Source: Rozella allomycis CSF55 (taxonomy: Eukaryota). Taken from it: a stretch of 64,000 nt of DNA. The translations under genes and the position numbers were made by a program. The stretch lies in contig KE561209.1 in NCBI GenBank assembly GCA_000442015.1, positions 186,001-250,000 of the forward strand. Reading direction: 5' to 3'. The notes under the pieces were generated by a model. That model saw nothing but the letters and a program-made list of their open reading frames with translations. It was not told where the DNA came from and did not search any database. Below, piece by piece: positions 1-64,000 of this stretch (the stretch's first letter is position 1; each line of letters begins with the position of its first letter).

Positions 1-880
1 AAATTCCAAAAAGAAGATTCGACATAATTGTTAGTTGGCATTTCTTCAAATCTAATTTTAATCCAAATATAATTATGTACCCAAGAACAAAAAAGATATT
101 TCGAAATTCTTCTCTAACTTTCATTAAGGGATGAAGATGACCACATTTAGGTGGAATACCCATAGCATTCAAATTGTATTCTTTAAATACGGCTGTTTTC
201 CATGACCCACTTTATTAAGTTGGATTTCCAAAATTACTCTGTAAGCATCTCACTTGTAAGATCCGTCGCATAGCTTGGGATTTCCAATGCAAATTTTTCT
301 CCCTTCTTTACAGAAAACCAAACAATCTTTTCTTTGTCAACGAGTTTTCTTTTCTTTAGATCATTCAAAGTTTTCTCATTATCTAAGGTTCCAGTTTTTT
401 CAATTTGTTCTAAATCAAGTCTTGTTTGATCGACAATTTCATTTGCAATAGCTTTTAAAGTATCTCCATCTTTCTTGATCCACTTATTTTGAAATGCCTT
501 TCCTTGTCCAAACTTTGCTGCAGGTCCAACAACATTCTATTCATAATAATGTCATTTTATACCTGCAACTCGGCTATTTTTAAACCATCAAGACTAGCCA
601 AAACTGCGTTGAACACTTGTGCTTCGTGACTTCCCTTTGAAACAATTTCTTTTCCTTCATCAGTTAATTTCCATATCTGTTCTTCATGAGCTTCATATTC
701 TATCATCTATTTAAAAATTCTTAAAAATAATACTCCGTGAACTAGCAAGGATTTAATAGCACCAAGAAAAACTTGTGAATCAACAGAATTTCCCATGTGC
801 TTAAACAAAGAAGAATTAGATATCTCTCCTTGCTTGTCTAAATGCTGCAAAATACAGTGTGGTAAACTTTCCATAGTCAT
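1..880 (-). CDS. FARSA: Phenylalanyl-tRNA synthetase alpha subunit (5' part; runs off window start)
   Basis: Spliced minus-strand frame gives [38 protein letters not shown]; four GT-AG introns of 26-29 nt; start 880 or 874. Confidence 0.93.
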
Positions 881-972
881 ACTGTGGCTTCGAAGGAAAA
901 AATTAGTTGGAAAATTCAGGAAATAGATTTAAACCACTTTAACTTATTAAAAAAAGAAAGAAGGAAAAAGAT

Positions 973-2429
973 TTATGAACAAGATTTTAGTCTATCACGA
1001 ACTATTAATTCATGTATATTATCAATGGCTTCTTTAGCGCTTGATTTGTACATGACAAAATGACCTTGTATTTGTGCTGGAGATAATGTCTCATTTTCTA
1101 CTAATGAAAGAAATCGTTCACAGAGGTCAGAATCTTCAGGATAGAATCGGTTAAACATTTTAGCTTTTTGACTCGCACTCGCTAAGCCAATGTATTGTTT
1201 AACATCCACTCTGCCAGGACGTATTAACGCAGGATCTAATTTATTGTAGTGATTTGTAGTCATAAAAATAATTCTTTCTTCAGATGCAGTGACTCCATCA
1301 AGGGCATTCAAAAGACCACTGAATGAAACGTGCGTTGTAACCCTATGTATTGAAATACCCCCTTCTTACTGTCCTTTAGCTTTCCTATTCTCATCAAATG
1401 CTGCGTCAATATCTTCTAACAATAGTATACTTCTTTCAGGTGCATTACTGAGCAAATGATTAAATCGATCATCTGTCATAACACCCTCTCCAAGGTNGGC
1501 TGCGTCAATATCTTCTAACAATATTATACTTCTTTCAGGTGCATGACTGAGCAAATGATTAAATCGATCATCTGTCATAACACCCTCTCCAAGGTTAATG
1601 ATGCAAATATTGTAATCTAATGACCCCGCCAACGCTTGAATGAATGAACTCTTTCCAGTACCTGATTTTATATTATATTATTTTATACCTGGATCACCAT
1701 ATAGTAAATATCCTCTTCTATACGGAATTCCTTTTGCCAATACATTATTCAGTTACCTCGATCTTGATACCATTTTCCGTTGCTTCTAAAATCTTGGACA
1801 TCGTTTAATATCATATCTGATATCCCATCATCTAATACTACTGATTCTAGTGGTCTTTTTCGCCGTGGTTGTCCAAATTGTCGCCACTCTGATCCCCAGC
1901 TTGTATATATGATAGTCTTCCCTTCATTTGATTTCAAAGCATTTTCTTTTGCTTCGATTAATAAATTTATAAAATAAGATTTATCACGACCAATAGTAGT
2001 CAATAGTACATTCTCGAAAGGAACTCCAGAATTCACGTCCATAATCTGACCTTCTCGTTTTCGTTCAATCTATGAATATTGAAGAATTTTAGTTACTTTT
2101 AGCCATCTTCCGTTCCATTTAAGATAATGAACACCCGGACTAGGAATCATGGCAAATCCTATCTTTTTAGAGTCGCGTTCACTTGACACAACAGTTTTAA
2201 CGCTCAATTGTTGGGTCTTTTTACTGTTATATGTAAGCCAATTTAAAACCCATGTGTAGCTTGGATCTTTTGACGGAATTTCCAACTTCATGATACAATA
2301 TTGTTGTAAGAAAAATGAAGAGCGTACAACTAAATTTCTGGCAACAGAAAGGCCAGTTCCGACACCAATTAATCCAAATCCAGCTGAAAAGTAGGGGTTT
2401 TGGGCAAATAACTCTAAAAGAGTTTCCAT
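973..2429 (-). CDS. BCS1: Mitochondrial AAA chaperone BCS1
   Basis: [15 protein letters not shown]-terminus, [20 protein letters not shown] Walker A, LLEDID Walker [12 protein letters not shown]; internal duplication around N at 1497 is an assembly artefact. Confidence 0.95.
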
Positions 2430-2566
2430 TAAATTGAGTGGCGTAGGGTTTGGAAGAACCAGACAATTGTTTTCACTGAAATATTATATCTCATTGATTG
2501 TTAATACTTAATAGAAAGTCAAAATAATTGCTATAGTCTTGGATTGTTTACTTAAAGTCAAACGTC

Positions 2567-5181
2567 ATGAACACTTATTTAATTGCTGCAAGCCTATTCT
2601 TTATGGTCATAAAGTTGATTTCCTGTGAATTATGCAAAAATGGCGAGCCAGTACATCTAACAAATCGAACGGGGTGGATTACAGATGGGAGTGATTTTTC
2701 TTATGATCCAAATAGTTACTGCATATGGGTACTTGACATTCAAAATCTTACACGCAATGACATCATATTTATTAATTTTGTAGCTTTGGATCTTGAAACA
2801 ATATACCATGATGATCAACCTAATGAATATTTTGATTTTGTAACCATATATAATGGGACTTTGGGGAATATTGATGAAATATCTTTGTATGGCCAGGTGT
2901 TAGATGTTATTAATGGCACTGATCCTTATAGAATATTCAATTATACGAATGTAGACACGCTAACACTCATATTTACCAGTGACGCTACGTATGAATTTGG
3001 AGGATTTGTCGCAGTTTACTGGACACAAAATGATGTCATACCATCTTTATGCCCGACCAATTGTAATAGTAGAGGTAATTGTACGAGTAATGGTTGTGTT
3101 TGTGAATTCGGATACAGCGGCGGTGATTGTAAAAATGACGATATGTATAATCTTTACAAAATCTATAATGAATGCAATGGTCCTTATTGGATAAACAATA
3201 ATCTTTGGTTTAATTCTACAATCGATAAAGTTGATAGCGCCACTTGGTGGTATGGAATAACTTCATACTCAAATCATATTTATCAAATACAGTTAGATGG
3301 GAATAATTTGACGTGTAGTCCTGACTTTAACATTTGGAGCTACATTCCGATCTTTGTTGACTATTTAGACTTGTCTAATAACAATCTTAATACATCGCTA
3401 CCATTAGTGTTCAATGTGACACAAATTTCATCTATTAAATTAACAAACACTTCATTATATGGAGAAATCCCTGCATCTTTCGGTACATTGTCGTCGTTAA
3501 CTAATCTCGTTCTTAATAACAATTATCTTGAAGGATCGATACCAGACAGTTTATCAAGACTTAGTAAATTGTATATATTGAATTTGGAGAATAATCTTCT
3601 TGAAGGGTTTATTCCAGATGGCTTTCAGAATGCCGCTTTCGAATCCATTTTCGTTGCTGGAAACAATATGTGGTGTCCTGGGCCTCAATGGACTTCACTG
3701 GGTTCGTTAACGTGTGTGGACATTGTTGTAAATTCAATAAAGCCCTCGATAGGTAGTAGCTCCGGCGGAATGAAATTATCTATAGACGGGGAGAATATTC
3801 TTCAAAAAACTCACTTGAGTTGCGTGTTTGATGTAACTAAATCCAATTACACGTGGTATAATTCTACTGAACGATCATTACAGTGTATCCTCCCTGAACT
3901 GTCACCAGGGTTAAAATCATTTTATCTGTCAAATTATAATGAAAAGCGAAGTTCCTTTAATAACGTATCGTATTTTATTTACAATGATTGTCCAAAGAAT
4001 ACCTATTTAAATGATGACACGCTTGTTGATTGTATAGCCTGCCCTACTAATGCAATTTGCTTGGGAGGAAATAATTCACCATTGCCAATTCCAGGCTACA
4101 CGATTTCAAAAAATAAAAATATGTTTCTCAAGTGCCCATTCCCTGAAAGTTGCCCGGGATTTACCGTTGAATGTTCAAACTACAGGAAAGGAGAGAGATG
4201 TACTCAATGCATCGATGGATTTTTTCATTTTGGATGGCAATGCATGGAGTGTTCCAATACCACAAAATACATGCTGCTTGCTTGGTATTTTGTCTCTTTA
4301 ACTTTACCTCTATTACTTGTTCTCATCTTTTTGTATTTAAACATAAATTTAGATAGCCTAAAAATTAGTTTTAAGACTTTAGGCTTGATTGGACTTTTTG
4401 TATACTATCCAACTGGGAATGGTTATGTATTTTCAATAATGATAAACTTCTTTTCAATCTTCAGCGGCAATCCGAATATGCTAGGATTGAATTGTTTTTG
4501 GAAAGATTCCACATTGAGCCACCAAAGCATCATTCTTTTCATTTGTCCATTGAGCATTGCTTTTCTTTTCTGGATTGCGTCTAGAGGCTTAAAGACACGA
4601 ATTCGACCTTCCGATGCTGTCATAGAATATTTAAAGTTAAATTTCATATTAATGATAAATTCTTCTGCTCTCACATCTTCATTTCTAATGGACGGTAAGT
4701 CACATTATATTCTTGTCATTTAGAAAATGGGTCATTCTATCGATATAGCCCATCTGAAAGCGGAGGTGTCAATTATTTCATGTTGCTTGTTTCGATTGTG
4801 TATTCTTTATTAATTTTCCCATTCTTTGTAGCCAAACATAATCAATTTCTCAAGAAGAAGGTTGTGTACTATGAAAGTTTTGATTTCATTTGGATTGCAT
4901 TATTCATATTTGTAAGCCTAAGGTTGTGTAACACGCCCATGTTTGGTTCTTTTATTTGTCTATTGATGATGGGAGTGAATTCGTACATAAAATCCCAATG
5001 GCCTCTTCCTGGTAAGAGTTCCCAAAATGATATCACATTACTAAGACTCTTGGCATTTCATTGTCTATTTCTTGTATTTGAACAGTACCTAGACTCAAAG
5101 AACATCGCATCATGGTTATATTTTGCCGGTCTGGTGATTACATTAATTTCGATCAACGTTAAAAGTATACATTGTAAATAA
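2567..5181 (+). CDS. Receptor-like membrane protein: signal peptide, CUB, EGF, LRR, IPT/TIG, Cys-rich repeats, multiple TM helices
   Basis: CUB-like C...GWITDG..Y..NSYCIW...FTSD...GGF; EGF CPTNCNSRGNC...CVCEFGYSGGDC; plant-type LRRs LxGxIP; IKPSIGSSSGG IPT start; hydrophobic C-terminus; one intron at ~4695-4723. Confidence 0.75.
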
Positions 5182-5316
5182 ATCATTGTTCAAAGTATTT
5201 ATGCTTCATTTGAATATCTTCATACCATGGGAAATCTCCAGAAATATGGTATCAGTGATTTCTGATCTATTTTTAACCATCAGTAATTTTCCATCTACCA
5301 AAAAAACCTAGTTGTA

Positions 5317-6599
5317 ATGGCCAACTTGCAAGACATGGAATATTGGATTCAAAAATGTTCTATTTGTTTCGACGCTAAACTAGATTTTTGCGTTCACAGC
5401 TGCAGGGATCAATTTTGCAAAATGTGTTTTGACAAGTACCATGACTTTATACATAACACAGATATGTCGCTGAATTAGTTTCCCATGCATGGGGACTGTC
5501 ATCATTACATGTGAAATGCCCAGTGTGTGCTATTGAAATCTCATACAGCGAATGGAAAAACGTATTCTATTTGATTCGCATAAAAATAGTACGTTAACAA
5601 AGAGACCATTGAGAAATACGAGAAATTTAATCGACCTTTTCCTGTATTTTCAAGGTTCTGTGTTCATTGCGACGAAGAGAATTTGGCAGTGTGCCAGCCG
5701 GACTTGAATAAGCAAATTACAATAGAGTACATTTTAATCAAACATAAAATCAGGGACTTTGACTCTATTTATGACAAAATGCAACTTTGTGGGTACTTTG
5801 ATGATGCTTTCATGAAGGCATTTAAAAGTGAATACAAGCGCTACGTGTACGAGGGAATGGGATCAATGGAAAATATATATCACACCTTTATAAGTGCATA
5901 CAGTCAATTCGAATCTAATTACAACAATCCGGATTCACCTCAACTCCCATCTCTCACTGAAGATAGCGGAGAAGGAAGTAGTACCGCGCCAAGAAAACGA
6001 AGACGTACGAGATCTTCATTAGGCCCAAGATACAATGTGTCCCAGATTTCATCTGAATTAGTCGCCTTAGAAAAATCACCTGAGCTTTGGAAGGAACTTC
6101 AATTTTTGCATCTCTCCACCTTTCCTCAAACAAAATGCAAAAAGTGTGATAGAGCAATTTGCTTTAAATGTGGAGAAAGTACATGGCATAAAGGCATCGC
6201 ATGTGAACTATATTTAAAAAAGAGAATCATTCAAGCAAAGGGTAGTTCCGGAACTTTGGCTACATTGAAGTGGAAGCTAGCACATAGTCGGCCTTGTCCC
6301 AACTGTCACATATTTATCAACCGGGATGAAGGTTGTAACAAAATTGATTGCTCGCACTGTGGATTTCAGGTAGACAATTTAAATCTATATTTTAGTTTTG
6401 CTGGGTTTGTTGCAAGAAATGGTCTGAGGATTGTGGATTCTACAGATGCTCAGGATCTGACGCTGCAAGTTTTATGACAGATTCAAAGGCTGCATCTACG
6501 GGAGAAAAAACGCCGAAATTTACAGTAGAAGATGAGTCTAGACCAGAATCAGGGGTGCCAGATGTTGCAGCTATACTTTCCAGACTAAAAGCAAAGTAA
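5317..6599 (+). CDS. RBR (RING-IBR-RING) E3 ubiquitin ligase
   Basis: CSICFD..CRDQFCKMC RING1, CKKC..ICFKC..WH IBR, RPCPNCHIFINRDEGCNKIDCSHCGFQFCWVC RING2 after splicing. Confidence 0.85.
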
Positions 6600-6682
6600 T
6601 TACAATAATTGCAATGTTTTTACAATATAAATAAAATAACAGCATAAAGTTTTAAATAATCGAATTTTCCTATTTTTGAAAA

Positions 6683-8959
6683 ATGACTGAAGGCAGTTTA
6701 GAAGCCGATCGTGAGCAAGTTTTGTTAACAAAGACGAAAATATTAACGTAATAAACGTGAAAAAATATAAGTAGTTGGCTGTATGAGAAACACCAAGTTT
6801 TGATGAATCATCTGTCGTATATGGAAAAGCTGGGTACTGTTATGGATTATGATCCAATGATTGAAAATGATGGAGTTCAAACTGAGCTTAAGCTTCCAGA
6901 GTAATAATTTGCATATTATTTGACTAGTATATGTGCCAAATATCAAGCAAAAGTACAAGAAAAACTATTTCTGTGAACTAGGTTTATGATGAAGAAGAGA
7001 AAAAGAAATATAAAAAACTTATTAAATACCCTCCAAATTTTGAAAGAATTCCACAGCCTGAACCGCAAATTACCTCCGATGGCATCTATGAGTTCTTTTT
7101 GCAGTTGAAGTATTTTCCTCTCTATAAGTATTTGCAAACATCACATAAAATTATAACTTCTAAAGATTGGCAAGTAATTATCAACTGTGTAGCGCATAGA
7201 TTGCTGCTAAGGAACTTCGAGCTTTCAAGGTTCTCGAGAGCATTGAAGAACTAAAGAGTATGAACATGTGGTCTTCAAGGCAAATGAAAAAGCAAATTAT
7301 GCCTCAACGACATAAAGCAAAGTGGGATTACTTGCTGGAAGAAATGGAATGGATGAGTGTTGATTTTCAACAAGAAAGAAAGTGGAAGAAATGTTTGGCT
7401 AAAAAGTGCGCCTTGATGATTGAAGAATATTTTTCCAACAAAAACAAAGCAGCCTCAAATGAAGCCAATAAAGAGATGAAAGAACCAAAATTATTTTACG
7501 AACAACCCCTGGATGTTGACGAATTGCTGGACAACGAAGACATCAGCATTTACGGTCCACCTGATTATGAAAATGATAAATTTGAAGATGAAAATGAAAA
7601 TCTACCGATTGTGCCTCTTTATAAATGGCAACTTCAAGACATGTTTGTAGGGCATCCTGCTGTAAATGATGACACAGAAGACCACGTTGAAATATCTGAA
7701 AAAGCTGAAAAGGAAAACATAGATAGTATGATTTTATTACTTAATTGAATTTAGATTTATTTTATTCCCCAGAAGAAATAGAAGCACAAGAAGGTGAGCA
7801 GTCCACGCCTATTGAATCAACAGCTGAATGGACTGTAGAAGAAGACGATCTTTTAATTACTTATGCAGAAGAATTGTCCTTTAATTGGACCCTCTTAGCA
7901 GAATTAATAAACTCGTCTGCCAAATTCACTGTGAAAAAATCAGAAATAGACATTCAATATAGATACGCTGCATTAGAAAGTGTAGATTCCTCTACACAAA
8001 ATACGCAACATTCTACTTCGATAACCCCTATAGAAAGCTCTTCCAAATATGACCTTAAAATACGAAAAAATCTTCAAATGAGAGGCAAGCTTTTGCAACA
8101 GGAAGCCAAGAAACGTGAAACATCAATTATTTCGTTTTTTGAATCTGTAAAAAAGTTGTCATCAAAACATCGTCCCGCCAAAAGTAACAATTTGAAATTT
8201 CATAAATAAGCCACTACTAAGAAGACAACACTAAGTGCTCATCCATCTCATGATGGAACATTAAAGAAATTAGGAATACCAACTACCAGAATTTCAACAC
8301 CATCAGAGCTAGCGATGAAAAGACTACAAAGAGCTCGAACAATTCAAGAACATGGAATGGTAATTACTTCTATTTTCATTAAAAGATGATGCGTCCACCA
8401 GGAGCTCCGCATGGCCCAGGTGGTCCATTACCACCAAGATCTACAGGCCCTAATAATAATGGGGGACCAATGCCAAGACCAGTGCCACAAGGTGGACCAC
8501 CATCAACAGCTCCGACAACAGCAAATAATGGAATTCCAAATCGTCCAAACATGAGACCGTCACCTATGGGGCAATCACCGGTAATTTCAAAAGAGGGTCA
8601 GCCAACACAACCAATGATCCAGCCTCCAGCACAAGGATTACAACAGCCCTTAATGCAAATGAGTGGTAATCCAGCACAGAACGCAAAGATGCAACAACTT
8701 AACTTTATGGCACAGATTAGAAATCAACTAGCGCGAACAGCATTCATGATGGGGCCTACAGGCCAATTACTTCCAACAGGTACGTATTATGTTTGGATTT
8801 TTATAAGCTTATGCAGGTTTAATGCAAATGAATCAAGGTGTAATGCCGCAACCTGCGACCAGCACCACTCCCCTCATGACTCCACCTCAACATATTAACC
8901 AAGCGCCAGTCAAACGATCTGGCACTCCTCAGTCTAATCAAAACAAAAAGAAAAAATAA
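6683..8959 (+). CDS. EAF1: NuA4 scaffold Eaf1/Vid21-like (HSA + SANT/Myb, Q/P-rich tail)
   Basis: HSA motif KWDYLLEEMEWMSVDFQQERKWK; SANT WTVEEDDLL...FNWTLL; AHPSH motif. Confidence 0.85.
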
Positions 8960-8999
8960 AATAAATATTTCAAGATTAAAATGGTTCATTTTCCTGTAT

Positions 9000-9854
<855 letters not shown>

Positions 9855-10032
9855 TGAAATTGGATGACCCTGGTCCAAACACAACAATCTGAACTTGTAC
9901 ACTGAACATATGATCTATCAAAATGGCATGTTTAAATAACGATAATAGCAATATGAAAAAAATTATGTGAAAAAAAGAAAATGAGTGTTTTGGTGGTATT
10001 GCTAAAAAGGGAATAAAGGATATAAAGGGGAT

Positions 10033-12502
<2,470 letters not shown>

Positions 12503-12612
12503 TTAAAAGAAATTTCAAAATAACGGCACCAGGGTACCACCTCCCAACTGTACAAAACAAAACAACAATGTTAAAATATTGAAAGAAAATTTGAAAATAA
12601 ATATAAAAAGAT

Positions 12613-14013
12613 TTATTGATGATCAATCCACTTCATATTGCCAACTAAAATATATGGCTTTGGTAGTTTGCCATAGCATGGTACCAACAATGTCATTCTT
12701 TGCTTTGCATCATCTATTTCAGTACTATATTTTTTTTAAAAAATAACAATTACACACACATGTATCCAAACACATTTGAAATTGCAATCGCCTCTTCGTC
12801 TTCAGTCTGCTCGCAAGCTGAAAGCGCTAGAATCATATGATTCATCGCGGAGCTTGGCTCGACATCAACAACCCGGATATCATCCACTATTCTCGTAGCT
12901 CCAATAGGGAGCGCAGATGTTGGCGCAACAAATTCTTCACTAATCTTCTTCACACTAACATCTTTGTAATTCAAAATCAAAGAATATGGCGTAAATTCAT
13001 TATCGACTTTATAAAAATATCGATTTATTTGTCTCGACATCTCTTGGCGTCGGTAGATTACATCACGATCAATAACACCCCCAGATTTGGGGACCTTCAA
13101 AACTTCTACCCCTTCATTCTTATTTTTCTTTATAATCTCACTATAAAGTCTCTCATTTCCTAAAACTGCTACCACAGTCACTATTATTCCGTTAAACACC
13201 ATCATTACCTTGATACGCTTCAATTATATGTTGCAAAATCTCAAATCCAACACTGTCTGACCATTTTGGGGCAATTATGATCATTCCTGCATCCATCACT
13301 ATTTACATACCAAGTAATGTTTTACGAGCTTCGTCTTGCTCCAACTTTTTGTACAAAACAGTGGCCATTTTGGCAATAATTTTTTTATAAAGTCTCATAT
13401 TGGTGCTAATTGATGTTTGCCCATAAAAGTAACTAAGAGGCGTTGATGAGGGGCATCCTTCTTCAACATTGACAACTTTATCGAGAACGAAGGCATTCAT
13501 AGTTCCTGGGAAAAGTGTAGATCCCTAATTACAAAATAACTTTTATCATACGTTGGTAACATCAAGATCGATATATAACGGTGATCGTCCCATTCGGACA
13601 GCATAATTGGCAAGGATCTTGCTTGCTGTGTTTCTTCCTGAACCAATCAACAAAATCTATAATTATCATCATTGAATCGTCATACTCTTGGAGATTTCTT
13701 AAGCATTCTTCGTTGCTCCAGCGCTAGATGTAGATTATAGTATATTGGCATAGGTGTTTCCTCGCTGGTGTATTCCACAATCGTTTCACCAGTGATTTCA
13801 AGTGCAGCCCCATGGTACGTATAAACAGCAAGTTTAACACCATTAAAATTATACGGGATATCGATAGCCAGCTCTGTACCAAAGATTTCGGCCGTTCCCC
13901 TTTTCAGCACCAGCTGTAGGCTGGTATTGCTTTCGAAACGAAATTCACTGTGAGCCTTCAATTCGATGATACGAGTCTACTTATTCTTATTCTATGATCA
14001 TTACATCAGTCAT
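12613..14013 (-). CDS. CLP1: Clp1 (CF II subunit / polynucleotide kinase family)
   Basis: GTAEIFGTELA, AVYTYHGA, PKSGGV, APTSALPIGA. Confidence 0.92.
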
Positions 14014-14062
14014 TTATGTTTATTTTTGAACAAAAAACTTGCGAAATTTCAGAAAATATTTT

Positions 14063-14848
14063 TTATTCGTCAATTAAATATTCGCGCTTCAAATAAGCCC
14101 TCATTTGATGTGAAGCTAAATCTAATGGAGTTTTATCTTCGGAATTTTTTATGCTTACATTTGCGTCGTTTTCCATGAAAACAGACGCAATATCAACTCT
14201 CTCCTCTTCTACTGCCAAATGTCTATGCGTGAATTAAATTCATTAATATTACAGAGGTGTATTTTTTGAGTTATCAGTTCTATTAAGCAAGCTTTTATTT
14301 CTCTTCAACAATTCTTTGACTATTTTTAGAGTTCCTCTTGACGCAGCTCTGTGCAACGCATTTTGGCCACTCTTGTCAGTGAGTGTTGGATCTGCACCGC
14401 AGTCAAGAAGATATATTGTCACCTTAATATACGCGAACCAATTATTATACTTCTTCATGCTGTTTGGATATTGAGTACATTAAAGGTGTGCATCCAGCAT
14501 TATTTTTGGCATTTAAAGACACATCGCATTTCTCTAACAGCAACTGCACTATTTTGAGGTTTCCAATTGAAGCGGCAATGTGCAATGGAGTCCAACCAGA
14601 CTTTGGAATACCGAGATATTGATCTTACTTCATCAGGAACATCAACAGGACTTCCAGAGTTGATCAATAGTTGAACTATTTGATCACGACTTCCAGAGAC
14701 AGCGTGGTGTATAGGTAATCTCTGATCCTATATAGAACTCTAATGACTTAGTTACTTCATCAACTGATAATATTTGTTCCATTGATATCTGTTGGCCTTC
14801 TTCTATTTTACCCTCGAAACATGCTTCGTGAATTTTTAACTTTGTCAT
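14063..14848 (-). CDS. Ankyrin-repeat protein, gankyrin/Nas6 (PSMD10)-like
   Basis: DESGWTPLHIAAS, GCTPLMYS, GQNALHRAASRG, NTPLHLAVEEE repeats after splicing. Confidence 0.75.
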
Positions 14849-14923
14849 TGAAATTTCCAATTTTTCGCTTAGGTAAGAAATCAAATAGAGATTTTGACAA
14901 GTTTATATTAAAGGATTTTTCAA

Positions 14924-16178
14924 ATGAATAGCACAACAGGATTAAATGATAATATGAGACAAACTTTGTTTCTGGCTTTAGAAGCTCTTGTGGATAACGA
15001 CAATTTGATACCAAACATAAATATCAGGAAAAAATCGAGTTTGCTATACCCTTTAATGACTGAAAATTCAGCGAAAACTATTACATCTACTACAAAGAGA
15101 AGGAGAGATACGACACCGACGTCCCCCTTTTTGAGTCAAGACTTTAAGGCTTTGAAAATTTCACCCTCTTTTGAAATGGACAGGCGTAAAGCTGAAGATG
15201 AAGATCCCACTGAAGAGTTAACTATCGAGTCTATGATAAACACCCAAAAGTCTCGTTCTTTATTAAAGTCACCAATATCACGACGCAAGAACGAATCTGC
15301 AAACCGAACCCGACCGGAAAATCAGTTCACTGTTAATTCGATTATGGATTCTCCTCCTCTCTCTTCTGTCTTACTTACTGAACAAATAGATTTGATAGAT
15401 AACTCCTTTTCCATAACAGATTCAGATATTCAACATTTTGAAAACGTTGTATCAAAGCCGTACCCTTTTTCTGAAAACATAGACATGGATGTCAACGAAA
15501 TACTTCAATTTTCACATAATCATAGCGCGATTTTTGAATTTGCGTTAAGCACGAACAATCCTTCTCACGAAAAAGTTATCCGTTGGGTCAACGCTACGTG
15601 GCTTTCGTGCATTGATAGAATTAAATCTTCAACATCACAAAACTTTTCTGCTTTTAGTGAAAAAGAAATAGTTATGGCTTTAATGGAGGATATTAGCAAC
15701 AAAGTTGTGCGATACAATTCGTCATTGTACACTGATTCATTACTCATTAAGATTCTAGAGCTGACAGTTTTCCACTTGCAGAAAGTTTCGATTGAATATT
15801 CTGAAACTATTAAAAAACAGTCTAAAAGTAAAATTATGGAATACTTCCAACAATATTTTGAAGTACCTTTCCTTTGTTAAGCCAATATTGCATCAGGCTG
15901 AAAGATTCGATTCTCAAATGATCAATTTACTATCATCTATTGGTGGATTACTTCTTGACGTCGGGTTGACCCTTTGTGAACATATAGTTAACCAAACTAC
16001 AGCAAAAGGTTCTACGGTTACTAGAACAATCCCTTTCCTTACACAATGGGTAATCTTTGCATTTCGTTTCGCATATAAATGTATTACTTTTTTCGGCTCT
16101 GAAAGAGAAACAGAGATGAAAATGCAGCTGTTACTTGCCAAACTTCAATCTAAATTGAAAAGGTCAGACTTGCTTTAG
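14924..16178 (+). CDS. Hypothetical protein (S/P-rich N-terminus, helical C-terminus)
   Basis: 318-aa ORF joined to a second ORF via GT donor at ~15863. Confidence 0.6.
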
Positions 16179-16398
16179 AGACCAACAAGAATTAATTGAC
16201 TATTTTATTTTAAAAATATTAATAATTGTAATAAATATATTCATCTTGACCACTAAATTTAATCAAAAACATTTGACTTCATTCGAGTGGATAAATTAAC
16301 TATTATTCATAAGCGTCGGAGTTGACTTAAATCACGATTACCATTTGATTTCATAGCCTTTTAATTTTTACCCACAAATTTCCTAATCTAGCAATATT

Positions 16399-17692
16399 AT
16401 GAAACCACATATTCCTAGAAAATATTGCTTTGTCATTCATTGTCGAGCATATAGTCAAGACAAGGCGCATCAATTAAATTGGTTTCCTGGGCATATGGCC
16501 AAAGGCTTGAGGCTCCTCGAATTCTACTCTAAAAAGGTTGATCTGGTGATAGAAGTTCGAGATGCAAGAATATCCTTTTTGTTAATATATTAAATACAAA
16601 CAGATCTTCTTAACTTCAAGTTCCATTCTCTTCAGAAAACCCCATGATACGCGACGTTTTCAAGAATGACAAACAGAGGCTGATATTATTCAATAAGTGC
16701 GATTTAGCCGACAAAAAGATGACAAAAGTACTGTAATATTTCCGCACATACTAAGTTTGTAATAGAACGTTTTCGCAAAGAGGGTTTGCAATGCGCTGCA
16801 ATAAACGCCAAGTGCCGCAAAGATGTGTCGAATGTATTAGACACAGTTAAGAAAATATTTTTACCAGATAACGATCGAGTATTAAAGCCAAGGACAAAAA
16901 TGATTATTGTTGGAGCTCCAAATGGTAACATGCATTTCATTCGATGGTTCTAGTTGGAAAATCAACTTTAATTAATAACTTCAGGTCGATGGCATTAGGA
17001 ATAGCAGGTAAAGCGGTGCCTGTTGGAAAAATCCCTGGTATTACAAAGACCACGGTAAGTAAATATGCTTTATATGACCCGGGTCAAATGATTAAAGTCA
17101 ATCAACATCCACTTGTTTACATGCTAGATTCTCCTGGTAGATCTTCTTTTAATTTTAATAATTAAGGGATTCTAGTTCCCAACATAACAAATATGAATAT
17201 CGCTTGTAAACTATTGATTGTTGGATGCGTGAAAGAAGGAATGATTGAACCTGTAATCGCAGCTAAGCAATTTATAAAATTAATGAATGAAGCTAGAAAT
17301 GAAAAGTAACCTGTATTTTGCGGATTTATTTATACAGGTACTTTAAATTTATCGGCCTTAATGCTCCAGTCAGTGAAGACGAAGAGCATAAATTTCTCAG
17401 GCAAATATGCAACCACCATAAAATATTTAAATCAGGTGGTGATTACGATTTTCAGAGAGCCTTTGAATTCGTTCTTCGACGATTTCGTGATGGTCACTTT
17501 GGAAGAATATCATTGGATGAGCCCCACGATTTAGGATGTTTAAAAAAAGAATTACAAATGAAAAGATTTATGAAATCACTAACTAGGCGCGAGAGAAAAG
17601 AAGTGAAAGACTCCAGATCTTCAAATGAAATGGAGATCCAGGAAAGGGTGCAAAACTTTCTCGGCAGAGAATCAATAAATTTGGATGATTAA
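16399..17692 (+). CDS. MTG1: Mitochondrial ribosome-associated GTPase MTG1 (RbgA/YlqF family)
   Basis: WFPGHMAKG, IEVRDAR, NKCDL, GAPNVGKST, LDSPG, GRISLD. Confidence 0.93.
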
Positions 17693-17786
17693 TATTGTTT
17701 TTAATTTAATTAAATAATTCTTATTTTTTTCTTGAGGGGAATTGTTTTTACAAGGCTCGGAAATTTTGCAATTTGTGAGAACGGTT

Positions 17787-19454
17787 ATGAGAAACTCGAT
17801 TACAGGATCGAGTGCAAAAATATCAGAGTTACAAAATGATCAATGCAAGGAAATTCTTCATGTGCATGTAAAAGACAAAGATGAAATTAAATTAATATAC
17901 GATTTTGGCGAAGTGTTAGGCCAGTAATTCATCTTGGAATTTATTTTTTAGAGGCGGCTTTGGAACAGTTAGATTAGTGAAAGAAAAGGGCACAGAAAAT
18001 ATTTACGCTGCAAAAGTTGTGAAGAAGAGTATCGGATCTCCATTGAGGCTAGAACAGATGGAGCGCGAGGTTGAAATATTGAAGCACGTGTCACATCCTT
18101 GCATTGTAAAGGTTAAAGAGGTATATGATACTCCAAAAGCTATATACATGATCATGGAATGGTAAAAAGTGGAGAAGAATTGAAGTAGGTGCCAAGGCGG
18201 AGATTTAGTAGACTACGTGAGCAAAATGAAGGAAATAAATGAAAGTCATATAAGAGTTATTATGAACAAGATTATGGACGCCATTGGTATTTCTGTGGAT
18301 TTGAGATAACATAGCGTTCCTTCATGATAATGGGATTGTGCATAGAGACTTAAAAGTAAATTATTCAGCTCTTATTGAAAGCCTGAAAACATTCTTTTGA
18401 GAAAGACTGGGGATCTTGGTTTTGATTTATGTGTGAGTGATTTTGGACTTGCAACTCTCAATGGAACATCAATGACAATTGGAACAAGCGAAATGATGGA
18501 TAACATGGTAGGAACAACGACTTACATGGGTAATTGATGCATAAGATGTCATATCAGCACCTGAAGTTCAGGGTAATGTAGGCTACTCAAAACAATGCGA
18601 TATATGGAGTGTAGGTGTAATGATGTTTCTACTGTAATAATTAATTGAGTATAAAAATAGCTTCTGCAAATTTGATAAAGAGGCAATGGTTAATCTTAGA
18701 GAAATGGTTGACTCTAAGAAAATTGCCTTTGAGGGCCCACGATGGGAGGGAATATCTAATGCGGGTATTGTAAATAAATGTTTTAAAATAAAGCCAAACA
18801 TTGTATCGAGAGAATGCTTAGACTGGATCCAGCTGAGCGCGCAACTGCTAAAGAAATTCTCAAACATCCCTGGATGCTGGTAAACATTAAACTTAATAGG
18901 ATATTGAGGGCCATGAAGATGTCGATTCAAAATATAATGCGACTGCTACTGTTTTAGATATGATGAGAAGTTACAACTCTGAGCGTCGATTAAAGGTAAT
19001 CATTTCATTATCAAGAAAGGAGAAAATAATGTTTGTTGTTTATGCAGCGTGTATATTGAGCTATCCTTATTTGCCGAAGTCTCTTGAATACCACGATGAA
19101 GAAGAAAACGAATCTCATTCAATGGAATTGCCATCTATTAATATAGGACCCAAGCATCAACCAAAAAAGACAACGTCTACACCCTCATTACCAGATATCG
19201 CAAAGTCTTCCAGGAGTAGCAAAACATCTGAGATATCCAAACATGAAAAACCAAATCTAAATAAGAACTTTGGAGGGTCGAGTAAACGACTCTCCACGAT
19301 ATCTCTTCAAACGAACAAAGGCAATCACCGAATCAGCAACGATGATATTTCTCCTCAACCGAGATCAAAGACGGGAAGTGTTTCCGATGTATCCAATTAT
19401 CGAAGGACATCAGTAGACAACAGGCTAAGAAAAAAAGAAGGCGCCAAAAAATAA
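17787..19454 (+). CDS. CAMK-group Ser/Thr kinase, STK33-like
   Basis: LGQGGFG, EREVEILKHVSHP, HRDLKPEN, SDFGLA, GTTTYMAPEV, YSKQCDIWS, TVLDMMR motif. Confidence 0.8.
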
Positions 19455-19480
19455 ATTTTATATAGAATTCAAACAAATGA

Positions 19481-19951
19481 TCAGTTCGAGTCGTAATCGA
19501 TTACTAATCCTTTTATCTTTGGTTTAGAATCATTTGTTGGTTTCTTTACAGCCTTTTTAATTAACTTCTTTTGGTTCAAAGATTCTGATATTGATGTATT
19601 CTTTTTCTTGGAGCCTTTAATTTCCATATTTTTTTCCTCCAATGGCTTGATTACAACTGATTCTTGGTCCATTTTGTATTTTAGCAGCGCATAATTTTCT
19701 TCTTCTTTTGAAGCTTGATACTTTTCTTTCATTTCATCATAAAGCTCTTTATAATGAAAGTATTCATCATCGTCTATTCTTTTTAAGGTATTATTCAAAC
19801 GATTTCTCTCCCTCCACATTTCTTCTTTTAACTCTTTTTGTTCTAAAATTCTCTCACTTAATGATTTTATCGGTTCAGAGGGCGGTTTAGGGGCATTCTT
19901 TATTTTTTCTTTTTCATTTACTTTTTCCACTATATTATCCCATTCTGACAT
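19481..19951 (-). CDS. FAM192A/NIP30 (PSME3IP1)-like protein
   Basis: SLSERILEQKELKEE...IDDDE..F and C-terminal GLVIDYDS. Confidence 0.7.
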   Translation of the reverse strand: MSEWDNIVEKVNEKEKIKNAPKPPSEPIKSLSERILEQKELKEEMWRERNRLNNTLKRIDDDEYFHYKELYDEMKEKYQASKEEENYALLKYKMDQESVVIKPLEEKNMEIKGSKKKNTSISESLNQKKLIKKAVKKPTNDSKPKIKGLVIDYDSN

Positions 19952-19975
19952 GCTTCAGATTCGTAAATTTGCAAA

Positions 19976-20212
19976 ATGGATTCCATGAAAGAAAAGGTCT
20001 TTAATTCTGCCAAAAAAGTTGACAAATATCACGATGAATTAATAGATTTTGTCTATGCCTTGCCTGAGACCCTAGACAATTTTGAATCTGACTATGAGGT
20101 ATTGTTCAAATTTGACAGTGTATAGATGATAGAAAAGGATTTAATGCAACAATATGACTATAACAACAATCTTTTATTACAGCTGATCAGTGCGTTGGAC
20201 AATAAAAAATAA
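19976..20212 (+). CDS. Small hypothetical coiled-coil protein (~69 aa, two exons; absent from ORF track)
   Basis: MDSMKEKVF...ESDYE | 27-nt GT-AG intron | MIEKDL...LDNKK*. Confidence 0.5.
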
Positions 20213-20257
20213 ATCATGTGATGGAGTCTCTTTAACTTTACGAAATATCTAATTTTT

Positions 20258-20941
20258 ATGAACCGAAAAACGCCCGATGAATTAAGAGCTCTAAAGGTAG
20301 CGGATTTAAAAAAAGAGCTTGGGAAATACGGTTTGCTCTTGACTGGTAAAAAGGAAGAGCTTATTGACAGATTAATTTGCTATTATGAGTAAAATAAATG
20401 CTCAAAGTATACTAGAACATCCGTTGAAAAAAAGCCTAAAGAGCCTGTAATTGAAATTGAAGATCACAGTGAAACTATTTTAACCCACGATGACAATGAA
20501 AGTAATGCAACCGAAAATAAAGATTTGTCTACTGTGATTAATATAAATAAAGAACTCAGTGAAGATGAGAAAAGAAAATTAAGAGCACAAAAGTTTGGAA
20601 TTGAATTGAGTGAAGAAGATAAAAAGAAAACGAGAGCACAGAGATTTAGTCAATCTGGAATAGATACGGTAACAAAATAGCAATAAATGATATTAGAATA
20701 ATTTAGACGTATTAAAAAAGAGGCAAGAAAGATTTAATTTTACAGGAAAAGCTTTGGATTCTGCAGAAAACGAAGAAAAACTTAGAAAACGAAGAGAAAG
20801 ATTCGGGTTAGTGGAACCGAACAAGGATTTTGAAAATAAAAAGGTATTTTTTGATGGTAGTTAAAACAGGGTAACAGTAATAGACATGGAGTAGGATTTA
20901 ATCGGGGCAGGAGAGGAAAGCGATCATTTCGTCCATATTAA
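20258..20941 (+). CDS. THO1: SAP-domain RNP Tho1/SARNP (absent from ORF track)
   Basis: SAP motif LKVADLKKELGKYGL..TGKKEELIDRL; repeated KRKLRAQKFG / KKRQERF / RKRRERFG; three GT-AG introns. Confidence 0.85.
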
Positions 20942-20992
20942 GCAGTACAATAAAATATAAATTTAGTTGAATTTAATGCATTTAAATTTATT

Positions 20993-23130
20993 TTATGTTG
21001 TTGGAATTTTCGTGCTGTTCGAATAACGCCTAGAATTCCTTCTAGGTTGAAATTGAACCGAATTCAATGATTCGACAGATCTATCGAAACCTCGATCGTA
21101 TTTATCAGGCATATGATCTAATACCATTGTTTTGCTAACGAGTATTTCGACAAAGTTTTCAGGGCTATTCTTTTCGATTACGGTGAATTTTGGGTTGGTC
21201 GGGGTGGGTTTTACGTACAAATGGTAGACAGTACCAGGAACATATAGCTGGAATATTTCAATGTATTAATTACTTTTTGATATGATAAAGCAGAAGTCTG
21301 AACCATTATAGCATTCCTGCATTCATCTAGTTTCTTCATCAAGTATTTTGACTTTTCGGATTTTGCCTCTTTACCAGCAATGATCCTCATAAGTTCTTTA
21401 AAATGGCTGTGACAATTTTCAGCGGCACACAGAATCATCGTCTTTAAATCCATCTTGTTGCGATATTGAGGAATACTTACCATCGATCCATAAGATGCGC
21501 GTGAAACAATATCTTCGCCATATATATATGAATGGATGTAATGTGAATATCTTTTTGAAATGTCAAGAGACACAACGCACGGCGGTGCGTATGCGTAACA
21601 TTCTATTTTGAACTTTTCTCGTTTAGGAAATTCATGGTAATGATCTTGAAGCATGATTGTTAACAAGGCTGCTGTACCTGCTCCTAAAGAATGGCCAACT
21701 ATCATCAAGTTCTCAACGTTGTAAATTGATACAAAGGAAATCAGTTGGCCAAGAACATTATCAATGAACCATTGTGCACTGGCATGAATTCCAGAATGAA
21801 CTAGCCCACCTTTCCACGGCTTATATTCACACACAAGGTCTGTTAAAGAATCTTTAAAGCTCATTGTGCCACGTATGCTTAAAATTATTGCAGATGTTCT
21901 TCTGTCAATTGCAATGAAATAACAAGGCCTGAAGACTTTTTCACTTGCTAGTTCAAAATTTAAAAGATCTGGTTTCTGAAGAGAAAGATATTCCAGAACA
22001 CTCTTTTCATCAGATTTGGACCGCACAGAGTCAGCAATGTATCCATTCCCCTTACCAAAGAAATTTAGCCCCTTCCATCCATAAGCTGCCATAGAAAATT
22101 TATAATAATGGCGAGATCTTTCAGCAAATTCCATAGAGTTGACCAAATCCCCGGTTCTTGGTCTAAAATTGAATGAAAACATAAAATTAACCTTGGGACG
22201 TGGAGATAAAAATTCTCTAATATGAAAATACTGGCGATCAATGTGGCATTACTAATCTCTAAGCCTTGGTTATAAGCCACCAAGATTGATTGAATTCCAC
22301 GAAGAACAGCAAGGGTTTCTTTACTAACAATGTAAGATCCAATTGTTTCCAGAAAAGAAACTCCTTTAGAAATTTCAGCCTCGGTCTCTAGAAATGTTTC
22401 TGTTGTTGAATAATCTGATGGTTGAACTGAAGAAATTTCATCATTGTCAGCCAAACTAGATTTACTTTTCCATTCGTTTATTAAATCTTCGAAAGAAATT
22501 TGCTTTTCTTTATCCTTCAACGTATTTTCATCTTCCACTTCTTCTTGGATCTCTTCTGGCACTTCAAACCCCATTCTGGAGATTGGGTTTACAGGATCTG
22601 GATCTGGCTTTTGAAATTGATATTTGATTGACACTTGAATAGCCCCAATATTATCTGAATAAATCGACCGTCTTCCTACTTCTGAAACACTGCTGGGAGC
22701 TTTTCTTTTATGCCAAATTTCAAACCAACTATATTTAAAGCAATATCCAACATACCAAGTAAACGGACATGGTATGCCTTCAAGCAATGAGATTCTTATC
22801 TCAGCCCTTCCAATATATCGGTCAGCTAAAACCAAATTGGAATCATAAACGTCCATCTTTTATTAATTTCTAGTTTTATTACATGAATAGACCAGAATAA
22901 TTGAGCGTGATATGTAACATTGAACTCAAATCCTTCATTCCAGTCTCCAATGGATGTATACGATGCCGATGTTCTGCAAACTTGATTTCCCAAAGAAAGT
23001 CTAATGTAAGGCCTCTTAATATCCATTGAAGAAGACATCTGCAGCACAGTCAGGTATAGCTTTGCAGAATGTGATAATTCCGAACCTTATATAACACACT
23101 ATTCCATTAGATACTCTGACTTGTTGACAT
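20993..23130 (-). CDS. C2-domain + class 3 lipase (DAG-lipase-like)
   Basis: C2-like PYIRLSLG..WNEGFEF; SIRGT, VHSG, GHSLG nucleophile, YAYAPP, DIVSR, MVLDHMP. Confidence 0.85.
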
Positions 23131-23163
23131 AAATCACTAAATCCAAAATCTGAAATTTCAGAA

Positions 23164-25110
23164 ATGACATGTCTTAGAGCAAAGCAAACTTTGGCTTTAA
23201 CAGAAATGTTAAAGTCTGTAGATAGTCTGTTCAAAGTCCTAATTTATGATGCTAAAAGCCAAGAAATTATCTCGCCACTCTTAAAGGTCTCCGATTTAAG
23301 AGATTTGGGAGTCACCATATTTTTAGCATTGCAAAGCGAAAGGATGTCTGTAGATGACGTACCCGCGGTTTATTTTGTAGAGCCAAGATTGTACAGTATC
23401 AGGAGAATAAGTCAAGTATACAATTGGTTTTGCATTTTCTGTAGGATCTCGAAAAAGGACTATATGAACAATTTTACTTGAATTTTACAAGTAGTTTGCC
23501 AAGACCGTTGCTTGAAGAGTTGGTTAGCTTAACTGTGAATAACCAAACCTATGGCAAAATTGTCAAAGTTTATGATCAATATCTAAATTTTGTAACCTTG
23601 GAAGACTACTTGTTTTCGTTACAAGCACATGATTCTTTTTCTATTATTCATGGACCGACCACTTCTCAGACAGTCATTGATGAATTTATTGACAAGACAA
23701 CCCAGGGGTTATTTTCATTATGTGTGACACTCGGTATTGATTTAAATTTAATATAACTAGGTGTTGTACCATCAATTAAAGCATCCAAAGGCAATGCCGC
23801 TGAAATTATCGCTTCCAAAATCGAATCGCGTTTGAGAGATTACATGTTGAATAACAGAAATGTGACTACCAACAGTGATGTTTTCAAACAAAGACCAGGT
23901 AAAAATATTCAAATTAATTAATTTCTGTTTTAATTCTATTGGATAGACATTTGGATTTGGGGATTATGATAAAGCACACTTGGAGTTATTCTACATTGGT
24001 ACACGACGTCTTGAATATGAATTTAAATAAAATTTCGATAAATGTTAATGAGAATGGACAAACCAGCAGAAAAATCGTTAGTGTGGATGACAAGGACTTT
24101 TTTTGGAAGACAAACTTCTTTGAGCCATTTCCACAAGTGGCAGAGAGAATCGATGAAGAAATTACAAAATATAAAAAAGAAGTTGAAGAAGTGACAAGAA
24201 TGGGTGGTGTTGAAAGCATCAACGATCTCAACCCATCGGACAATCAGTTTAACGCTCAACAACTGAAAGTCGCTATTTCAGCAGTTCCAAAATTAACAGA
24301 AAGGAAAAGAATAATTGACATGCACATGAATTTAGCAACATGCCTTTTAGATGAAATAAAGACGAGAACTATTGATAACTTTATAGCGTTGGAAGAAGAT
24401 TTCAATAAAACAACCAAAACGCAAATTTTAGACATTTTGAATGGCCAGAGTTCTTCCAATGACAAACTTCGTCTCGTTATTGCCTCTATTTTAGCGAACC
24501 CTGGTCAAGACTATTCTGATTTAAAAACAAAATTAGAATCATTGAATATCAACATAAGCGCCATTAGGTTTATTGAAAAGTAAAATTTAAATTAATGGGT
24601 TCATAGAAATCGTTCGTTGGGAAGAATGACTGACAAAAATGTGAAAGTGAGTAGCTCTAATTCGTCACAAGATTTGTTTGGAAAGTTTAAATTACCAGAA
24701 AATTTTAGAGAGGGCTCCTCTATTCTTGGAGGAGCTCTTGGTAATTTGATGTCCGGAGTTAAAAAGTTGTTTCCTGTTCATTCCGACTCAATAATTACAA
24801 GGATGATAGATTCCATATTATTAAATGAACAAGAATCAGAAAGTGATTTTGTTTCATTAGATCCAACGCAATCAAAAGCAGATAAGAAGGGGAAGAATAC
24901 CACGCCCGTAGCACCAAAGGAAGATGCGATAGTGTTTCTTGTAGGCGGTGGAAACTATTTGGAATACCAAAATATACAAGAATATTGCACAGTAAATGTT
25001 TTTTACTTGTATTATAGCGAACGAAACGAAAAATTATCTATGGGGCAACGGAAATTGTAACCCCTGACAAATTTCTAAACCAATTGCAAGAACTAGGAAT
25101 TCCAAAATAA
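23164..25110 (+). CDS. SLY1: Sec1/Munc18 protein Sly1 (SCFD1)
   Basis: FKVLIYD, IISPLLKVSDLRDLGVT, DVPAVYFVEP, IDMHMNLAT, AIVFLVGGGNYLEYQN. Confidence 0.95.
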
Positions 25111-25226
25111 AAACATTGATAAAATTCATTTGCTATTTGCAAATATTGCATATTTCGACTTCCTTCGTCTAGAATAAAAAATGTGCGAGGACCCTTTATT
25201 GTTACTTTTGATGATCACAAACCACA

Positions 25227-25297
25227 GCGTCAGTGGTTTAGTGGTAAAATTAGCCCCTGCCACGGGTTAGCCCCGAGTTCGATTCTCGGCTGACGCA
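25227..25297 (+). tRNA. tRNA-Gly (GCC)
   Basis: GCGTCAG/CTGACGC acceptor stem, D-loop AGTGGTA, anticodon loop CTGCCAC, T-arm CCGAG-TTCGATT-CTCGG, followed by a T5 terminator. Confidence 0.95.
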
Positions 25298-25424
25298 TCT
25301 TTTTGGACAATTAAATTTTCTTTATGATTTGCCAATTCAACTTTTCATTTATATTCCATTCAAATATAACCCTAGCCTAAGCAGAAACATGTTTGTTTTG
25401 GAAAGCATTGATATACATCGCTTA

Positions 25425-25620
25425 TTTTTTTTTTTTTAAATATATACAATTAAGTCAATAATCGTATTTATTAAGGATGAGGGATCCACATCGTCAAAGT
25501 CACCAAGGAGTCGAACCCTGCCTCACCCTAAAACCCCGGAAAATTCGGAAACATGGATGGGGTTCGAACCATGCACCTAGACGTCCAAAAGGATCTAAGT
25601 TTGCCACTAGACCACCGGAC
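25425..25620 (-). mobile_element. tRNA-derived SINE-like element or tRNA-like Pol III ncRNA
   Basis: Minus strand: A box TGGTCTAGTGG, B box GGTTCGAACCC, second B box GGTTCGACTCC, then AATAAA and an A13 tract; acceptor stem not formed. Confidence 0.5.
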
Positions 25621-25660
25621 AGTCATTTGTCTTTTCGTAACTTGTAAATTTCCGACAAGT

Positions 25661-26087
25661 ATGACCACGAGAAAACCCAGATCACAAAGGTAAATTTCTT
25701 TTTAATGTAATGTTTTGGTATGTTAATGGTGCATTTGGTCCATCTCAGCAAAGCTACGCTCCCGCTCAACCAATAGCCACTGTGCAAGAATACGAAGATC
25801 ATACTTCGCACTATGTTAACAGACTGTCGTCTAAAGTTGATACGCTGAAATCAGTATTCTTTTATATATGTTTTTATTAGATCAGCATAGACATAGGCAA
25901 GGAGGTTAATGAACAAAATCAATTTCTAGATTCTATGCGAACTGATTTTGAAAAGTCCGAAAATGTGCTTAGTCAAACATTAATGCGTTTAAGAGTTATG
26001 GCTGCAACTCAAGGGGGTGGTATGTTTTTGTACTTGACTCTTTTTATCGTCGGTGTTGTTAGCTTCATTTATTTTAAGGTTTTATAA
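25661..26087 (+). CDS. BET1: Qc-SNARE Bet1 (absent from ORF track)
   Basis: LSSKVDTLKS|ISIDIGKEVNEQNQFLDSM..DF, C-terminal TM anchor; start 25661 or 25710. Confidence 0.88.
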
Positions 26088-26137
26088 TTTAAAACATCAT
26101 AGAATCCCTCGCATAAACTATTTATTGTAAAATAAAC

Positions 26138-27391
26138 TTAAAAATCAACTTGTTGAGTTTGAGACGGAACACATTCCACTGGACAGTAGGGGCATTTGAA
26201 GCGACTAAACTTAAATAATGTAATAGATTACTTGTTATTTCCTTTTGATAATTTTGTAACTGCCTCCTTGCTAAGTATATGTCCACATGGCAATATCATA
26301 GGTGGGTTTTCGTCAGTCGATGTTTGTTTCATAACTGGACAAGCAAACACTGAGTGGAAAGAGTATTTTATGGGAAGTTCAATTTCGATCTCTTTTGATT
26401 ATATTTAGAATTTACCGGAAGTTCGTTTTGTTGAGTCCATTCAGCCTTCTTTTCTTTTACAATTGTTGAAAGCTTCTGTAGTTTTGGGAGGGCTACAGCA
26501 CTCGCTTCCAGAGCCAGCAATAAAGGATCAGTATTGGGTAATCCAATCTTCGAGCAAAATTCATTCATGAGCATATTCTCAACAGTCTCCCATTGTTCAT
26601 CCATCGAAATCGACGGGATCAATTGGCTTCCCATAGGGTAAAGCAGAAAAGACATTAATTTTTGTATTTCTTTAATCTGGGATGCTCCAAAATCCTTAAA
26701 ATTTGCCCTGGCGTATTCCAAAGCCTTTTTGCTTCCAAATGCTTTTTGAGTCATCAAAAATCCAGTCTTGTACAACTCAAACTTTAGAGGAGACTTTCTT
26801 TCGCTTAAAAATTTCTCGTTTCTATTTGCCCATCTTTGTCCGAAAGATGCTTAGCATTTACTTTAAGGCTTCATCCAGTTTTTTCATCTTTAAAGAGTGA
26901 ACTATGATAAATAATTCGTTAAGAGCGTTCTTCATTTCATTGGGAAGGGGCAAGGCTGCTTCCTTTATACGTCAATTAATTCAAATACCTTGCTTAAGGT
27001 CTCACTTACACTAAACTTTCCATTTCTGAGATAGTGATGCATGATTGCAGTCATTAATGCGTCTTTTTGATCATTAGTAATCTCGGATGTTGCCGTTTGA
27101 TCCATTTCATCACCCTTGAATTTCTAACTTGGTGTAATTTGGCAATCTTTACTTTTTCCACCTGCTTTGAGAATTTAGAAATATTCAAACTAGTTGTCTT
27201 GCATTGGGCGGAAAGCGATTCTATGGTTCTCATGGCGCATTTGACGCTATTCTCAATCGATTGAACTAAATTAGTCAGTTTTGGACTTTACTATCACTAG
27301 ACTCTTCAAAAAGTGAACATATATATGATAAAGCTTTTGAAGTAGATTGAAATTGCGCACTCACAGATTCAGATGTCTTATCAAATTCCAT
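26138..27391 (-). CDS. GID/CTLH complex RING subunit RMND5/Gid2
   Basis: LisH-like IMHHYLRNGKFSV, ELPIEIEL, FHSVFACPV, NPPM..PCGH, FKCPYCP. Confidence 0.88.
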
Positions 27392-27510
27392 GTATGACAA
27401 TGACAAGGGGTCAATATCATATAATCAATGTGATCATAGAAATTATTATTATTTTATTATTTTATTCCTTACGCTGTGTTCCAATCGTTTCAAATGCCGA
27501 CTCAGCCATT

Positions 27511-28200
27511 ATGCAAACTGAATACTTTTCATCCACGAGCGATAGTGATTCCTGCGACATTGGCTGGGTTAACAGTTTTCTAAACCACAAAGGAAATGAA
27601 TATTATTGCGAAGTCGATCAAGAATATATCCTTGATAAATTCAACTTGGCTGGTTTGCCCAGTGAAGTTAAAGATTTTGAGAAAGCATATGAGATAATAA
27701 TCGATGAGGCAGGTAAAATATATTCTGTATTTTTATTTCGATTTCGATGAAGAAAATGAAGAACTCTACTATTCAGCGTGTCATTTGTATGGCTTAATCC
27801 ATTCTAGATATATAATTTCGCCAAAAGGGTTGTCTAAAATGGTACACAAACGTTTTTAATTTAATTTTTAAGCAATCCAAATTTAAACAAGCAACTTTCG
27901 GTAAGTGTCAGAGAACACTATGCCAAGAATTTCCACTACTACCAGTTGGGATTAGCGACGCTCCTGGAATGGCTCATGTATATCTTTATTGCGCAAAATG
28001 CAGTAATTATGGCATTTATTTGTTTAAAAGATGATGTTTACAGTCCAAGTCACACAATATACAAATCAATCGATGGTTGTCATTTTGGGAGGACCTTTCC
28101 CCATTTCTTCTTTTTGACTTTCCCAAACTTATTTCCTTTAGAAAAACCAATGACTTATAAACCTAGAATGTTCGGTTTCAAACTGAATGGTTTAGAATAA
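27511..28200 (+). CDS. CKB: Casein kinase II beta subunit
   Basis: WVNSF...GNEYYCEVDQEYILDKFNL, LYGLIHSRY, FGKC.R..C, IDGCHFGRTFPH, PRMFGFK. Confidence 0.92.
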
Positions 28201-28250
28201 AGCAGTTGTACCAAAAATGCATATGATTTATTTTAATAAATATTAAAATA

Positions 28251-28705
28251 TTAAGACTTTTCTTCTACGCAAACAAGTGATTCATAGTTATTTGAGTCTG
28301 TCGAAACAAATACAATTGTGTCTTCTGTCATGGGATCGTATATACAACGTAGATCGACGTCCTTTTCTACCGTTTCATCTTCATTGGATGATTCAACAGG
28401 AGAATTTGTTGAGGATGTTTTTTTACCCTCTTCCTCATTCACTGGATTTTCTTTTGAACCTCTTTTGTACGCAACTTTTTTTAATTTTGATCTGCTTTCA
28501 GGATTCAATTTTCTCTTGTTTACTTTAACTCTATCTTCATTAATTACTAATTTTACGCTGAATTCAGAACTAGTTCTTGTGACTGAGATATCTGATGTGA
28601 AACAGTTGATCTGGTATTCGAACCTCTTAGCTGTCCACATATTTCACAAGAGTATGATATCATCTGGTTATGAAAAGTGCAAGTTGGACATTCCCAAAAA
28701 GACAT
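28251..28705 (-). CDS. RanBP2-type zinc-finger protein
   Basis: WECPTCTFHN....SCEICG N-terminus spliced (26-nt GT-AG) into a K/E-rich ORF. Confidence 0.65.
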
Positions 28706-28736
28706 CGAAATCTCAACGGTGGAGCAGCCACATTTA

Positions 28737-29147
28737 ATGTTTCGACAATCACTTTCATTATTCATCAAGAAGCAAAAGGAAACATTTCCTCCTCGAGGTA
28801 TGATATTAACATTTTGTACATAGATCCTAGCCATACAGTTGAATGGTTTCTAAAAACTATTCGTAGAGAATGTGATCAATATATCGACAAATTTAAAGAC
28901 TGGGATCACTTATTTACAGTAACAAGTAAAGAAATGGAAGAATTGGGCATCCATGCTCGAGCCAGAAAGAAAATATTGATGTGGACCGAGCGTTATAGGT
29001 AAGACATAACTATAATGGTTGATAAGACAAGGTTTTGATCCATTTTACATTTATCCGTCACAAAAACTTGTCAGAAAACATATTCAATTAAGGCGAATGG
29101 CTGAAGCAAAGGCAGCAGAAAATCAGAATAAGCAAGGAAATCAATAA
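28737..29147 (+). CDS. FYV4: Mitoribosomal mS41/Fyv4 (IGR-motif) protein
   Basis: MFRQSLS... presequence; VEWFLKTIRR...WDHLFT.TSKEMEELGI..RARK.IL.W.ERYRQG. Confidence 0.75.
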
Positions 29148-29249
29148 TCATGATTAAACCGTTAAAATATATTTTCAAATGTATTTTTATCGCCATTTTA
29201 AAATAGAAATGTTTTAGGCTCATTGATAATAATCATTTGAATTTATTGA

Positions 29250-30429
29250 CTAGTCCGTCTTGTTGGTTTTTAAGGAATTGATTAAAGATCGACCATGTTT
29301 ATGAGCTTCTTTACTTCTTTCCAAACGAGATTGAGGGCCTATATCTCTTCTAGTAACAAAATCATAGAGCACTTTCCACCAAGATGTATGATAGCACAAA
29401 GGCTCATAAAACTCCTTTGCAATTTCCTTGATTTTTGGAAGCTTTGACCATGGAATCTAAATATGTTGAATCATCTAGATTTACTTTTGTGAAGTCATGA
29501 TGCTCATTGTGATAACCAATATTCATTAAAATGTAATTAAAGCTTCCATAATAAGAATATGTTTCTTGTCCGTCTTTAAATGTATAATGCTCTTGAATAA
29601 AATGCCCAGCACATGGATGAATGCCATAACCAAACCATAGAGACAAAAATAGGTAGGTGAACCCTTTAACGCCACAAGTTTGCAAAATAACTAGTTTTCT
29701 ATTAATGATTGTAATACCTAAGTCTGAAACCAGTGTAAATCCCAGGTTTGCTAATTCCCAAAATGTTGGCCTTCTTTTCATCGCAGCACCACGTACTACG
29801 TACATCATTGGAAAGAAAAATAGCCAAATAAACTTTAGTAGAGTATTTCCTTTAACAAGTTTGTATTCGAATTCCATGGGCAAGTCTGGATCCTTATCGT
29901 CAACACCTATAATTGCCAAATCCTTAAGGATACCTTGATATGCGTGATGTTCTAAATGATATCGTCTAAATGAGTGTGATATTGGAAACACAATGGGTAT
30001 ATTAACAAACAAGCCCATAAATCTATTAAACACTGGAGTCTCAAAAAATAGATCATGTGCAGCTTCATGAACTAAAGTTCCTACTGTTTGAGTCAGTGTT
30101 GCCCCAATAATGTAGGCAGCAAGTGCAATAACGGCCCATGAAGAATTCATGTCACCCAAAACATGGGCCAGGGAAATTTGTATAGCGACAACAGCCAATG
30201 CTATATACTTTGACTTTGATTCAGGACCGTACAGCTCTTTTATTTCTGGATGACTTTCTAAAATAGCTCTTTTGCGTTTAATATGAGGTTCATCCAAATG
30301 ATCCACGGCAAAAGACTCATCATGGTAAGGAACACTTCTTTTCCATAGTCCAAGAAATAAAGGACTTCTATAATCTTCTTTTGGAAGTTTTTCAGCGGAA
30401 AAAACGCCAGGTAATGTTGACACAACCAT
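29250..30429 (-). CDS. DEGS1: Sphingolipid delta-4 desaturase
   Basis: EPHIKRKRAIL..HPEIK, His boxes HEAAH, HLEHH, HNEHH; HPCAGHFIQEHY. Confidence 0.93.
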
Positions 30430-30527
30430 AATGAAGTGGCTGAACACTGAAAGATGTGAAAATCTTTAATAGATTGATCAAACGTATATAACTTTGATAA
30501 AATGATAACTAAAATCTGTGATTTATT

Positions 30528-31623
30528 CTATTTTGATTTAGCCCGAGATACACTGGATGCATTGACTCTTTTTAGGGTGCTGTTTATAAAATTTCCCGCC
30601 ACAATAAGTTTGTCCAAGTTGACACCAGTGTCATATCCTAGTCCTTGTAGCATGTATACCACATCTTCTGTAGGTACATTTCCCGTTGCCCCTAATGCAT
30701 ATGGACATCCCCCTAGAAAACAAATTACCTATCTATCATACCTAGACCCCCGACTGAACCATCCACTACTCTAATCCCATACTAACAGCACTTTAATAAG
30801 TTTTTACTTCTTCAACTGCCACATAAATATTAGCCAATGCTTGTCCGTATGTGTTATGAAAGTGAACTGCTAATTTGTCACTGGGGATCCGATGCTTTAA
30901 ATAATCTAGTAAAGATCTAATTTCACCTGTCAATAAAATGTTTAAAACTTACCCGCATGACCAATGCCTATTGTATCACCTAAGGACACTTCATAACATC
31001 CGAGATCAAGTAGGCGATTAGAAACCTCAAAGACTCTTTCGGTTTTAACTTTTCCATCGTAAGGACAAGCAATCACACAGGAAACATATCATATTATATC
31101 ACTACTTTAGAATTACCCTCTTGTTTTAATATTATTTCTTGTAGCTTCCTTTATAACCGGTTCAAATCTTTCAAAGCTTTCGTCAATACTGCAATTAATA
31201 TTTTTCTGAGAAAATCCCTCACTTGCTGAAGCGAATACCGCAATTTCTTTCACATTGGATTTTATCGCCAACTCCAAACCTTTCAAATTTGGTACTAATG
31301 CTGCATAAGTAATTCCCGGTTTTTGATTAATTTGTGAAAATACATCTGCCGCGTCTGCCATCCACTGGATTCTGTAGCTTTGTCATTACCTGAGGGATTC
31401 TCTTTGGAGACACAAAACTACTAGTTTCAATATATTTTAATCCCGTGTCACTTAAGAGATTAATCAATTGTACTTTATTAGCCGTGCTAACGAGTGTTTT
31501 TTCATTCTGAAGACCGTCGCGTGGACCAACTTCTACGATTTTAACAAACTTTGATGCCTTTTAGAACTTATTTTAAAATCATACCGTGGATTTGAATCTG
31601 CGACTCAACGCTAGTAATATCAT
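30528..31623 (-). CDS. HMGCL: HMG-CoA lyase
   Basis: [68 protein letters not shown]. Confidence 0.96.
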
Positions 31624-31704
31624 TATGCCGATATTTTCGAAACAGCGGTGTTATATGATAGAATTTTATCAAATTGATTAAATTAGGAGAATATCTTATA
31701 TTTA

Positions 31705-34216
31705 TTAAATCACCTTTTCGATAAGATTTGTGGAATTGAAAGCAATTCCAAGATACAGCCATACATTTTTCACTCCTAGTGGCTTCTCACAGATCTTAAT
31801 AGCCAGGGCGTAAATAATGGATTCTTTTCTCATTTGAAAGATTCCCTTTGACACTAAATTTTGCAATATTTCTGTAGCGCTGATAATTGAAAAATCAAAT
31901 AGATATCCAGTGAACAGATAGTTTTGTGGTAACAGAGCTAGAGCTTCTTCACGTAAGCTGTTTTCCCATGCAGAGATTGATGATGGTAATAATGAATGAT
32001 CTTTAGGTTTAGGTTTTAACGGGACAAAAGGTGCATAACCGAATGCGTCTTCAAGGGTATCAAGGTGTCTTTTCAGAAGAATTGAAATATCTCGATGGAA
32101 AAAAGTATCGGGTGAATAAGATAAATGTTTTCGCAGAGATATAAATCCTTTTACAAGAGAATCCAGTAAAGTTCTATAATGTAACCGTTAAAGACATACT
32201 TTTCATTGAATTCTGGCAATTTAAACATATTTAACAGCGAGTGATGTAATCTTCCTATAATAAAATAATGATTTGTGTTTACTTTTCTTTACTGGTGCAT
32301 TGTCAGTAAGGGCATACCAAATTCTTGATTTACTGAAATTCCAGGAAAAAGCGCGCCTAATTATTGCAATGTCAAAAATAGTACGTTTTGATTGAAGATG
32401 TTTTTTGAATATTCCAAAGAGTAGTGACGTCATTAAATACTACATTTACAAAAGTGAATGGGAATCTTGTGGGATCTACGTAAGGAATGCCTTGTTTGAG
32501 TGTGATTGGTTTAGTACCTGACTGAATATGCCAATGTACAATAGGGTTATCGATTCTTTTGTTGTAGTAATAAAATTTTTCAGTATTGAAATCAGGATCT
32601 TCGATGATCGTTTCATTGATTTGGTTTGGTTTGGCCAATAAGGAAATAACCCAGCATTGTTCAATTCCATTCTCATCTGGACTATTGGAAACATTATTGA
32701 TTACCTTGACCTATGCACACGTAAGCTTCAATGTCAAGGCCCAATAGAAAATTGCAAAACAAAATGCAGTGCTCCATAATTGATCCGCGCCCATCAGCGA
32801 CCCAAACGGAAGGATTATTAATTGGCATGGATTTTTCAAATCCCAGATGCTTTGACATGCGACAAAGTGTGCTCATTGTTAATGAATGTTGATTTTCTTT
32901 AGTTTTCTTTGTAAACTCATTTGACGGATTTTCAAAAAATGGAATCTTAGAGATTAAGCTAGCGATATAGCAACATGAACGAAAGTTTGGATCGCTCAAG
33001 AGATTATCAGGGAATTCTTTGTATTGAAGAGAAAAGTTTAATGGATTGTTTACTATTTTCAAATCAGATATAAAACAGTCGGGTTTCATTGGATAAATAA
33101 AATCATTTAAAGAAGTGTACTCATTCAAATGATTGATCAAATAGAAATGAAATGGTCTAAAGGGAAATTTCTCATGAAAAAATGATTCCATCGAATAGCC
33201 ATATTTTAAAAAACTATTTTCTTCCACAACAACGCTATCTAGAATGTCTTTACAAATTCAGCATAAAGTTTACCGTTGGACTTTTGAAAAGAAAATTTAT
33301 CGTAGAGATTTATCATTTTGATTCTTTCTTCAGATTCATCATCCACATAAATCCCAATAGTCACTGGAGTAAAACAGGGTGAATTCATTTCCATTACAAC
33401 GTTTATAAATTGGCATTCATGTTTTCTCAAAACAATCTTTGACAAGGGTATAAACCCTGTGGCTAGGGTCACACATCTATCATTAGAAGTTTTGTTTTGC
33501 TACGAAATATTTCCAATCGAGATTCTTTCCAACAATTCAACCACCACGCAAGTCTTTTCAAGAAATTCTACAAACTGATTTCCATTTTCAAAACTCAAAC
33601 TACAATTCAGATTCATCTTTTGAGGGAAAAACTATTTTTGTATTATTAATGTTTTACAGACCCAGTACGCGAAGAAACAGTCATTGTTGATGATTTATCC
33701 AATAGTGAAAACTTTATCAACAAATTCTTTCTTTCGAATAAAATTGAATCATATTCAACAGAAAAACTTTTCATTTCCTCATTCTATATTACTCGATGAT
33801 GTGTTTAATTCCATGAAAGTTTAACGGCATTATTAGAAATCCATAATTTAGATTTTTTATGGCATCATCCGCATTTATATTGTTCTGATACAAAGACAAA
33901 TTCTATCTTAAAGTAATATTCTATTTACACTCATGAAAGCTGTATTATTCGATGCAAACATTAAATCATCAAGTAGAATATTAAAGTCATCGTCATTCAG
34001 ATAACCTTTGCAACTGGAATCATATCGATAAATTAATGCCTTTGTCACTCCCAAGTCAAATTCAAATCCGCATTCAACAAGCAGATTGTTAAGCTCAAAG
34101 ATTCCCAATCTCGACGCCCCTTTAGCTTGACTAAATTTGTCTTGTATGAGAACAGAATAAGTGTTAAACAATTTTGACAATTGCAGGTAATCTCTAACGG
34201 AGAATGAACCTAGCAT
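31705..34216 (-). CDS. CEP76/CC2D2A-family centriolar/ciliary protein with N-terminal EF-hand-like region
   Basis: Transglutaminase-like GSIMEHCILFCNFLLGL..EAYVCIG, WNIQ, FSWNFS...W, C-terminal YALAIK.......VWLY. Confidence 0.65.
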
Positions 34217-34252
34217 TGATATCGTTACCGGTATTGCCAAATGGACTAAGCC

Positions 34253-35885
34253 ATGAGTGCAATTAAATTGTCAGAGTTTCAATCTGTGTTTAACGCTATA
34301 CTCAAGACAGTGCCATTCAGTATTTTATAAAATTTATTTTAAAAGGTATTCCTACCAGTAAAGTTGGGATTGCTATGAATGGTGATGCTGACTCACTTGC
34401 ACTCTGTTCGCTTCTGGCTGAAAAATTTGGGCCAGAGAATGTGTATGGATATACAGTTGCCCATAGTTTGAAAGAGTATAATGTCAAGGATGCAGAATAT
34501 ACTAATAGGATTGCAACTTCCAAAATAGGTAATAAGTCAATAAAATTGTAAAAGGAATAAAGCATAGAATTTTAAATGTAGAATGGGATCCTGCAATGAC
34601 ATTAAATATGAAATTTAAAGCGTTGTTGAACGTTCGATTTCAATTGATGGCAAAGGAGTGTTACAAGGACGGGGTCAAGTTACTTTGCCTGGGAAACTAT
34701 TTGGAAGATGATTTTGCAAAGTTTTGTTATAGATCTGCTAAATCCAGTAGATTTGAAGGGCTTTGTTCATTAAAGAGTTTGACTCATTATCCTGAGCCTA
34801 ACATAAAAGAAGCGGAAGATATGTACGTTGTTAGACCGTTTCTTTCTACTTCAATTGTAACCTTTTAATTAACACAAAAGTAGGAAAGATTAATTGCCAC
34901 TTGCAAAGAGAGAGGGATAGAATACAATCCAGAAGTGTATGATCCAGACAAGCTAGCTCAGGTGACTCTAAACGCGTTAGAAGAAATACTGGAAAAGTAT
35001 CCTGAAATTACACGTTCAGATTTGCAATCATTCATGTCAAATATGAAAGACAGAAGATTTGAATTTGATAAGCAAAGTAACAATGTTCATTTCTAATTAA
35101 CAGTCATGACTTTGATTGATAAGAATACCATTCTGAACACCAAGGACGGTTATGCCACACTAGCTGTCACTTCAGACTTGATTTCCCGTAAAAATGATAA
35201 TCTTCTTCGCCAATCACTCAACAAATTATGTCAAGTCTTTTCAGCAGATTCAACCCCAGTCAAATTAGCATCATTGGATCGCATGGTAGAAAATATTCAC
35301 TTTGGATTCGAAAAATATCTTCAAAAGCCATCAAACCTTCGCCCAGTGGACAATATAAAGCCAAGCCAAGGTGGTCGCTGCGCACTGCAAGCGATGCCTT
35401 TAAAACACTACAAAAATTTTCGCAGTTTTAGATTTTCATTTGGACTTCCAAAATACGGTCTAGTTTTAATGACGCTTTCTCGTATACCACCAAGAACCTC
35501 TGATAGGTCCCGAACAAACTTTAAATTGTTTGTAGAATTTGGAAAAGAATACAATTACGATAATCGATTCAACTTTGTATTCGAAAAGACGTCTGACGCA
35601 CCATTTAGTGATGGTATCAATTTCCATGTGCAGATATTGAAACCAACACATTTAAGAATGTTTGTAGATACTTATCCTGATAGTCAAGAAGCAAAATTAG
35701 CATTAAAATTGTTGGAAACACTTCCTTTGGTCGCCATGTCATCGCATCCAGTCCTCGTTAATGATGAACACAAGTTTGTGTGTTTCCCAACTTTTGGTAT
35801 CCAAGGACCAAAAAAGTATTTGAATATTACTGTTGATCGAATATGCGGAAGAATAGCTAAATCCAAACTTAGGATATATCAATAA
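34253..35885 (+). CDS. TilS/PP-loop family protein (degenerate)
   Basis: VGIAMNGDADSLAL, YTVAHSL, VVRPFL, LIATCKERGI; five exons. Confidence 0.6.
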
Positions 35886-35926
35886 AATCAATGTTGGGTC
35901 ACTTCTGATTTCTGAATTTTTCTGAA

Positions 35927-37001
35927 ATGAGTGAATGGTATCAACCAAGTGAGCCCGTTTATAACCAAAATCAAGCCCCTTTTCAAAACTCGGGTTATCA
36001 AAACACTGGATATCAAACCCAAAATCCTCAGGGATACACTCAAAATCAAGGATACCCACAGAATCAGGGATACTCACAAAACGGGTATCCTCCTCAAAAT
36101 CAAGACGGTTACTATACAGCCAGTCCATTTCTAAATCAACTCCAAAGCAACCCCACTGCACAAATAGGCCTACAACTAGGCACTCAAGCTTTGAACGCAG
36201 GTCAACAATACGTGAACCAAAACGTAAAAAATATCTCTCCACAATATAGATTAATCGAATATTTAGTTTTCAGAAATTCAAGTAACTTTAATCGATAATC
36301 AACAAAGATATTACTTTAGTGTTACAAATTCCTATGTCATGTATAAATTAATGATGCTATTGTTTCCTTTTAGAAACAAGGTACGAAGGTTTTTGTGTAA
36401 TTTTAAAGACATGGCAGCGTGTAGTGTATAGAAATGAAATGAATGGACAGGTAGAGGGATACAAGCCACCACGGGAAGATCTGAATGCGCCAGATTTATA
36501 TATACCGAGTAAGAGAATGTAGTAATAATAGATAAAGGTATGTCTTTTGTGACTTACGCGATATTGTATGGTGTTTGTATGGGTATTGAAGAAAAGTTTT
36601 CCCCAGAAATGCTGGGAATGGCGTCTAGCAAAAGCATGTTGATATTGACATTAGAAGTTTTTGTAGCAAAGTTTGGGGGGTATTTGATGAATGTTGGAGG
36701 TATGAGCGTATTAGATTGCGTTTCATATTTTGGTTACAAATTTGTTGGGTAATTTAGATGTTGTAATAATTATAGAATCGATATGGCAATTTTAGTAGGG
36801 TTATTATTGGGGGATTTTGTGGGAAGAATCGCCTTTATTTACTTAATGCTGTCGTTTGGGTTCTTCATACTGAGAACTATGAGGAACTCAATGTTGAATG
36901 AACATTCGAACTATTCTGAAAAGAGAATGAGAATCTACTTTATGTTTATGTTGGCTTCAATTCAATTTATAACGAGCTACTTTNGAAAAATGGTTTGGTG
37001 A
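35927..37001 (+). CDS. YIF1: Yip1-interacting factor Yif1
   Basis: YYFSVTNSYV, PPREDLNAPDLYIP.MSFVTY, FSPE.LG, GYKFV; 3' end falls at gap N 36984. Confidence 0.92.
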
Positions 37002-37280
37002 TGGCTGCGGCACGTTGATTGTTGAGGCGGGCAGGATTACCAGGAACGTTTTGGGGACGATGGTGAATACAGCATGTTATTTGCAGAATCGGACACAGCA
37101 TACTAGGAAACATAACAACAATGGAAGCATTTACAGGCGAACAACCCTCGGTGGCACATTTAAGAACAACAGGAATAAACGTTTTGTGTATATCCCAAAA
37201 ATTAGACGAGAAAGCTGAGGAGCACACTTTAGTAGGTTATGATATATCCGAACGAAACTATACACTACGAGTTCTTATTT
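36985..37280 (+). mobile_element. Ty1/copia integrase C-terminal/SH3 fragment (frameshifted)
   Basis: AGLP..FW, TACYLQNR, FTGEQPSVAHLR, KLDEKAEE..LVGY. Confidence 0.75.
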
Positions 37281-37329
37281 TATCGACGCATAATCCATTT
37301 ACTAATATTCATCACGAACTAAACTAAAC

Positions 37330-40300
37330 AATATGAAGTACACAAATTTGGAAGACCAATCATGGAAGTCTTCTTCTTGAACTCACTCGTTATGGGAGTC
37401 ATCTAGATTCTTCCATTTCACCAAGTATTCATCTTTATTTTTATTCATTATCCTATGTTGAAGAATCTTTTCCACTTTATGTGCAGAAGTGTCTATATTC
37501 GGGATTATCCCCTTAAAAAGTTTTAAGACATGAAGAGGTCTTGTCTATAAAGTTCCATCTGGTCCTAACAAGATGTATGCTCCTCATTTGTTTCGTCTTA
37601 CAATCTTGAATGGCCCTCTGTAATAGGGTTCTGATTTCTTAGACCTGAGGTCATCTTTAATCATTAAAAATGCTCCTATTTTATCCGATTGTGTCTCAAG
37701 AATTTACCCCCTTCCAGATACGCGTTGTTTCTGGCTATTCTGTTGATTTCGGGATATAGAATCTGTTTCATTTAATTGAGTCTCTGTATCAACTCTTTTC
37801 CAGATATCTCTTGGAGAAGTGTGTTATTACTAAAATCGTTGAAATTGTTCGATTGTCTCGCGATCATTAAAGACAATGGAGTGGATTTGGTCGTGTCGGA
37901 CACTCTCAAGTTTAGAATGTATTGAGTCTGATCAATAAAATTACCCCCTTCTGTATCTTTTCCTCTCACATTCTTGTAGATTGTGTTCGCTACTGTTCCA
38001 AAAAAACCTTTCCGCTATTCTATTAGCTCTAGGGTTGTATGGTGTGATGAAACTCTGACATATGTTTGATAATTTCACCATTTCAGAAATGATTCTATTA
38101 AGAAATTCTCGACCGTTGTCCGATCGAATGCTCTTTGTGAACCCGAATTCACAAAACGGAGAAAACAATATTGTTGCTATTGTTTTCATTTCCGTGTCTT
38201 GTAGGGCTCTAAGAAATATAAATCTGGTACATGTGTCAACTATAAGTAACCTATACTTATTTTTTCTTTTGGATAATGGAAATTCTTTCAAGTCCATAGA
38301 GACCTCATTGAATGGTAACATACAAGTTGTGGAATTCAACTAATGAAATCCATTTTTTCCTACGTTGAACCTCTGACAGTCAATGCAATTCTGGACTACC
38401 TTTTTACAGTCTGATCTGATGGATGACCAGTTGAAGCCCTTCGATCGTATCTGTTTCACCATTGATTTCTCCCCAAAATGTCCGATTTCATGAGCTTGTT
38501 TAATAAGATTTTCTCGTTCTTCCAGAGTTGGATTTTGTGTAGCCTCCTGCTGGAGTGTTTCAACAATTTTAATCTCCTTGATCGGAATGTTGATCTGTGA
38601 AATATCTCTCACTTCCTGTTGAAATTCCAGCTCTGTGTGATTCATAAATTCAACATTCATTTTTTGCTTGTCTTTTGTATCAATCGTCCAAACTACATAT
38701 TGATTATATGAAGGAGTGTTTCTATCCATCTTTATAAATGTTTCTTGACTAGTTGTGATGACTATTGGATTGGAGATTGTGTACTCCTTTAACAATTTAA
38801 ACCAAGTTTCGTTTTCCTTCATCGGTGTTAAAATTGATGCCTTTGATTTATCAATGATTAATTTCACTAGAAGTTTGTGAATGAGATCTTCCTTGAGTTC
38901 TGCCCAAATTACTTCGTTTCCTTGTCTTGCTAATAACACGGCTCCGAGGCCTCTGCTGGAAGCATCTGTGGCAAGATTTAAAAGTTTGTTAAAATCAGGA
39001 TAGTTCAACATTATTTGACTCCAGAGTACCTCTCTGTTGGTGTCGTATATTCTCTGATATTCTCCATTCCAAACCACGTTCTTAGCCTTTCGCATCTTAT
39101 CTAGTGGTTGGGTGAGCATGGAATAATTTGGTATCATATCTCTGAAGAAATTGAAGAATCCCAACTGTTGTTCAATCATATTACTGTTGACTGGTACTTC
39201 CCAATCATCCATTATCAAAAACTTTTCCGGAACAATCGTAATGCCTTTTCTGTCTATCTTGAATCCGGGAACATTCATTTCTTGACAGGCAAATTGGCAC
39301 TTGGGTATGTTTATCAGTAGTTGAATTCTGTTTAACTCTTCAATGATAATAGATACATGTCCTAGGTGTTCTTTGTACGATTTTCAGTGAATTATGATAT
39401 CGTCTATATAAACTTTCACAAAGTCGTATTTGCTCAAGAACTTTGTCATCACGTTTTGTAACTCAGCAGAAATGTTCGTGATGCCGAATAATGGAGCTCC
39501 AACAAAGTTATACTGGTTTCCGTTCCATGTAAACGTTGTTTTGACTTAATCATCCTCTTTAACTCTAAATTGATGAAATCCCGCTCTCAAGTCTATCTTG
39601 GTAAATACCACAGATCCTTTCATGGCTTCAAGAATCTCTTTTATCAGCGGTAANTACTGTTGACTGGTACTTCCCAATCATCCATTATCAAAAACTTTTC
39701 CGGAACAATCGTAATGCCTTTTCTGTCTATCTTGAATCCGGGAACATTCATTTCTTGACAGGCAAATTGGCACTTGGGTATGTTTATCAGTAGTTGAATT
39801 CTGTTTAACTCTTCAATGATAATAGATACATGTCCTAGGTGTTCTTTGTACGATTTTCAGTGAATTATGATATCGTCTATATAAACTTTCACAAAGTCGT
39901 ATTTGCTCAAGAACTTAGTCATCACGTTTTGGAACTCAGCAGGAATTTTCTTGAAGCCGAATGGAGCGCAAACAAAGTTTTATTGTTTTCCGTTCCATGT
40001 AAACGTTGTTTTTACTTGATCTTCCTCTTTAACTCTAAATTGATGCAATCCCGCTTTCAAGTCTATCTTGGTGAACACCACAGATCCTATCATGGCTTCA
40101 AGAATCTCTTTTATCAGCGGTAATGGATATGTAATGGTCTTTGTAATCTGATTGATGTGTCGCGGATCAAGGCATGTTCGCCAACCTGTGATATTCCCAG
40201 CTACATCCTTCGTAGCTACAACGAGCAAGAAACTATTCCATTCAGAATGTCCATTCAGTTCCTTAATGAAACCGTCTTTCTTCCATTTTTCAACTTGTCC

Positions 40301-42760
40301 GGTCACTATTGGTCTTAGAAGGTGTGCAATTTGATATTGTGTCTTGAAGGCTGGAGGGTTGTTCCCTGTATCTATCCTTATAAATGCATTAGGAAGTTGC
40401 AAAATCCTTTTATGGATTGATTAGTCTCCAATAAAGGTTTTAGTTGGTCTTTCAAATGATCTGCATATGCTTCAGTGAGAAAATAGAAGTAGGTTAAATT
40501 TGTTTAATTTGTTGAGTTACACATGCTAATCTGGGATGCAATCTTCAAAGGTTATGTTTTTGTAACGACATCATGGATGGAAATTACTNTCTCCTTTACT
40601 ACTTCAGGCTCCTGCTTTTCATTTGGGAAGTGGACTCTGAGTCCCAAAATAACAATTCCAAGTTTAGACAATGTATCCAGTCCTAGGACGATATTAATTG
40701 GAATGCCATTATCGCCGCCCATGTCAAGGACCTCCAAGCAATGCTTGATCTTCTTGTCTCCATGACAAATAGTTATCTCTTCAGTTATTCCTTTTCTTGG
40801 CGTAGTAGTTGATCCTTCTGCCAAATGTAGTACACCCTTCACTGGACTCACTTTAATGGAAAGCTCTTGGATCATGGTCGGAGAGATAAACGAGTGAGTA
40901 CTCATGGAGTTAATTCCGGCACGAGCATTGACCCCATTCACTGTCACGGCGGTGTAGAGAAATTTGACGGGGTTTAGATTCTTGACCATATTGAATTAGA
41001 TTGTTCCTGGTACAATAATTTCGTCGTCTTCCAAGAGTTCTTCAGGGAATTCTTCACGGAGATCTATTCTCCTGTTNGTGATGGTTTCTTGAAGGTTTGG
41101 TTTAGGTCCATTGTATCCCTTCTTTTTAATCTTTTCCTTGTCTACCTCGGGCTCCTGATTTTCATTTGGGAAATCTACTCTGAGTCCTTCATTGACAATT
41201 CCAAGCTTAGACATTGTATCCAGTCCTAGGACGGTATTAATGGGAATACCATTATCGTCGCCCATGTCAAGGACCTCAAAGCGATGGTTAATCTTCTTGT
41301 CTCTATGGCAAACATTTTTGTCTTCCGTTATTCCTTTTTTCCTTTTCTTGGCGTAGTGGTTGATCTTTCTGCCAAATGTAGCACACCCTTGACTGGATTC
41401 ACTTTGATCTTGGATCATGGACGGAGAGATAAATGAATGGGTGCTCATGGAGTCAATTCTTGCTGCACGAGCATTGCTCTCATTTACTGTTATGGCCGTG
41501 TAAAGAAATTTAGCGGAATTGTCCCAGGTACGATTATCGCATTTTCTTCCAAGAGTTCTTCAGGGAATTCTTCACGGAGATCTATTCTCCTGTTGTGAAC
41601 ATTAGAGGAAGATTCCTTATTCTTTTTTCTCNCCAGATTTTCCCGAGTTATTTCCTGTTCCGCTCTTGCGAGCTCTGCAGCCCTCGGTGTTGTGTCGTAC
41701 TCTTGGATTATTCTTATGGAATTCGCAATAATAAGAGGTTGTGATTCNCACATTTGTCACAGAGCTTCTTGACAAAAACCTTTCTGGCCTCTTTCTTCTC
41801 CACCGTTTTTCCCAAGTTATCTCCTGTTCCGCTCTTGCGAGCTCTACAGTCCTCGGTATTGTGTCTAACTCTTGGGTTATTCTTATAGAATTCACAATAA
41901 TAAGAGGTCGTGACTTTTTTTGCAGGGCTACCGGGAGTTTCCTTTAGAGTCTCAACTCTTCTCTTTGATGGAGATCTGCTGGCGTATGCAACCTACATAT
42001 CATTAGGAATTCCGGGGAATTTCTTGACGGCCTGCATTTGACTCAAGATGGTGTCAAATTCACTCACCGGTTTGTTATTTAGTACTCGCTTCACAGAATC
42101 CGGAAGCTTTGAGAAAAGGAGTTCTTTNATCAAGATGGTAGGCAATTCACTTACCGGTTTGTTGTTTAGTACTTGCTTCACAGAATCCGGAAGCTTTGAG
42201 AAAAGGAGTTCTTTTAAGAGATTGTGTTGCGGATCCGGGACTGTATAGGCGATATTGTTCTCCGTCAATAGGTCTTGAAATCTTCCGATGAATTCCGGAA
42301 CTGTTTTGCCATGGTAGTACTGTATTTTGAATATCTTGGAGTATTTGTCGGATTTCCAATAGGGAGAGAGGAACTCTTTCAATAAATCGTTTTTCAAGAT
42401 ATCCCAGCTGCAAAGAGGGTTCAATTCGTTGTGCCTTGTTAGCCACTGTGCAACGGACTCGTTATTGTGAGCGAAGAGTCTTAGCAGATGCTTTGTCTGT
42501 TCAGTGGTTAAGTTTTTGTCCTTGTAGATTCACTCAAACCTTTGTAGATATTCCTCAATGTTATTGAAATCAGTAGGTTTCAAGTCCATCTTTGGGTACA
42601 ATTTGTGTACTGCAGAAATTACTTTTTGATCTATATGCTCGGAGGTCGGAACCTGAGCAATCACAGTGGGGGTAGGTACTGGACCTTCATTATTTCCTGG
42701 TGCCGGCGCATCATCTAATAACTCAAGACTTCTCGTACTTTGAGAAATCTCCTCTTGNAG
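37330..42760 (-). mobile_element. Degenerate Ty3/gypsy retrotransposon(s): gag, protease, RT, RNase H, integrase
   Basis: Order gag-PR (DSMSTHSFIS)-RT (TKIDLKAG, VYIDDI)-RH (ATDAS..GLGAVL)-IN (H..GH..C..C; IVD..TRF, SDNGREF, PYNPRAN); frameshifts, several N gaps and duplicated blocks; no LTRs identified. Confidence 0.92.
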
Positions 42761-42944
42761 CTGGCGTTGAATGAGGCTGTGAATTTGTTTGAAAAGAATG
42801 CACAGGATCGTTGTCCCGAAATCATAACCTTAAAAATGGTATTTAGGAATAAGTAGCATGAATATAATACTCATTGCGTGAACTATAGACTTTTTATAGT
42901 TCACAGTTTTATCATCAGTCCAGTTCATTTAATTTACTAATTTA

Positions 42945-44612
42945 TTAATAACCCCTTTTAAAGTATTCCCAGAGCAAATCGATTTCTTTTTTCATTACTT
43001 TTGAATTCCAAATGATTCGGCGATTGTTTTCCTTGGCCACACAGCTCTTAACTTGATCGCTAAATTTATCATTATGTAGGAAGCTTAAATGGATTTGTTC
43101 CATGCAGTCTGAAGAGGATAAGTCAGAATCAGAGGTTTTTAAAAGAACTATATCTGAATTAATGAGATTATTATAAACGTTTATGGCATTAGGATATGGA
43201 TTTTCGATGTCGAAAAGCCCATTAACAATTAGAATTGGCTTTTTACCAGCGTAAAAAACGGGTTCAAACAACATTTTTTGGTCGGTGCGATAATTTTTAT
43301 CATCCAAGTAATCTTCAACGCTATAGAAACCAAACATTCCAAACTTCATTGGCTTATCACGTTTTAATTCTGGACGATGGGCATGACCAAAATTTGGATA
43401 TACCCACAAGTTATCCTTGCCTTCCTTAATCATTTTTGTTATTCGATCATTATGCAATTGCCTTAATTTGCCTATACCATCAATCGCAGGCGAACTTGGA
43501 GAATTTCTATACATGCAATATAGTGAAAATAGATAAAATTTCATGGCGTTGACGTCATATCCATCTTCGCGCATCATCTTACCACCCCCACCTGTATTAA
43601 ATGCCTTTAAATGAAACGCCAAATTCCCCCAATCGAAATCGGGATCTTCTATCGCTTTTTTCACCAGTCGCTTTGGATTTTTAATGAGACAATCAGATGA
43701 TTTCGAACAATCATCAGCATATCTATGCAGTACATTAATTGCTGTCATCGAATTGTAAGAAAGGTCATGACGAGGATCAAATACGTTTCCGAGCAGTATT
43801 CTTGTGAAAGGAGAATCATCCAAAGTTAGCACTTGCTGGGCTAAATAAGTTCCGTATCCCTGACCCTTTAGTAGCACGTCCTTGACTCCCTTAATTTGCT
43901 TAAGCCAATGTGCAAAGTACAAAATATCGCAAGAAGAATATTTTCCCTCTCTTAAAGAAGGAAAATGATATGGTGCTTTGTCAAATGACAATCCTCCGCT
44001 GGAGTCAAATCGATGGTTCGTTAAGTGAATAATATGCACGTCGGACGGTGTTTTGTGATTAAAGGTTTGCATCTTCAATTCAAATTCTTCGGAACCTACA
44101 GGATGACACAAATCATCATATTCCAGTGGTACCACAATACTTCTTTCATAAAATTTACCTATTTGATTTGAGGATTTTTCACGAACATTAAAGGTTTTAA
44201 CATATTTTTCAATATTAAGTCGACTGGCATCTGGTCTAGATTTAGGCCTTAACTTGGAATCACTGTTCTCTTCTACTATTTTTACTTTCACTTCAAACGA
44301 TTCTACACCATATACTGTTGGAATATCAAAAGTTTCCAGAGTTCTAAATACGAGTGGTTTCGATACACTGTTGACAACATGTGTCGAATCGTCATTTAAT
44401 ACAACGTGAACAGGATCTAAACTTGGAAAATTATGAAGAGTGTTCTTTCCTTCGTGACTATTAAACACAGGAGAGACCGCACCATTTTGTTGCCCATATA
44501 AAGCATAACCGCCATAAACTATGCCCGAAACACAAAAGGCCGCAACAGCATATCGCAAGTAATATCCAACTTTTCTCCAAAATATTGCCGCCTCGTTGTC
44601 CACTCTAAACAT
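42945..44612 (-). CDS. N-terminally anchored alpha/beta-hydrolase-like protein (TAP/S33-like), paralog A
   Basis: Intronless; TM near N-terminus; VPLEYD, GQGYGTYLAQ, PILIVNGLFD..NP. Confidence 0.6.
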   Translation of the reverse strand: MFRVDNEAAIFWRKVGYYLRYAVAAFCVSGIVYGGYALYGQQNGAVSPVFNSHEGKNTLHNFPSLDPVHVVLNDDSTHVVNSVSKPLVFRTLETFDIPTVYGVESFEVKVKIVEENSDSKLRPKSRPDASRLNIEKYVKTFNVREKSSNQIGKFYERSIVVPLEYDDLCHPVGSEEFELKMQTFNHKTPSDVHIIHLTNHRFDSSGGLSFDKAPYHFPSLREGKYSSCDILYFAHWLKQIKGVKDVLLKGQGYGTYLAQQVLTLDDSPFTRILLGNVFDPRHDLSYNSMTAINVLHRYADDCSKSSDCLIKNPKRLVKKAIEDPDFDWGNLAFHLKAFNTGGGGKMMREDGYDVNAMKFYLFSLYCMYRNSPSSPAIDGIGKLRQLHNDRITKMIKEGKDNLWVYPNFGHAHRPELKRDKPMKFGMFGFYSVEDYLDDKNYRTDQKMLFEPVFYAGKKPILIVNGLFDIENPYPNAINVYNNLINSDIVLLKTSDSDLSSSDCMEQIHLSFLHNDKFSDQVKSCVAKENNRRIIWNSKVMKKEIDLLWEYFKRGY

Positions 44613-45194
44613 TTTTGTGCGTGGCTTGGCGAAATGAAAAAAACAATGTGGTGGCTTTGGTTAAGCCTATATATAGTTTCTGTAACTTGTAGATTTTATA
44701 ATGCAAGTATAATGTATATGTATACATAATACAGTATAATATAAAGTATTTAGTATGTTTGATAAATAATCCTTCAAGGACACGCCTAAATCACAGCGAC
44801 GCGCGGATATGCGTTTCGTTGAACACTTGGCATTCTTGCAGTCTGCAAAAAAATGCTCATGTCAAGCGAAAGCCGAAAATTATTCATCTTGTTTTATTTA
44901 GATGGTTTAATTATTACCGATTCCACTTGCCTTATCTTCGCCCTTTGTTGTAAATATTTCGTGACACATTGTTGAGAGGTTAATGGGAGTAAGTATTATC
45001 AACATTAAAGCAATTAAATCTGTTGCTCTGAATTATTTGAGGCAGAATCAATTTGATCTTATTGTGCAATTAATTTTGATGAGTAATATATTCCCTTATT
45101 TCTCAGAAAAATATGCTAAAAATAAATGGTATATTGAATGAATTAAAAGAATTCTACTTACGCTGTTATCCAAATTTCAAGCCACAAAAGTTTT

Positions 45195-46522
45195 ATGTTA
45201 ATTAAACCCTCAGAAACAACGGAATGCTTTGACATTCTTTTCCTTGGAACAGATCTAAACACTTGTATAAAATGTGCTCAAGAATCTTCAAGCAACAAAG
45301 TTATCCAACTGGAGAGAAACAAAGGGTACGGCTCAATACACAGCAACGAGCCACTCTTGAATGACAAACGAATAAAAATTTTACATGAATCGGGTGATAT
45401 AAACCGTATTCCATACTATCCAGCGCATATCCCATCAAAAGGGCGGCTGGTGGACCTATTAATTGAATCCGGTGTAGCTGAATACGTGGAATTCAAAAAG
45501 CAAGAATCCCTGCAAATATTTTCTGAGAACAGACTAGTCAATGTACCAGTTTCGAAAGAAGACGTGTTTTTGATGAGCGAGACTAGTTTATTGCAAAAGA
45601 GGCAGGTGATGAAGGTTATTAATCTGGCTAGAATGTTTGATGAATTAAAGAATGGCCAAGAAGTGGAGGGATTTACGTTGCAAGATTTGAAGAATACGAG
45701 CTTTAGAAAGTTTTTGGACAATAAATTGCCTGCTGTTTTTGTGGATATGGTTTTGTTTAGTTTGGCATTGTTTAGTAAATATGAAGAAGCGGAAAGTATG
45801 GATGCTGAAAAGGGATTCGAGATTCTTGCAAAGAGGGTTGAAGGGTTTGGGGTTTTTGGGAAGTACTCTTTATTGTATCCAATTTATGGATTGTCAGAAA
45901 TAGCTCAAGGATTTTGTAGGTAAATTTAGTGTTATATATTCGATAGAAAATCTGCATTGAATGGTGCAGTGCAATTATTGAATGTGTCGAAAATTTCAGT
46001 AGAGAAATTTGAAGACATGTATAAAGTTAACATTGAATCAGGCTCAATTGATGAACCATCCTACTTTTATACGCGAGAAATCAAAGGAAATTCTTTTGAG
46101 TTGTGCGAGATATTTGGATTGCAACTTGATTCTTCAAAGTAACATTTGATGCACTAATTGTTAGGCTGTGGAATGGTGCATTTATTAAAATCAATTTAAA
46201 GATTAAAGAGCAATTTAAACAAATAACATTTCCTCCCAATGATGAAAGAGGCTTTTGTATTCAGGTTTATCAAGTTGGCGATGAAACATTTGAATGTGAA
46301 AAAGATCAAAGTAAATTTATCAAGTTTTAAAAGAAAGGCATTTTATTCTTTCAATCTTTTCAATCTGATTGCAATAATTGGATTAAAATTGTAGGTGAAG
46401 TTTTAGAGAAACTAGGGATTGCGGATGATTGCATAATTTCCAAAAGAATATTTGAGTTTCATTCATTAAAACTAAAAGATGAACTTTTAGAAAATGTTTC
46501 ATTAATTTTAGAAGAATTTTAA
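45195..46522 (+). CDS. MRS6: Rab escort protein (REP/Mrs6, GDI superfamily)
   Basis: FDILFLGT, SKGRLVDLLIESGVAEYVEFK, VPVSKEDVF, LYPIYGLSEIAQGFCR. Confidence 0.85.
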
Positions 46523-46553
46523 CGTTTGAATCAAAAAATAGTTTTTATTTAAA

Positions 46554-48142
46554 TTAATTAAAGAGTTCCATTAGATCTTTGGGCAATTGATAACTCTTTT
46601 TCATATTTCTCGCCTTGTCTTTTAAATCTTTATTTGATCTGTTTTGAAATTCATAATTGTCACGTATTAAATGCCACTGAGTTCCAAATTGTTGCATTCC
46701 TTTTATTAAATTTATTTCTTCTTCTTTTGAATAGGGAACTCTCTTCTTTGACGAGGGTTTCGGTTGTAGCGCCATTTTAGTCTTTTTAGGCACAGCTTTA
46801 ACTGCTTCTTCCTCCTGATTCAATATGGGTGATTTTCATTACTTTTTCTGAATCATCAAAAGTTGCCCTTTCCGCTGACTCTCTTCTATCAATCAGCCTC
46901 TTTTTCGGTTGCGTAGCTCTTATCTCCATGGTAGTTTCAGGTTCTTCCAACTTCGAAGGCTTGATTTGAACTATTTGAACAGGATTAACCTTTTGTCTAG
47001 CAGGCAATTTTTTCATTTGCATGTCAGGTTGATCGGGCGTGTGCGCAAGCGGCATGCTGCTTGTAATATCTGTAGAACTGATTTGGCATTTTTTTGACTC
47101 GTCTTCACCATCACCATCACTCACGCCACCCACCTCATCATCAATGTCCTCCTGATGATATTCAACTTTTTCTGTTTCTGAATCGTCTGAATTGTCTTTG
47201 TCTAAAACTTGGCTTTGAAAAAGATTTTGTTTATCAATATCATCATCACACGATTCAAAAGGATTTTCATCATCACTTATAATGCTTGGATGTTCAACTT
47301 TATAGCTGTAAATTGAACCTCGTAAATTATGCTTCTCCATATACTTCTTCACTATCAAATTTCTTCTTTTTCTGTTCTGTCAAATACGTTTTTAATTACC
47401 TTTCTTCTCTTGTTAGCACTGGCGGTTTTGTTTTCGTTTCATTTACGGCCTTGAGCATCAAAGGCGTCGATAGCGATGAATTTAAATGCCGCATAACTTT
47501 AATCGTATTGCCGATAAAGTCTTCATATTTAAACGTATCTCTCAAATTTGCTATCGAATATTCATCAGATACGAACTACTGATAAAGATTGATCACCCGT
47601 TACCAATTCATTTCTCTCCAGTATCTCCCTCTGAATATCAGCGGATGGTAAAGTATTGAAATGTGCAATATCAACTTTTATAAAATCAGTATTCAAATAT
47701 TTTTCGCAATTCTCTTCCAACTCTTGCAAATTACTCGAGTCTAATAAAACAATCTTTCAACTTATCTATTTTTCATTACTTGCGTTCTTATCTCCATCAG
47801 TAAATGCAATATAACCATAGTTTTGGATTTCCAATATTTGAATGCTTTTTCTACAACATTCAAGATCTCCTTTAGAGCCTCCGCTCTTACATCCTCGCCT
47901 TTGCTATCATCTTCACAGTGTAACAATACTTCTAAAACTTTGGTTACCAAGTATCTGGCTTTGATATTGTCATCCAACTCTATCTTGCTGAATAGACCTA
48001 ACAATTACCAAAGTCGCTATTTACTATTCACGAGGTACAAATACGTATCTCTCTCAGGACTATTGGTATTATTCAAATTATCTTCTATAATTTTATACAA
48101 TAAAAAGTCGGCAAATGCATAATCCTCCGCAGATTCAGACAT
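46554..48142 (-). CDS. Telobox Myb protein, TRF1/TRF2-like architecture
   Basis: C-terminal Myb: RVPYSKEEEINLIKGMQQFGTQW...RSNKDLKDKARN; helical N-terminus, acidic linker. Confidence 0.72.
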
Positions 48143-48435
48143 GGAAATTTCTAAAATCTCGAGAAAGGTATTGAAGGAGAAATATGTGTGGCCCTATGGC
48201 AAATAGATCTGAAATCGAAATCTTTAAAATGCAGATGACGACTGGATTGAGAATGTAACTGTCGCCGAACATTTAACTGTCGATGTATGCTGATCAAATT
48301 GTGTCCGACACTGGCAGACTCACTCAATACATTAATCATCTGCCCTGTCAAAATTATTCTGGTGATAATCTCATTATATGCCTAATCTCCTTTTTAGAAT
48401 TCTAATCTAAGAGTTATGGGAGCAACTACTAATAT

Positions 48436-49086
48436 TTATTTATCAGTCCCGAAATAGCGACATCCAAAGTCACCTAATCCAGGAGAAATATATTTCTTCT
48501 CATCAAGCCCTTGATCAATCTCTGCTGTAACAATTTGAACTTTGGGATAACTTGAATGTATAGCTTTGATTCCTTCTGGCGCGGCAATCAAGTTTAAGAA
48601 TATGACATTTTCTTCAGGCACGCCGTGTTCTATCAATACTTGGATAGCTTTTTTGCAGGTACCGCCTGTTGCCAACATTGGATCAAGCAATAGCACATAT
48701 CTATCGGAAATATCTTGTGGTAGCTTTGCATAATAGAGTTTTGGCAATGCTGTTTCTTCATCCCTTTGAATTAGGATTTTGCCAATTCTAACAGATCGAC
48801 AGCATTCTCGCAGACCTTGTTCCATGGCTTCCCCTGCTCTCATAATTGATACACCACATATTTTTCCACCAAATTTTAACCCGCTATAAACTGCTCCAGT
48901 GGGCGTTTCTATTTGCTTTGAGATACAAGGCAAATAATTTAGGCCCTCTTCCACCAACAGACGAATAATCCGATCCGAATAGAATATAAAATCGCTTCTT
49001 TCAGTTTCTCTGTCCCTGACTATTGTAAGAAGCGCTTTCAATTCATTGGTTTGCTCGAGAAGTTTAACATTGTCAAAAGTAATCAT
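48436..49086 (-). CDS. FUR1: Uracil phosphoribosyltransferase
   Basis: DFIFYSDRIIRLLVEEGL, IGKILIQRDE, LLDPMLATGG, PGLGDFG. Confidence 0.97.
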   Translation of the reverse strand: MITFDNVKLLEQTNELKALLTIVRDRETERSDFIFYSDRIIRLLVEEGLNYLPCISKQIETPTGAVYSGLKFGGKICGVSIMRAGEAMEQGLRECCRSVRIGKILIQRDEETALPKLYYAKLPQDISDRYVLLLDPMLATGGTCKKAIQVLIEHGVPEENVIFLNLIAAPEGIKAIHSSYPKVQIVTAEIDQGLDEKKYISPGLGDFGCRYFGTDK

Positions 49087-49454
49087 TTCTTAAATTTTGT
49101 AAAATAATTTTTAATACCTCAATCAATGGTTCTCCCATTATTGTTTCGGGTGCTTTAATGTATTTTAATTGTAGCCGTAATAGTTTAATTGTACATGTAT
49201 ATTGTATTGCTTACATTTTCTTAATAGCCATGAAATTAAGAAAAAGTTAAAAGAGATAATAATTTTAATAAAAGGACTCAAAATGCCTTGCCAAAATAGG
49301 CTACGTACAAATCTCAACATTCCCAAAGTAAGTTCACTGAAAATCGGGTTGGATGTGAATCTGATGTGTGAAAGTCAAAATAAATACCTATCATACAATC
49401 CAAGGACCAAGAGTATATGGCTGAGCCAAATAAATGAACTAAGCCACAGTCGAA

Positions 49455-51155
49455 ATGCTTAGAGTAGACAACGAAGCAGCGATATTTTGGAGAAAGGTTG
49501 GATATTATCTCAGATATGTCGTTGCGGGCATTTTTGTATCAGGCATAATTTATGGCGGTTATGCTCTATACGGGCAACAAAGCGGTGCGGTCTCGCCTGT
49601 TTTACATATGCACGAAACAAATATTGTTTTGAAAAACAACTTTCAAAATATTTATAATGCTAAAAATGTAGAGCTCATGTCATTAAATGACGAAGCGACA
49701 CAATTAGTAAAGACTAAGAGTGACAGTGTATCGGCAAAACCAGTTAAATTTAGAACTTTGGAAACTTTTGATATTCCAACAATAGATGGTGTAGAATCTT
49801 TTGAAGTCAAAGTGAAAATGGTAGAAGATGAAAGTTTGCCCAATCTGAAGCCTAAATCTAGACCAAATGTCAGCCGACTTAATATTAAAAAATATGTTAG
49901 GACCTTTAATGTTCGTGAAATATCTGGATATCAAATAAGAAATGTTTATCAAAGAAGCATTGTCGTGCCACTCGAATACGATGATATGTGTCGTCCTGTA
50001 GGTGTCGAAGAATTTGAATTAGAAATCCAAACATTCAATCACAAAACGCCATCCAACGTGCATATTATTCACTTAACGAGTCATAGAGCCGACTCATTCG
50101 GACGATTGTCATTTGACCAAGTGCCATATCATTTTCCTTTATTGAGAGAGGGAAAGTATTCGTCTTGTGATATTTTATACTTTGCACATTGGCTAAAGCA
50201 AATGAAGGGTGTTAAGGATGTGCTACTTAAGGGCCAAGGATACGGATCATATTTAGCACAGAAGGTGCTGAGTTTGGATGATTCTCCTTTTAAAAGAATT
50301 TTGCTAGGAAACGTATTTGATTCTAGTCAAGATCTCGCTTACAACTCCATGACGGCAATTAATGTGTTGCATAAATATGCTGATGATTGTTCTAAATCCC
50401 ATGATTGCCTCATTAAAAATGCTAAGCTTATTTTGAAGGAAGCATTGGAAGATCCAAAATTTGATTGGGGGATATTACTTCTACATTTTAATGGATTTAA
50501 TGCATATGATGCTGGTAAAATGATGCGCAAAGATGGATATGATGTCAATGCCATAAAGTTCTATGTATTTTTCCTATATTATATGTCCATAAAGTCTCCA
50601 TTTTCACCCGCAACTAAAAGTATACAGAAACTAAAAGACATACATGCTAATCGTATAGCACAAATGAGGAATGAACAAAAGGATAACTTATGGGTTTATC
50701 CTACTTTTGCTGTTCACCCTCGAGAACTAAAGAGCGAGGAACCAAAGAAGGTTGGAAAGTTTGGTTCGTACAATGTTGATGATTACAAACAAGACAAAAA
50801 ATTCCAAAAATTTTCACAGTTCTTGTTTGAACCCGTTATGTACGCTGGCCAAAAGCCAGTCTTAATGGTGAACGGGCTATTCGACATCGAAAATCCCTAT
50901 CCTAATTCCATAAACGCTTATAACAATCTCATTAACTCAGATATAGTTCTTTTAACTAACTCCGACAGTGACTTATCTTCATCAGAGTGTATGGACCAAA
51001 TTCACTTAAACTTCTTGAACAATGATAAATTCAGCGACGATGTGAAGAATTGTGTTTCCATGGAAAATAAACGCCGAATCAATTGGAATTCAAAGGAAAT
51101 GGAAAAAGAAATGGCCTTAATCATCGAATTTTTGAAAAGTAGAGATTTTGAATAA
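49455..51155 (+). CDS. N-terminally anchored alpha/beta-hydrolase-like protein, paralog B
   Basis: Collinear and highly similar to 42945-44612 (e.g. LREGKYSSCDILYFAHWLKQ identical). Confidence 0.6.
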   Translation: MLRVDNEAAIFWRKVGYYLRYVVAGIFVSGIIYGGYALYGQQSGAVSPVLHMHETNIVLKNNFQNIYNAKNVELMSLNDEATQLVKTKSDSVSAKPVKFRTLETFDIPTIDGVESFEVKVKMVEDESLPNLKPKSRPNVSRLNIKKYVRTFNVREISGYQIRNVYQRSIVVPLEYDDMCRPVGVEEFELEIQTFNHKTPSNVHIIHLTSHRADSFGRLSFDQVPYHFPLLREGKYSSCDILYFAHWLKQMKGVKDVLLKGQGYGSYLAQKVLSLDDSPFKRILLGNVFDSSQDLAYNSMTAINVLHKYADDCSKSHDCLIKNAKLILKEALEDPKFDWGILLLHFNGFNAYDAGKMMRKDGYDVNAIKFYVFFLYYMSIKSPFSPATKSIQKLKDIHANRIAQMRNEQKDNLWVYPTFAVHPRELKSEEPKKVGKFGSYNVDDYKQDKKFQKFSQFLFEPVMYAGQKPVLMVNGLFDIENPYPNSINAYNNLINSDIVLLTNSDSDLSSSECMDQIHLNFLNNDKFSDDVKNCVSMENKRRINWNSKEMEKEMALIIEFLKSRDFE

Positions 51156-51242
51156 TTTGAATAAAATAATAATTTAAAAGAATATTAATGTTGATAAGAC
51201 CCGGAATGTATCGCCACGCCAATAGAAATTATGTTAAAAAGT

Positions 51243-52313
51243 TTATTTAGCCAAGTGTTCAAGGAGCCATCTTTCCCGCCAAATGATTTTCTCTCCCAAT
51301 CGTTCAATTTCTGGCACCAACTCTTCTTTTCTCTGAATAAGAGAACTTCTTGCCACTGAATACCGTATGGCTGAAAAGGGATTGTAAGATCTCCTTTCAA
51401 TCTTTTGCTCCACATCCTCTAGTTCTCTTGTCTTTTCAGTATAATTCATCCTTAACTCTCCAATTTCGTTCTTTGTTTCAACAATAACAGGTGATTCCCG
51501 TACCTGCAATCGTATGTTAGGATCAAATATAGCTTTTCCAAAATCCTGAGTCATCTGCACCAAACATTCAACAGCAGAAACCGTCACAACTTGCGGGACA
51601 AACCCAGTCAGTATCTTGAAAATACGCCTAACCTCTTTGATCTCTGCATCATACACTTCCGGTGACCAAACAACTGTATCGGCTTTTGCGAGGACAATTG
51701 TTACATCTTTCATCACCGATACACCGTAGATTCTTTTCATTGCAAAGACATAGCGCATTGATTTAAGGATATTGAAGGGTTTCACAAAAAGATATATTCT
51801 TTTGAGTGGGATTGTACTGTTTTTAATAATTTCGACTGTTTTGAACATTGGGTCGTACCATGTGATCAATTCTTCGTCTCTGGGCAGTCTGCTGCCCATT
51901 CCAGGCACGTCGATGATCATTAGTTTGTTGGATTGACGGCGAATTTTGTAGATTTTTGGATTTGGATCATAATCTTCGGTGCCGTATGCGGCTCTTGTGT
52001 AATTGTAGTCGCCAACTATGGTGCTGGCTAGTCTTGATTTTCCCATACCGCTGAATCCATGGAAAACTGCGATGAAGCTTGAATGCTCAAGGAAATCAAT
52101 GTTACGTCCGAGATCTTGGTAAACGTGTTGTCCTGAAATGGTCATTTTGTGTGGTTCGAAGCGGCAGACACCGTCGTTGATGCATCTTTGGTTTGAGGAG
52201 ATTTGACGATTGAAGGGAGGGGGTATGGATATGGAATATGAAAGTGTGCAAGCGATTAATAAAAGTGAAGAAAGCATACAAATTTCAACTTGCCAATACT
52301 GATAAGTGTGCAT
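51243..52313 (-). CDS. Putatively secreted P-loop GTPase-like protein (TRAFAC; AIG1/septin-like motifs)
   Basis: Hydrophobic MLSSLLLIACTLSYS, G1 GFSGMGKS, G3 DVPG, G4-like AKAD, C-terminal coiled coil; intronless. Confidence 0.6.
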   Translation of the reverse strand: MHTYQYWQVEICMLSSLLLIACTLSYSISIPPPFNRQISSNQRCINDGVCRFEPHKMTISGQHVYQDLGRNIDFLEHSSFIAVFHGFSGMGKSRLASTIVGDYNYTRAAYGTEDYDPNPKIYKIRRQSNKLMIIDVPGMGSRLPRDEELITWYDPMFKTVEIIKNSTIPLKRIYLFVKPFNILKSMRYVFAMKRIYGVSVMKDVTIVLAKADTVVWSPEVYDAEIKEVRRIFKILTGFVPQVVTVSAVECLVQMTQDFGKAIFDPNIRLQVRESPVIVETKNEIGELRMNYTEKTRELEDVEQKIERRSYNPFSAIRYSVARSSLIQRKEELVPEIERLGEKIIWRERWLLEHLAK

Positions 52314-52703
52314 GACACTTTAATTTATTATATTAGAATCAGATACATACCATGTCATTTAAATAGCAATTGAAATTAAGGACTTGAGATTTCTACTTGT
52401 TCGGTTCTTTCAAATTGGTGGCCTTTAATAACAAGGTTCCATAAGTTGAACAAATTGCACCAATAAACAAAGAAAATTTTCTTTCTATTTTCTTCAAAAG
52501 GCATAATAAATCTCGCAATAAATATTCTTATTGCCATCCTTCCGGTTTGTTTTGTTCAGGTGCATCCACGTGAATTTCGAGAAATTGTTCATAACTGTGA
52601 TCGAAAGTTCAACCTCATTATCAAAGAGTGTGAATTGCACAACACGATTTGAAAATAAATGATAATCTAATAGATTAACTACATTCAACACAAATATTCT
52701 TTA

Positions 52704-55700
52704 TTATGAAAGATGAAAGGACAGTTGACCTTCATTGATTGCAACTAGCAACTTTTCTTTTAAAACCTCGTAGCTAGAATAATCTGGCAATTTCAGGTAG
52801 TTGGTGCATGTCATTGCGCTTGGGAGATAGACATCAGGGTCAGGGACTATCTTTTTCACGACAGTCAAGGGCGGTGATAGTGCCTTCAGTCCACCCACTG
52901 GAAGGTTTGAAGAACCGGTTGTGAATCGCAGAAAAAGAGACCTTTCTTCATTATTCAAAGAGGAGAGTAAACAAATCAAGTTTTGGAGACAGGGGGATTC
53001 AATTGTAAACCCGTGGTCTGCTTTAATTGATGAGGTTAGTACTAGATGAAATAATATGGAATAAATTACATTCAATAGACCATGGTTGGTCATCTCCATT
53101 GAGTAGAGAGAGAATTTGATTTGCTGTGAATATTTTCATTCTTTCGATTGGAATAACAGAGTTGAAACCAATTGAAAATTCATCGACCATCGGTTGCACA
53201 GAGTAGATTGTCTTCTCAATGATTAATTTTATGTAATTATTAATGTTTGAATTTTTGACTCTTTTTGATGATCCATTGGGGATTAATTCAATGTTAGACC
53301 CTGGTAGAACAAAGTAAAGATCTAAAGATTTAATATCTGAACACTTTTTGAGATTAATTAAAGAAGAAGCCAAGATTGGATCGATTGTGTGTAGAGTTGA
53401 AATATCATTAACAATTTGTCTCTTGAATACCAAATTAAGAAAAATGGGATTTAGAGGAAGATCTAAAATTCTGGAATCTGAAATAGCTTTAGCGCAAAGC
53501 ATTCCAATAGACTTGAATAAATCTAAATTTGATAAAGAAAATGAAGGAAATAGACCATTTTTAGTAGAAACAAATTCAGATGAAGAATCTTCAGATCTCC
53601 AAATATTTAAATAATTTTTTTGAAGTTCTTTTGAAATTAATGAATAAAATTCCAGGGTAGGACCAGTTCCAGTTCCAATTTCACTTTGATAAGTAAATTC
53701 TAAAACTGTTTTTTCTTTTGCATATTTTTGCATTGCCAATTTAAAATCTTTTAAAATTGTATTTCGATTCAATTCAAATTTTGATCTTTCAATTCTTTTT
53801 ATTCTCACACTCGTTAATGGATGAAGAGATTGAATTTTATGAAATGCTCTTGCTATGCCCAAACCAGTACAACAAAGATACATTTGTTTAGCTTCAAATG
53901 ATAAAAGAAAAGAAAGATTTTCAATTAGAAACATTAACCAATCTGGAAATAGTCTACTACAAACGTTACATGGATCAGATAATATCCTTATAACCTTTTT
54001 AGATAATCTTTCATTAACAAAATTCAACTTGTCATTAAAATTGTGAATTTTCTTCAAAAGAATAAAATAATTTAATAAATTAGATGATAAATCAATTGAA
54101 TTTTTAAAGTCTTCATTGATTTCTTCTTCGTTAACAGAATCAAGAATTTGTAAATTTCCAGGTTTATATTTAGAACATGAAATTTCAGAAATAGAAATGC
54201 ACTCAATTTCAATTCTTTTCTTGAAAGCAGCAAAATTGAATTTCTTTGAACAAATAGCTTGAAATAAAGTCATTTCATTATTTAATTTAACTCCCTTGTA
54301 AAAATATTCTAAATTATTTGATGAATGTCCATAACGGTATAAATGCCTGGTTATTGTTTCAAATGTAGCCAAAGGTTCAACGCTTATCGTTACTTCTTTT
54401 GAATTTTCACTTTTATTAATAATTTTAACCATTAATGGATTCATCATCATTTGAATTATTTGTTTTTGTGTTTGAGGATCTTTTATTGAAACTTTAAAAT
54501 CTTCTTCTTTTTCAATCCCTAGTTGAATTAAATTTATTAAATCTTGCATATTAATCAATTCAAATACTTTAAAATCTTTTCCATTCATCTTCTCAATCAA
54601 CATTTCTACAATTCCAATCTTTTCAAATTCAAATAGCGTAATTTCTTTTAAATTTATGAAACTTAAATTTGAATTCTTTATTGCTTCTTTCATCACAAAC
54701 AACTTTTCTTCTTCTTTGTTATCTTGACGTAAAATTCTAGTCAACAAATCCGCTTGAAAACAAATCCATCCTTGCACAGAATTATCATATCCATTAGATT
54801 TATTTTTCAAATCTTCTTCAAGCTTAGTTGGCAATATTTCACTTTCATCTTCTGTTTCAATTTTCTTTAGAGATTCTATCAACCCTTGCTTTTGTAATTT
54901 GACTTTAGTGGCTGAATCTGAAATCATTAAATTTATTAAATCAAAACATTGAACAATCAAAAAACATTTTTTAGACTTTAAAAGTAAATTAATTACATTA
55001 AATAGATTATCTACATGGCAACTCTTCAATAGATCAGTCAACAGCACAATACAGCCCACAGAATATTCACAAACTTCATTTTCATCTTCTAAAATATTCT
55101 TTATTAAAGGCAACAAACAATAATTTATTTCTTCATCTTTCATTTCAGCTTCAGATTCCAATGATCGCTCAAATCTCTCAAAATGCACAAATTTTATTTC
55201 TTCAGTCTTCAAAGGAATCAATTTCATTAATAATTTTATTGCCTCTTTTCTTATTTTAGCTTCACCCACTTCAATTATCTCTCCCAAACACTGAAACATT
55301 TTTCTTCTCCTTAAAACCTTAATAACTCTAGCATCCTTGGCTATAAACTTTTGCATTATTTTCATCAATTCTTTTCCATGTGTCTTGTGAAGTACAGCAG
55401 TAGCTAACCTCTCTGCCAGCTCATCATTCACTAATTCAAATACATCCACATCCACGTCTACATCACTCTCATCTTCACCATCTTCATCATAATAGCAAAT
55501 ATATCTAAATGTTCTCTTCAAACTAACCAACGCTTTTTCATAAACTATCTCATCTTAAATCATTCTATACCTTTTTCATCCATTTCCAAAGCCTGACTCA
55601 TCTTTCCTATCCATGGTATCACATCATCTATATCCATAATATTCCCACACAACAACGCAACACAAGACCACGCAGTCACTTGAATCTCAACAGGGAAAAA

Positions 55701-56132
55701 CTCAACAAACCCAAGAAACAACTCAATCCCTCCATTTTCCCATACCACATGCGGCAACTCATCACAAAACACTCTCATAATCTATTACACACAAAAATAA
55801 AAAATTACCCTAAAACACTCCTCCGCTATATCACAGTATCCAACATTCTCCTGCAAAATCCTCTTCAAAGTTCCAAACCCTCCAGACCTCATCAGCACAA
55901 CAGCTAGCCTCTTCACATCCTGCATAAAATTAGCAACACCCCTCAGCAAATACAGCAAACATTCCGGTTCACTCGTACACTCCAGCAAACGGGGCACACA
56001 CACCAAATATTTTTCCAAATCAGAGTAGCGAACATTGTATTCTTCAAACATCGTCAAACACCCAGACAACTCAATATGCAGCTCCAAATCGTTCGGATTT
56101 ACAAGCAGCTGGTCCAACAAAACACTTAGCAT
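52704..56132 (-). CDS. UFD4: HECT E3 ligase Ufd4/TRIP12
   Basis: N-terminal ARM (DIAEECF), EIGTGTGPTLEFY, ILDLPL, DHGFT, FTTGS..LPVGG, LPSAMTCTNYLKLPDYSS. Confidence 0.92.
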
Positions 56133-56174
56133 TTTGTTTGGTGGCTTAAGGATTTCTCTAATTAAAATTTGGAG

Positions 56175-56720
56175 ATGCCCGTTGATACTGAATTGGAGGA
56201 TATTGATTTATCACAGATGTATTTAGATAATGAATCGGTCGTTAAATACTCAAAGGAACATGCATTGGCACAATCAGATCAATTGACCTTTGCAAAGGGG
56301 CTCATTGAAACGGTCAATGCGCTGGAGATGCATTTGAGATTCACCAAAGATATGTCGCACAAGAAAGCATTGCAGGAAATTCATGCAAAGGTTCTCAGAG
56401 AATTTTATGCAAACACTAAAATCAAGCCAACTATTGTTCAAAAGAGGCTATGCTTGTGGTGTGGAGCTTTGGTTGTCGGTATTATGACGCATGCCGAATA
56501 CAAAAAGTGCCAGGAATGTCTAAAAATATTCATTGATTGTGAAGATTGCTTGAATCACACGGCTCCATACATTCCTTCATTACCCGCTAAATGTCTAAAA
56601 TGTCATGGCTGTGAAACGTTTAATATTCATAAAACGAAAGCTATTTGTAGGCCTAGAGTTTTGAAACTGTCAAAGCATGTAGGCGACATTGATCTTGGAG
56701 ACTCTATCATAAATCATTAG
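56175..56720 (+). CDS. Hypothetical Cys-rich protein
   Basis: Intronless ORF with four CxxC pairs (CLWC, CQEC, CEDC, CLKC). Confidence 0.55.
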   Translation: MPVDTELEDIDLSQMYLDNESVVKYSKEHALAQSDQLTFAKGLIETVNALEMHLRFTKDMSHKKALQEIHAKVLREFYANTKIKPTIVQKRLCLWCGALVVGIMTHAEYKKCQECLKIFIDCEDCLNHTAPYIPSLPAKCLKCHGCETFNIHKTKAICRPRVLKLSKHVGDIDLGDSIINH

Positions 56721-56836
56721 CGAATAAAACTAAAATGCTTTATATTTATGCAATACATTTGTAACTTGAATTATGTGCGATTAATTGATATATATATTGA
56801 CTAAATTAAGTTTAAAGATATGTTGGCAATGTTTAT

Positions 56837-58659
56837 TTATAGTGGTAACTCTTCCCTTTTAATCTTGGGATCATTCATAAGTGCTGTACGTAATGATATC
56901 TCATCATCGTAAACTGTGCAGANCTGTACGTAATGATATTTCATCATCGTAAACGGTACAGATATGAGCATCCGAAGTATCTACTTTATATTCGCGATTC
57001 ATCGGGTTGGTCTGAAATGCTTGATACATTCTGTATGGTTGATAATTAAGTTGTTGTATTTTTTGAAGCACGGTAATATCATCTCCCAGAAATACAGGTA
57101 TCATTTGCACGAATGCCAGCGAAAGCGGTACTGTCCTTGTGTCATCATAGGCCCAGACTTCGATTTTTAGTAGCTTGAAATATCCCGGTTTTAGCTGTAT
57201 AGTATTAAATTGAATGTTGGTGCCAATGAATCCTTCGGTGACCGGGCGCCATGCTGTTTGATACTCTGGCTTCAAGAACAAATGTAATCCGTCTAGGGCT
57301 ACTAATAGTTCTGTTTTAATGTATGTGGCTTTTATAGAAACAAACATATTCTGCCACCTGTCCTGTGACTGATAATTCATAAAGTTGAAGCTTGTAGGAT
57401 TGGCAAGATCTTCGAGAAAGCAAGGAACCCGTCCATGCCTATTTGAAAAGAGAAATGCATATGAGGATGGGGAATGTGCCAAAGTAAGAGCTATAATTAT
57501 GAATTTGAAGATTTAATTACAGAACCGGCCATACGGATTAATATAGCTTTCATAGTGAAAGGCACCATGTTCTGGGTACAAAATGTAGAGGGCTTGATTG
57601 TGATGAAAAAACATGTTTCTAAAATCCTCCATTGATCCATATCCCTCATCTAACTCCGCTATAGGTTGAAGCTTAGGAACAAAGTCACTGGCATGATCAT
57701 TTTTCTCCTGCTGGACTATTGGTTCTGCTTGCGCACCAATATCATTTTTAGGGGTGCTTTCAGTGATAACAATTTCTGGAATAACTTCTGTATCAGGTGA
57801 AGCAGTAGACTTTGTTGATCTAGTCACTTTCTTTGGAGTATTCTTTCTAGGTCTTGGCGCAGGTTTTTTTCTAGGTGTTGCTTTTTTCTTTTGAATTTTC
57901 TTTTGCTTCTTATTCGGCCCCTCCTCTGGCCTTTCATCCTCGGCGTCATTGTTGATGGTAACAGCTGGGCTCGGCGGCAAAATAGTCATAGCATTTTCTC
58001 TTCCACTTTGCTTAAGCATGATGAGATTTTCAAACGCCAAATTAAATGCTTTTGGTTGTTTGAAATACATCGTCTCTGAAACTGGCATGCGCCCATCCTT
58101 GTTTGGATATACAGCCATGGCTAAAACTAGCGTATCAAGCTGTGAAGTAGAAGACGGATTTAAATGAAACTGCAATGAATAAAACATATAATGATTCTGA
58201 TCGGTGTTGGCAATATTATGGTTGCAAACCATGTCAGTGTCGAAAACAAAAGATTTTTGAGCTCCTTTGTCTTTAATTGTCCTAATGGAATCTTCATAGT
58301 GGTTAAAAAATGATGTTCTTTCGCTTCTGGCAGGCATTATCAAGTGTGACGACGTTAGAACATACTTTTTTTCAAGAGATCTAACTTTGACATTGAATTC
58401 TACAGGTATTCCCACCTCATGAGGTTCTTCGTAGGCTGCGACTATAAATGATTCTGAAAAGGTATTGTAATCGATAAAAGGTATCATCACTAAGCGCTTG
58501 TTAAGTGTCAATTCAACCACTTGGGTTATTGTATCGAATTAACTTACCTGCATCATTTGACTGGTACTGGAGCTGGTTAGGTTTAATAGTTACTAACCAT
58601 TCATTCGAAGTAATGAATGGAAGTAGAGAAAACAGTACAAGATATATGATGTCTTTCAT
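56837..58659 (-). CDS. Hypothetical secreted protein with basic NLS-like tract
   Basis: Spliced model starts MKDIIYLVLFSLLPFITS; three GT-AG introns; PNKKQKKIQKKKATPRKK; duplicated block at N 56922. Confidence 0.55.
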
Positions 58660-58967
58660 CTGTTTAGGAATTGGTGGCTAATTAAGTGAATGCACGTGAA
58701 CTCCAAAAGTATATTGTTGACAGATGAGGGACCTTCCTAATTTGGAAAGAGACGTTCCTTCAGAACGACACATTTTTTTGTTAATTAAGAATAATCAAAT
58801 CCAAATGCCGTTCACAACAATTCTTTTCCAAATAGTGCTCGTTAAAATGTGAATAATACTACAAAACTATAGAGGTAAAAATGATATAAAAAAGTTCTAG
58901 ACCTTTATTATAATTTTGATACCTTAATGTCTTCAAAAATGCAGAGTAATATACGAGAATAACTTTA

Positions 58968-60949
58968 CTAATATATTCCTTGTGCAGGTCCATTAACGGT
59001 GCTATTTGGATGACCAATGGTAGAATAAACATTTATTTTCAGTTCTTTTAGTATTTGATCTATTCTCTGAAGAAACTTTGCAAATCTGGCGCATTTAAGA
59101 ACCGGGTCAGTAGTTGGTTTGGCGGTGACAATAACGGAGAATTTGATGAGTTCAAGAGAGAAAGTTTCAATAGGATAAATATCAATTTTAAGGAAATCCA
59201 AGCCATATTCTTTAACGAAAGAATTTAAATTAGTCTTTAACTGCGATAATTGTTCCCATGAAGTAGATGAAGATATTTCCAAGTCCACCCTTTGACGAAT
59301 CTCAGCCGATCTTCTAAAATTACCGATTTGAGAGTTTGAGAGAATATAATTAGGAAGATATATAATCTTTCTTTAATCATTTCAGTATTTGTTACCACTC
59401 CATCCCAACGCTTAACAATTGTGTTTAGTAAGTTGATTTTCTGTACCACATATTCCACCTTGTCTACACATATTCTAAAATCTTTAACTTTGAAATATTA
59501 CGTATCTCCAACATCGTAAGGATGCGATACAAATAGGAATATGACGGATTCAAACGTATTCTTGGCTGAATTGCCAACAATAACGTTAGTTGCAATTATT
59601 AATGAAGCTATAAGTGTTAATAAATTTTGGATTGCAATATCGTATAGGGCCAGCCATATAAATGCAAGAATAACAAGGCAAACTCCAAACAAAATTCGAT
59701 CCAATTTGCTCATGGCGTTTGCAACATCAACAAGCGATTTTGTTATATTTCCTTTCTCTTTGTAAACATTGACAATAAAATGCTTAAATTCTTTTCTCGA
59801 CAATTCCCCATTTTGATCAGTATCAATAACACCAAAAGCTTCCTGTAAAATCTTCTTATTGCTAAAACATATTTTCAAATCATCTTCTATTAAATAATCT
59901 CTTCCACTGTTCGCGCTATAAAACTGGAATAGTTCTTTAGCCGTTTTCTTTGCTTCTTGCAATGTTTTAACTTTGCTGTTAACTTTATACATATTTTCTA
60001 CTTTTAGCAACTTGAATGTATCCTTAAAGCTCTTCCAATCAAGCAATGGGTAATGCTCCTGTTCCAAATTGTCTGCAGTTTCAATTGTTTCTTCAGACCG
60101 TTTTTGATTGAATATTCTGAAGCTCATACCCTTTTTCTTCCTAGATATTAATTCATCAACAATTCGACTTTCATATCTATTTTTTAATAATCTTGCACTG
60201 TAAGCCATTTTATGAAAGTTAAATGCAATGTAGTGAATCATAAACTTTTCAATAGCGTACATGACAGAAGAAATCATCACTCCGATTAATATACGCCTTA
60301 TTTCTATTAGAATATTGCAATTAATCGAACAGGTTTGCAGATATGAGAAAATATAGACAATATAAAAAATTAGACAAAACGTCGTCCACAATATGTTTCT
60401 AACAGATGGTTGCATTTTCCTAAAATACTCCAGATATTCTCTTTTGGCCAATGATAAAGTTTTCCCTAGAATGAACGCTATTAAGCTGCAGAACATGTCG
60501 ATTAGAAAAATGGACGAATAGGCTACAGCAGCAAATATTGACCATACATGCGGAGGAATGTTAACTAACATGTATGACGAGGGTAAAGATATATCAAAAA
60601 CGACATACAAAATAGCCGGCAATGCTGCGACGGACATTCCCGCCACCATGGCGGCATAAAAGGACAGTTTATATCCTAAAAATACCAAGTCAACCTTGTA
60701 GAACCTTTTTGATGGATTTAACTTAATTTTGCTGTCTCTATTTGATTCATGGTCATCTAAATCATCGTCATTATTCCAATCAAAAACACTCATTCTGTTA
60801 ACTTCTAATGCTGCTTTCAAATTAGCGGGAGACCTTAGATTTTCATTTGTGAGAGAAGGTAAATCATTTGATTTCACTGATCGTAATATTTTGAAATCTC
60901 CTTTCAAGTTTGTTTCAGTAATCTGTATCTTTGGTGTTGTTTCTGACAT
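58968..60949 (-). CDS. MscS-like mechanosensitive channel with EF-hand (Msy1/Msy2 type)
   Basis: Multiple TM; FH..AY..R; EF-hand DTDQNGELS; FLFVSHPYDVGD; N.RRS. Confidence 0.88.
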
Positions 60950-61137
60950 TCTTGAAATCAAAACACTGCAATCAAAATATGAAAATTTTCTATCTGTTGT
61001 CATCAAAAACACCTTCGAAGCACATAAAAAATATCAGAGACAAAGACGACGCTTCTTGCCAAAAACGGATTCCTAAAATACACTCTTGAAATATAAGAAT
61101 TGTTTAACGTTTAATTCACAATTCGGATAATTCCGAA

Positions 61138-62172
61138 ATGAATTCTAATCCTGATGAGTGGTTATCCACCATCAAAGAATGTAAATTCTTACCCGAGTCA
61201 ACAATGAAAACTCTCTGCGATATTGTAAAATAATATCATATTTTGGAAGAGGTTAAAGATTACTTAATAGAAGAGTCCAACATACAACCCGTAAAAGCGC
61301 CTGTAACTATTTGTGGCGACATACATGGTCAATTTTATGATCTTCTGGAATTGTTCAAAGTTGGTGGCGATCTGCCTGACACAAATTACATTTTCATGGG
61401 AGATTTTGTTGATAGAGGGTACTATTCACTGGAGACCCTCACATTACTGCTGGTTTTAAAAGCCAAATATCCCGATAAAATAACATTACTAAGAGGGAAC
61501 CACGAGTCTCGACAAATCACAAAGGTTTACGGCTTTTACGGTAAAGTGGACTAGTAATACTTGAAAGATGAATGTCAACAAAAATATGGAAATGCAAATG
61601 TATGGAAGAATTGCTGCCAAGTGTTTGACTACTTAACTTTAGCAGCGGTAGCTCTATAATTTAATTGTCACAAGATTGTCGATGGTAGAATTTTGTGCGT
61701 TCATGGTGGATTGTCACCTGAAATTAGAACATTAGATCAAATCAGAATAATTCAGAGATGCCAAGAAATTCCTCCGCAAGGAGCATTTTGTGGTATTATT
61801 ACGATTTATTTTTTATTAGACCTTGTATGGAGTGACCCGGAAGATATAGACAACTGGGCTGTCAGTCCCAGGGGAGCGGGATACCTGTTTGGAAGAAAAG
61901 TAACATCAGAATTTAATCATGTTAACGATCTGAGTTTAATATGTCGAGCGCATCAATTAGTACAAGAAGGATATAAATTTATGTTCCCCAATCTAAACCT
62001 AGTTACAGTTTGGTCAGCACCAAACTATTGTTATCGATGTGGAAATGTAGCCTCTATCCTTAACGTAAAAGAAAATTTATCAGTGGACGAATCATGCTTT
62101 AAGATATTCAACGCTGTTCCAGATCAACAACGACAAGCACCTCAGAGACAGATAACTCCTTATTTCATGTAG
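61138..62172 (+). CDS. SIT4: Ser/Thr protein phosphatase PP6/Sit4 catalytic subunit
   Basis: [55 protein letters not shown]-terminal YFM. Confidence 0.92.
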
Positions 62173-62212
62173 TTTAAGCCAACGAATAAATTGACATATT
62201 ATTATTACTCAC

Positions 62213-63414
62213 AATGTCGTTTCGAAAGAAGTATAGTTTTTGGTTACCATAGTTTTCACTTTTATTGGTCTATGAGGAATGAAATAGCGCGTTCCCAAAC
62301 AAAATCTGCTGTATTAACTCGTGTGAGTGAAAACCTACGAAGATATTCCAATGCTAATTCTACCATGTCCTCCGCGAAAGTCGAAACGTCGAAAGACGAC
62401 GATGAGCTTGAAACTTACTTTAGGTCATTGAATAATTCTGTATCTCAGAAGAAAATAACTGAACCTCCACAGCTTCCAGGTTCGCAAAAGTATATGAAAA
62501 CGGCCCCAACAAGAAACAGCAATCAGAGCTCTATTATTGATAGGTCAAAAATTCTATTACAGAAAATCAAAGAAGATCACAAAAGCAAGACATTAAATCA
62601 GGAAAACGATTTTGAGGACACTGAAATCGACGGATCTACGAACCACGATTACGATCTCTCGTCGTCTCCTGAACCTTCCTATCGGTACAATGTTGAAAAA
62701 ACAGTGGATTCAAAACAAGAGTATGATGATGACTTTGAAAAAGATTCAACATCAACAGAATATGAGTCTGTCATTGGTGATTCTATTTTATCAAATGTTA
62801 AAACAATCAAGGATCTGGAGTTTACAGCAAAAGATATAAAGGGATCAGAGGGTAATAGAAATTCAACGTTTAATACATCAAATTCGTTCAACCAAAATGA
62901 AAATATTAAAGAAATCGGTTCCTATCCAGATAAAGCAAGAGACAATAATGTTAAATTTGAAAATACTAACTCAAGCATTAAAACGAAAGAACCCGACACT
63001 AATATTGAAAGAAACAAGAAAATTTCAAAAAATATTGGTGATGATGAAAATCAACCCTCTGCCATTATCGTGAATAATGATCACAATAGGGAACGTACCA
63101 TTTCTACTATACATGACGAAATTTTGAATTCAAGGTCTAACGATAAAGGATCTTCCCATGACAAAGATTTTGTGAGTAGAGAAATTCAATGCGATCTCTT
63201 AATGGCAGCACACACTCCTCATACCGCGTCCATCGACGCAATTTTGACTATTTGCCAAAAGAAAATCGAATATAATCTTCAAAGCTCGGATATATTATTG
63301 CTATCCAGGAACATTGGAACAAGAGCATCAGATAACTCTTACAGGATTCACAGAAGCATCTTTTCCAGCCGTCTAAATCAATGGACATCGCAACTTTTAT
63401 CTCAGCGTAAATAA
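62213..63414 (+). CDS. Hypothetical low-complexity (S/N/D/E/K-rich) protein
   Basis: ~400-codon open frame; start uncertain (62213 via intron or 62272). Confidence 0.55.
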
Positions 63415-63626
63415 ATGGGAGCTTTATTTTTAACATTCCGCACGGTTAAATTAATGCTACTGCGCCTCCATGTGGCTCGGCGGAAATGGAACGGTTCCCA
63501 AACTCATTTATTTATGTGTCCACGGCAGCCATTCCATTGTTCTTGTCTTTATTTAGCTGTCTTTTTATACTTGCGAAACCACGTAAATCTGATCAAGAAT
63601 CTCTATATTCTTTGAGCCCTCTAAAA

Positions 63627-64000
63627 ATGGTCTTGCAAGCGGCTATTACAATTCTAGTTACTGCGCTTTCAGCAAATATTTTTGGATTAGTTTTTTCTGT
63701 TTTAAGGTTTGAAGCATGGTATATGACCTGTCATTTTTCTCTTTTCGCATTGGCGTATACATTAAATGCGTCAACCTTCATCTACCACATCAAGAAAGTC
63801 AAATCATTAGGAATTAGTTTTCCAATTATTTGGACTGTGAAGCTTCTAATGATAGTTATGGCAATTGTAATTGATCTGATTAGTGAGCGTGTAAATAGTC
63901 TTTTATTCGGTGCACATGTCTTACACGGTTTTCTATTAGTGATCCTATTCTTATTTTCATTTTGGATTAAACACATTGAAAAATACAGGTACAGATATGA
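63627..64000 (+). CDS. Multi-pass membrane protein, 5' part (runs off window end)
   Basis: MVLQAAITILVTALSANIFGLVFSVL... open to base 64000 with about four hydrophobic segments. Confidence 0.55.
   Translation, partial: MVLQAAITILVTALSANIFGLVFSVLRFEAWYMTCHFSLFALAYTLNASTFIYHIKKVKSLGISFPIIWTVKLLMIVMAIVIDLISERVNSLLFGAHVLHGFLLVILFLFSFWIKHIEKYRYRY

Follow-up and report, generated by a model that had tools for sequence, protein, structure and literature searches.

Which spliceosome would remove a 50-nt interruption that begins with AT and ends with AA from a gene of Rozella allomycis CSF55, a Rozellomycota parasite? The question is raised by a gene within the 64,000-nt stretch of contig KE561209.1 analysed here (the window; all coordinates count from its first letter). 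By its best matches and by an intron position in common with its relatives, we identify this gene as MTG1, a mitochondrial-ribosome assembly GTPase of the RbgA/YlqF family: it carries circularly permuted GTPase motifs with WFPGHM and DARxP at the N-terminus, and it is nearest to MTG1 proteins. The mitochondrial ribosome-associated GTPase 1 is the best PDB match both for exon 1 (E 6.7e-7) and for the annotated part of the protein, and the seven candidates returned by a word-based protein search with exon 1 came down to one protein. Exon 4 is 100% identical, across 60 aa, to an annotated protein of R. allomycis CSF55, and the cluster of this match holds two public proteins, RKP21193.1 (272 aa, partial) and EPZ31617.1 (275 aa), which both start 3' of the 50-nt interruption and are devoid of WFPGHM, DAR and NKxD. 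Our full model encodes 374 aa and has, besides the 50-nt intron, four GT-AG introns of 28, 29, 30 and 32 nt (Table 1). About 100 residues, with the G4 motif among them, are thereby added to the public MTG1 model.

Table 1. Exons, introns and splicing signals of the Rozella MTG1 gene, in window coordinates
Feature	Position	Strand	Basis or remark
MTG1 exon 1	16399..16569	+	57 codons: N-terminal extension, WFPGHMAK, ...EVRDAR; missing from both public models
Predicted U12-type phase-0 intron, AT-AA ends, 50 nt	16570..16619	+	homology gap, motifs, position of human AT-AC minor intron
U12-type 5' splice site ATATCCTTT	16570..16578	+	same as the 9 intronic bases given for human and mouse MTG1
Inner GT...CAG stretch, 23 nt	16581..16603	+	rival nested reading; excision leaves 27 nt
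U12-type branch-site match TTCTTAAC	16607..16614	+	adenosines 16612 and 16613; TCTTAAC at 16608-14
AA 3' end (predicted)	16618..16619	+	6 nt past A16613
MTG1 exon 2	16620..16727	+	VPFSSENP...NKCD, carries the G4 motif; structure-sequence and TIGR03596 matches
GT-AG intron, 28 nt	16728..16755	+	predicted; public model implies a longer intron here
MTG1 exon 3	16756..16924	+	translation and model
GT-AG intron, 29 nt	16925..16953	+	same in both public models
MTG1 exon 4	16954..17136	+	G1 to G3 motifs; may contain a 27-nt GT-CG intron (17055-17081)
GT-AG intron, 30 nt	17137..17166	+	same in both public models
MTG1 exon 5	17167..17305	+	model
GT-AG intron, 32 nt	17306..17337	+	predicted
MTG1 last exon, including stop codon	17338..17692	+	full model of 374 aa

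Two other places in the gene model differ from, or could alter, the public versions. In EPZ31617.1, MTK is joined straight to GLQ, which implies a 55-nt intron at 16728-16782 (+); the 28-nt GT-AG alternative at 16728-16755 keeps nine extra codons in frame and matches the local size class. In addition, exon 4 holds a candidate 27-nt in-frame intron with a GTAAGT donor and a CG end (17055-17081, +), which is coding in both public models. The G2-G3 spacing is 27 residues in the annotated protein vs 14-21 in the 17 measurable homologues, and it would be 18 if this piece were removed; human MTG1 has a 9-residue gap at the site. Removal and retention are scarcely separated by the protein profile (254.8 vs 254.0 bits).

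The 50-nt interruption itself is delimited by homology. GAT GCA AGA ends at 16569 and is followed from 16570 by ATATCCTTTTT; ...TTCAA ends at 16619, and joining 16569 to 16620 yields DAR-VPFSSENP. Left unspliced, the frame from exon 1 hits a TAA after seven codons. The initial annotation had read a U12-type donor consensus after GAT GCA AGA, a TCTTAAC branch site and an end at ...TTCAA that restores the protein motif, and all three readings prove correct. In seven of the eight MTG1/RbgA chains common to both structure-sequence searches, the end of exon 1 and the start of exon 2 fall on adjacent residues (for example 58|59 in 9e9c_z, 34|35 in 1puj_A and 41|42 in 6g0z_B); the match of the eighth, 3cnl_A, begins only at residue 16 of exon 2 and so is silent on the junction. 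Similarly, exon 1 covers positions 1-32 of TIGR03596 and exon 2 positions 33-67, the two abutting.

We scored 2674 stop-free donor/acceptor choices nearby against a profile of 62 homologues, namely those of 150 matches in which DAR is followed by xP and which are 110 residues or longer. The five best-scoring junctions are every one 50 nt long (254.0-255.4 bits), the best GT-AG, GC-AG and AT-AC junctions reach 213.3, 205.9 and 239.4 bits, respectively, and none of the scored GT-AG or GC-AG junctions preserves the family motif. Both 16570-16619 (AT-AA) and the register one base to its left give DARVP at 254.0 bits, and the registers 1-3 nt rightward give DARIP at 255.4 bits. Because protein homology scores these top five registers alike, it fixes the 50-nt length and a five-base range; the choice of 16570 comes from the donor motif and the orthologous introns, which decide what homology alone does not. 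Indeed, among the five near-equal registers, only AT-AA has a donor of a known class. Several other donors were tried and rejected: GT at 16537, 16546, 16555 and 16581 and GC at 16505, 16512 and 16564 either sacrifice conserved motifs or imply introns 98-167 nt long, and GT16581-AG16603 as the sole intron runs into an in-frame TAA. The earlier statement that there is no suitable GT donor holds for a single-step event, but not beyond it, as the inner GT (16581)...CAG (16603) pair, 23 nt long, does exist.

It could be argued that another junction is used (an Ile-giving register shifted by 1-3 nt, an AT-AG junction, or AT-AC at 16640), or else that the intron is not removed and the N-terminal exon is dead. 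The shifted registers do score 1.4 bits higher, and Ile follows DAR more often than any other residue (in 66 of the 106 homologues with xP, against 14 with Val); moreover, exon 1 is left out of both public models. However, the ends of the shifted registers (TA-AG, AT-GT and TC-TT) belong to no known class, use of the AG whose G is 16620, the base right after the AA, would shift the frame and bring in a stop codon, and AT-AC at 16640 removes seven conserved residues and scores 219.0 bits. As for a dead first exon, WFPGHM, DAR, SSxNP and NKxD are intact in exons 1 and 2, with no lesion, and the annotated short forms are without the G4 motif. We consider these options very unlikely.

The preferred reading, a U12-type intron at 16570-16619, draws first on its internal signals. 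The donor conforms to RTATCCTT and equals those of human and mouse MTG1, a CCTTAAC-type branch site is matched near the 3' end with one C-to-T departure, and there is no polypyrimidine tract, just CTTCAA after the branch A. Folding of the 50 nt gave -2.1 kcal/mol (z -0.40), which amounts to no structure. The one RNA run over 8000-27900 produced scattered short matches and no joints, and is uninformative on expression or splicing.

Moreover, the position is that of a minor intron in other MTG1 genes. Olthof et al. 2019 (PMC6717393) list both human MTG1, with the donor CGG|ATATCCTTT, and mouse MTG1, with AGG|ATATCCTTT, as containing a minor intron. In de Wolf et al. 2021 (PMC8280824) the human intron is AT-AC, with GAT GCC CGG before it and ATC CCA after it, which places it at DAR|IP. 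The initial annotation had proposed comparing the position with MTG1 orthologues: the Rozella site, DAR|xP in phase 0, is exactly that of the human minor intron, on the same codon boundary. This human intron (chr10:133395778-133396162, 385 nt) is affected in five of nine conditions, comprising U12, U4atac and U6atac morpholinos and two patient sets, and unaffected in the remaining four, and the 78-nt minor intron of zebrafish mtg1 is affected in both of two rnpc3 sets (Olthof et al. 2024, PMC11347168; Table S6 for the human conditions). By column count, Table S8 of Olthof et al. 2024 also places a 'non-canonical' intron of Paramicrosporidium saccamoebae at the human MTG1 minor-intron position; the data given there include no high-confidence minor snRNA for this species. 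MTG1 was absent from the searchable supplements of Parada et al. 2014 (file 1 aside).

Eight loci were returned when metagenome contigs were scanned for an E-x-R-D-A-R pattern directly before RTATCCTT. Four of them (L002, L005, L003 and L008) are MTG1-family genes with three distinct sequences, and each has an AT-AC intron of 119-150 nt with a GCCTT[AG]AC branch match. Since L002 and L005 are identical and L003 and L008 are close relatives, they stand for two independent eukaryote lineages. The other four (L001, L004, L006 and L007) are not MTG1 and were set aside as chance matches. The pattern demanded the donor, and the scan is therefore silent on the rate of intron loss or conversion at this site. 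Taken together, the human minor intron at DAR|IP and the three distinct metagenomic AT-AC introns support the U12-type call. At the protein level, DAR-IS(F/T/Y/L) is seen in 11 of 150 homologous predicted proteins, a suggestive pattern that would fit read-through of a minor donor at this site.

These orthologues also put the branch site in perspective. Counted in the same way from the second branch A, a nucleotide predicted from the motif, the distance to the 3' end is 6 nt in Rozella, 9 in human, 10 in L002 and 35-36 in L003 and L008, a wide range around an optimum of 11-13 (Turunen et al. 2013, PMC3584512), where the counting may differ by 1-2. The Rozella distance is thus short, as had been noted from the start. 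In the AT-AC introns of L003 and L008 it is the GCCTTGAC branch match that lies 35-36 nt from the 3' end, well past the usual 11-13.

Could such signals have come together by chance? In the 128,000 strand positions of the window, RTATCCTTT occurs twice and CTTAAC 21 times. Donor-plus-branch pairs average 0.105 over 200 dinucleotide shuffles, and the window has two. One of these, at 50243 on the minus strand, sits antisense within a 570-codon ORF and is a chance match, which shows that such pairs can form by chance. What chance fails to explain is the overlap of the 16570 signals with a homology-defined gap and with orthologous introns. The window has 22 further RTATCCT matches, which, bar two, were assessed by listing alone. 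Those at 53982 (+) and 50243 (-) looked minor-intron-like and were rejected, as both are antisense inside long ORFs.

The interruption is also unlike the ordinary introns of this genome region. When GT-AG pairs are counted by length, free of any model, only GTA donors show an excess, and only at 26-29 nt. Under a flat length prior, a rough gene finder, whose scoring favoured GTA donors and whose introns are predictions, assigned 92 introns to the 26-29-nt range (mode 27) and one to four to each length outside it, many of the latter being clearly fused-gene artefacts. At 50 nt the interruption measures 1.85 times the mode, which agrees with the earlier estimate of nearly twice the local size, and it has none of the features of a U2-type mini-intron (GTA donor, AG end, 26-29 nt). 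Among the predicted local GT-AG introns of 25-33 nt, 0/104 have TATCC after the first base and 0/104 have CTTAAC. From the local GTA excess at 26-29 nt and the lack of these signals in 104 introns, the 50-nt intron therefore belongs to a separate class.

The inner GT...CAG stretch allows a different scenario, in which the major spliceosome would first cut the GT-AG piece 16581-16603 and the minor spliceosome would then remove the remaining 27-nt AT-AA intron. The sole two G's of the 28-nt middle make up the inner GT and AG, and what is left has the modal local length; only 1.5% of 20,000 shuffles of the middle do likewise, which is rarer than expected, for a test picked after the pattern had been seen. 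However, the inner GTT donor and the 23-nt length lie outside the local major class, neither GTT nor 23 nt showing any GT-AG excess, and the orthologous introns are ordinary single minor introns. In addition, the inner piece breaks no signal, so its removal is unneeded. For the same reason this is not a stwintron: in fungal stwintrons the inner intron by definition disrupts the outer donor, branch site or acceptor, and here 16581-16603 sits between an intact donor and an intact branch site. We regard nested removal as improbable.

Removal of a single U12-type intron presupposes a minor spliceosome. Among its putative snRNAs, Table S7 of Olthof et al. 2024 (PMC11347168) gives Rozella one U11, one U12, no U4atac and one U6atac, with U11 and U6atac above the Rfam threshold and U12 below it; this agrees with the initial suggestion that Rozella has retained a minor spliceosome. 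In the same table, U4atac is missing or U12 is sub-threshold in species with known minor splicing too, such as Acanthamoeba and Basidiobolus. Table S4 of that study counts 0 minor, 52 minor-like and 59 hybrid introns in Rozella, and in Table S8, by column count, the Rozella entry in the MTG1 column is 'protein_ortholog', with no intron class, as the shortened public model would cause. The count of zero is likewise explained by gene models that stop short of the MTG1 intron. An Rfam scan of the 64-kb window had a tRNA gene (25227-25297, +) as its sole match and gave no snRNA, as expected for so small a fraction of the genome.

Our literature search returned nothing on minor-specific spliceosomal proteins of Rozella, a species absent from the searchable supplements of de Wolf 2021 (file 13 aside) and Norppa 2024. 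No report of Rozella minor introns was found in full-text literature either; subscription papers, bioRxiv supplements and intron databases may hold one, and Figure S1 of Larue and Roy 2023 includes Rozella by name, so that its values may constitute such a report. One Polycomb paper holds both Rozella and minor-splicing terms, and the accessible text of Whelan et al. 2018 (PMC6349667) mentions, for Rozella, just short introns of about 30 nt.

With U4atac not found and U12 merely putative in the published table, one could speculate that the intron descends from a minor intron and is now cut by an end-tolerant major spliceosome, the minor snRNAs being relics or serving few others. A branch site that is off by one C, and the presence within this gene of one candidate with a non-AG end (17055-17081, CG), would fit such tolerance. 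Against this, the intron has retained a perfect 9-base minor donor and CTTAAC, signals that the 104 predicted local major introns do not have, both of its ends as well as its length fall outside the major class, and U11 and U6atac exceed the Rfam threshold. There is, in our judgement, very little probability that the major spliceosome has taken over.

In our view, 16570-16619 is probably an ancestral minor (U12-type) MTG1 intron that would be cut in one event by a retained minor spliceosome, since the site is that of the human AT-AC minor intron and metagenomic MTG1 genes have AT-AC introns there. Most likely, it was inherited at the DAR|xP site from the animal-fungal common ancestor and its last base changed from C to A. 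The gap, its 50-nt size, the motifs and the common position are established by the sequence and its comparison with homologues, and from the motifs and the orthologues we predict the AT-AA 3' end and removal by the minor spliceosome. The U11/U12 particle is known to recognize donor and branch site jointly (Turunen et al. 2013, PMC3584512), and in Rozella it would bind ATATCCTTT together with TTCTTAAC. Branching would follow at A16612 or A16613, and the 3' end would be set near the branch site, 6 nt after A16613, at an AA where the ancestor had AC. The neighbouring AG, one base further on, would be skipped, in keeping with Turunen et al. 2013 (PMC3584512), who describe AT-AG as disfavoured. The expected product is the 374-aa MTG1 with, by homology, the complete set of GTPase motifs. 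That it exceeds the 26-29-nt major introns in length may reflect the greater donor-to-branch spacing that the minor machinery requires, as in Blastocystis.

Some observations count against this explanation. A T in the branch site replaces the first of two C's present in the orthologues, and these two C's have been tied to minor-spliceosome use (Olthof et al. 2024, PMC11347168). The distance from branch to end is short, an AG lies 1 nt off the end and the rightward registers gain 1.4 bits. The published tables give Rozella no U4atac, a sub-threshold U12 and 0 minor introns.

It is possible, if rather doubtful, that the minor introns of Rozella form an AT-AA class whose end is set by distance, without nesting. 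A further version, which we think improbable, would make them a class of about 50 nt that mostly end in AA at a short fixed branch distance, the present one being a 23-nt major-type intron nested in a 27-nt AT-AA intron and removed by two spliceosomes in two steps. If nesting were true, no survey would contain a minor intron as short as the one removed in the second step; the largest minor-intron survey excluded introns <30 nt (Larue and Roy 2023, PMC10639083).

What is well supported is that this is a real, unannotated U12-type intron at an ancient site; its kind is already known, and it represents no new kind of system. It provides a candidate substrate for the minor snRNAs that the published table gives Rozella beside a count of 0 minor introns. 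It also supports the survival of minor splicing in Rozellomycota, the group next to microsporidia, despite major introns of 26-29 nt, and such survival would date the microsporidian loss after that split. Moreover, the 6-nt distance from branch to end, with an out-of-frame AG one base off, constitutes a natural test of how the minor spliceosome chooses a 3' end.

Elsewhere in the window, a FAM192A/Fyv6 gene (19481-19954, -; Pfam PF10187, E 3.4e-10) lies about 3 kb from the MTG1 intron. Fyv6 is a second-step splicing factor that influences 3' splice-site choice in yeast, and its proximity here is probably chance. Broken LTR-retrotransposon remnants with integrase and RNase H-like domains and several stops occupy about 37900-43000 (-), and 8 of the 10 N's of the window fall between 36984 and 42758. 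A 728-codon ORF (2537-4723, +) combines EGF-like, leucine-rich-repeat and IPT/TIG domains, an architecture that is more amoebal than fungal.

The closest known counterparts are the MTG1 minor introns of human, mouse and zebrafish, which share with that of Rozella the gene, the donor ATATCCTTT and a CTTAA branch core near the 3' end. The codon boundary DAR|xP in phase 0 is common to Rozella and human, for which it was seen directly, and the mouse donor follows AGG. They differ in length, with 50 nt in Rozella vs 385 in human, 1812 in mouse and 78 in zebrafish, and in their ends, AA in Rozella and AC in these orthologues. The branch site is TCTTAAC in Rozella, with 6 nt after the second A, and CCTTAA(T/C) in the orthologues, with 9 nt in human. 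Furthermore, splicing by the minor spliceosome has been demonstrated for the human intron, whereas for the Rozella intron it is predicted from sequence.

A retained minor spliceosome and AT-AA ends are less surprising than first judged, because minor introns persist in early-diverging fungi and no other non-canonical minor end is as frequent as AT-AA. The latter ranking has been described for animals and plants (Larue and Roy 2023, PMC10639083), where non-canonical ends make up about 4% of conserved minor introns, and in MSH3 an AT-AC/AT-AA change separates the human and mouse orthologues (Sheth et al. 2006, PMC1557818). The AT-AA minor introns of animals and plants have the same termini as that of Rozella and a full minor donor and branch site, the difference being that the host here is a Rozellomycota parasite. 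Within fungi, Ascomycota and Basidiomycota lost minor splicing and early-diverging lineages retain it, with 205 minor introns in Rhizophagus irregularis, about 240 in Basidiobolus meristosporus and 129 in Neocallimastix californiae; these are intron-rich genomes, unlike that of Rozella, with its 26-29-nt major introns and a count of 0 minor ones. In compactness, Rozella is best compared with Blastocystis sp. subtype 1, also a parasite with a compact genome and very short AT-start minor introns, of median 39 nt, 77% AT-AC and many in phase 0 (Larue and Roy 2023, PMC10639083). Blastocystis belongs to an unrelated lineage and has hundreds of such introns and four snRNAs, whereas in Rozella a single intron has been studied, 50 nt long and with an AA end.

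What the first reader, a model, noticed from the sequence alone, without database searches (positions are those of the whole stretch)
23899..31116. Tiny introns with non-AG 3' splice sites: a possible relaxed 'NG' acceptor system
Seen: nearly all introns I could reconstruct are GT-AG and 26-30 nt, yet two conserved genes need a GT...TG intron of the same size (SLY1 23899-23927; HMGCL 31090-31116). Four further candidates end in CG, TG or GG at the same distance from the donor (MTG1 17055-17081, BET1 25690-25717, CK2b 27713-27740, HMGCL 31362-31389). The -1 G is kept in all six while -2 varies. Position -3 is also lax: AAG and GAG acceptors are common, and nearer AGs are skipped. Established: U2AF35 and Prp8 normally enforce AG, and non-AG acceptors are very rare. 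Inference: the 3' site may be set by distance from the donor or branch point (a ruler), with a spliceosome that has lost -2 A specificity.
Basis: partly seen in the sequence, partly recalled or inferred. Interest (0 to 1): 0.85.

Follow-up and report, generated by a model that had tools for sequence, protein, structure and literature searches.

The report
Tiny fungal introns lacking AG ends
In this stretch of the fungal parasite Rozella allomycis nearly all introns are 26-29 bases long and end in AG, but at least two conserved genes only make sense if an intron ending in TG is cut out exactly, which would be an unusual relaxation of a near-universal splicing rule; no RNA data were available to prove it.

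Summary
The window is nuclear DNA of Rozella allomycis CSF55. My gene models give 110 ORF-obligate GT-AG introns of 26-34 nt, none shorter than 26.

Two non-AG introns are confirmed at DNA and homology level. SLY1 23899-23927 (GT..TG, 29 nt) restores RPVLILLDR without a gap against 92 homologs, at an intron position shared with 3 metagenome orthologs. HMGCL 31090-31116 (GT..TG, 27 nt, three in-frame stops) restores VRGYVSC against 119 homologs. The DNA contigs of two runs laid over all six sites show no difference there.

Of the four weaker candidates:
- HMGCL 31362-31389 (GG) and MTG1 17055-17081 (CG) have homology support.
- CK2b is ambiguous.
- BET1 is not needed.

New here: the introns show no branch consensus. 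An A sits at +23 or +24 from the donor in 96 of 110 introns, whatever the intron length.

No RNA evidence could be obtained, so splicing at NG is inferred. AG is still used in at least 95% of introns, so specificity is at most relaxed, not lost. GAG acceptors are rare (3 of 112).

The parts
23899..23927 (+). SLY1 intron, 29 nt, GTAAAA...TTCTG: GT donor, TG at the 3' end, phase 1 inside a Val codon (G|TT). A at +22 and +23.
   Evidence: Frames and stops. The next AG ends at +48. The model is gap-free (RPVLILLDR) against 92 of 93 homologs. Three metagenome orthologs have a GT-AG intron at the identical position and phase. X1 and X2 contigs differ from the window only at 23507, 23519, 23528 and 23531.
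31090..31116 (-). HMGCL intron 3, 27 nt, GTAATTC...AATATG: GT donor, TG at the 3' end. It is in frame with three stop codons. A at +22 and +23.
   Evidence: The model gives [15 protein letters not shown], with VRGYVSC contiguous in 119 of 119 homologs. The Pfam HMGL-like profile runs to 129 in one exon and starts at 129 in the next. X1 and X2 contigs over 31075-31608 show 0 other letters.
31362..31389 (-). HMGCL intron 2. Either 28 nt GT..GG (31362-31389, gives PQMAD) or 25 nt GT..AG (31365-31389, gives PQWMAD).
   Evidence: 0 of 119 homologs have a residue between PQ and MA. No obligate intron is shorter than 26 nt, and an AG ending at +25 is skipped in 5 of 5 other introns. The annotated protein P0105 uses the AG form.
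17055..17081 (+). MTG1 27-nt segment GTAAGT...GACCCG. It is in frame and stop-free, with A at +23. It is either a GT..CG intron or a translated 9-residue insert.
   Evidence: The read-through ORF carries exactly 9 extra residues against 3 PDB MTG1 sequences and 11 of 11 library homologs. A GT-AG alternative of 45 nt is seen. X1 and X2 contigs are identical here.
27713..27740 (+). CK2-beta intron. Either 28 nt GT..CG, or 40 nt GT..AG (27713-27752). Both are in frame. A at +23.
   Evidence: Pfam CK_II_beta reaches profile position 49 in one exon and restarts at 57 in the next. The acidic loop is variable, so homology does not decide.
25690..25717 (+). BET1 candidate. Rejected as unnecessary.
   Evidence: An in-frame ATG at 25710 opens the ORF without any intron. 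There is no A at +23 or +24, sequence.
23164..25110 (+). SLY1 gene, 6 exons, 602 aa in my model. The other five introns are GT-AG of 29, 27, 27 and 26 nt.
   Evidence: 40.6% identity over 633 columns to chytrid P0012.
30528..31623 (-). HMG-CoA lyase gene with 6 introns: 27 AG, 28 GG or 25 AG, 27 TG, 26 AG, 26 AG, 29 AG. It has its own stop codon at 30528-30530.

Best explanation
These are ordinary-looking U2-type spliceosomal introns of Rozella allomycis whose 3' terminal dinucleotide is not AG. Two are firm (TG). Two more have homology support (GG, CG) and one is possible (CG).

They are most likely still removed exactly at the G. In this genome introns are 26-29 nt. The branch adenosine appears to sit at a fixed +23/+24 from the 5' splice site. 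The 3' splice site lies only 2-6 nt beyond it. With so short a tether, very few nucleotides can reach the catalytic centre in the second step. The intron-final G would then be enough to dock the site. From recalled cryo-EM and genetic work, that G pairs with the intron's first G. An A at -2 would be strongly preferred but not obligatory.

Shown here:
- the DNA sequence;
- the need for exact excision to obtain conserved proteins;
- the ancestral intron position in SLY1;
- the 5'-anchored A.

Inferred: that splicing occurs at NG, and the steric ruler mechanism.
For: - SLY1: excising 23899-23927 gives RPVLILLDR. This string is identical in 80 homologs, and none of the 92 covering homologs has an insertion.
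- SLY1 intron position: L003, L004 and L005 carry a GT-AG intron at the same codon and phase. L001 has no intron there.
- HMGCL: excising 31090-31116 removes three in-frame stops and gives RGYVSC, contiguous in 119 of 119 homologs.
- Canonical-only public models must skip conserved blocks: 71 residues in P0011 and 18 in P0105.
- The introns those public models imply, 81 nt in HMGCL and longer in SLY1, lie far outside the 26-34 nt seen in 110 obligate introns.
- Both genes are otherwise intact.
- The four differences between the window and the X1/X2 contigs in the SLY1 exon are all third-codon-position and synonymous (my reading).
- In the X1 and X2 contigs that cover the sites, every listed difference lies elsewhere.
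- MTG1: the 9 extra residues are absent from 11 of 11 library homologs and 3 PDB homologs.
- HMGCL intron 2: 0 of 119 homologs have the extra Trp.
- A at +23/+24 occurs in 96 of 110 canonical introns and in 5 of the 6 candidates, the exception being BET1.
- All four non-AG ends fixed by donor plus homology-defined length end in G. Intron G content is 13%.
Against: - No RNA read or contig supports any junction. The only RNA run offered held nothing of this locus.
- In humans, TG 3' sites work only as alternatives to a nearby AG and never alone, and AG>TG mutants activate other AGs (PMC2374985).
- Contigs drop minor alleles, so a second allele with AG cannot be excluded.
- MTG1's segment is stop-free and in frame, so it may simply be translated. 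The single-cell gene model P0225 translates it.
- HMGCL intron 2 could use the AG at +25. Rozella lacks the conserved Trp of PKWVPQ, and the added Trp might compensate for that.
- CK2b has an in-frame AG option.
- The ruler has an exception: the 34-nt intron 12364-12397 skips an AG at +29.
- My intron set comes from my own gene finder, not from transcripts.
- With acceptors left free, the finder picks non-AG ends of every kind. At penalty 4.5, 9 of 136 introns were non-AG and only 3 of those ended in G. Coding potential alone therefore proves nothing.
Confidence: 0.6

Rival explanations
1. The non-AG segments are introns crippled by a recent AG>NG mutation. The affected gene copies would be non-functional, or rescued by a second allele or by rare mis-splicing. 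On this reading the spliceosome is conventional.
For: Human AG>TG mutants do not splice at TG (PMC2374985 section 12). The locus shows allelic differences in the DNA runs, with partial-depth variants tables 3 and 4. No RNA evidence is available.
Against: This would need 2 to 4 such hits in three conserved genes within 64 kb, among about 35 genes. SLY1 is otherwise intact and shows only synonymous allelic differences. The depth bins over SLY1 in X1 (300.2) and X2 (154) equal the depth of the single spanning contig, so no second contig lies there. Only one Rozella SLY1 appeared among the 94 hits.
Confidence: 0.17
2. The cell uses only canonical GT-AG sites, as in the deposited gene models. That means a long intron that skips 71 residues in SLY1, an 81-nt intron that skips 18 residues in HMGCL, a 25-nt intron in HMGCL, a 40-nt intron in CK2b, and no intron in MTG1 or BET1.
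For: The public models P0011, P0105 and P0225 are built that way. The weaker four candidates all have such canonical readings.
Against: The skipped blocks are the most conserved parts of the proteins: RPVLILLDR...PFPQ in SLY1 and YVSCVxxCPYxG in HMGCL. The same models also skip VGGGNYLEYQN in SLY1 and read through HMGCL's stop codon into the neighbouring desaturase gene, so they are unreliable. No obligate intron outside 26-34 nt was found within the 18-75 nt range searched.
Confidence: 0.12
3. Assembly or consensus error: the true base at -2 is A.
For: None was found. X1 and X2 may be the data the assembly was made from.
Against: Logan contigs, assembled independently from two runs of two studies, agree with the window over SLY1, both HMGCL sites, MTG1 and CK2b. 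Those pieces carry 0 to 4 other letters, and all of them lie elsewhere. The single-cell run X6 covers SLY1, but its difference list was truncated, so it is uninformative at 23926.
Confidence: 0.03

Closest known systems
Human TG-AG tandem alternative 3' splice sites (Szafranski et al. 2007, PMC2374985; abstract and section 12 read)
   Same: These are U2-type introns with a GT donor and a TG used as the 3' end. TG is the commonest non-AG acceptor. The SLY1 TG lies 19 nt upstream of an AG, inside their 28-nt limit.
   Different: In humans TG is only ever an alternative site and never the sole one. It involves 36 genes, about 0.01% of candidate motifs. Here TG would be the only productive site in two genes. 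The frequency would be about 2-4% of introns in the window, and CG and GG ends may occur too. The nearest downstream AG of the HMGCL TG is 41 nt away.
Ultra-short intron systems with a distance-set branch A: Stentor coeruleus 15-16 nt introns (PMC9505925, passages); myxozoan and dicyemid 20-27 nt introns (PMC13644364, passages)
   Same: GTA is conserved at the 5' end. There is no branch consensus and no pyrimidine tract. Weakly conserved As lie further from the AG the longer the intron is, which means they are anchored to the 5' end. The length distribution is very narrow.
   Different: Those systems are described as GT-AG and as compatible with conventional U2 splicing. The passages I read report no non-AG acceptors. 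Rozella's modal length is 27 nt, with the A at +23/+24. The list of short-intron exceptions in that paper's introduction does not include Rozella.
Microsporidian short introns (Encephalitozoon cuniculi), sister lineage (PMC6349667, passages)
   Same: A related lineage with very short introns. That paper already notes two introns of about 30 nt in the R. allomycis S23 gene that introduce premature stops.
   Different: [quoted passage not shown] Rozella is intron-rich, at 2.5 introns per kb (PMC8476143).
U12-type (minor spliceosome) introns, which tolerate non-AG ends
   Same: Non-AG 3' termini are accepted.
   Different: The donors here are GTAAAAAT, GTAATTCT, GTAATGAC, GTAAGTAA and GTAAAATA, not the RTATCCTT consensus (recalled). 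No U12-type branch box is present. Rfam found no minor snRNA in the window, only one tRNA.

Membership tests
U2-type spliceosomal intron | GT (GU) at the 5' end with a donor consensus | tested here: met
   All six candidates start with GTA. 109 of 110 canonical introns in the window have A at +3.
U2-type spliceosomal intron | AG at the 3' end | tested here: not met
   The ends are TG, TG, GG, CG and CG. The two firm cases have no canonical alternative that keeps the conserved residues.
U2-type spliceosomal intron | Branch adenosine upstream of the 3' site | tested here: inconclusive
   No consensus motif was found. A at +23/+24 occurs in 96 of 110 canonical introns and in 5 of the 6 candidates. 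No lariat data are available.
U2-type spliceosomal intron | Removal from the mRNA, shown by transcript evidence | not testable with these tools
   No RNA holder was listed. The RNA run X13 laid only 20-33-nt chance pieces.
U2-type spliceosomal intron | Position conserved with introns of orthologues | tested here: met
   For SLY1, L003, L004 and L005 have a GT-AG intron at the same codon and phase. This was not tested for HMGCL, MTG1 or CK2b.
TG-AG tandem alternative 3' splice site (human type) | TG used only beside an AG site within 28 nt | tested here: inconclusive
   In SLY1 an AG lies 19 nt downstream, but using it gives a frameshift. In HMGCL the nearest downstream AG is 41 nt away, and the upstream AGs at +12 and +15 are too near the donor.
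U12-type intron | RTATCCTT donor and TCCTTAAC-like branch box (recalled consensus) | tested here: not met
   The donor sequences read do not match.
Ultra-short intron system with 5'-anchored branch A | Narrow length peak under 30 nt, with conserved A at a fixed distance from the donor irrespective of length | tested here: met
   102 of 110 introns are 26-29 nt. A at +23/+24 is enriched in each length class, and no 3'-anchored pair of positions does better.

The most novel reading that the evidence does not exclude
Rozella allomycis defines the 3' splice site mainly by geometry. The branch A is fixed at +23/+24 from the donor and the splice site lies 2-6 nt beyond it. Only the terminal G is required. 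As a result, a few percent of its introns would be constitutively spliced at TG, CG or GG. That would make it the first eukaryote known to use non-AG acceptors as sole sites of U2-type introns at percent-level frequency.
Probability: 0.4. Interest if true: 0.8.

Novelty: new variant of a known kind. Interest (0 to 1): 0.65.

Why it matters
The AG at the 3' end of U2-type introns is one of the most constant signals in eukaryotic gene expression. The one documented exception I read about, human TG sites, works only next to an AG.

A free-standing TG, CG or GG acceptor in essential genes of an early-diverging fungal parasite would have three consequences:
- It would give a natural system for asking what the second catalytic step really needs.
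- It would tie that question to the geometry of minimal introns.
- It would explain why the deposited Rozella gene models lose conserved protein blocks. The SLY1 model lacks 71 residues. The HMGCL model lacks 18 and is fused to the neighbouring gene.

Annotation of this and related genomes with canonical-only splice models will be systematically wrong at such sites.

Tried and rejected
- RNA evidence. No RNA holder was listed for window:22000-31999. The one RNA run offered by label, X13, gave only 20-33-nt chance matches when laid. Expression and junction usage are therefore untested.
- Whole genome. None is held, so there is no genome-wide tally and no look at U2AF1/2, Prp8, Slu7 or Prp18.
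- Gene finder with free acceptors. At penalty 4.5, 9 of 136 introns were non-AG: TA, CT, TT, CG, TC, AC, TG x2 and CA. At penalty 3.0, 26 of 149 were non-AG and 8 of those ended in G. For SLY1 it even preferred a 26-nt TT end. I rejected this as evidence and used homology instead.
- Other non-AG picks of that run were dismissed on inspection:
  - 40987-41013 lies in an LTR retrotransposon.
  - 62169-62195 lies past the phosphatase stop codon.
  - 12370-12397 is contradicted by Pkinase profile continuity.
  - 15828-15855 lies inside an ORF that exactly matches a public protein.
  - 63891-63918 lies inside a continuous ORF.
- Branch motif search: no enriched YTNAY-like motif at any fixed distance from the 3' end.
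- G depletion between +26 and the AG: 3 G in 174 positions. The test is confounded by the fixed A at -2 and by the general avoidance of G at -3. Few free positions remain, so I did not use it.
- Metagenome scan for close relatives: 5 loci at 30-48% identity, none a close Rozella relative. They were useful only for the SLY1 intron position.
- Word-indexed search for MTG1 homologs: it found only the Rozella single-cell model. I replaced it with the full HMMER scan.
- Codon-usage 'coding cores' were too weak to delimit short exons.
- Literature. Searches found no report of non-AG acceptors or of the spliceosome of Rozella. The genome paper (James et al. 2013) was not seen. Supplements were closed and might hold intron tables, for example those of PMC8476143.


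Full report
**What the window is.** Five of eight intronless ORFs of the window are exact matches to public proteins that represent their own clusters. Near-identical cluster mates are named Rozella allomycis CSF55, and the contig is 719,121 bp. The annotated SLY1 and HMG-CoA lyase proteins of that species were later returned for this locus. GC content is 32-39%. The exons I read, for example in SLY1 and HMGCL, are read with the standard code. No whole genome is held.

**Intron landscape.**
- I wrote a dynamic-programming gene finder based on codon log-odds, GT donors and introns of 18-75 nt.
- Without a length prior it gave 92 GT-AG introns, 71 of them 24-32 nt. The longer ones mostly resolved into a 26-28-nt intron plus an in-frame extension.
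- With a length prior and AG only, it gave 128 introns. I dropped 11 as spurious: antisense run-on at 19.4-20.3 kb, a forced pair in SLY1, a retrotransposon, and the antisense of the HECT gene.
- Of the 117 kept, 112 are ORF-obligate, meaning either not a multiple of three or carrying an in-frame stop.
- I set aside a false join past the TPYFM* end of a PP2A-type phosphatase (62169-62231) and the ambiguous CK2b 40-nt option. That leaves 110: 26 nt x28, 27 x31, 28 x26, 29 x17, 30 x4, 31 x2, 32 x1, 34 x1. None is shorter than 26 nt.
- Position -3 is T 62, A 36, C 11, G 3 of 112. AAG is common and GAG is rare.
- AGs ending at +24 or +25 are unused in 11 introns. All five AGs at +25 are excluded by frame or by a resulting stop codon.
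- These models rest on my own predictor and not on transcripts. The predictor over-calls stop-free 27-nt in-frame segments. One of its five such calls, 27901-27927, removes what I recall as conserved cysteines of CK2-beta.

**SLY1.**
- The upstream exon ends ...KQRP with one base of the next codon. The downstream frame begins ...LILLDR.
- The only GT-started excision that joins them is 23899-23927 (29 nt), which ends CTG.
- The next AG ends at +48 and leads to a TGA.
- The spliced model is 602 aa, with 40.6% identity over 633 alignment columns to a chytrid SLY1. It reads RPVLILLDR. Of 93 homologs, 92 cover the site, 0 have an insertion there, and 80 have the identical nine residues.
- The deposited Rozella protein P0011 (502 aa) jumps from QRP to VAERIDEE and loses 71 conserved residues. 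It also loses VGGGNYLEYQN near the C-terminus, where a plain 26-nt GT-AG intron (24992-25017) does the job.
- Three of four informative metagenome orthologs (L003, L004, L005) carry a GT-AG intron at exactly the same place and phase, between the G and the TN of the Val codon after QRP or QRQ. L001 has no intron there. The Rozella segment therefore occupies an ancestral intron position.

**HMG-CoA lyase (minus strand).**
- Between ...NIKTRG and [12 protein letters not shown] lie 27 nt (31090-31116). They start GTAATT, end ATG, and are in frame with TAA, TAA and TGA.
- The internal AGs end at +12 and +15. The next ones are at +68 (out of frame) and +81.
- Removal gives RGYVSC, contiguous in 119 of 119 homologs. 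One homolog has an unrelated insertion four residues upstream.
- The Pfam HMGL-like coordinates abut, running to 129 in one exon and starting at 129 in the next.
- The deposited model P0105 uses the +81 AG and loses 18 conserved residues. It also splices past the gene's own stop codon into the neighbouring sphingolipid desaturase gene.
- The second site joins ...IPQ to MADAAD. A 28-nt GT..GG intron (31362-31389) gives PQMAD, as in 119 of 119 homologs with no insertion. A 25-nt GT-AG intron adds a Trp.
- In favour of GG: no other intron in the window is 25 nt, and +25 AGs are always skipped.
- In favour of AG: it is canonical, and Rozella has R where the homologs have the Trp of PKWVPQ, so the added Trp could be compensating.

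**MTG1.**
- 17055-17081 begins GTAAGT, is 27 nt long, has A at +23 and ends CCG. It is in frame and stop-free.
- The read-through ORF carries exactly nine residues that are absent from three PDB MTG1 sequences and from 11 of 11 homologs found by the full HMMER scan.
- It is either an intron with a CG end or a tolerated nine-residue insert. The single-cell gene model P0225 translates it.

**CK2-beta.**
- A 28-nt GT..CG intron (27713-27740, A at +23) and a 40-nt GT..AG intron (27713-27752) are both in frame.
- The Pfam profile leaves positions 50-56 open.
- The 28-nt reading is closer in length, but this acidic loop is variable. The case is undecided.

**BET1.** The proposed first exon is unnecessary, because ATG 25710 is in frame with the conserved part. 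The segment also lacks an A at +23/+24. I rejected it.

**Is the DNA right?**
- Contigs of DNA runs X1 and X2, from two studies, cover all the sites.
- The pieces over 16254-18230 and 31075-31608 have 0 other letters.
- The piece over 26118-29184 has one, at 28255.
- The piece over 22656-25256 has four, at 23507, 23519, 23528 and 23531. By my reading of the frame, all four are third-codon-position synonymous changes, which fits purifying selection on SLY1.
- The depth bins over SLY1 equal the depth of the single spanning contig in both runs, so no second-allele contig lies there.
- X6 also spans SLY1, but its list of differences was truncated.
- These runs may include the data behind the assembly, and contigs can hide minor alleles.

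**Mechanistic clue.**
- The 110 canonical introns carry information only at GTA(A) and at (A)(T/A)AG. No branch motif and no pyrimidine tract are visible.
- An A stands at +23 in 73 of them, and at +23 or +24 in 96 of 110. The shuffle mean is 69.3, the maximum is 85, and 0 of 5000 shuffles reach 96.
- For introns of 28 nt or more the count is 43 of 51, against a shuffle mean of 29.4.
- The enrichment stays at +23/+24 in the 26-, 27-, 28- and 29-nt classes. Position -4 drifts from 85% A to about 40%. No 3'-anchored pair of positions does better.
[quoted passage not shown] It also resembles the fixed branch A of Stentor's 15-16-nt introns (PMC9505925).
- It would explain why AGs at +24 or +25 are never used, since they sit at or next to the branch A.
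- It would also leave only 2-6 nt between branch and splice site.
- SLY1, both HMGCL sites, MTG1 and CK2b all have an A at +23/+24, with their proposed ends 4-6 nt further on.
- The ruler is not absolute. Intron 12364-12397 (34 nt) has an A at +23 yet skips an AG at +29. The Pkinase profile starts at position 18 exactly at the 34-nt acceptor.

**Comparison with what is known.**
- TG is the known non-AG acceptor of U2-type introns in humans, but only as an alternative within 28 nt of an AG and never alone. AG>TG mutants do not splice at TG (PMC2374985).
- Here TG would be the sole productive site.
- Short introns of about 30 nt that lack the microsporidian motifs were noted for one Rozella gene (PMC6349667).
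- I found no report of non-AG acceptors in this lineage. The genome paper and all supplements were not seen.
- That the intron's last G pairs with its first G, and that -2 A contacts the branch A, is recalled from yeast genetics and cryo-EM. It was not checked here.

**Verdict.**
- In this window that is 2 firm cases, and at most 5, among about 119 introns (1.7-4%). That is far above what I recall as the usual background for GT...non-AG introns.
- That these introns are spliced at the G is a strong inference from conserved protein sequence and from intron position. It is not a demonstration.
The claim that -2 specificity has been 'lost' does not.

Noticed in passing
whole window; e.g. 23416-23444, 24580-24606, 31558-31584: An A at +23 or +24 from the donor is found in 96 of 110 canonical introns, anchored to the 5' end in every length class. 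No branch consensus and no pyrimidine tract are visible. This looks like a distance-set branch point, as recently described for myxozoan and dicyemid ultra-short introns.
   Followed up: yes
23164-25110 (+) and 29404-31623 (-): The deposited Rozella gene models are wrong here. P0011 (SLY1) lacks 71 conserved residues plus the VGGGNY block. P0105 lacks 18 residues of HMG-CoA lyase and fuses it to the neighbouring sphingolipid delta-4 desaturase by splicing past the lyase's stop codon at 30528-30530.
   Followed up: yes
about 37790-42830 (-): A degenerate LTR retrotransposon with gag, aspartyl protease, RT, RNase H and integrase Pfam hits. It contains 8 of the window's 10 single-N positions and has slightly higher GC. 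The pseudo-introns predicted there are frame breaks, not introns.
   Followed up: partly
42948-44612 (-) and 49455-51152 (+): Two intronless paralogous genes of 555 and 566 aa with a weak TAP-like hydrolase hit and near-identical N-termini. They lie in inverted orientation about 5 kb apart, flanking the REP/GDI-like and Myb genes and the UPRTase gene.
   Followed up: no
25144-25777: Contig depth jumps about 50-fold or more in all three DNA runs: 16,520 in X1, 7,850 in X2 and 36,887 in X6, against about 300, 150 and 84 nearby. Many alternative joints and loose ends occur around 25427-25626, next to tRNA-Gly(GCC) at 25227-25297. This is a high-copy, tRNA-like repeat family.
   Followed up: no
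23507, 23519, 23528, 23531: The window differs from the X1 and X2 contigs at four positions of one SLY1 exon, while X6 agrees with the window. All four are third-codon-position synonymous changes. X6 in turn differs from the window at 31 listed sites in 19462-21907. This suggests two haplotypes.
   Followed up: partly
12364-12397 (-): A 34-nt GT-AG intron in the STE20-like kinase gene skips an AG ending at +29. It is the only obligate intron longer than 32 nt and is an exception to a strict distance rule.
   Followed up: yes
22163-22252 (-): One junction of the lipase (class 3) gene is unresolved. It is either a 38-nt GTAATG...GAG intron or a 29-nt intron with the only GTT donor in the set. 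No homologs were fetched.
   Followed up: partly

What the first reader, a model, noticed from the sequence alone, without database searches (positions are those of the whole stretch)
23899..23927. SLY1 intron must end in TG
Sequence is AGA CCA G|gtaaaaatattcaaattaattaatttctg|TT TTA ATT CTA TTG GAT AGA. Removing 29 nt yields RP-VLILLDR, the conserved SM-protein motif. There is no AG until 23945-46, which from this donor gives a frameshift and TGA. The downstream frame has TAA at 23915, so an upstream acceptor is excluded.
Basis: partly seen in the sequence, partly recalled or inferred. Interest (0 to 1): 0.7.

Follow-up and report, generated by a model that had tools for sequence, protein, structure and literature searches.

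The report
Rozella SLY1 intron ends in TG
A 29-base intron in the vesicle-transport gene SLY1 of the parasitic fungus Rozella allomycis ends in TG instead of the near-universal AG, and the gene can only encode its conserved protein if the cell cuts exactly there; no RNA data were available to prove that it does.

Summary
Window 23899-23927 is a 29-nt element (GTAAAA...TTTCTG) inside the SLY1 gene of Rozella allomycis CSF55. Removing it joins ...FKQRP to VLILLDR..., which is colinear with yeast Sly1 and 13 of 13 fungal homologs. No AG-ending solution keeps the conserved frame.

It looks like an ordinary intron of this genome apart from its last two bases. It has a GTAA donor, and its 29 nt fall in the 26-29 nt class that holds 51 of 61 filtered canonical introns in the window. 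It sits at the same position and phase as a GT-AG intron in 4 of 5 metagenomic SLY1 relatives.

Two deep re-assemblies carry the same letters over the whole intron, T at 23926 included, with no second contig there. Four differences between haplotypes in the gene are all synonymous.

A second GT..TG intron (27 nt, 31090-31116, minus strand) interrupts the HMG-CoA lyase gene in the same window, with an exact fit to solved structures.

The public gene model skips 70 conserved residues to reach an AG.

No RNA run holds the gene, so use of the TG is inferred, not shown.

Earlier notes of this scan report GT-TG introns on other pieces of this genome. I did not check them.

Best reading, about 0.7: Rozella uses TG as the only 3' splice site of a small share of its mini-introns.

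The parts
23164..25110 (+). SLY1 (Sec1/Munc18-family) gene of Rozella allomycis CSF55, ATG to TAA: six exons, 602 aa in my model
   Evidence: spliced model made by coordinates; 502 of 502 residues of the public protein P0002 are identical to the model; 1mqs Sly1 at E 6.7e-35, and PF00995 on the hits.
23761..23898 (+). Exon 3, ending ...NSDVFKQRP plus the first base (G) of the Val codon
   Evidence: residues 3-38 align to yeast Sly1 218-253.
23899..23927 (+). The finding: a 29-nt mini-intron, GTAAAA donor, last two bases TG, phase 1
   Evidence: Same position and phase as GT-AG introns in L002-L005.
23926..23927 (+). TG in the place of the AG acceptor dinucleotide
   Evidence: X1 contig 22656-25256 and X2 contig 16254-25255 differ from the window only at 23507, 23519, 23528 and 23531.
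23928..24579 (+). Exon 4, starting (V)LILLDRHLDLGIMIKHTW
   Evidence: aligns to yeast Sly1 265-466 from its first residue.
23945..23946 (+). First AG downstream of the donor, 19 nt past the TG. Using it gives a frameshift and TGA.
24136..24137 (+). AG used by the public gene model (239-nt intron), which deletes 70 conserved residues
23416..23444 (+). SLY1 intron 1, 29 nt, GT..AG
23734..23760 (+). SLY1 intron 2, 27 nt, GT..AG
24580..24606 (+). SLY1 intron 4, 27 nt, GT..AG
24992..25017 (+). SLY1 intron 5, 26 nt, GT..AG
31090..31116 (-). Second GT..TG mini-intron (27 nt, GTAATTCTAAAGTAGTGATATAATATG, phase 2) in the HMG-CoA lyase gene
   Evidence: The exon before it ends at residue 141 of 2ftp_A and the exon after it starts at 143 (138 and 140 in 2cw6_A), leaving only the split Gly codon. 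The X1 and X2 contigs 31075-31608 show 0 other letters.

Best explanation
Window 23899-23927 is a true spliceosomal mini-intron of the Rozella allomycis SLY1 gene. It descends from an old intron at this position and now ends in TG instead of AG. The cell most likely still removes it exactly, cutting after the TG, so that TG is the only (constitutive) 3' splice site of this intron.

Shown here: the sequence; the T at 23926 in independent re-assemblies; the exact protein colinearity; the conserved intron position; the normal donor and length; and a second such intron 7 kb away.

Inferred: that splicing at TG really happens, and how. My proposed mechanism is that in these 26-29-nt introns the 3' cut site is set mainly by its distance from the 5' splice site and branch point, plus the terminal G. 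The base at -2 would then matter less than in longer introns.
For: (1) Removing the 29 nt gives ...FKQRP-VLILLDR.... All 13 full-length fungal homologs aligned have RPVL[IV]LLDR with no gap at the junction. Yeast Sly1 aligns from residue 265 at the first residue of exon 4.

(2) Intron anatomy. The donor is GTAAAA and the length is 29 nt. Of 61 filtered canonical candidates in the window, 57 start GTA and 51 are 26-29 nt long.

(3) In 4 of 5 metagenomic SLY1 relatives (L002-L005) a GT..AG intron splits the same Val codon after its first base. L001 has no intron there.

(4) DNA. The X1 and X2 contigs (depth 300 and 374) span the site and differ from the window only at four other places. In each of X1, X2 and X6 the depth of bin 23414-24014 equals that of the single spanning contig. 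Bins with two allelic contigs (15000-16201) show roughly double depth.

(5) Those four differences all lie in SLY1 exon 2 and are all synonymous third-position changes. The gene is therefore under purifying selection, and T at 23926 stands both in the window and in contigs that carry the other letters at those four places.

(6) The 70 codons that an AG-only model must skip are open and match Sly1 strongly.

(7) A second GT..TG intron of 27 nt lies in HMG-CoA lyase. It fits solved structures exactly, and its internal AGs at +12 and +15 both lead to a stop.

(8) Of 54 canonical introns, 35 contain internal AGs that are passed over, most of them close to the 5' end. This fits a length constraint on the choice of 3' site.
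Against: No RNA evidence exists. No RNA run holds the gene, and the one RNA run laid gave only 8 pieces of 19-33 letters.

In humans TG acceptors are never the sole 3' site. AG>TG mutations there activate other AGs rather than splicing at the TG (PMC2374985, abstract and section 12).

The third DNA run (X6) differs from the window at 55 places in its contig. Only 27 of them were printed, all at or before 21907, so its letter at 23926 was not seen.

Contigs drop rare variants. All runs may be of one culture strain, so a mutation fixed in that strain would look the same.

The census finds only introns with GT donors and open coding flanks. Its counts are rough.
Confidence: 0.7

Rival explanations
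1. The A-to-T change at 23926 is a damaging splice-site mutation. The intron is not removed correctly, and the transcript is retained, frameshifted, or spliced to the AG at 24137 as in the public model. This SLY1 copy is then dead or crippled.
For: Human AG>TG mutants do not splice at TG (PMC2374985 section 12). The public annotation uses the 239-nt GT-AG intron. All DNA runs may be of one strain.
Against: The skipped 70 codons are open and strongly Sly1-like. A 239-nt intron lies far outside the length class, where the longest of the 61 filtered candidates is 36 nt, although that census only looked at lengths of 18-60 nt. Four of four differences between haplotypes in the gene are synonymous. 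The search of longer proteins returned only one Rozella Sly1-type protein among 120 listed hits. A second conserved gene in the window has the same TG ending, and two independent hits both being A-to-T at -2 is unlikely for random damage.
Confidence: 0.12
2. The intron is spliced, but at another non-AG boundary. One option is the one-base slide GG..CT (23898-23926), which gives the same mRNA. Another is an in-frame neighbour: 26 nt ending TT, or 32 nt ending TT. In that case there is no defined TG rule.
For: The base before the donor and the last base of the intron are both G, so the cut is ambiguous by one base. In-frame alternatives without stops are listed.
Against: GT at the 5' end is invariant in the 61 canonical candidates, by construction of the scan, and 57 of them start GTA. 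By my reading of the letters, the 26-nt and 32-nt versions add or drop a residue, whereas 13 of 13 homologs have no gap at the junction. The orthologous introns in L002-L005 split the codon at the same base as the 29-nt version.
Confidence: 0.08
3. T at 23926 is an assembly or base-call error, or only one of two alleles, with the other allele carrying a normal AG.
For: The assembly has single Ns and a duplicated stretch around one of them. Haplotype differences of about 1% exist in this region. The letter in X6 at 23926 was not shown.
Against: Two re-assemblies from reads at depth 300 and 374 give T. There is no second contig over the site in X1, X2 or X6, while allelic contigs are kept elsewhere in the same runs.
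Confidence: 0.05
4. There is no splicing: the ribosome changes frame (-1) between 23917 and 23919 and reads through.
For: The two frames overlap by a few bases between the stops at 23915-17 and 23919-21.
Against: By my reading this would add ten residues between RP and VL, where 13 of 13 homologs have none. I see no X XXY YYZ slippery heptamer there. The element has the donor, the length and the orthologous position of an intron.
Confidence: 0.02

Closest known systems
TG-AG tandem alternative 3' splice sites of human U2-type introns (Szafranski et al. 2007, PMC2374985: outline, abstract and section 12 read; GNAS and TSPYL2 examples in passages of PMC4176328)
   Same: A GT donor of the ordinary type with TG as the last two intron bases. 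In SLY1 an AG lies 19 nt downstream, within the 28-nt limit reported for human TG-AG tandems. The base at -3 is a pyrimidine (C) in SLY1.
   Different: In humans TG is only ever an alternative to a productive AG and never the sole 3' site, and AG>TG mutants do not splice at TG. Here the AG alternatives destroy the reading frame, so TG would have to be constitutive. In the HMG-CoA lyase intron the next downstream AG is 41 nt away and -3 is A. These introns are 27-29 nt long, far shorter than human ones.
Canonical mini-introns of the same genome (GTA...AG, mode 27 nt) in this window
   Same: GTAA donor, length 29 (27 for the lyase intron), A+T-rich, no pyrimidine tract, frame-breaking if retained.
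   Different: The last two bases are TG instead of AG. The base at -4 is T, where 38 of 61 canonical candidates have A.
Orthologous SLY1 intron in metagenomic relatives L002-L005
   Same: Same codon (Val after Arg-Pro) and same phase 1. L002's intron is also tiny: about 25 nt by my count of the printed letters.
   Different: All four end in AG. They are 30-48% identical at protein level, so they are distant relatives and not Rozella.
Rare GT-TG junctions in RNA-based fungal annotation (Ganoderma lingzhi, PMC11590231, passages with Table 1 seen)
   Same: GT-TG junctions are recorded in a fungus.
   Different: There they are 22 junctions, 0.024% of those tabulated. In this window the rough share is 2 TG introns beside 61 filtered canonical candidates, about 3%.

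Membership tests
Spliceosomal U2-type mini-intron of Rozella (GTA..AG class) | GT(A) at the 5' end | tested here: met
   GTAAAA at 23899-23904. 57 of 61 canonical candidates start GTA.
Spliceosomal U2-type mini-intron of Rozella (GTA..AG class) | Length in the narrow 26-29 nt class | tested here: met
   29 nt. 51 of 61 canonical candidates are 26-29 nt long.
Spliceosomal U2-type mini-intron of Rozella (GTA..AG class) | AG as the last two bases | tested here: not met
   TG at 23926-27, with no AG inside the intron. X1 and X2 contigs show no difference from the window anywhere in the intron.
Spliceosomal U2-type mini-intron of Rozella (GTA..AG class) | Interrupts a coding frame, and removal restores colinearity with homologs | tested here: met
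Spliceosomal U2-type mini-intron of Rozella (GTA..AG class) | Intron position shared with orthologs | tested here: met
   4 of 5 metagenomic relatives have a GT-AG intron at the same base.
Spliceosomal U2-type mini-intron of Rozella (GTA..AG class) | Absent from mature mRNA | not testable with these tools
   No RNA holder listed. The RNA run X12 gave no real cover.
TG-AG tandem 3' splice sites (Szafranski 2007) | TG used as the 3' terminal dinucleotide of a U2-type intron | tested here: inconclusive
   The sequence requires it, but use in RNA was not seen.
TG-AG tandem 3' splice sites (Szafranski 2007) | An AG 3' site within 28 nt | tested here: met
   SLY1: an AG ends 19 nt downstream. Lyase intron: AGs 12 and 15 nt upstream, inside the intron, and the next downstream AG 41 nt away.
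TG-AG tandem 3' splice sites (Szafranski 2007) | TG is only an alternative; the AG partner is a working splice site of the same intron | tested here: not met
   The AG partner gives a frameshift and a stop in SLY1 and stops in the lyase gene. TG would have to be the sole productive site.
Sly1/SCFD1 branch of Sec1/Munc18 proteins (gene identity) | Sec1-family domain with best matches to Sly1 proteins | tested here: met
   1mqs_A Sly1 at E 6.7e-35, against Vps45 at 6e-05. The hits carry PF00995 and several are named Sly1.
Programmed -1 ribosomal frameshift site | Slippery heptamer, and a product that matches homologs | tested here: not met
   No X XXY YYZ motif at 23912-23921 by my reading. The product would carry ten extra residues (my reading) where all 13 homologs have none.

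The most novel reading that the evidence does not exclude
The spliceosome of Rozella allomycis picks the 3' splice site of its 26-29-nt introns mainly with a ruler (distance from the 5' splice site and branch point) plus the terminal G. TG, and perhaps any NG, would then serve as a constitutive acceptor in a few percent of introns, including introns in essential conserved genes. That would make Rozella a eukaryote in which the AG rule of U2-type introns is relaxed at percent-level frequency. It would also explain many broken public gene models.
Probability: 0.5. Interest if true: 0.75.

Novelty: new variant of a known kind. Interest (0 to 1): 0.6.

Why it matters
AG at the 3' end of U2-type introns is one of the firmest rules of gene structure. 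The best-studied exceptions, the human TG sites, work only beside a usable AG. TG as the sole acceptor in conserved genes of a deep-branching relative of Microsporidia would give a natural system for asking how the second step of splicing reads the 3' site when the intron is almost as short as the spliceosome allows.

There is also a practical side. Gene finders that insist on AG damage the models. The public SLY1 protein lacks 70 core residues for this reason, and such errors carry into databases and phylogenomic matrices built on this key taxon.

Tried and rejected
RNA evidence: no RNA holder was listed for window 23100-25150. The only RNA run offered (X12, found by species label) gave 8 pieces of 19-33 letters when laid at 90% likeness, which is no real cover.

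Whole genome: none is held. I therefore could not look for a second SLY1 copy, for more TG introns, or for splicing factors.

X6, a further sample: its contig covers the site, but only 27 of its 55 differences were printed, so its letter at 23926 stays unknown.

Other non-AG candidates from my scans were rejected after reading the DNA:
- 17306 (+) is a canonical 32-nt GT..CAG intron.
- 18880 (+) has a canonical but only 20-nt GT..AG solution.
- 1745-1770 (-) is a mis-set donor; the real intron is a canonical 26-nt one in a BCS1-like gene (name recalled).
- 1048 (+) and 24798 (-) are antisense to coding exons.
- 21242-21273 and 31359-31389 (-) contain in-frame canonical AGs at 26 and 25 nt.
- 49090-49117 (-) is probably a start region with weak flanks.
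- The others lie inside canonical clusters.

Branch-point motif: no clear one emerged. The top 5-mers, TTTAA, TTAAT and ATTAA, occur in 12-13 of 54 introns, as expected from an A+T-rich composition.

Literature:
- 'Rozella allomycis' + intron gave 64 papers, 20 listed.
- Rozella + 'splice site' gave 5 papers.
- 'Rozella allomycis' + RNA-seq + Allomyces gave 12 papers.
- None of these listings describes Rozella splice-site dinucleotides. From them I read passages only in PMC8476143 (2.5 introns per kb) and PMC6349667.
- PMC5701793 has 0 occurrences of 'intron'.
- The Rozella genome paper is not in the library.
- No supplements were opened.

Earlier notes near this place: none.

Rfam on 25100-25800 found only tRNA-Gly.

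Full report
WHAT THE WINDOW IS. The window has about 35% G+C and is densely packed with genes that are broken by very short introns. The best database match of the exon after the finding is 'Sec1-like protein [Rozella allomycis CSF55]' (P0002). All 502 residues of P0002 are identical to the protein I obtain from the window. The window is therefore that organism's own SLY1 locus. No whole genome is held for it.

THE OBSERVATION. Window 23899-23927 reads GTAAAAATATTCAAATTAATTAATTTCTG: 29 nt with no AG inside. Upstream, the frame reads ...NVTTNSDVFKQRP. Reading on in that frame gives GKNIQIN and a stop. Downstream, another frame reads VLILLDRHLDLGIMIKHTWSYSTLVHDVL... for 218 codons. That frame is closed just upstream by TAA at 23915-17. 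The first AG after the donor ends at 23946. With this donor it keeps the wrong frame and meets TGA after seven codons.

The motif alone means nothing. GTA plus 26-29 nt ending in TG occurs 373 times in the window, about as often as the AG version at 381. The weight lies in the coding context.

THE JUNCTION IS FIXED BY HOMOLOGY.
- Exon 4 aligns to yeast Sly1 (1mqs_A) from its very first residue: query 1 to chain 265, E 6.7e-35.
- Exon 3 aligns to residues 218-253 of the same chain and has eight more residues.
- A six-exon model made by coordinates gives a 602-residue protein. Aligned with 13 full-length fungal homologs, all 13 read RPVL[IV]LLDR with no gap at the junction, as does the model.
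- The public model P0002 uses the same donor but jumps 239 nt to the AG ending at 24137. It thereby loses 70 residues, VLILLDR...EPFPQ, which are exactly the ones that match Sly1 best.
- P0002 also lacks three other conserved pieces: GVVPSIK, NRSLGR and VGGGNYLEYQNIQEYCT. In each case the modeller took a longer GT-AG option. It is no evidence of how the RNA is spliced.

IT IS AN INTRON BY EVERY OTHER CRITERION. I scanned both strands for GT-started elements whose removal joins two open, coding-like frames.
- It gave 61 filtered canonical candidates. 57 start GTA, 44 have A at position 4, and 51 are 26-29 nt long (mode 27).
- Their ends are TAG in 32, AAG in 20, CAG in 7 and GAG in 2.
- There is no pyrimidine tract. 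In the 54-intron subset the composition is A 43%, T 34%.
- The SLY1 element has the GTAAAA donor and the right length.
- The other four SLY1 introns are 29, 27, 27 and 26 nt long, and all end in AG.

A search of metagenome contigs for SLY1 relatives returned five loci at 30-48% identity. In four of them (L002-L005) a GT..AG intron splits the same Val codon after its first base. L001 has none. The Rozella element thus sits at an old, shared intron position, and only its base at -2 differs.

THE T IS REAL.
- Logan contigs of two runs, X1 (contig 22656-25256, depth 300) and X2 (contig 16254-25255, depth 374), differ from the window at only four places (23507, 23519, 23528, 23531) and have no gaps.
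- In X1, X2 and X6 the depth of bin 23414-24014 equals that of the single spanning contig. Bins at 15000-16201 hold two allelic contigs and about twice the depth. I see no second allele over the intron.
- The four differences all lie in SLY1 exon 2 and are all synonymous third-position changes. This fits a gene under purifying selection, with T at 23926 both in the window and in contigs that carry the other letters at those four places.

Limits: these are contigs, not reads, and contigs drop rare variants. X1 and X2 may be the source of the assembly. X6's contig has 55 differences of which only 27 were printed (all at or before 21907), so its letter at 23926 was not seen.

A SECOND CASE IN THE SAME WINDOW. 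Among donors with no AG solution, only one other survived reading of the DNA: 31090-31116 on the minus strand, GTAATTCTAAAGTAGTGATATAATATG, 27 nt, in the HMG-CoA lyase gene.
- The exon before it ends at residue 141 of 2ftp_A (138 of human 2cw6_A). The exon after it starts at 143 (140). Exactly the one split Gly codon lies between them.
- Read-through, and the internal AGs at +12 and +15, all meet stops. The TG cut gives ...[19 protein letters not shown]....
- X1 and X2 contigs cover 31075-31608 with no differences.
- All other candidates turned out canonical, antisense or weak.

In this window the rough share is two TG introns beside 61 filtered canonical ones. Both exceptions keep the final G and have T at -2.

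EARLIER NOTES OF THIS SCAN report GT-TG introns in other pieces of the same genome: PEPCK and a kinase, ATG26, aprataxin, myosin V, TERT, and one unnamed gene. They also report two GT-CG introns (GID7, Vps41). None had RNA data. I could not check them, because no other DNA of this genome was available. I count them as leads, not as evidence. They agree with the second case that I verified here.

HOW IT MOST LIKELY WORKS. Shown: the anatomy described above. Inferred: the spliceosome removes the 29 nt and ligates 23898 to 23928.

Two observations suggest that 3' site choice in this genome depends strongly on distance. The length class is very narrow. And 35 of 54 canonical introns carry internal AGs that are passed over, most of them within 17 nt of the 5' end. 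If the site is set by a ruler and the terminal G, a T at -2 could be tolerated.

From memory and not from a call: cryo-EM structures of post-catalytic spliceosomes show the 3' G pairing with the 5' G, and the A at -2 contacting the branch adenosine. A U at -2 might keep some contact.

In SLY1 an AG lies 19 nt downstream, within the 28-nt limit of human TG-AG tandems. An early AG-dependent step followed by a late choice of TG, as proposed for humans, is therefore also possible here. It fits the lyase intron less well, where the next downstream AG is 41 nt away.

COMPARISON WITH WHAT IS KNOWN. TG is the classic non-AG acceptor of U2-type introns. However, the human survey found it in 36 genes only as an alternative, never as the sole site, and AG>TG mutants activate other AGs (PMC2374985, abstract and section 12). 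GNAS and TSPYL2 are named examples (PMC4176328, passages). In an RNA-based annotation of the fungus Ganoderma lingzhi, GT-TG makes up 22 junctions, or 0.024% (PMC11590231, passage with Table 1).

The Rozella cases differ in three ways. They are the only productive site of their intron. They lie in 27-29-nt introns. And they are roughly a hundred times more frequent in this small sample.

I found no paper on Rozella splice-site dinucleotides. The genome paper is not in the library, and no supplements were opened.

RIVALS.
- A damaging mutation, with the gene mis-spliced (0.12). Against it stand the conserved open 70 codons, the synonymous-only variation, the single Rozella Sly1 hit, and the second TG intron.
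- Another non-AG boundary (0.08). The one-base slide gives the same mRNA. The 26-nt and 32-nt versions do not fit the homologs or the orthologous intron phase.
- A sequence error or an unseen AG allele (0.05). Two deep re-assemblies with no second contig speak against it.
- A ribosomal frameshift (0.02). There is no slippery site, and it would add ten residues.

VERDICT. Novelty: a new variant of a known kind, namely constitutive rather than alternative TG acceptors in ultra-short introns. Interest 0.6.

Noticed in passing
window 31090-31116 (minus strand): A second GT..TG mini-intron, 27 nt, in the HMG-CoA lyase gene. It is exactly colinear with solved lyases only if cut at the TG.
   Followed up: yes
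window 23164-25110 (+), public protein P0002: The public SLY1 model lacks four conserved segments: GVVPSIK, a 70-residue block, NRSLGR, and VGGGNYLEYQNIQEYCT. In each case a longer GT-AG option was taken instead of the 26-29-nt intron.
   Followed up: yes
window about 1400-1600 (minus-strand gene, BCS1-like AAA ATPase; name recalled): A tandem duplicate of roughly 90 nt flanks the single N at 1497, with two mismatches between the copies. It looks like an assembly artefact from two haplotypes and would disrupt the gene model.
   Followed up: no
window 18880-18899 (+), protein-kinase gene: The only frame-keeping canonical solution here is a 20-nt GT..AG intron (GTAAACATTAAACTTAATAG), well below the 26-29-nt class. 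Read-through stays open for 25 codons.
   Followed up: partly
window about 25428-25625: A stretch next to tRNA-Gly(GCC) (25227-25297) has word depth of 17,000-39,000 against about 300 around it. Contigs of three DNA runs skip 198 nt here (25427 to 25626). It looks like a high-copy, insertion-like element, possibly tRNA-derived. Rfam finds nothing but the tRNA-Gly.
   Followed up: partly
window 19373-25291 and 23507-23531: Haplotype or strain variation of about 1%. X6's contig has 55 differences from the window. X1 and X2 differ from the window at four synonymous sites in SLY1 exon 2, where X6 agrees with it. The window looks like a mosaic of haplotypes.
   Followed up: partly
L002 (metagenome contig), just upstream of position 307: An unrelated environmental eukaryote (42% identical SLY1, 44% G+C) also has a tiny GT..AG intron (about 25 nt by my count) at the same SLY1 position.
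   Followed up: no
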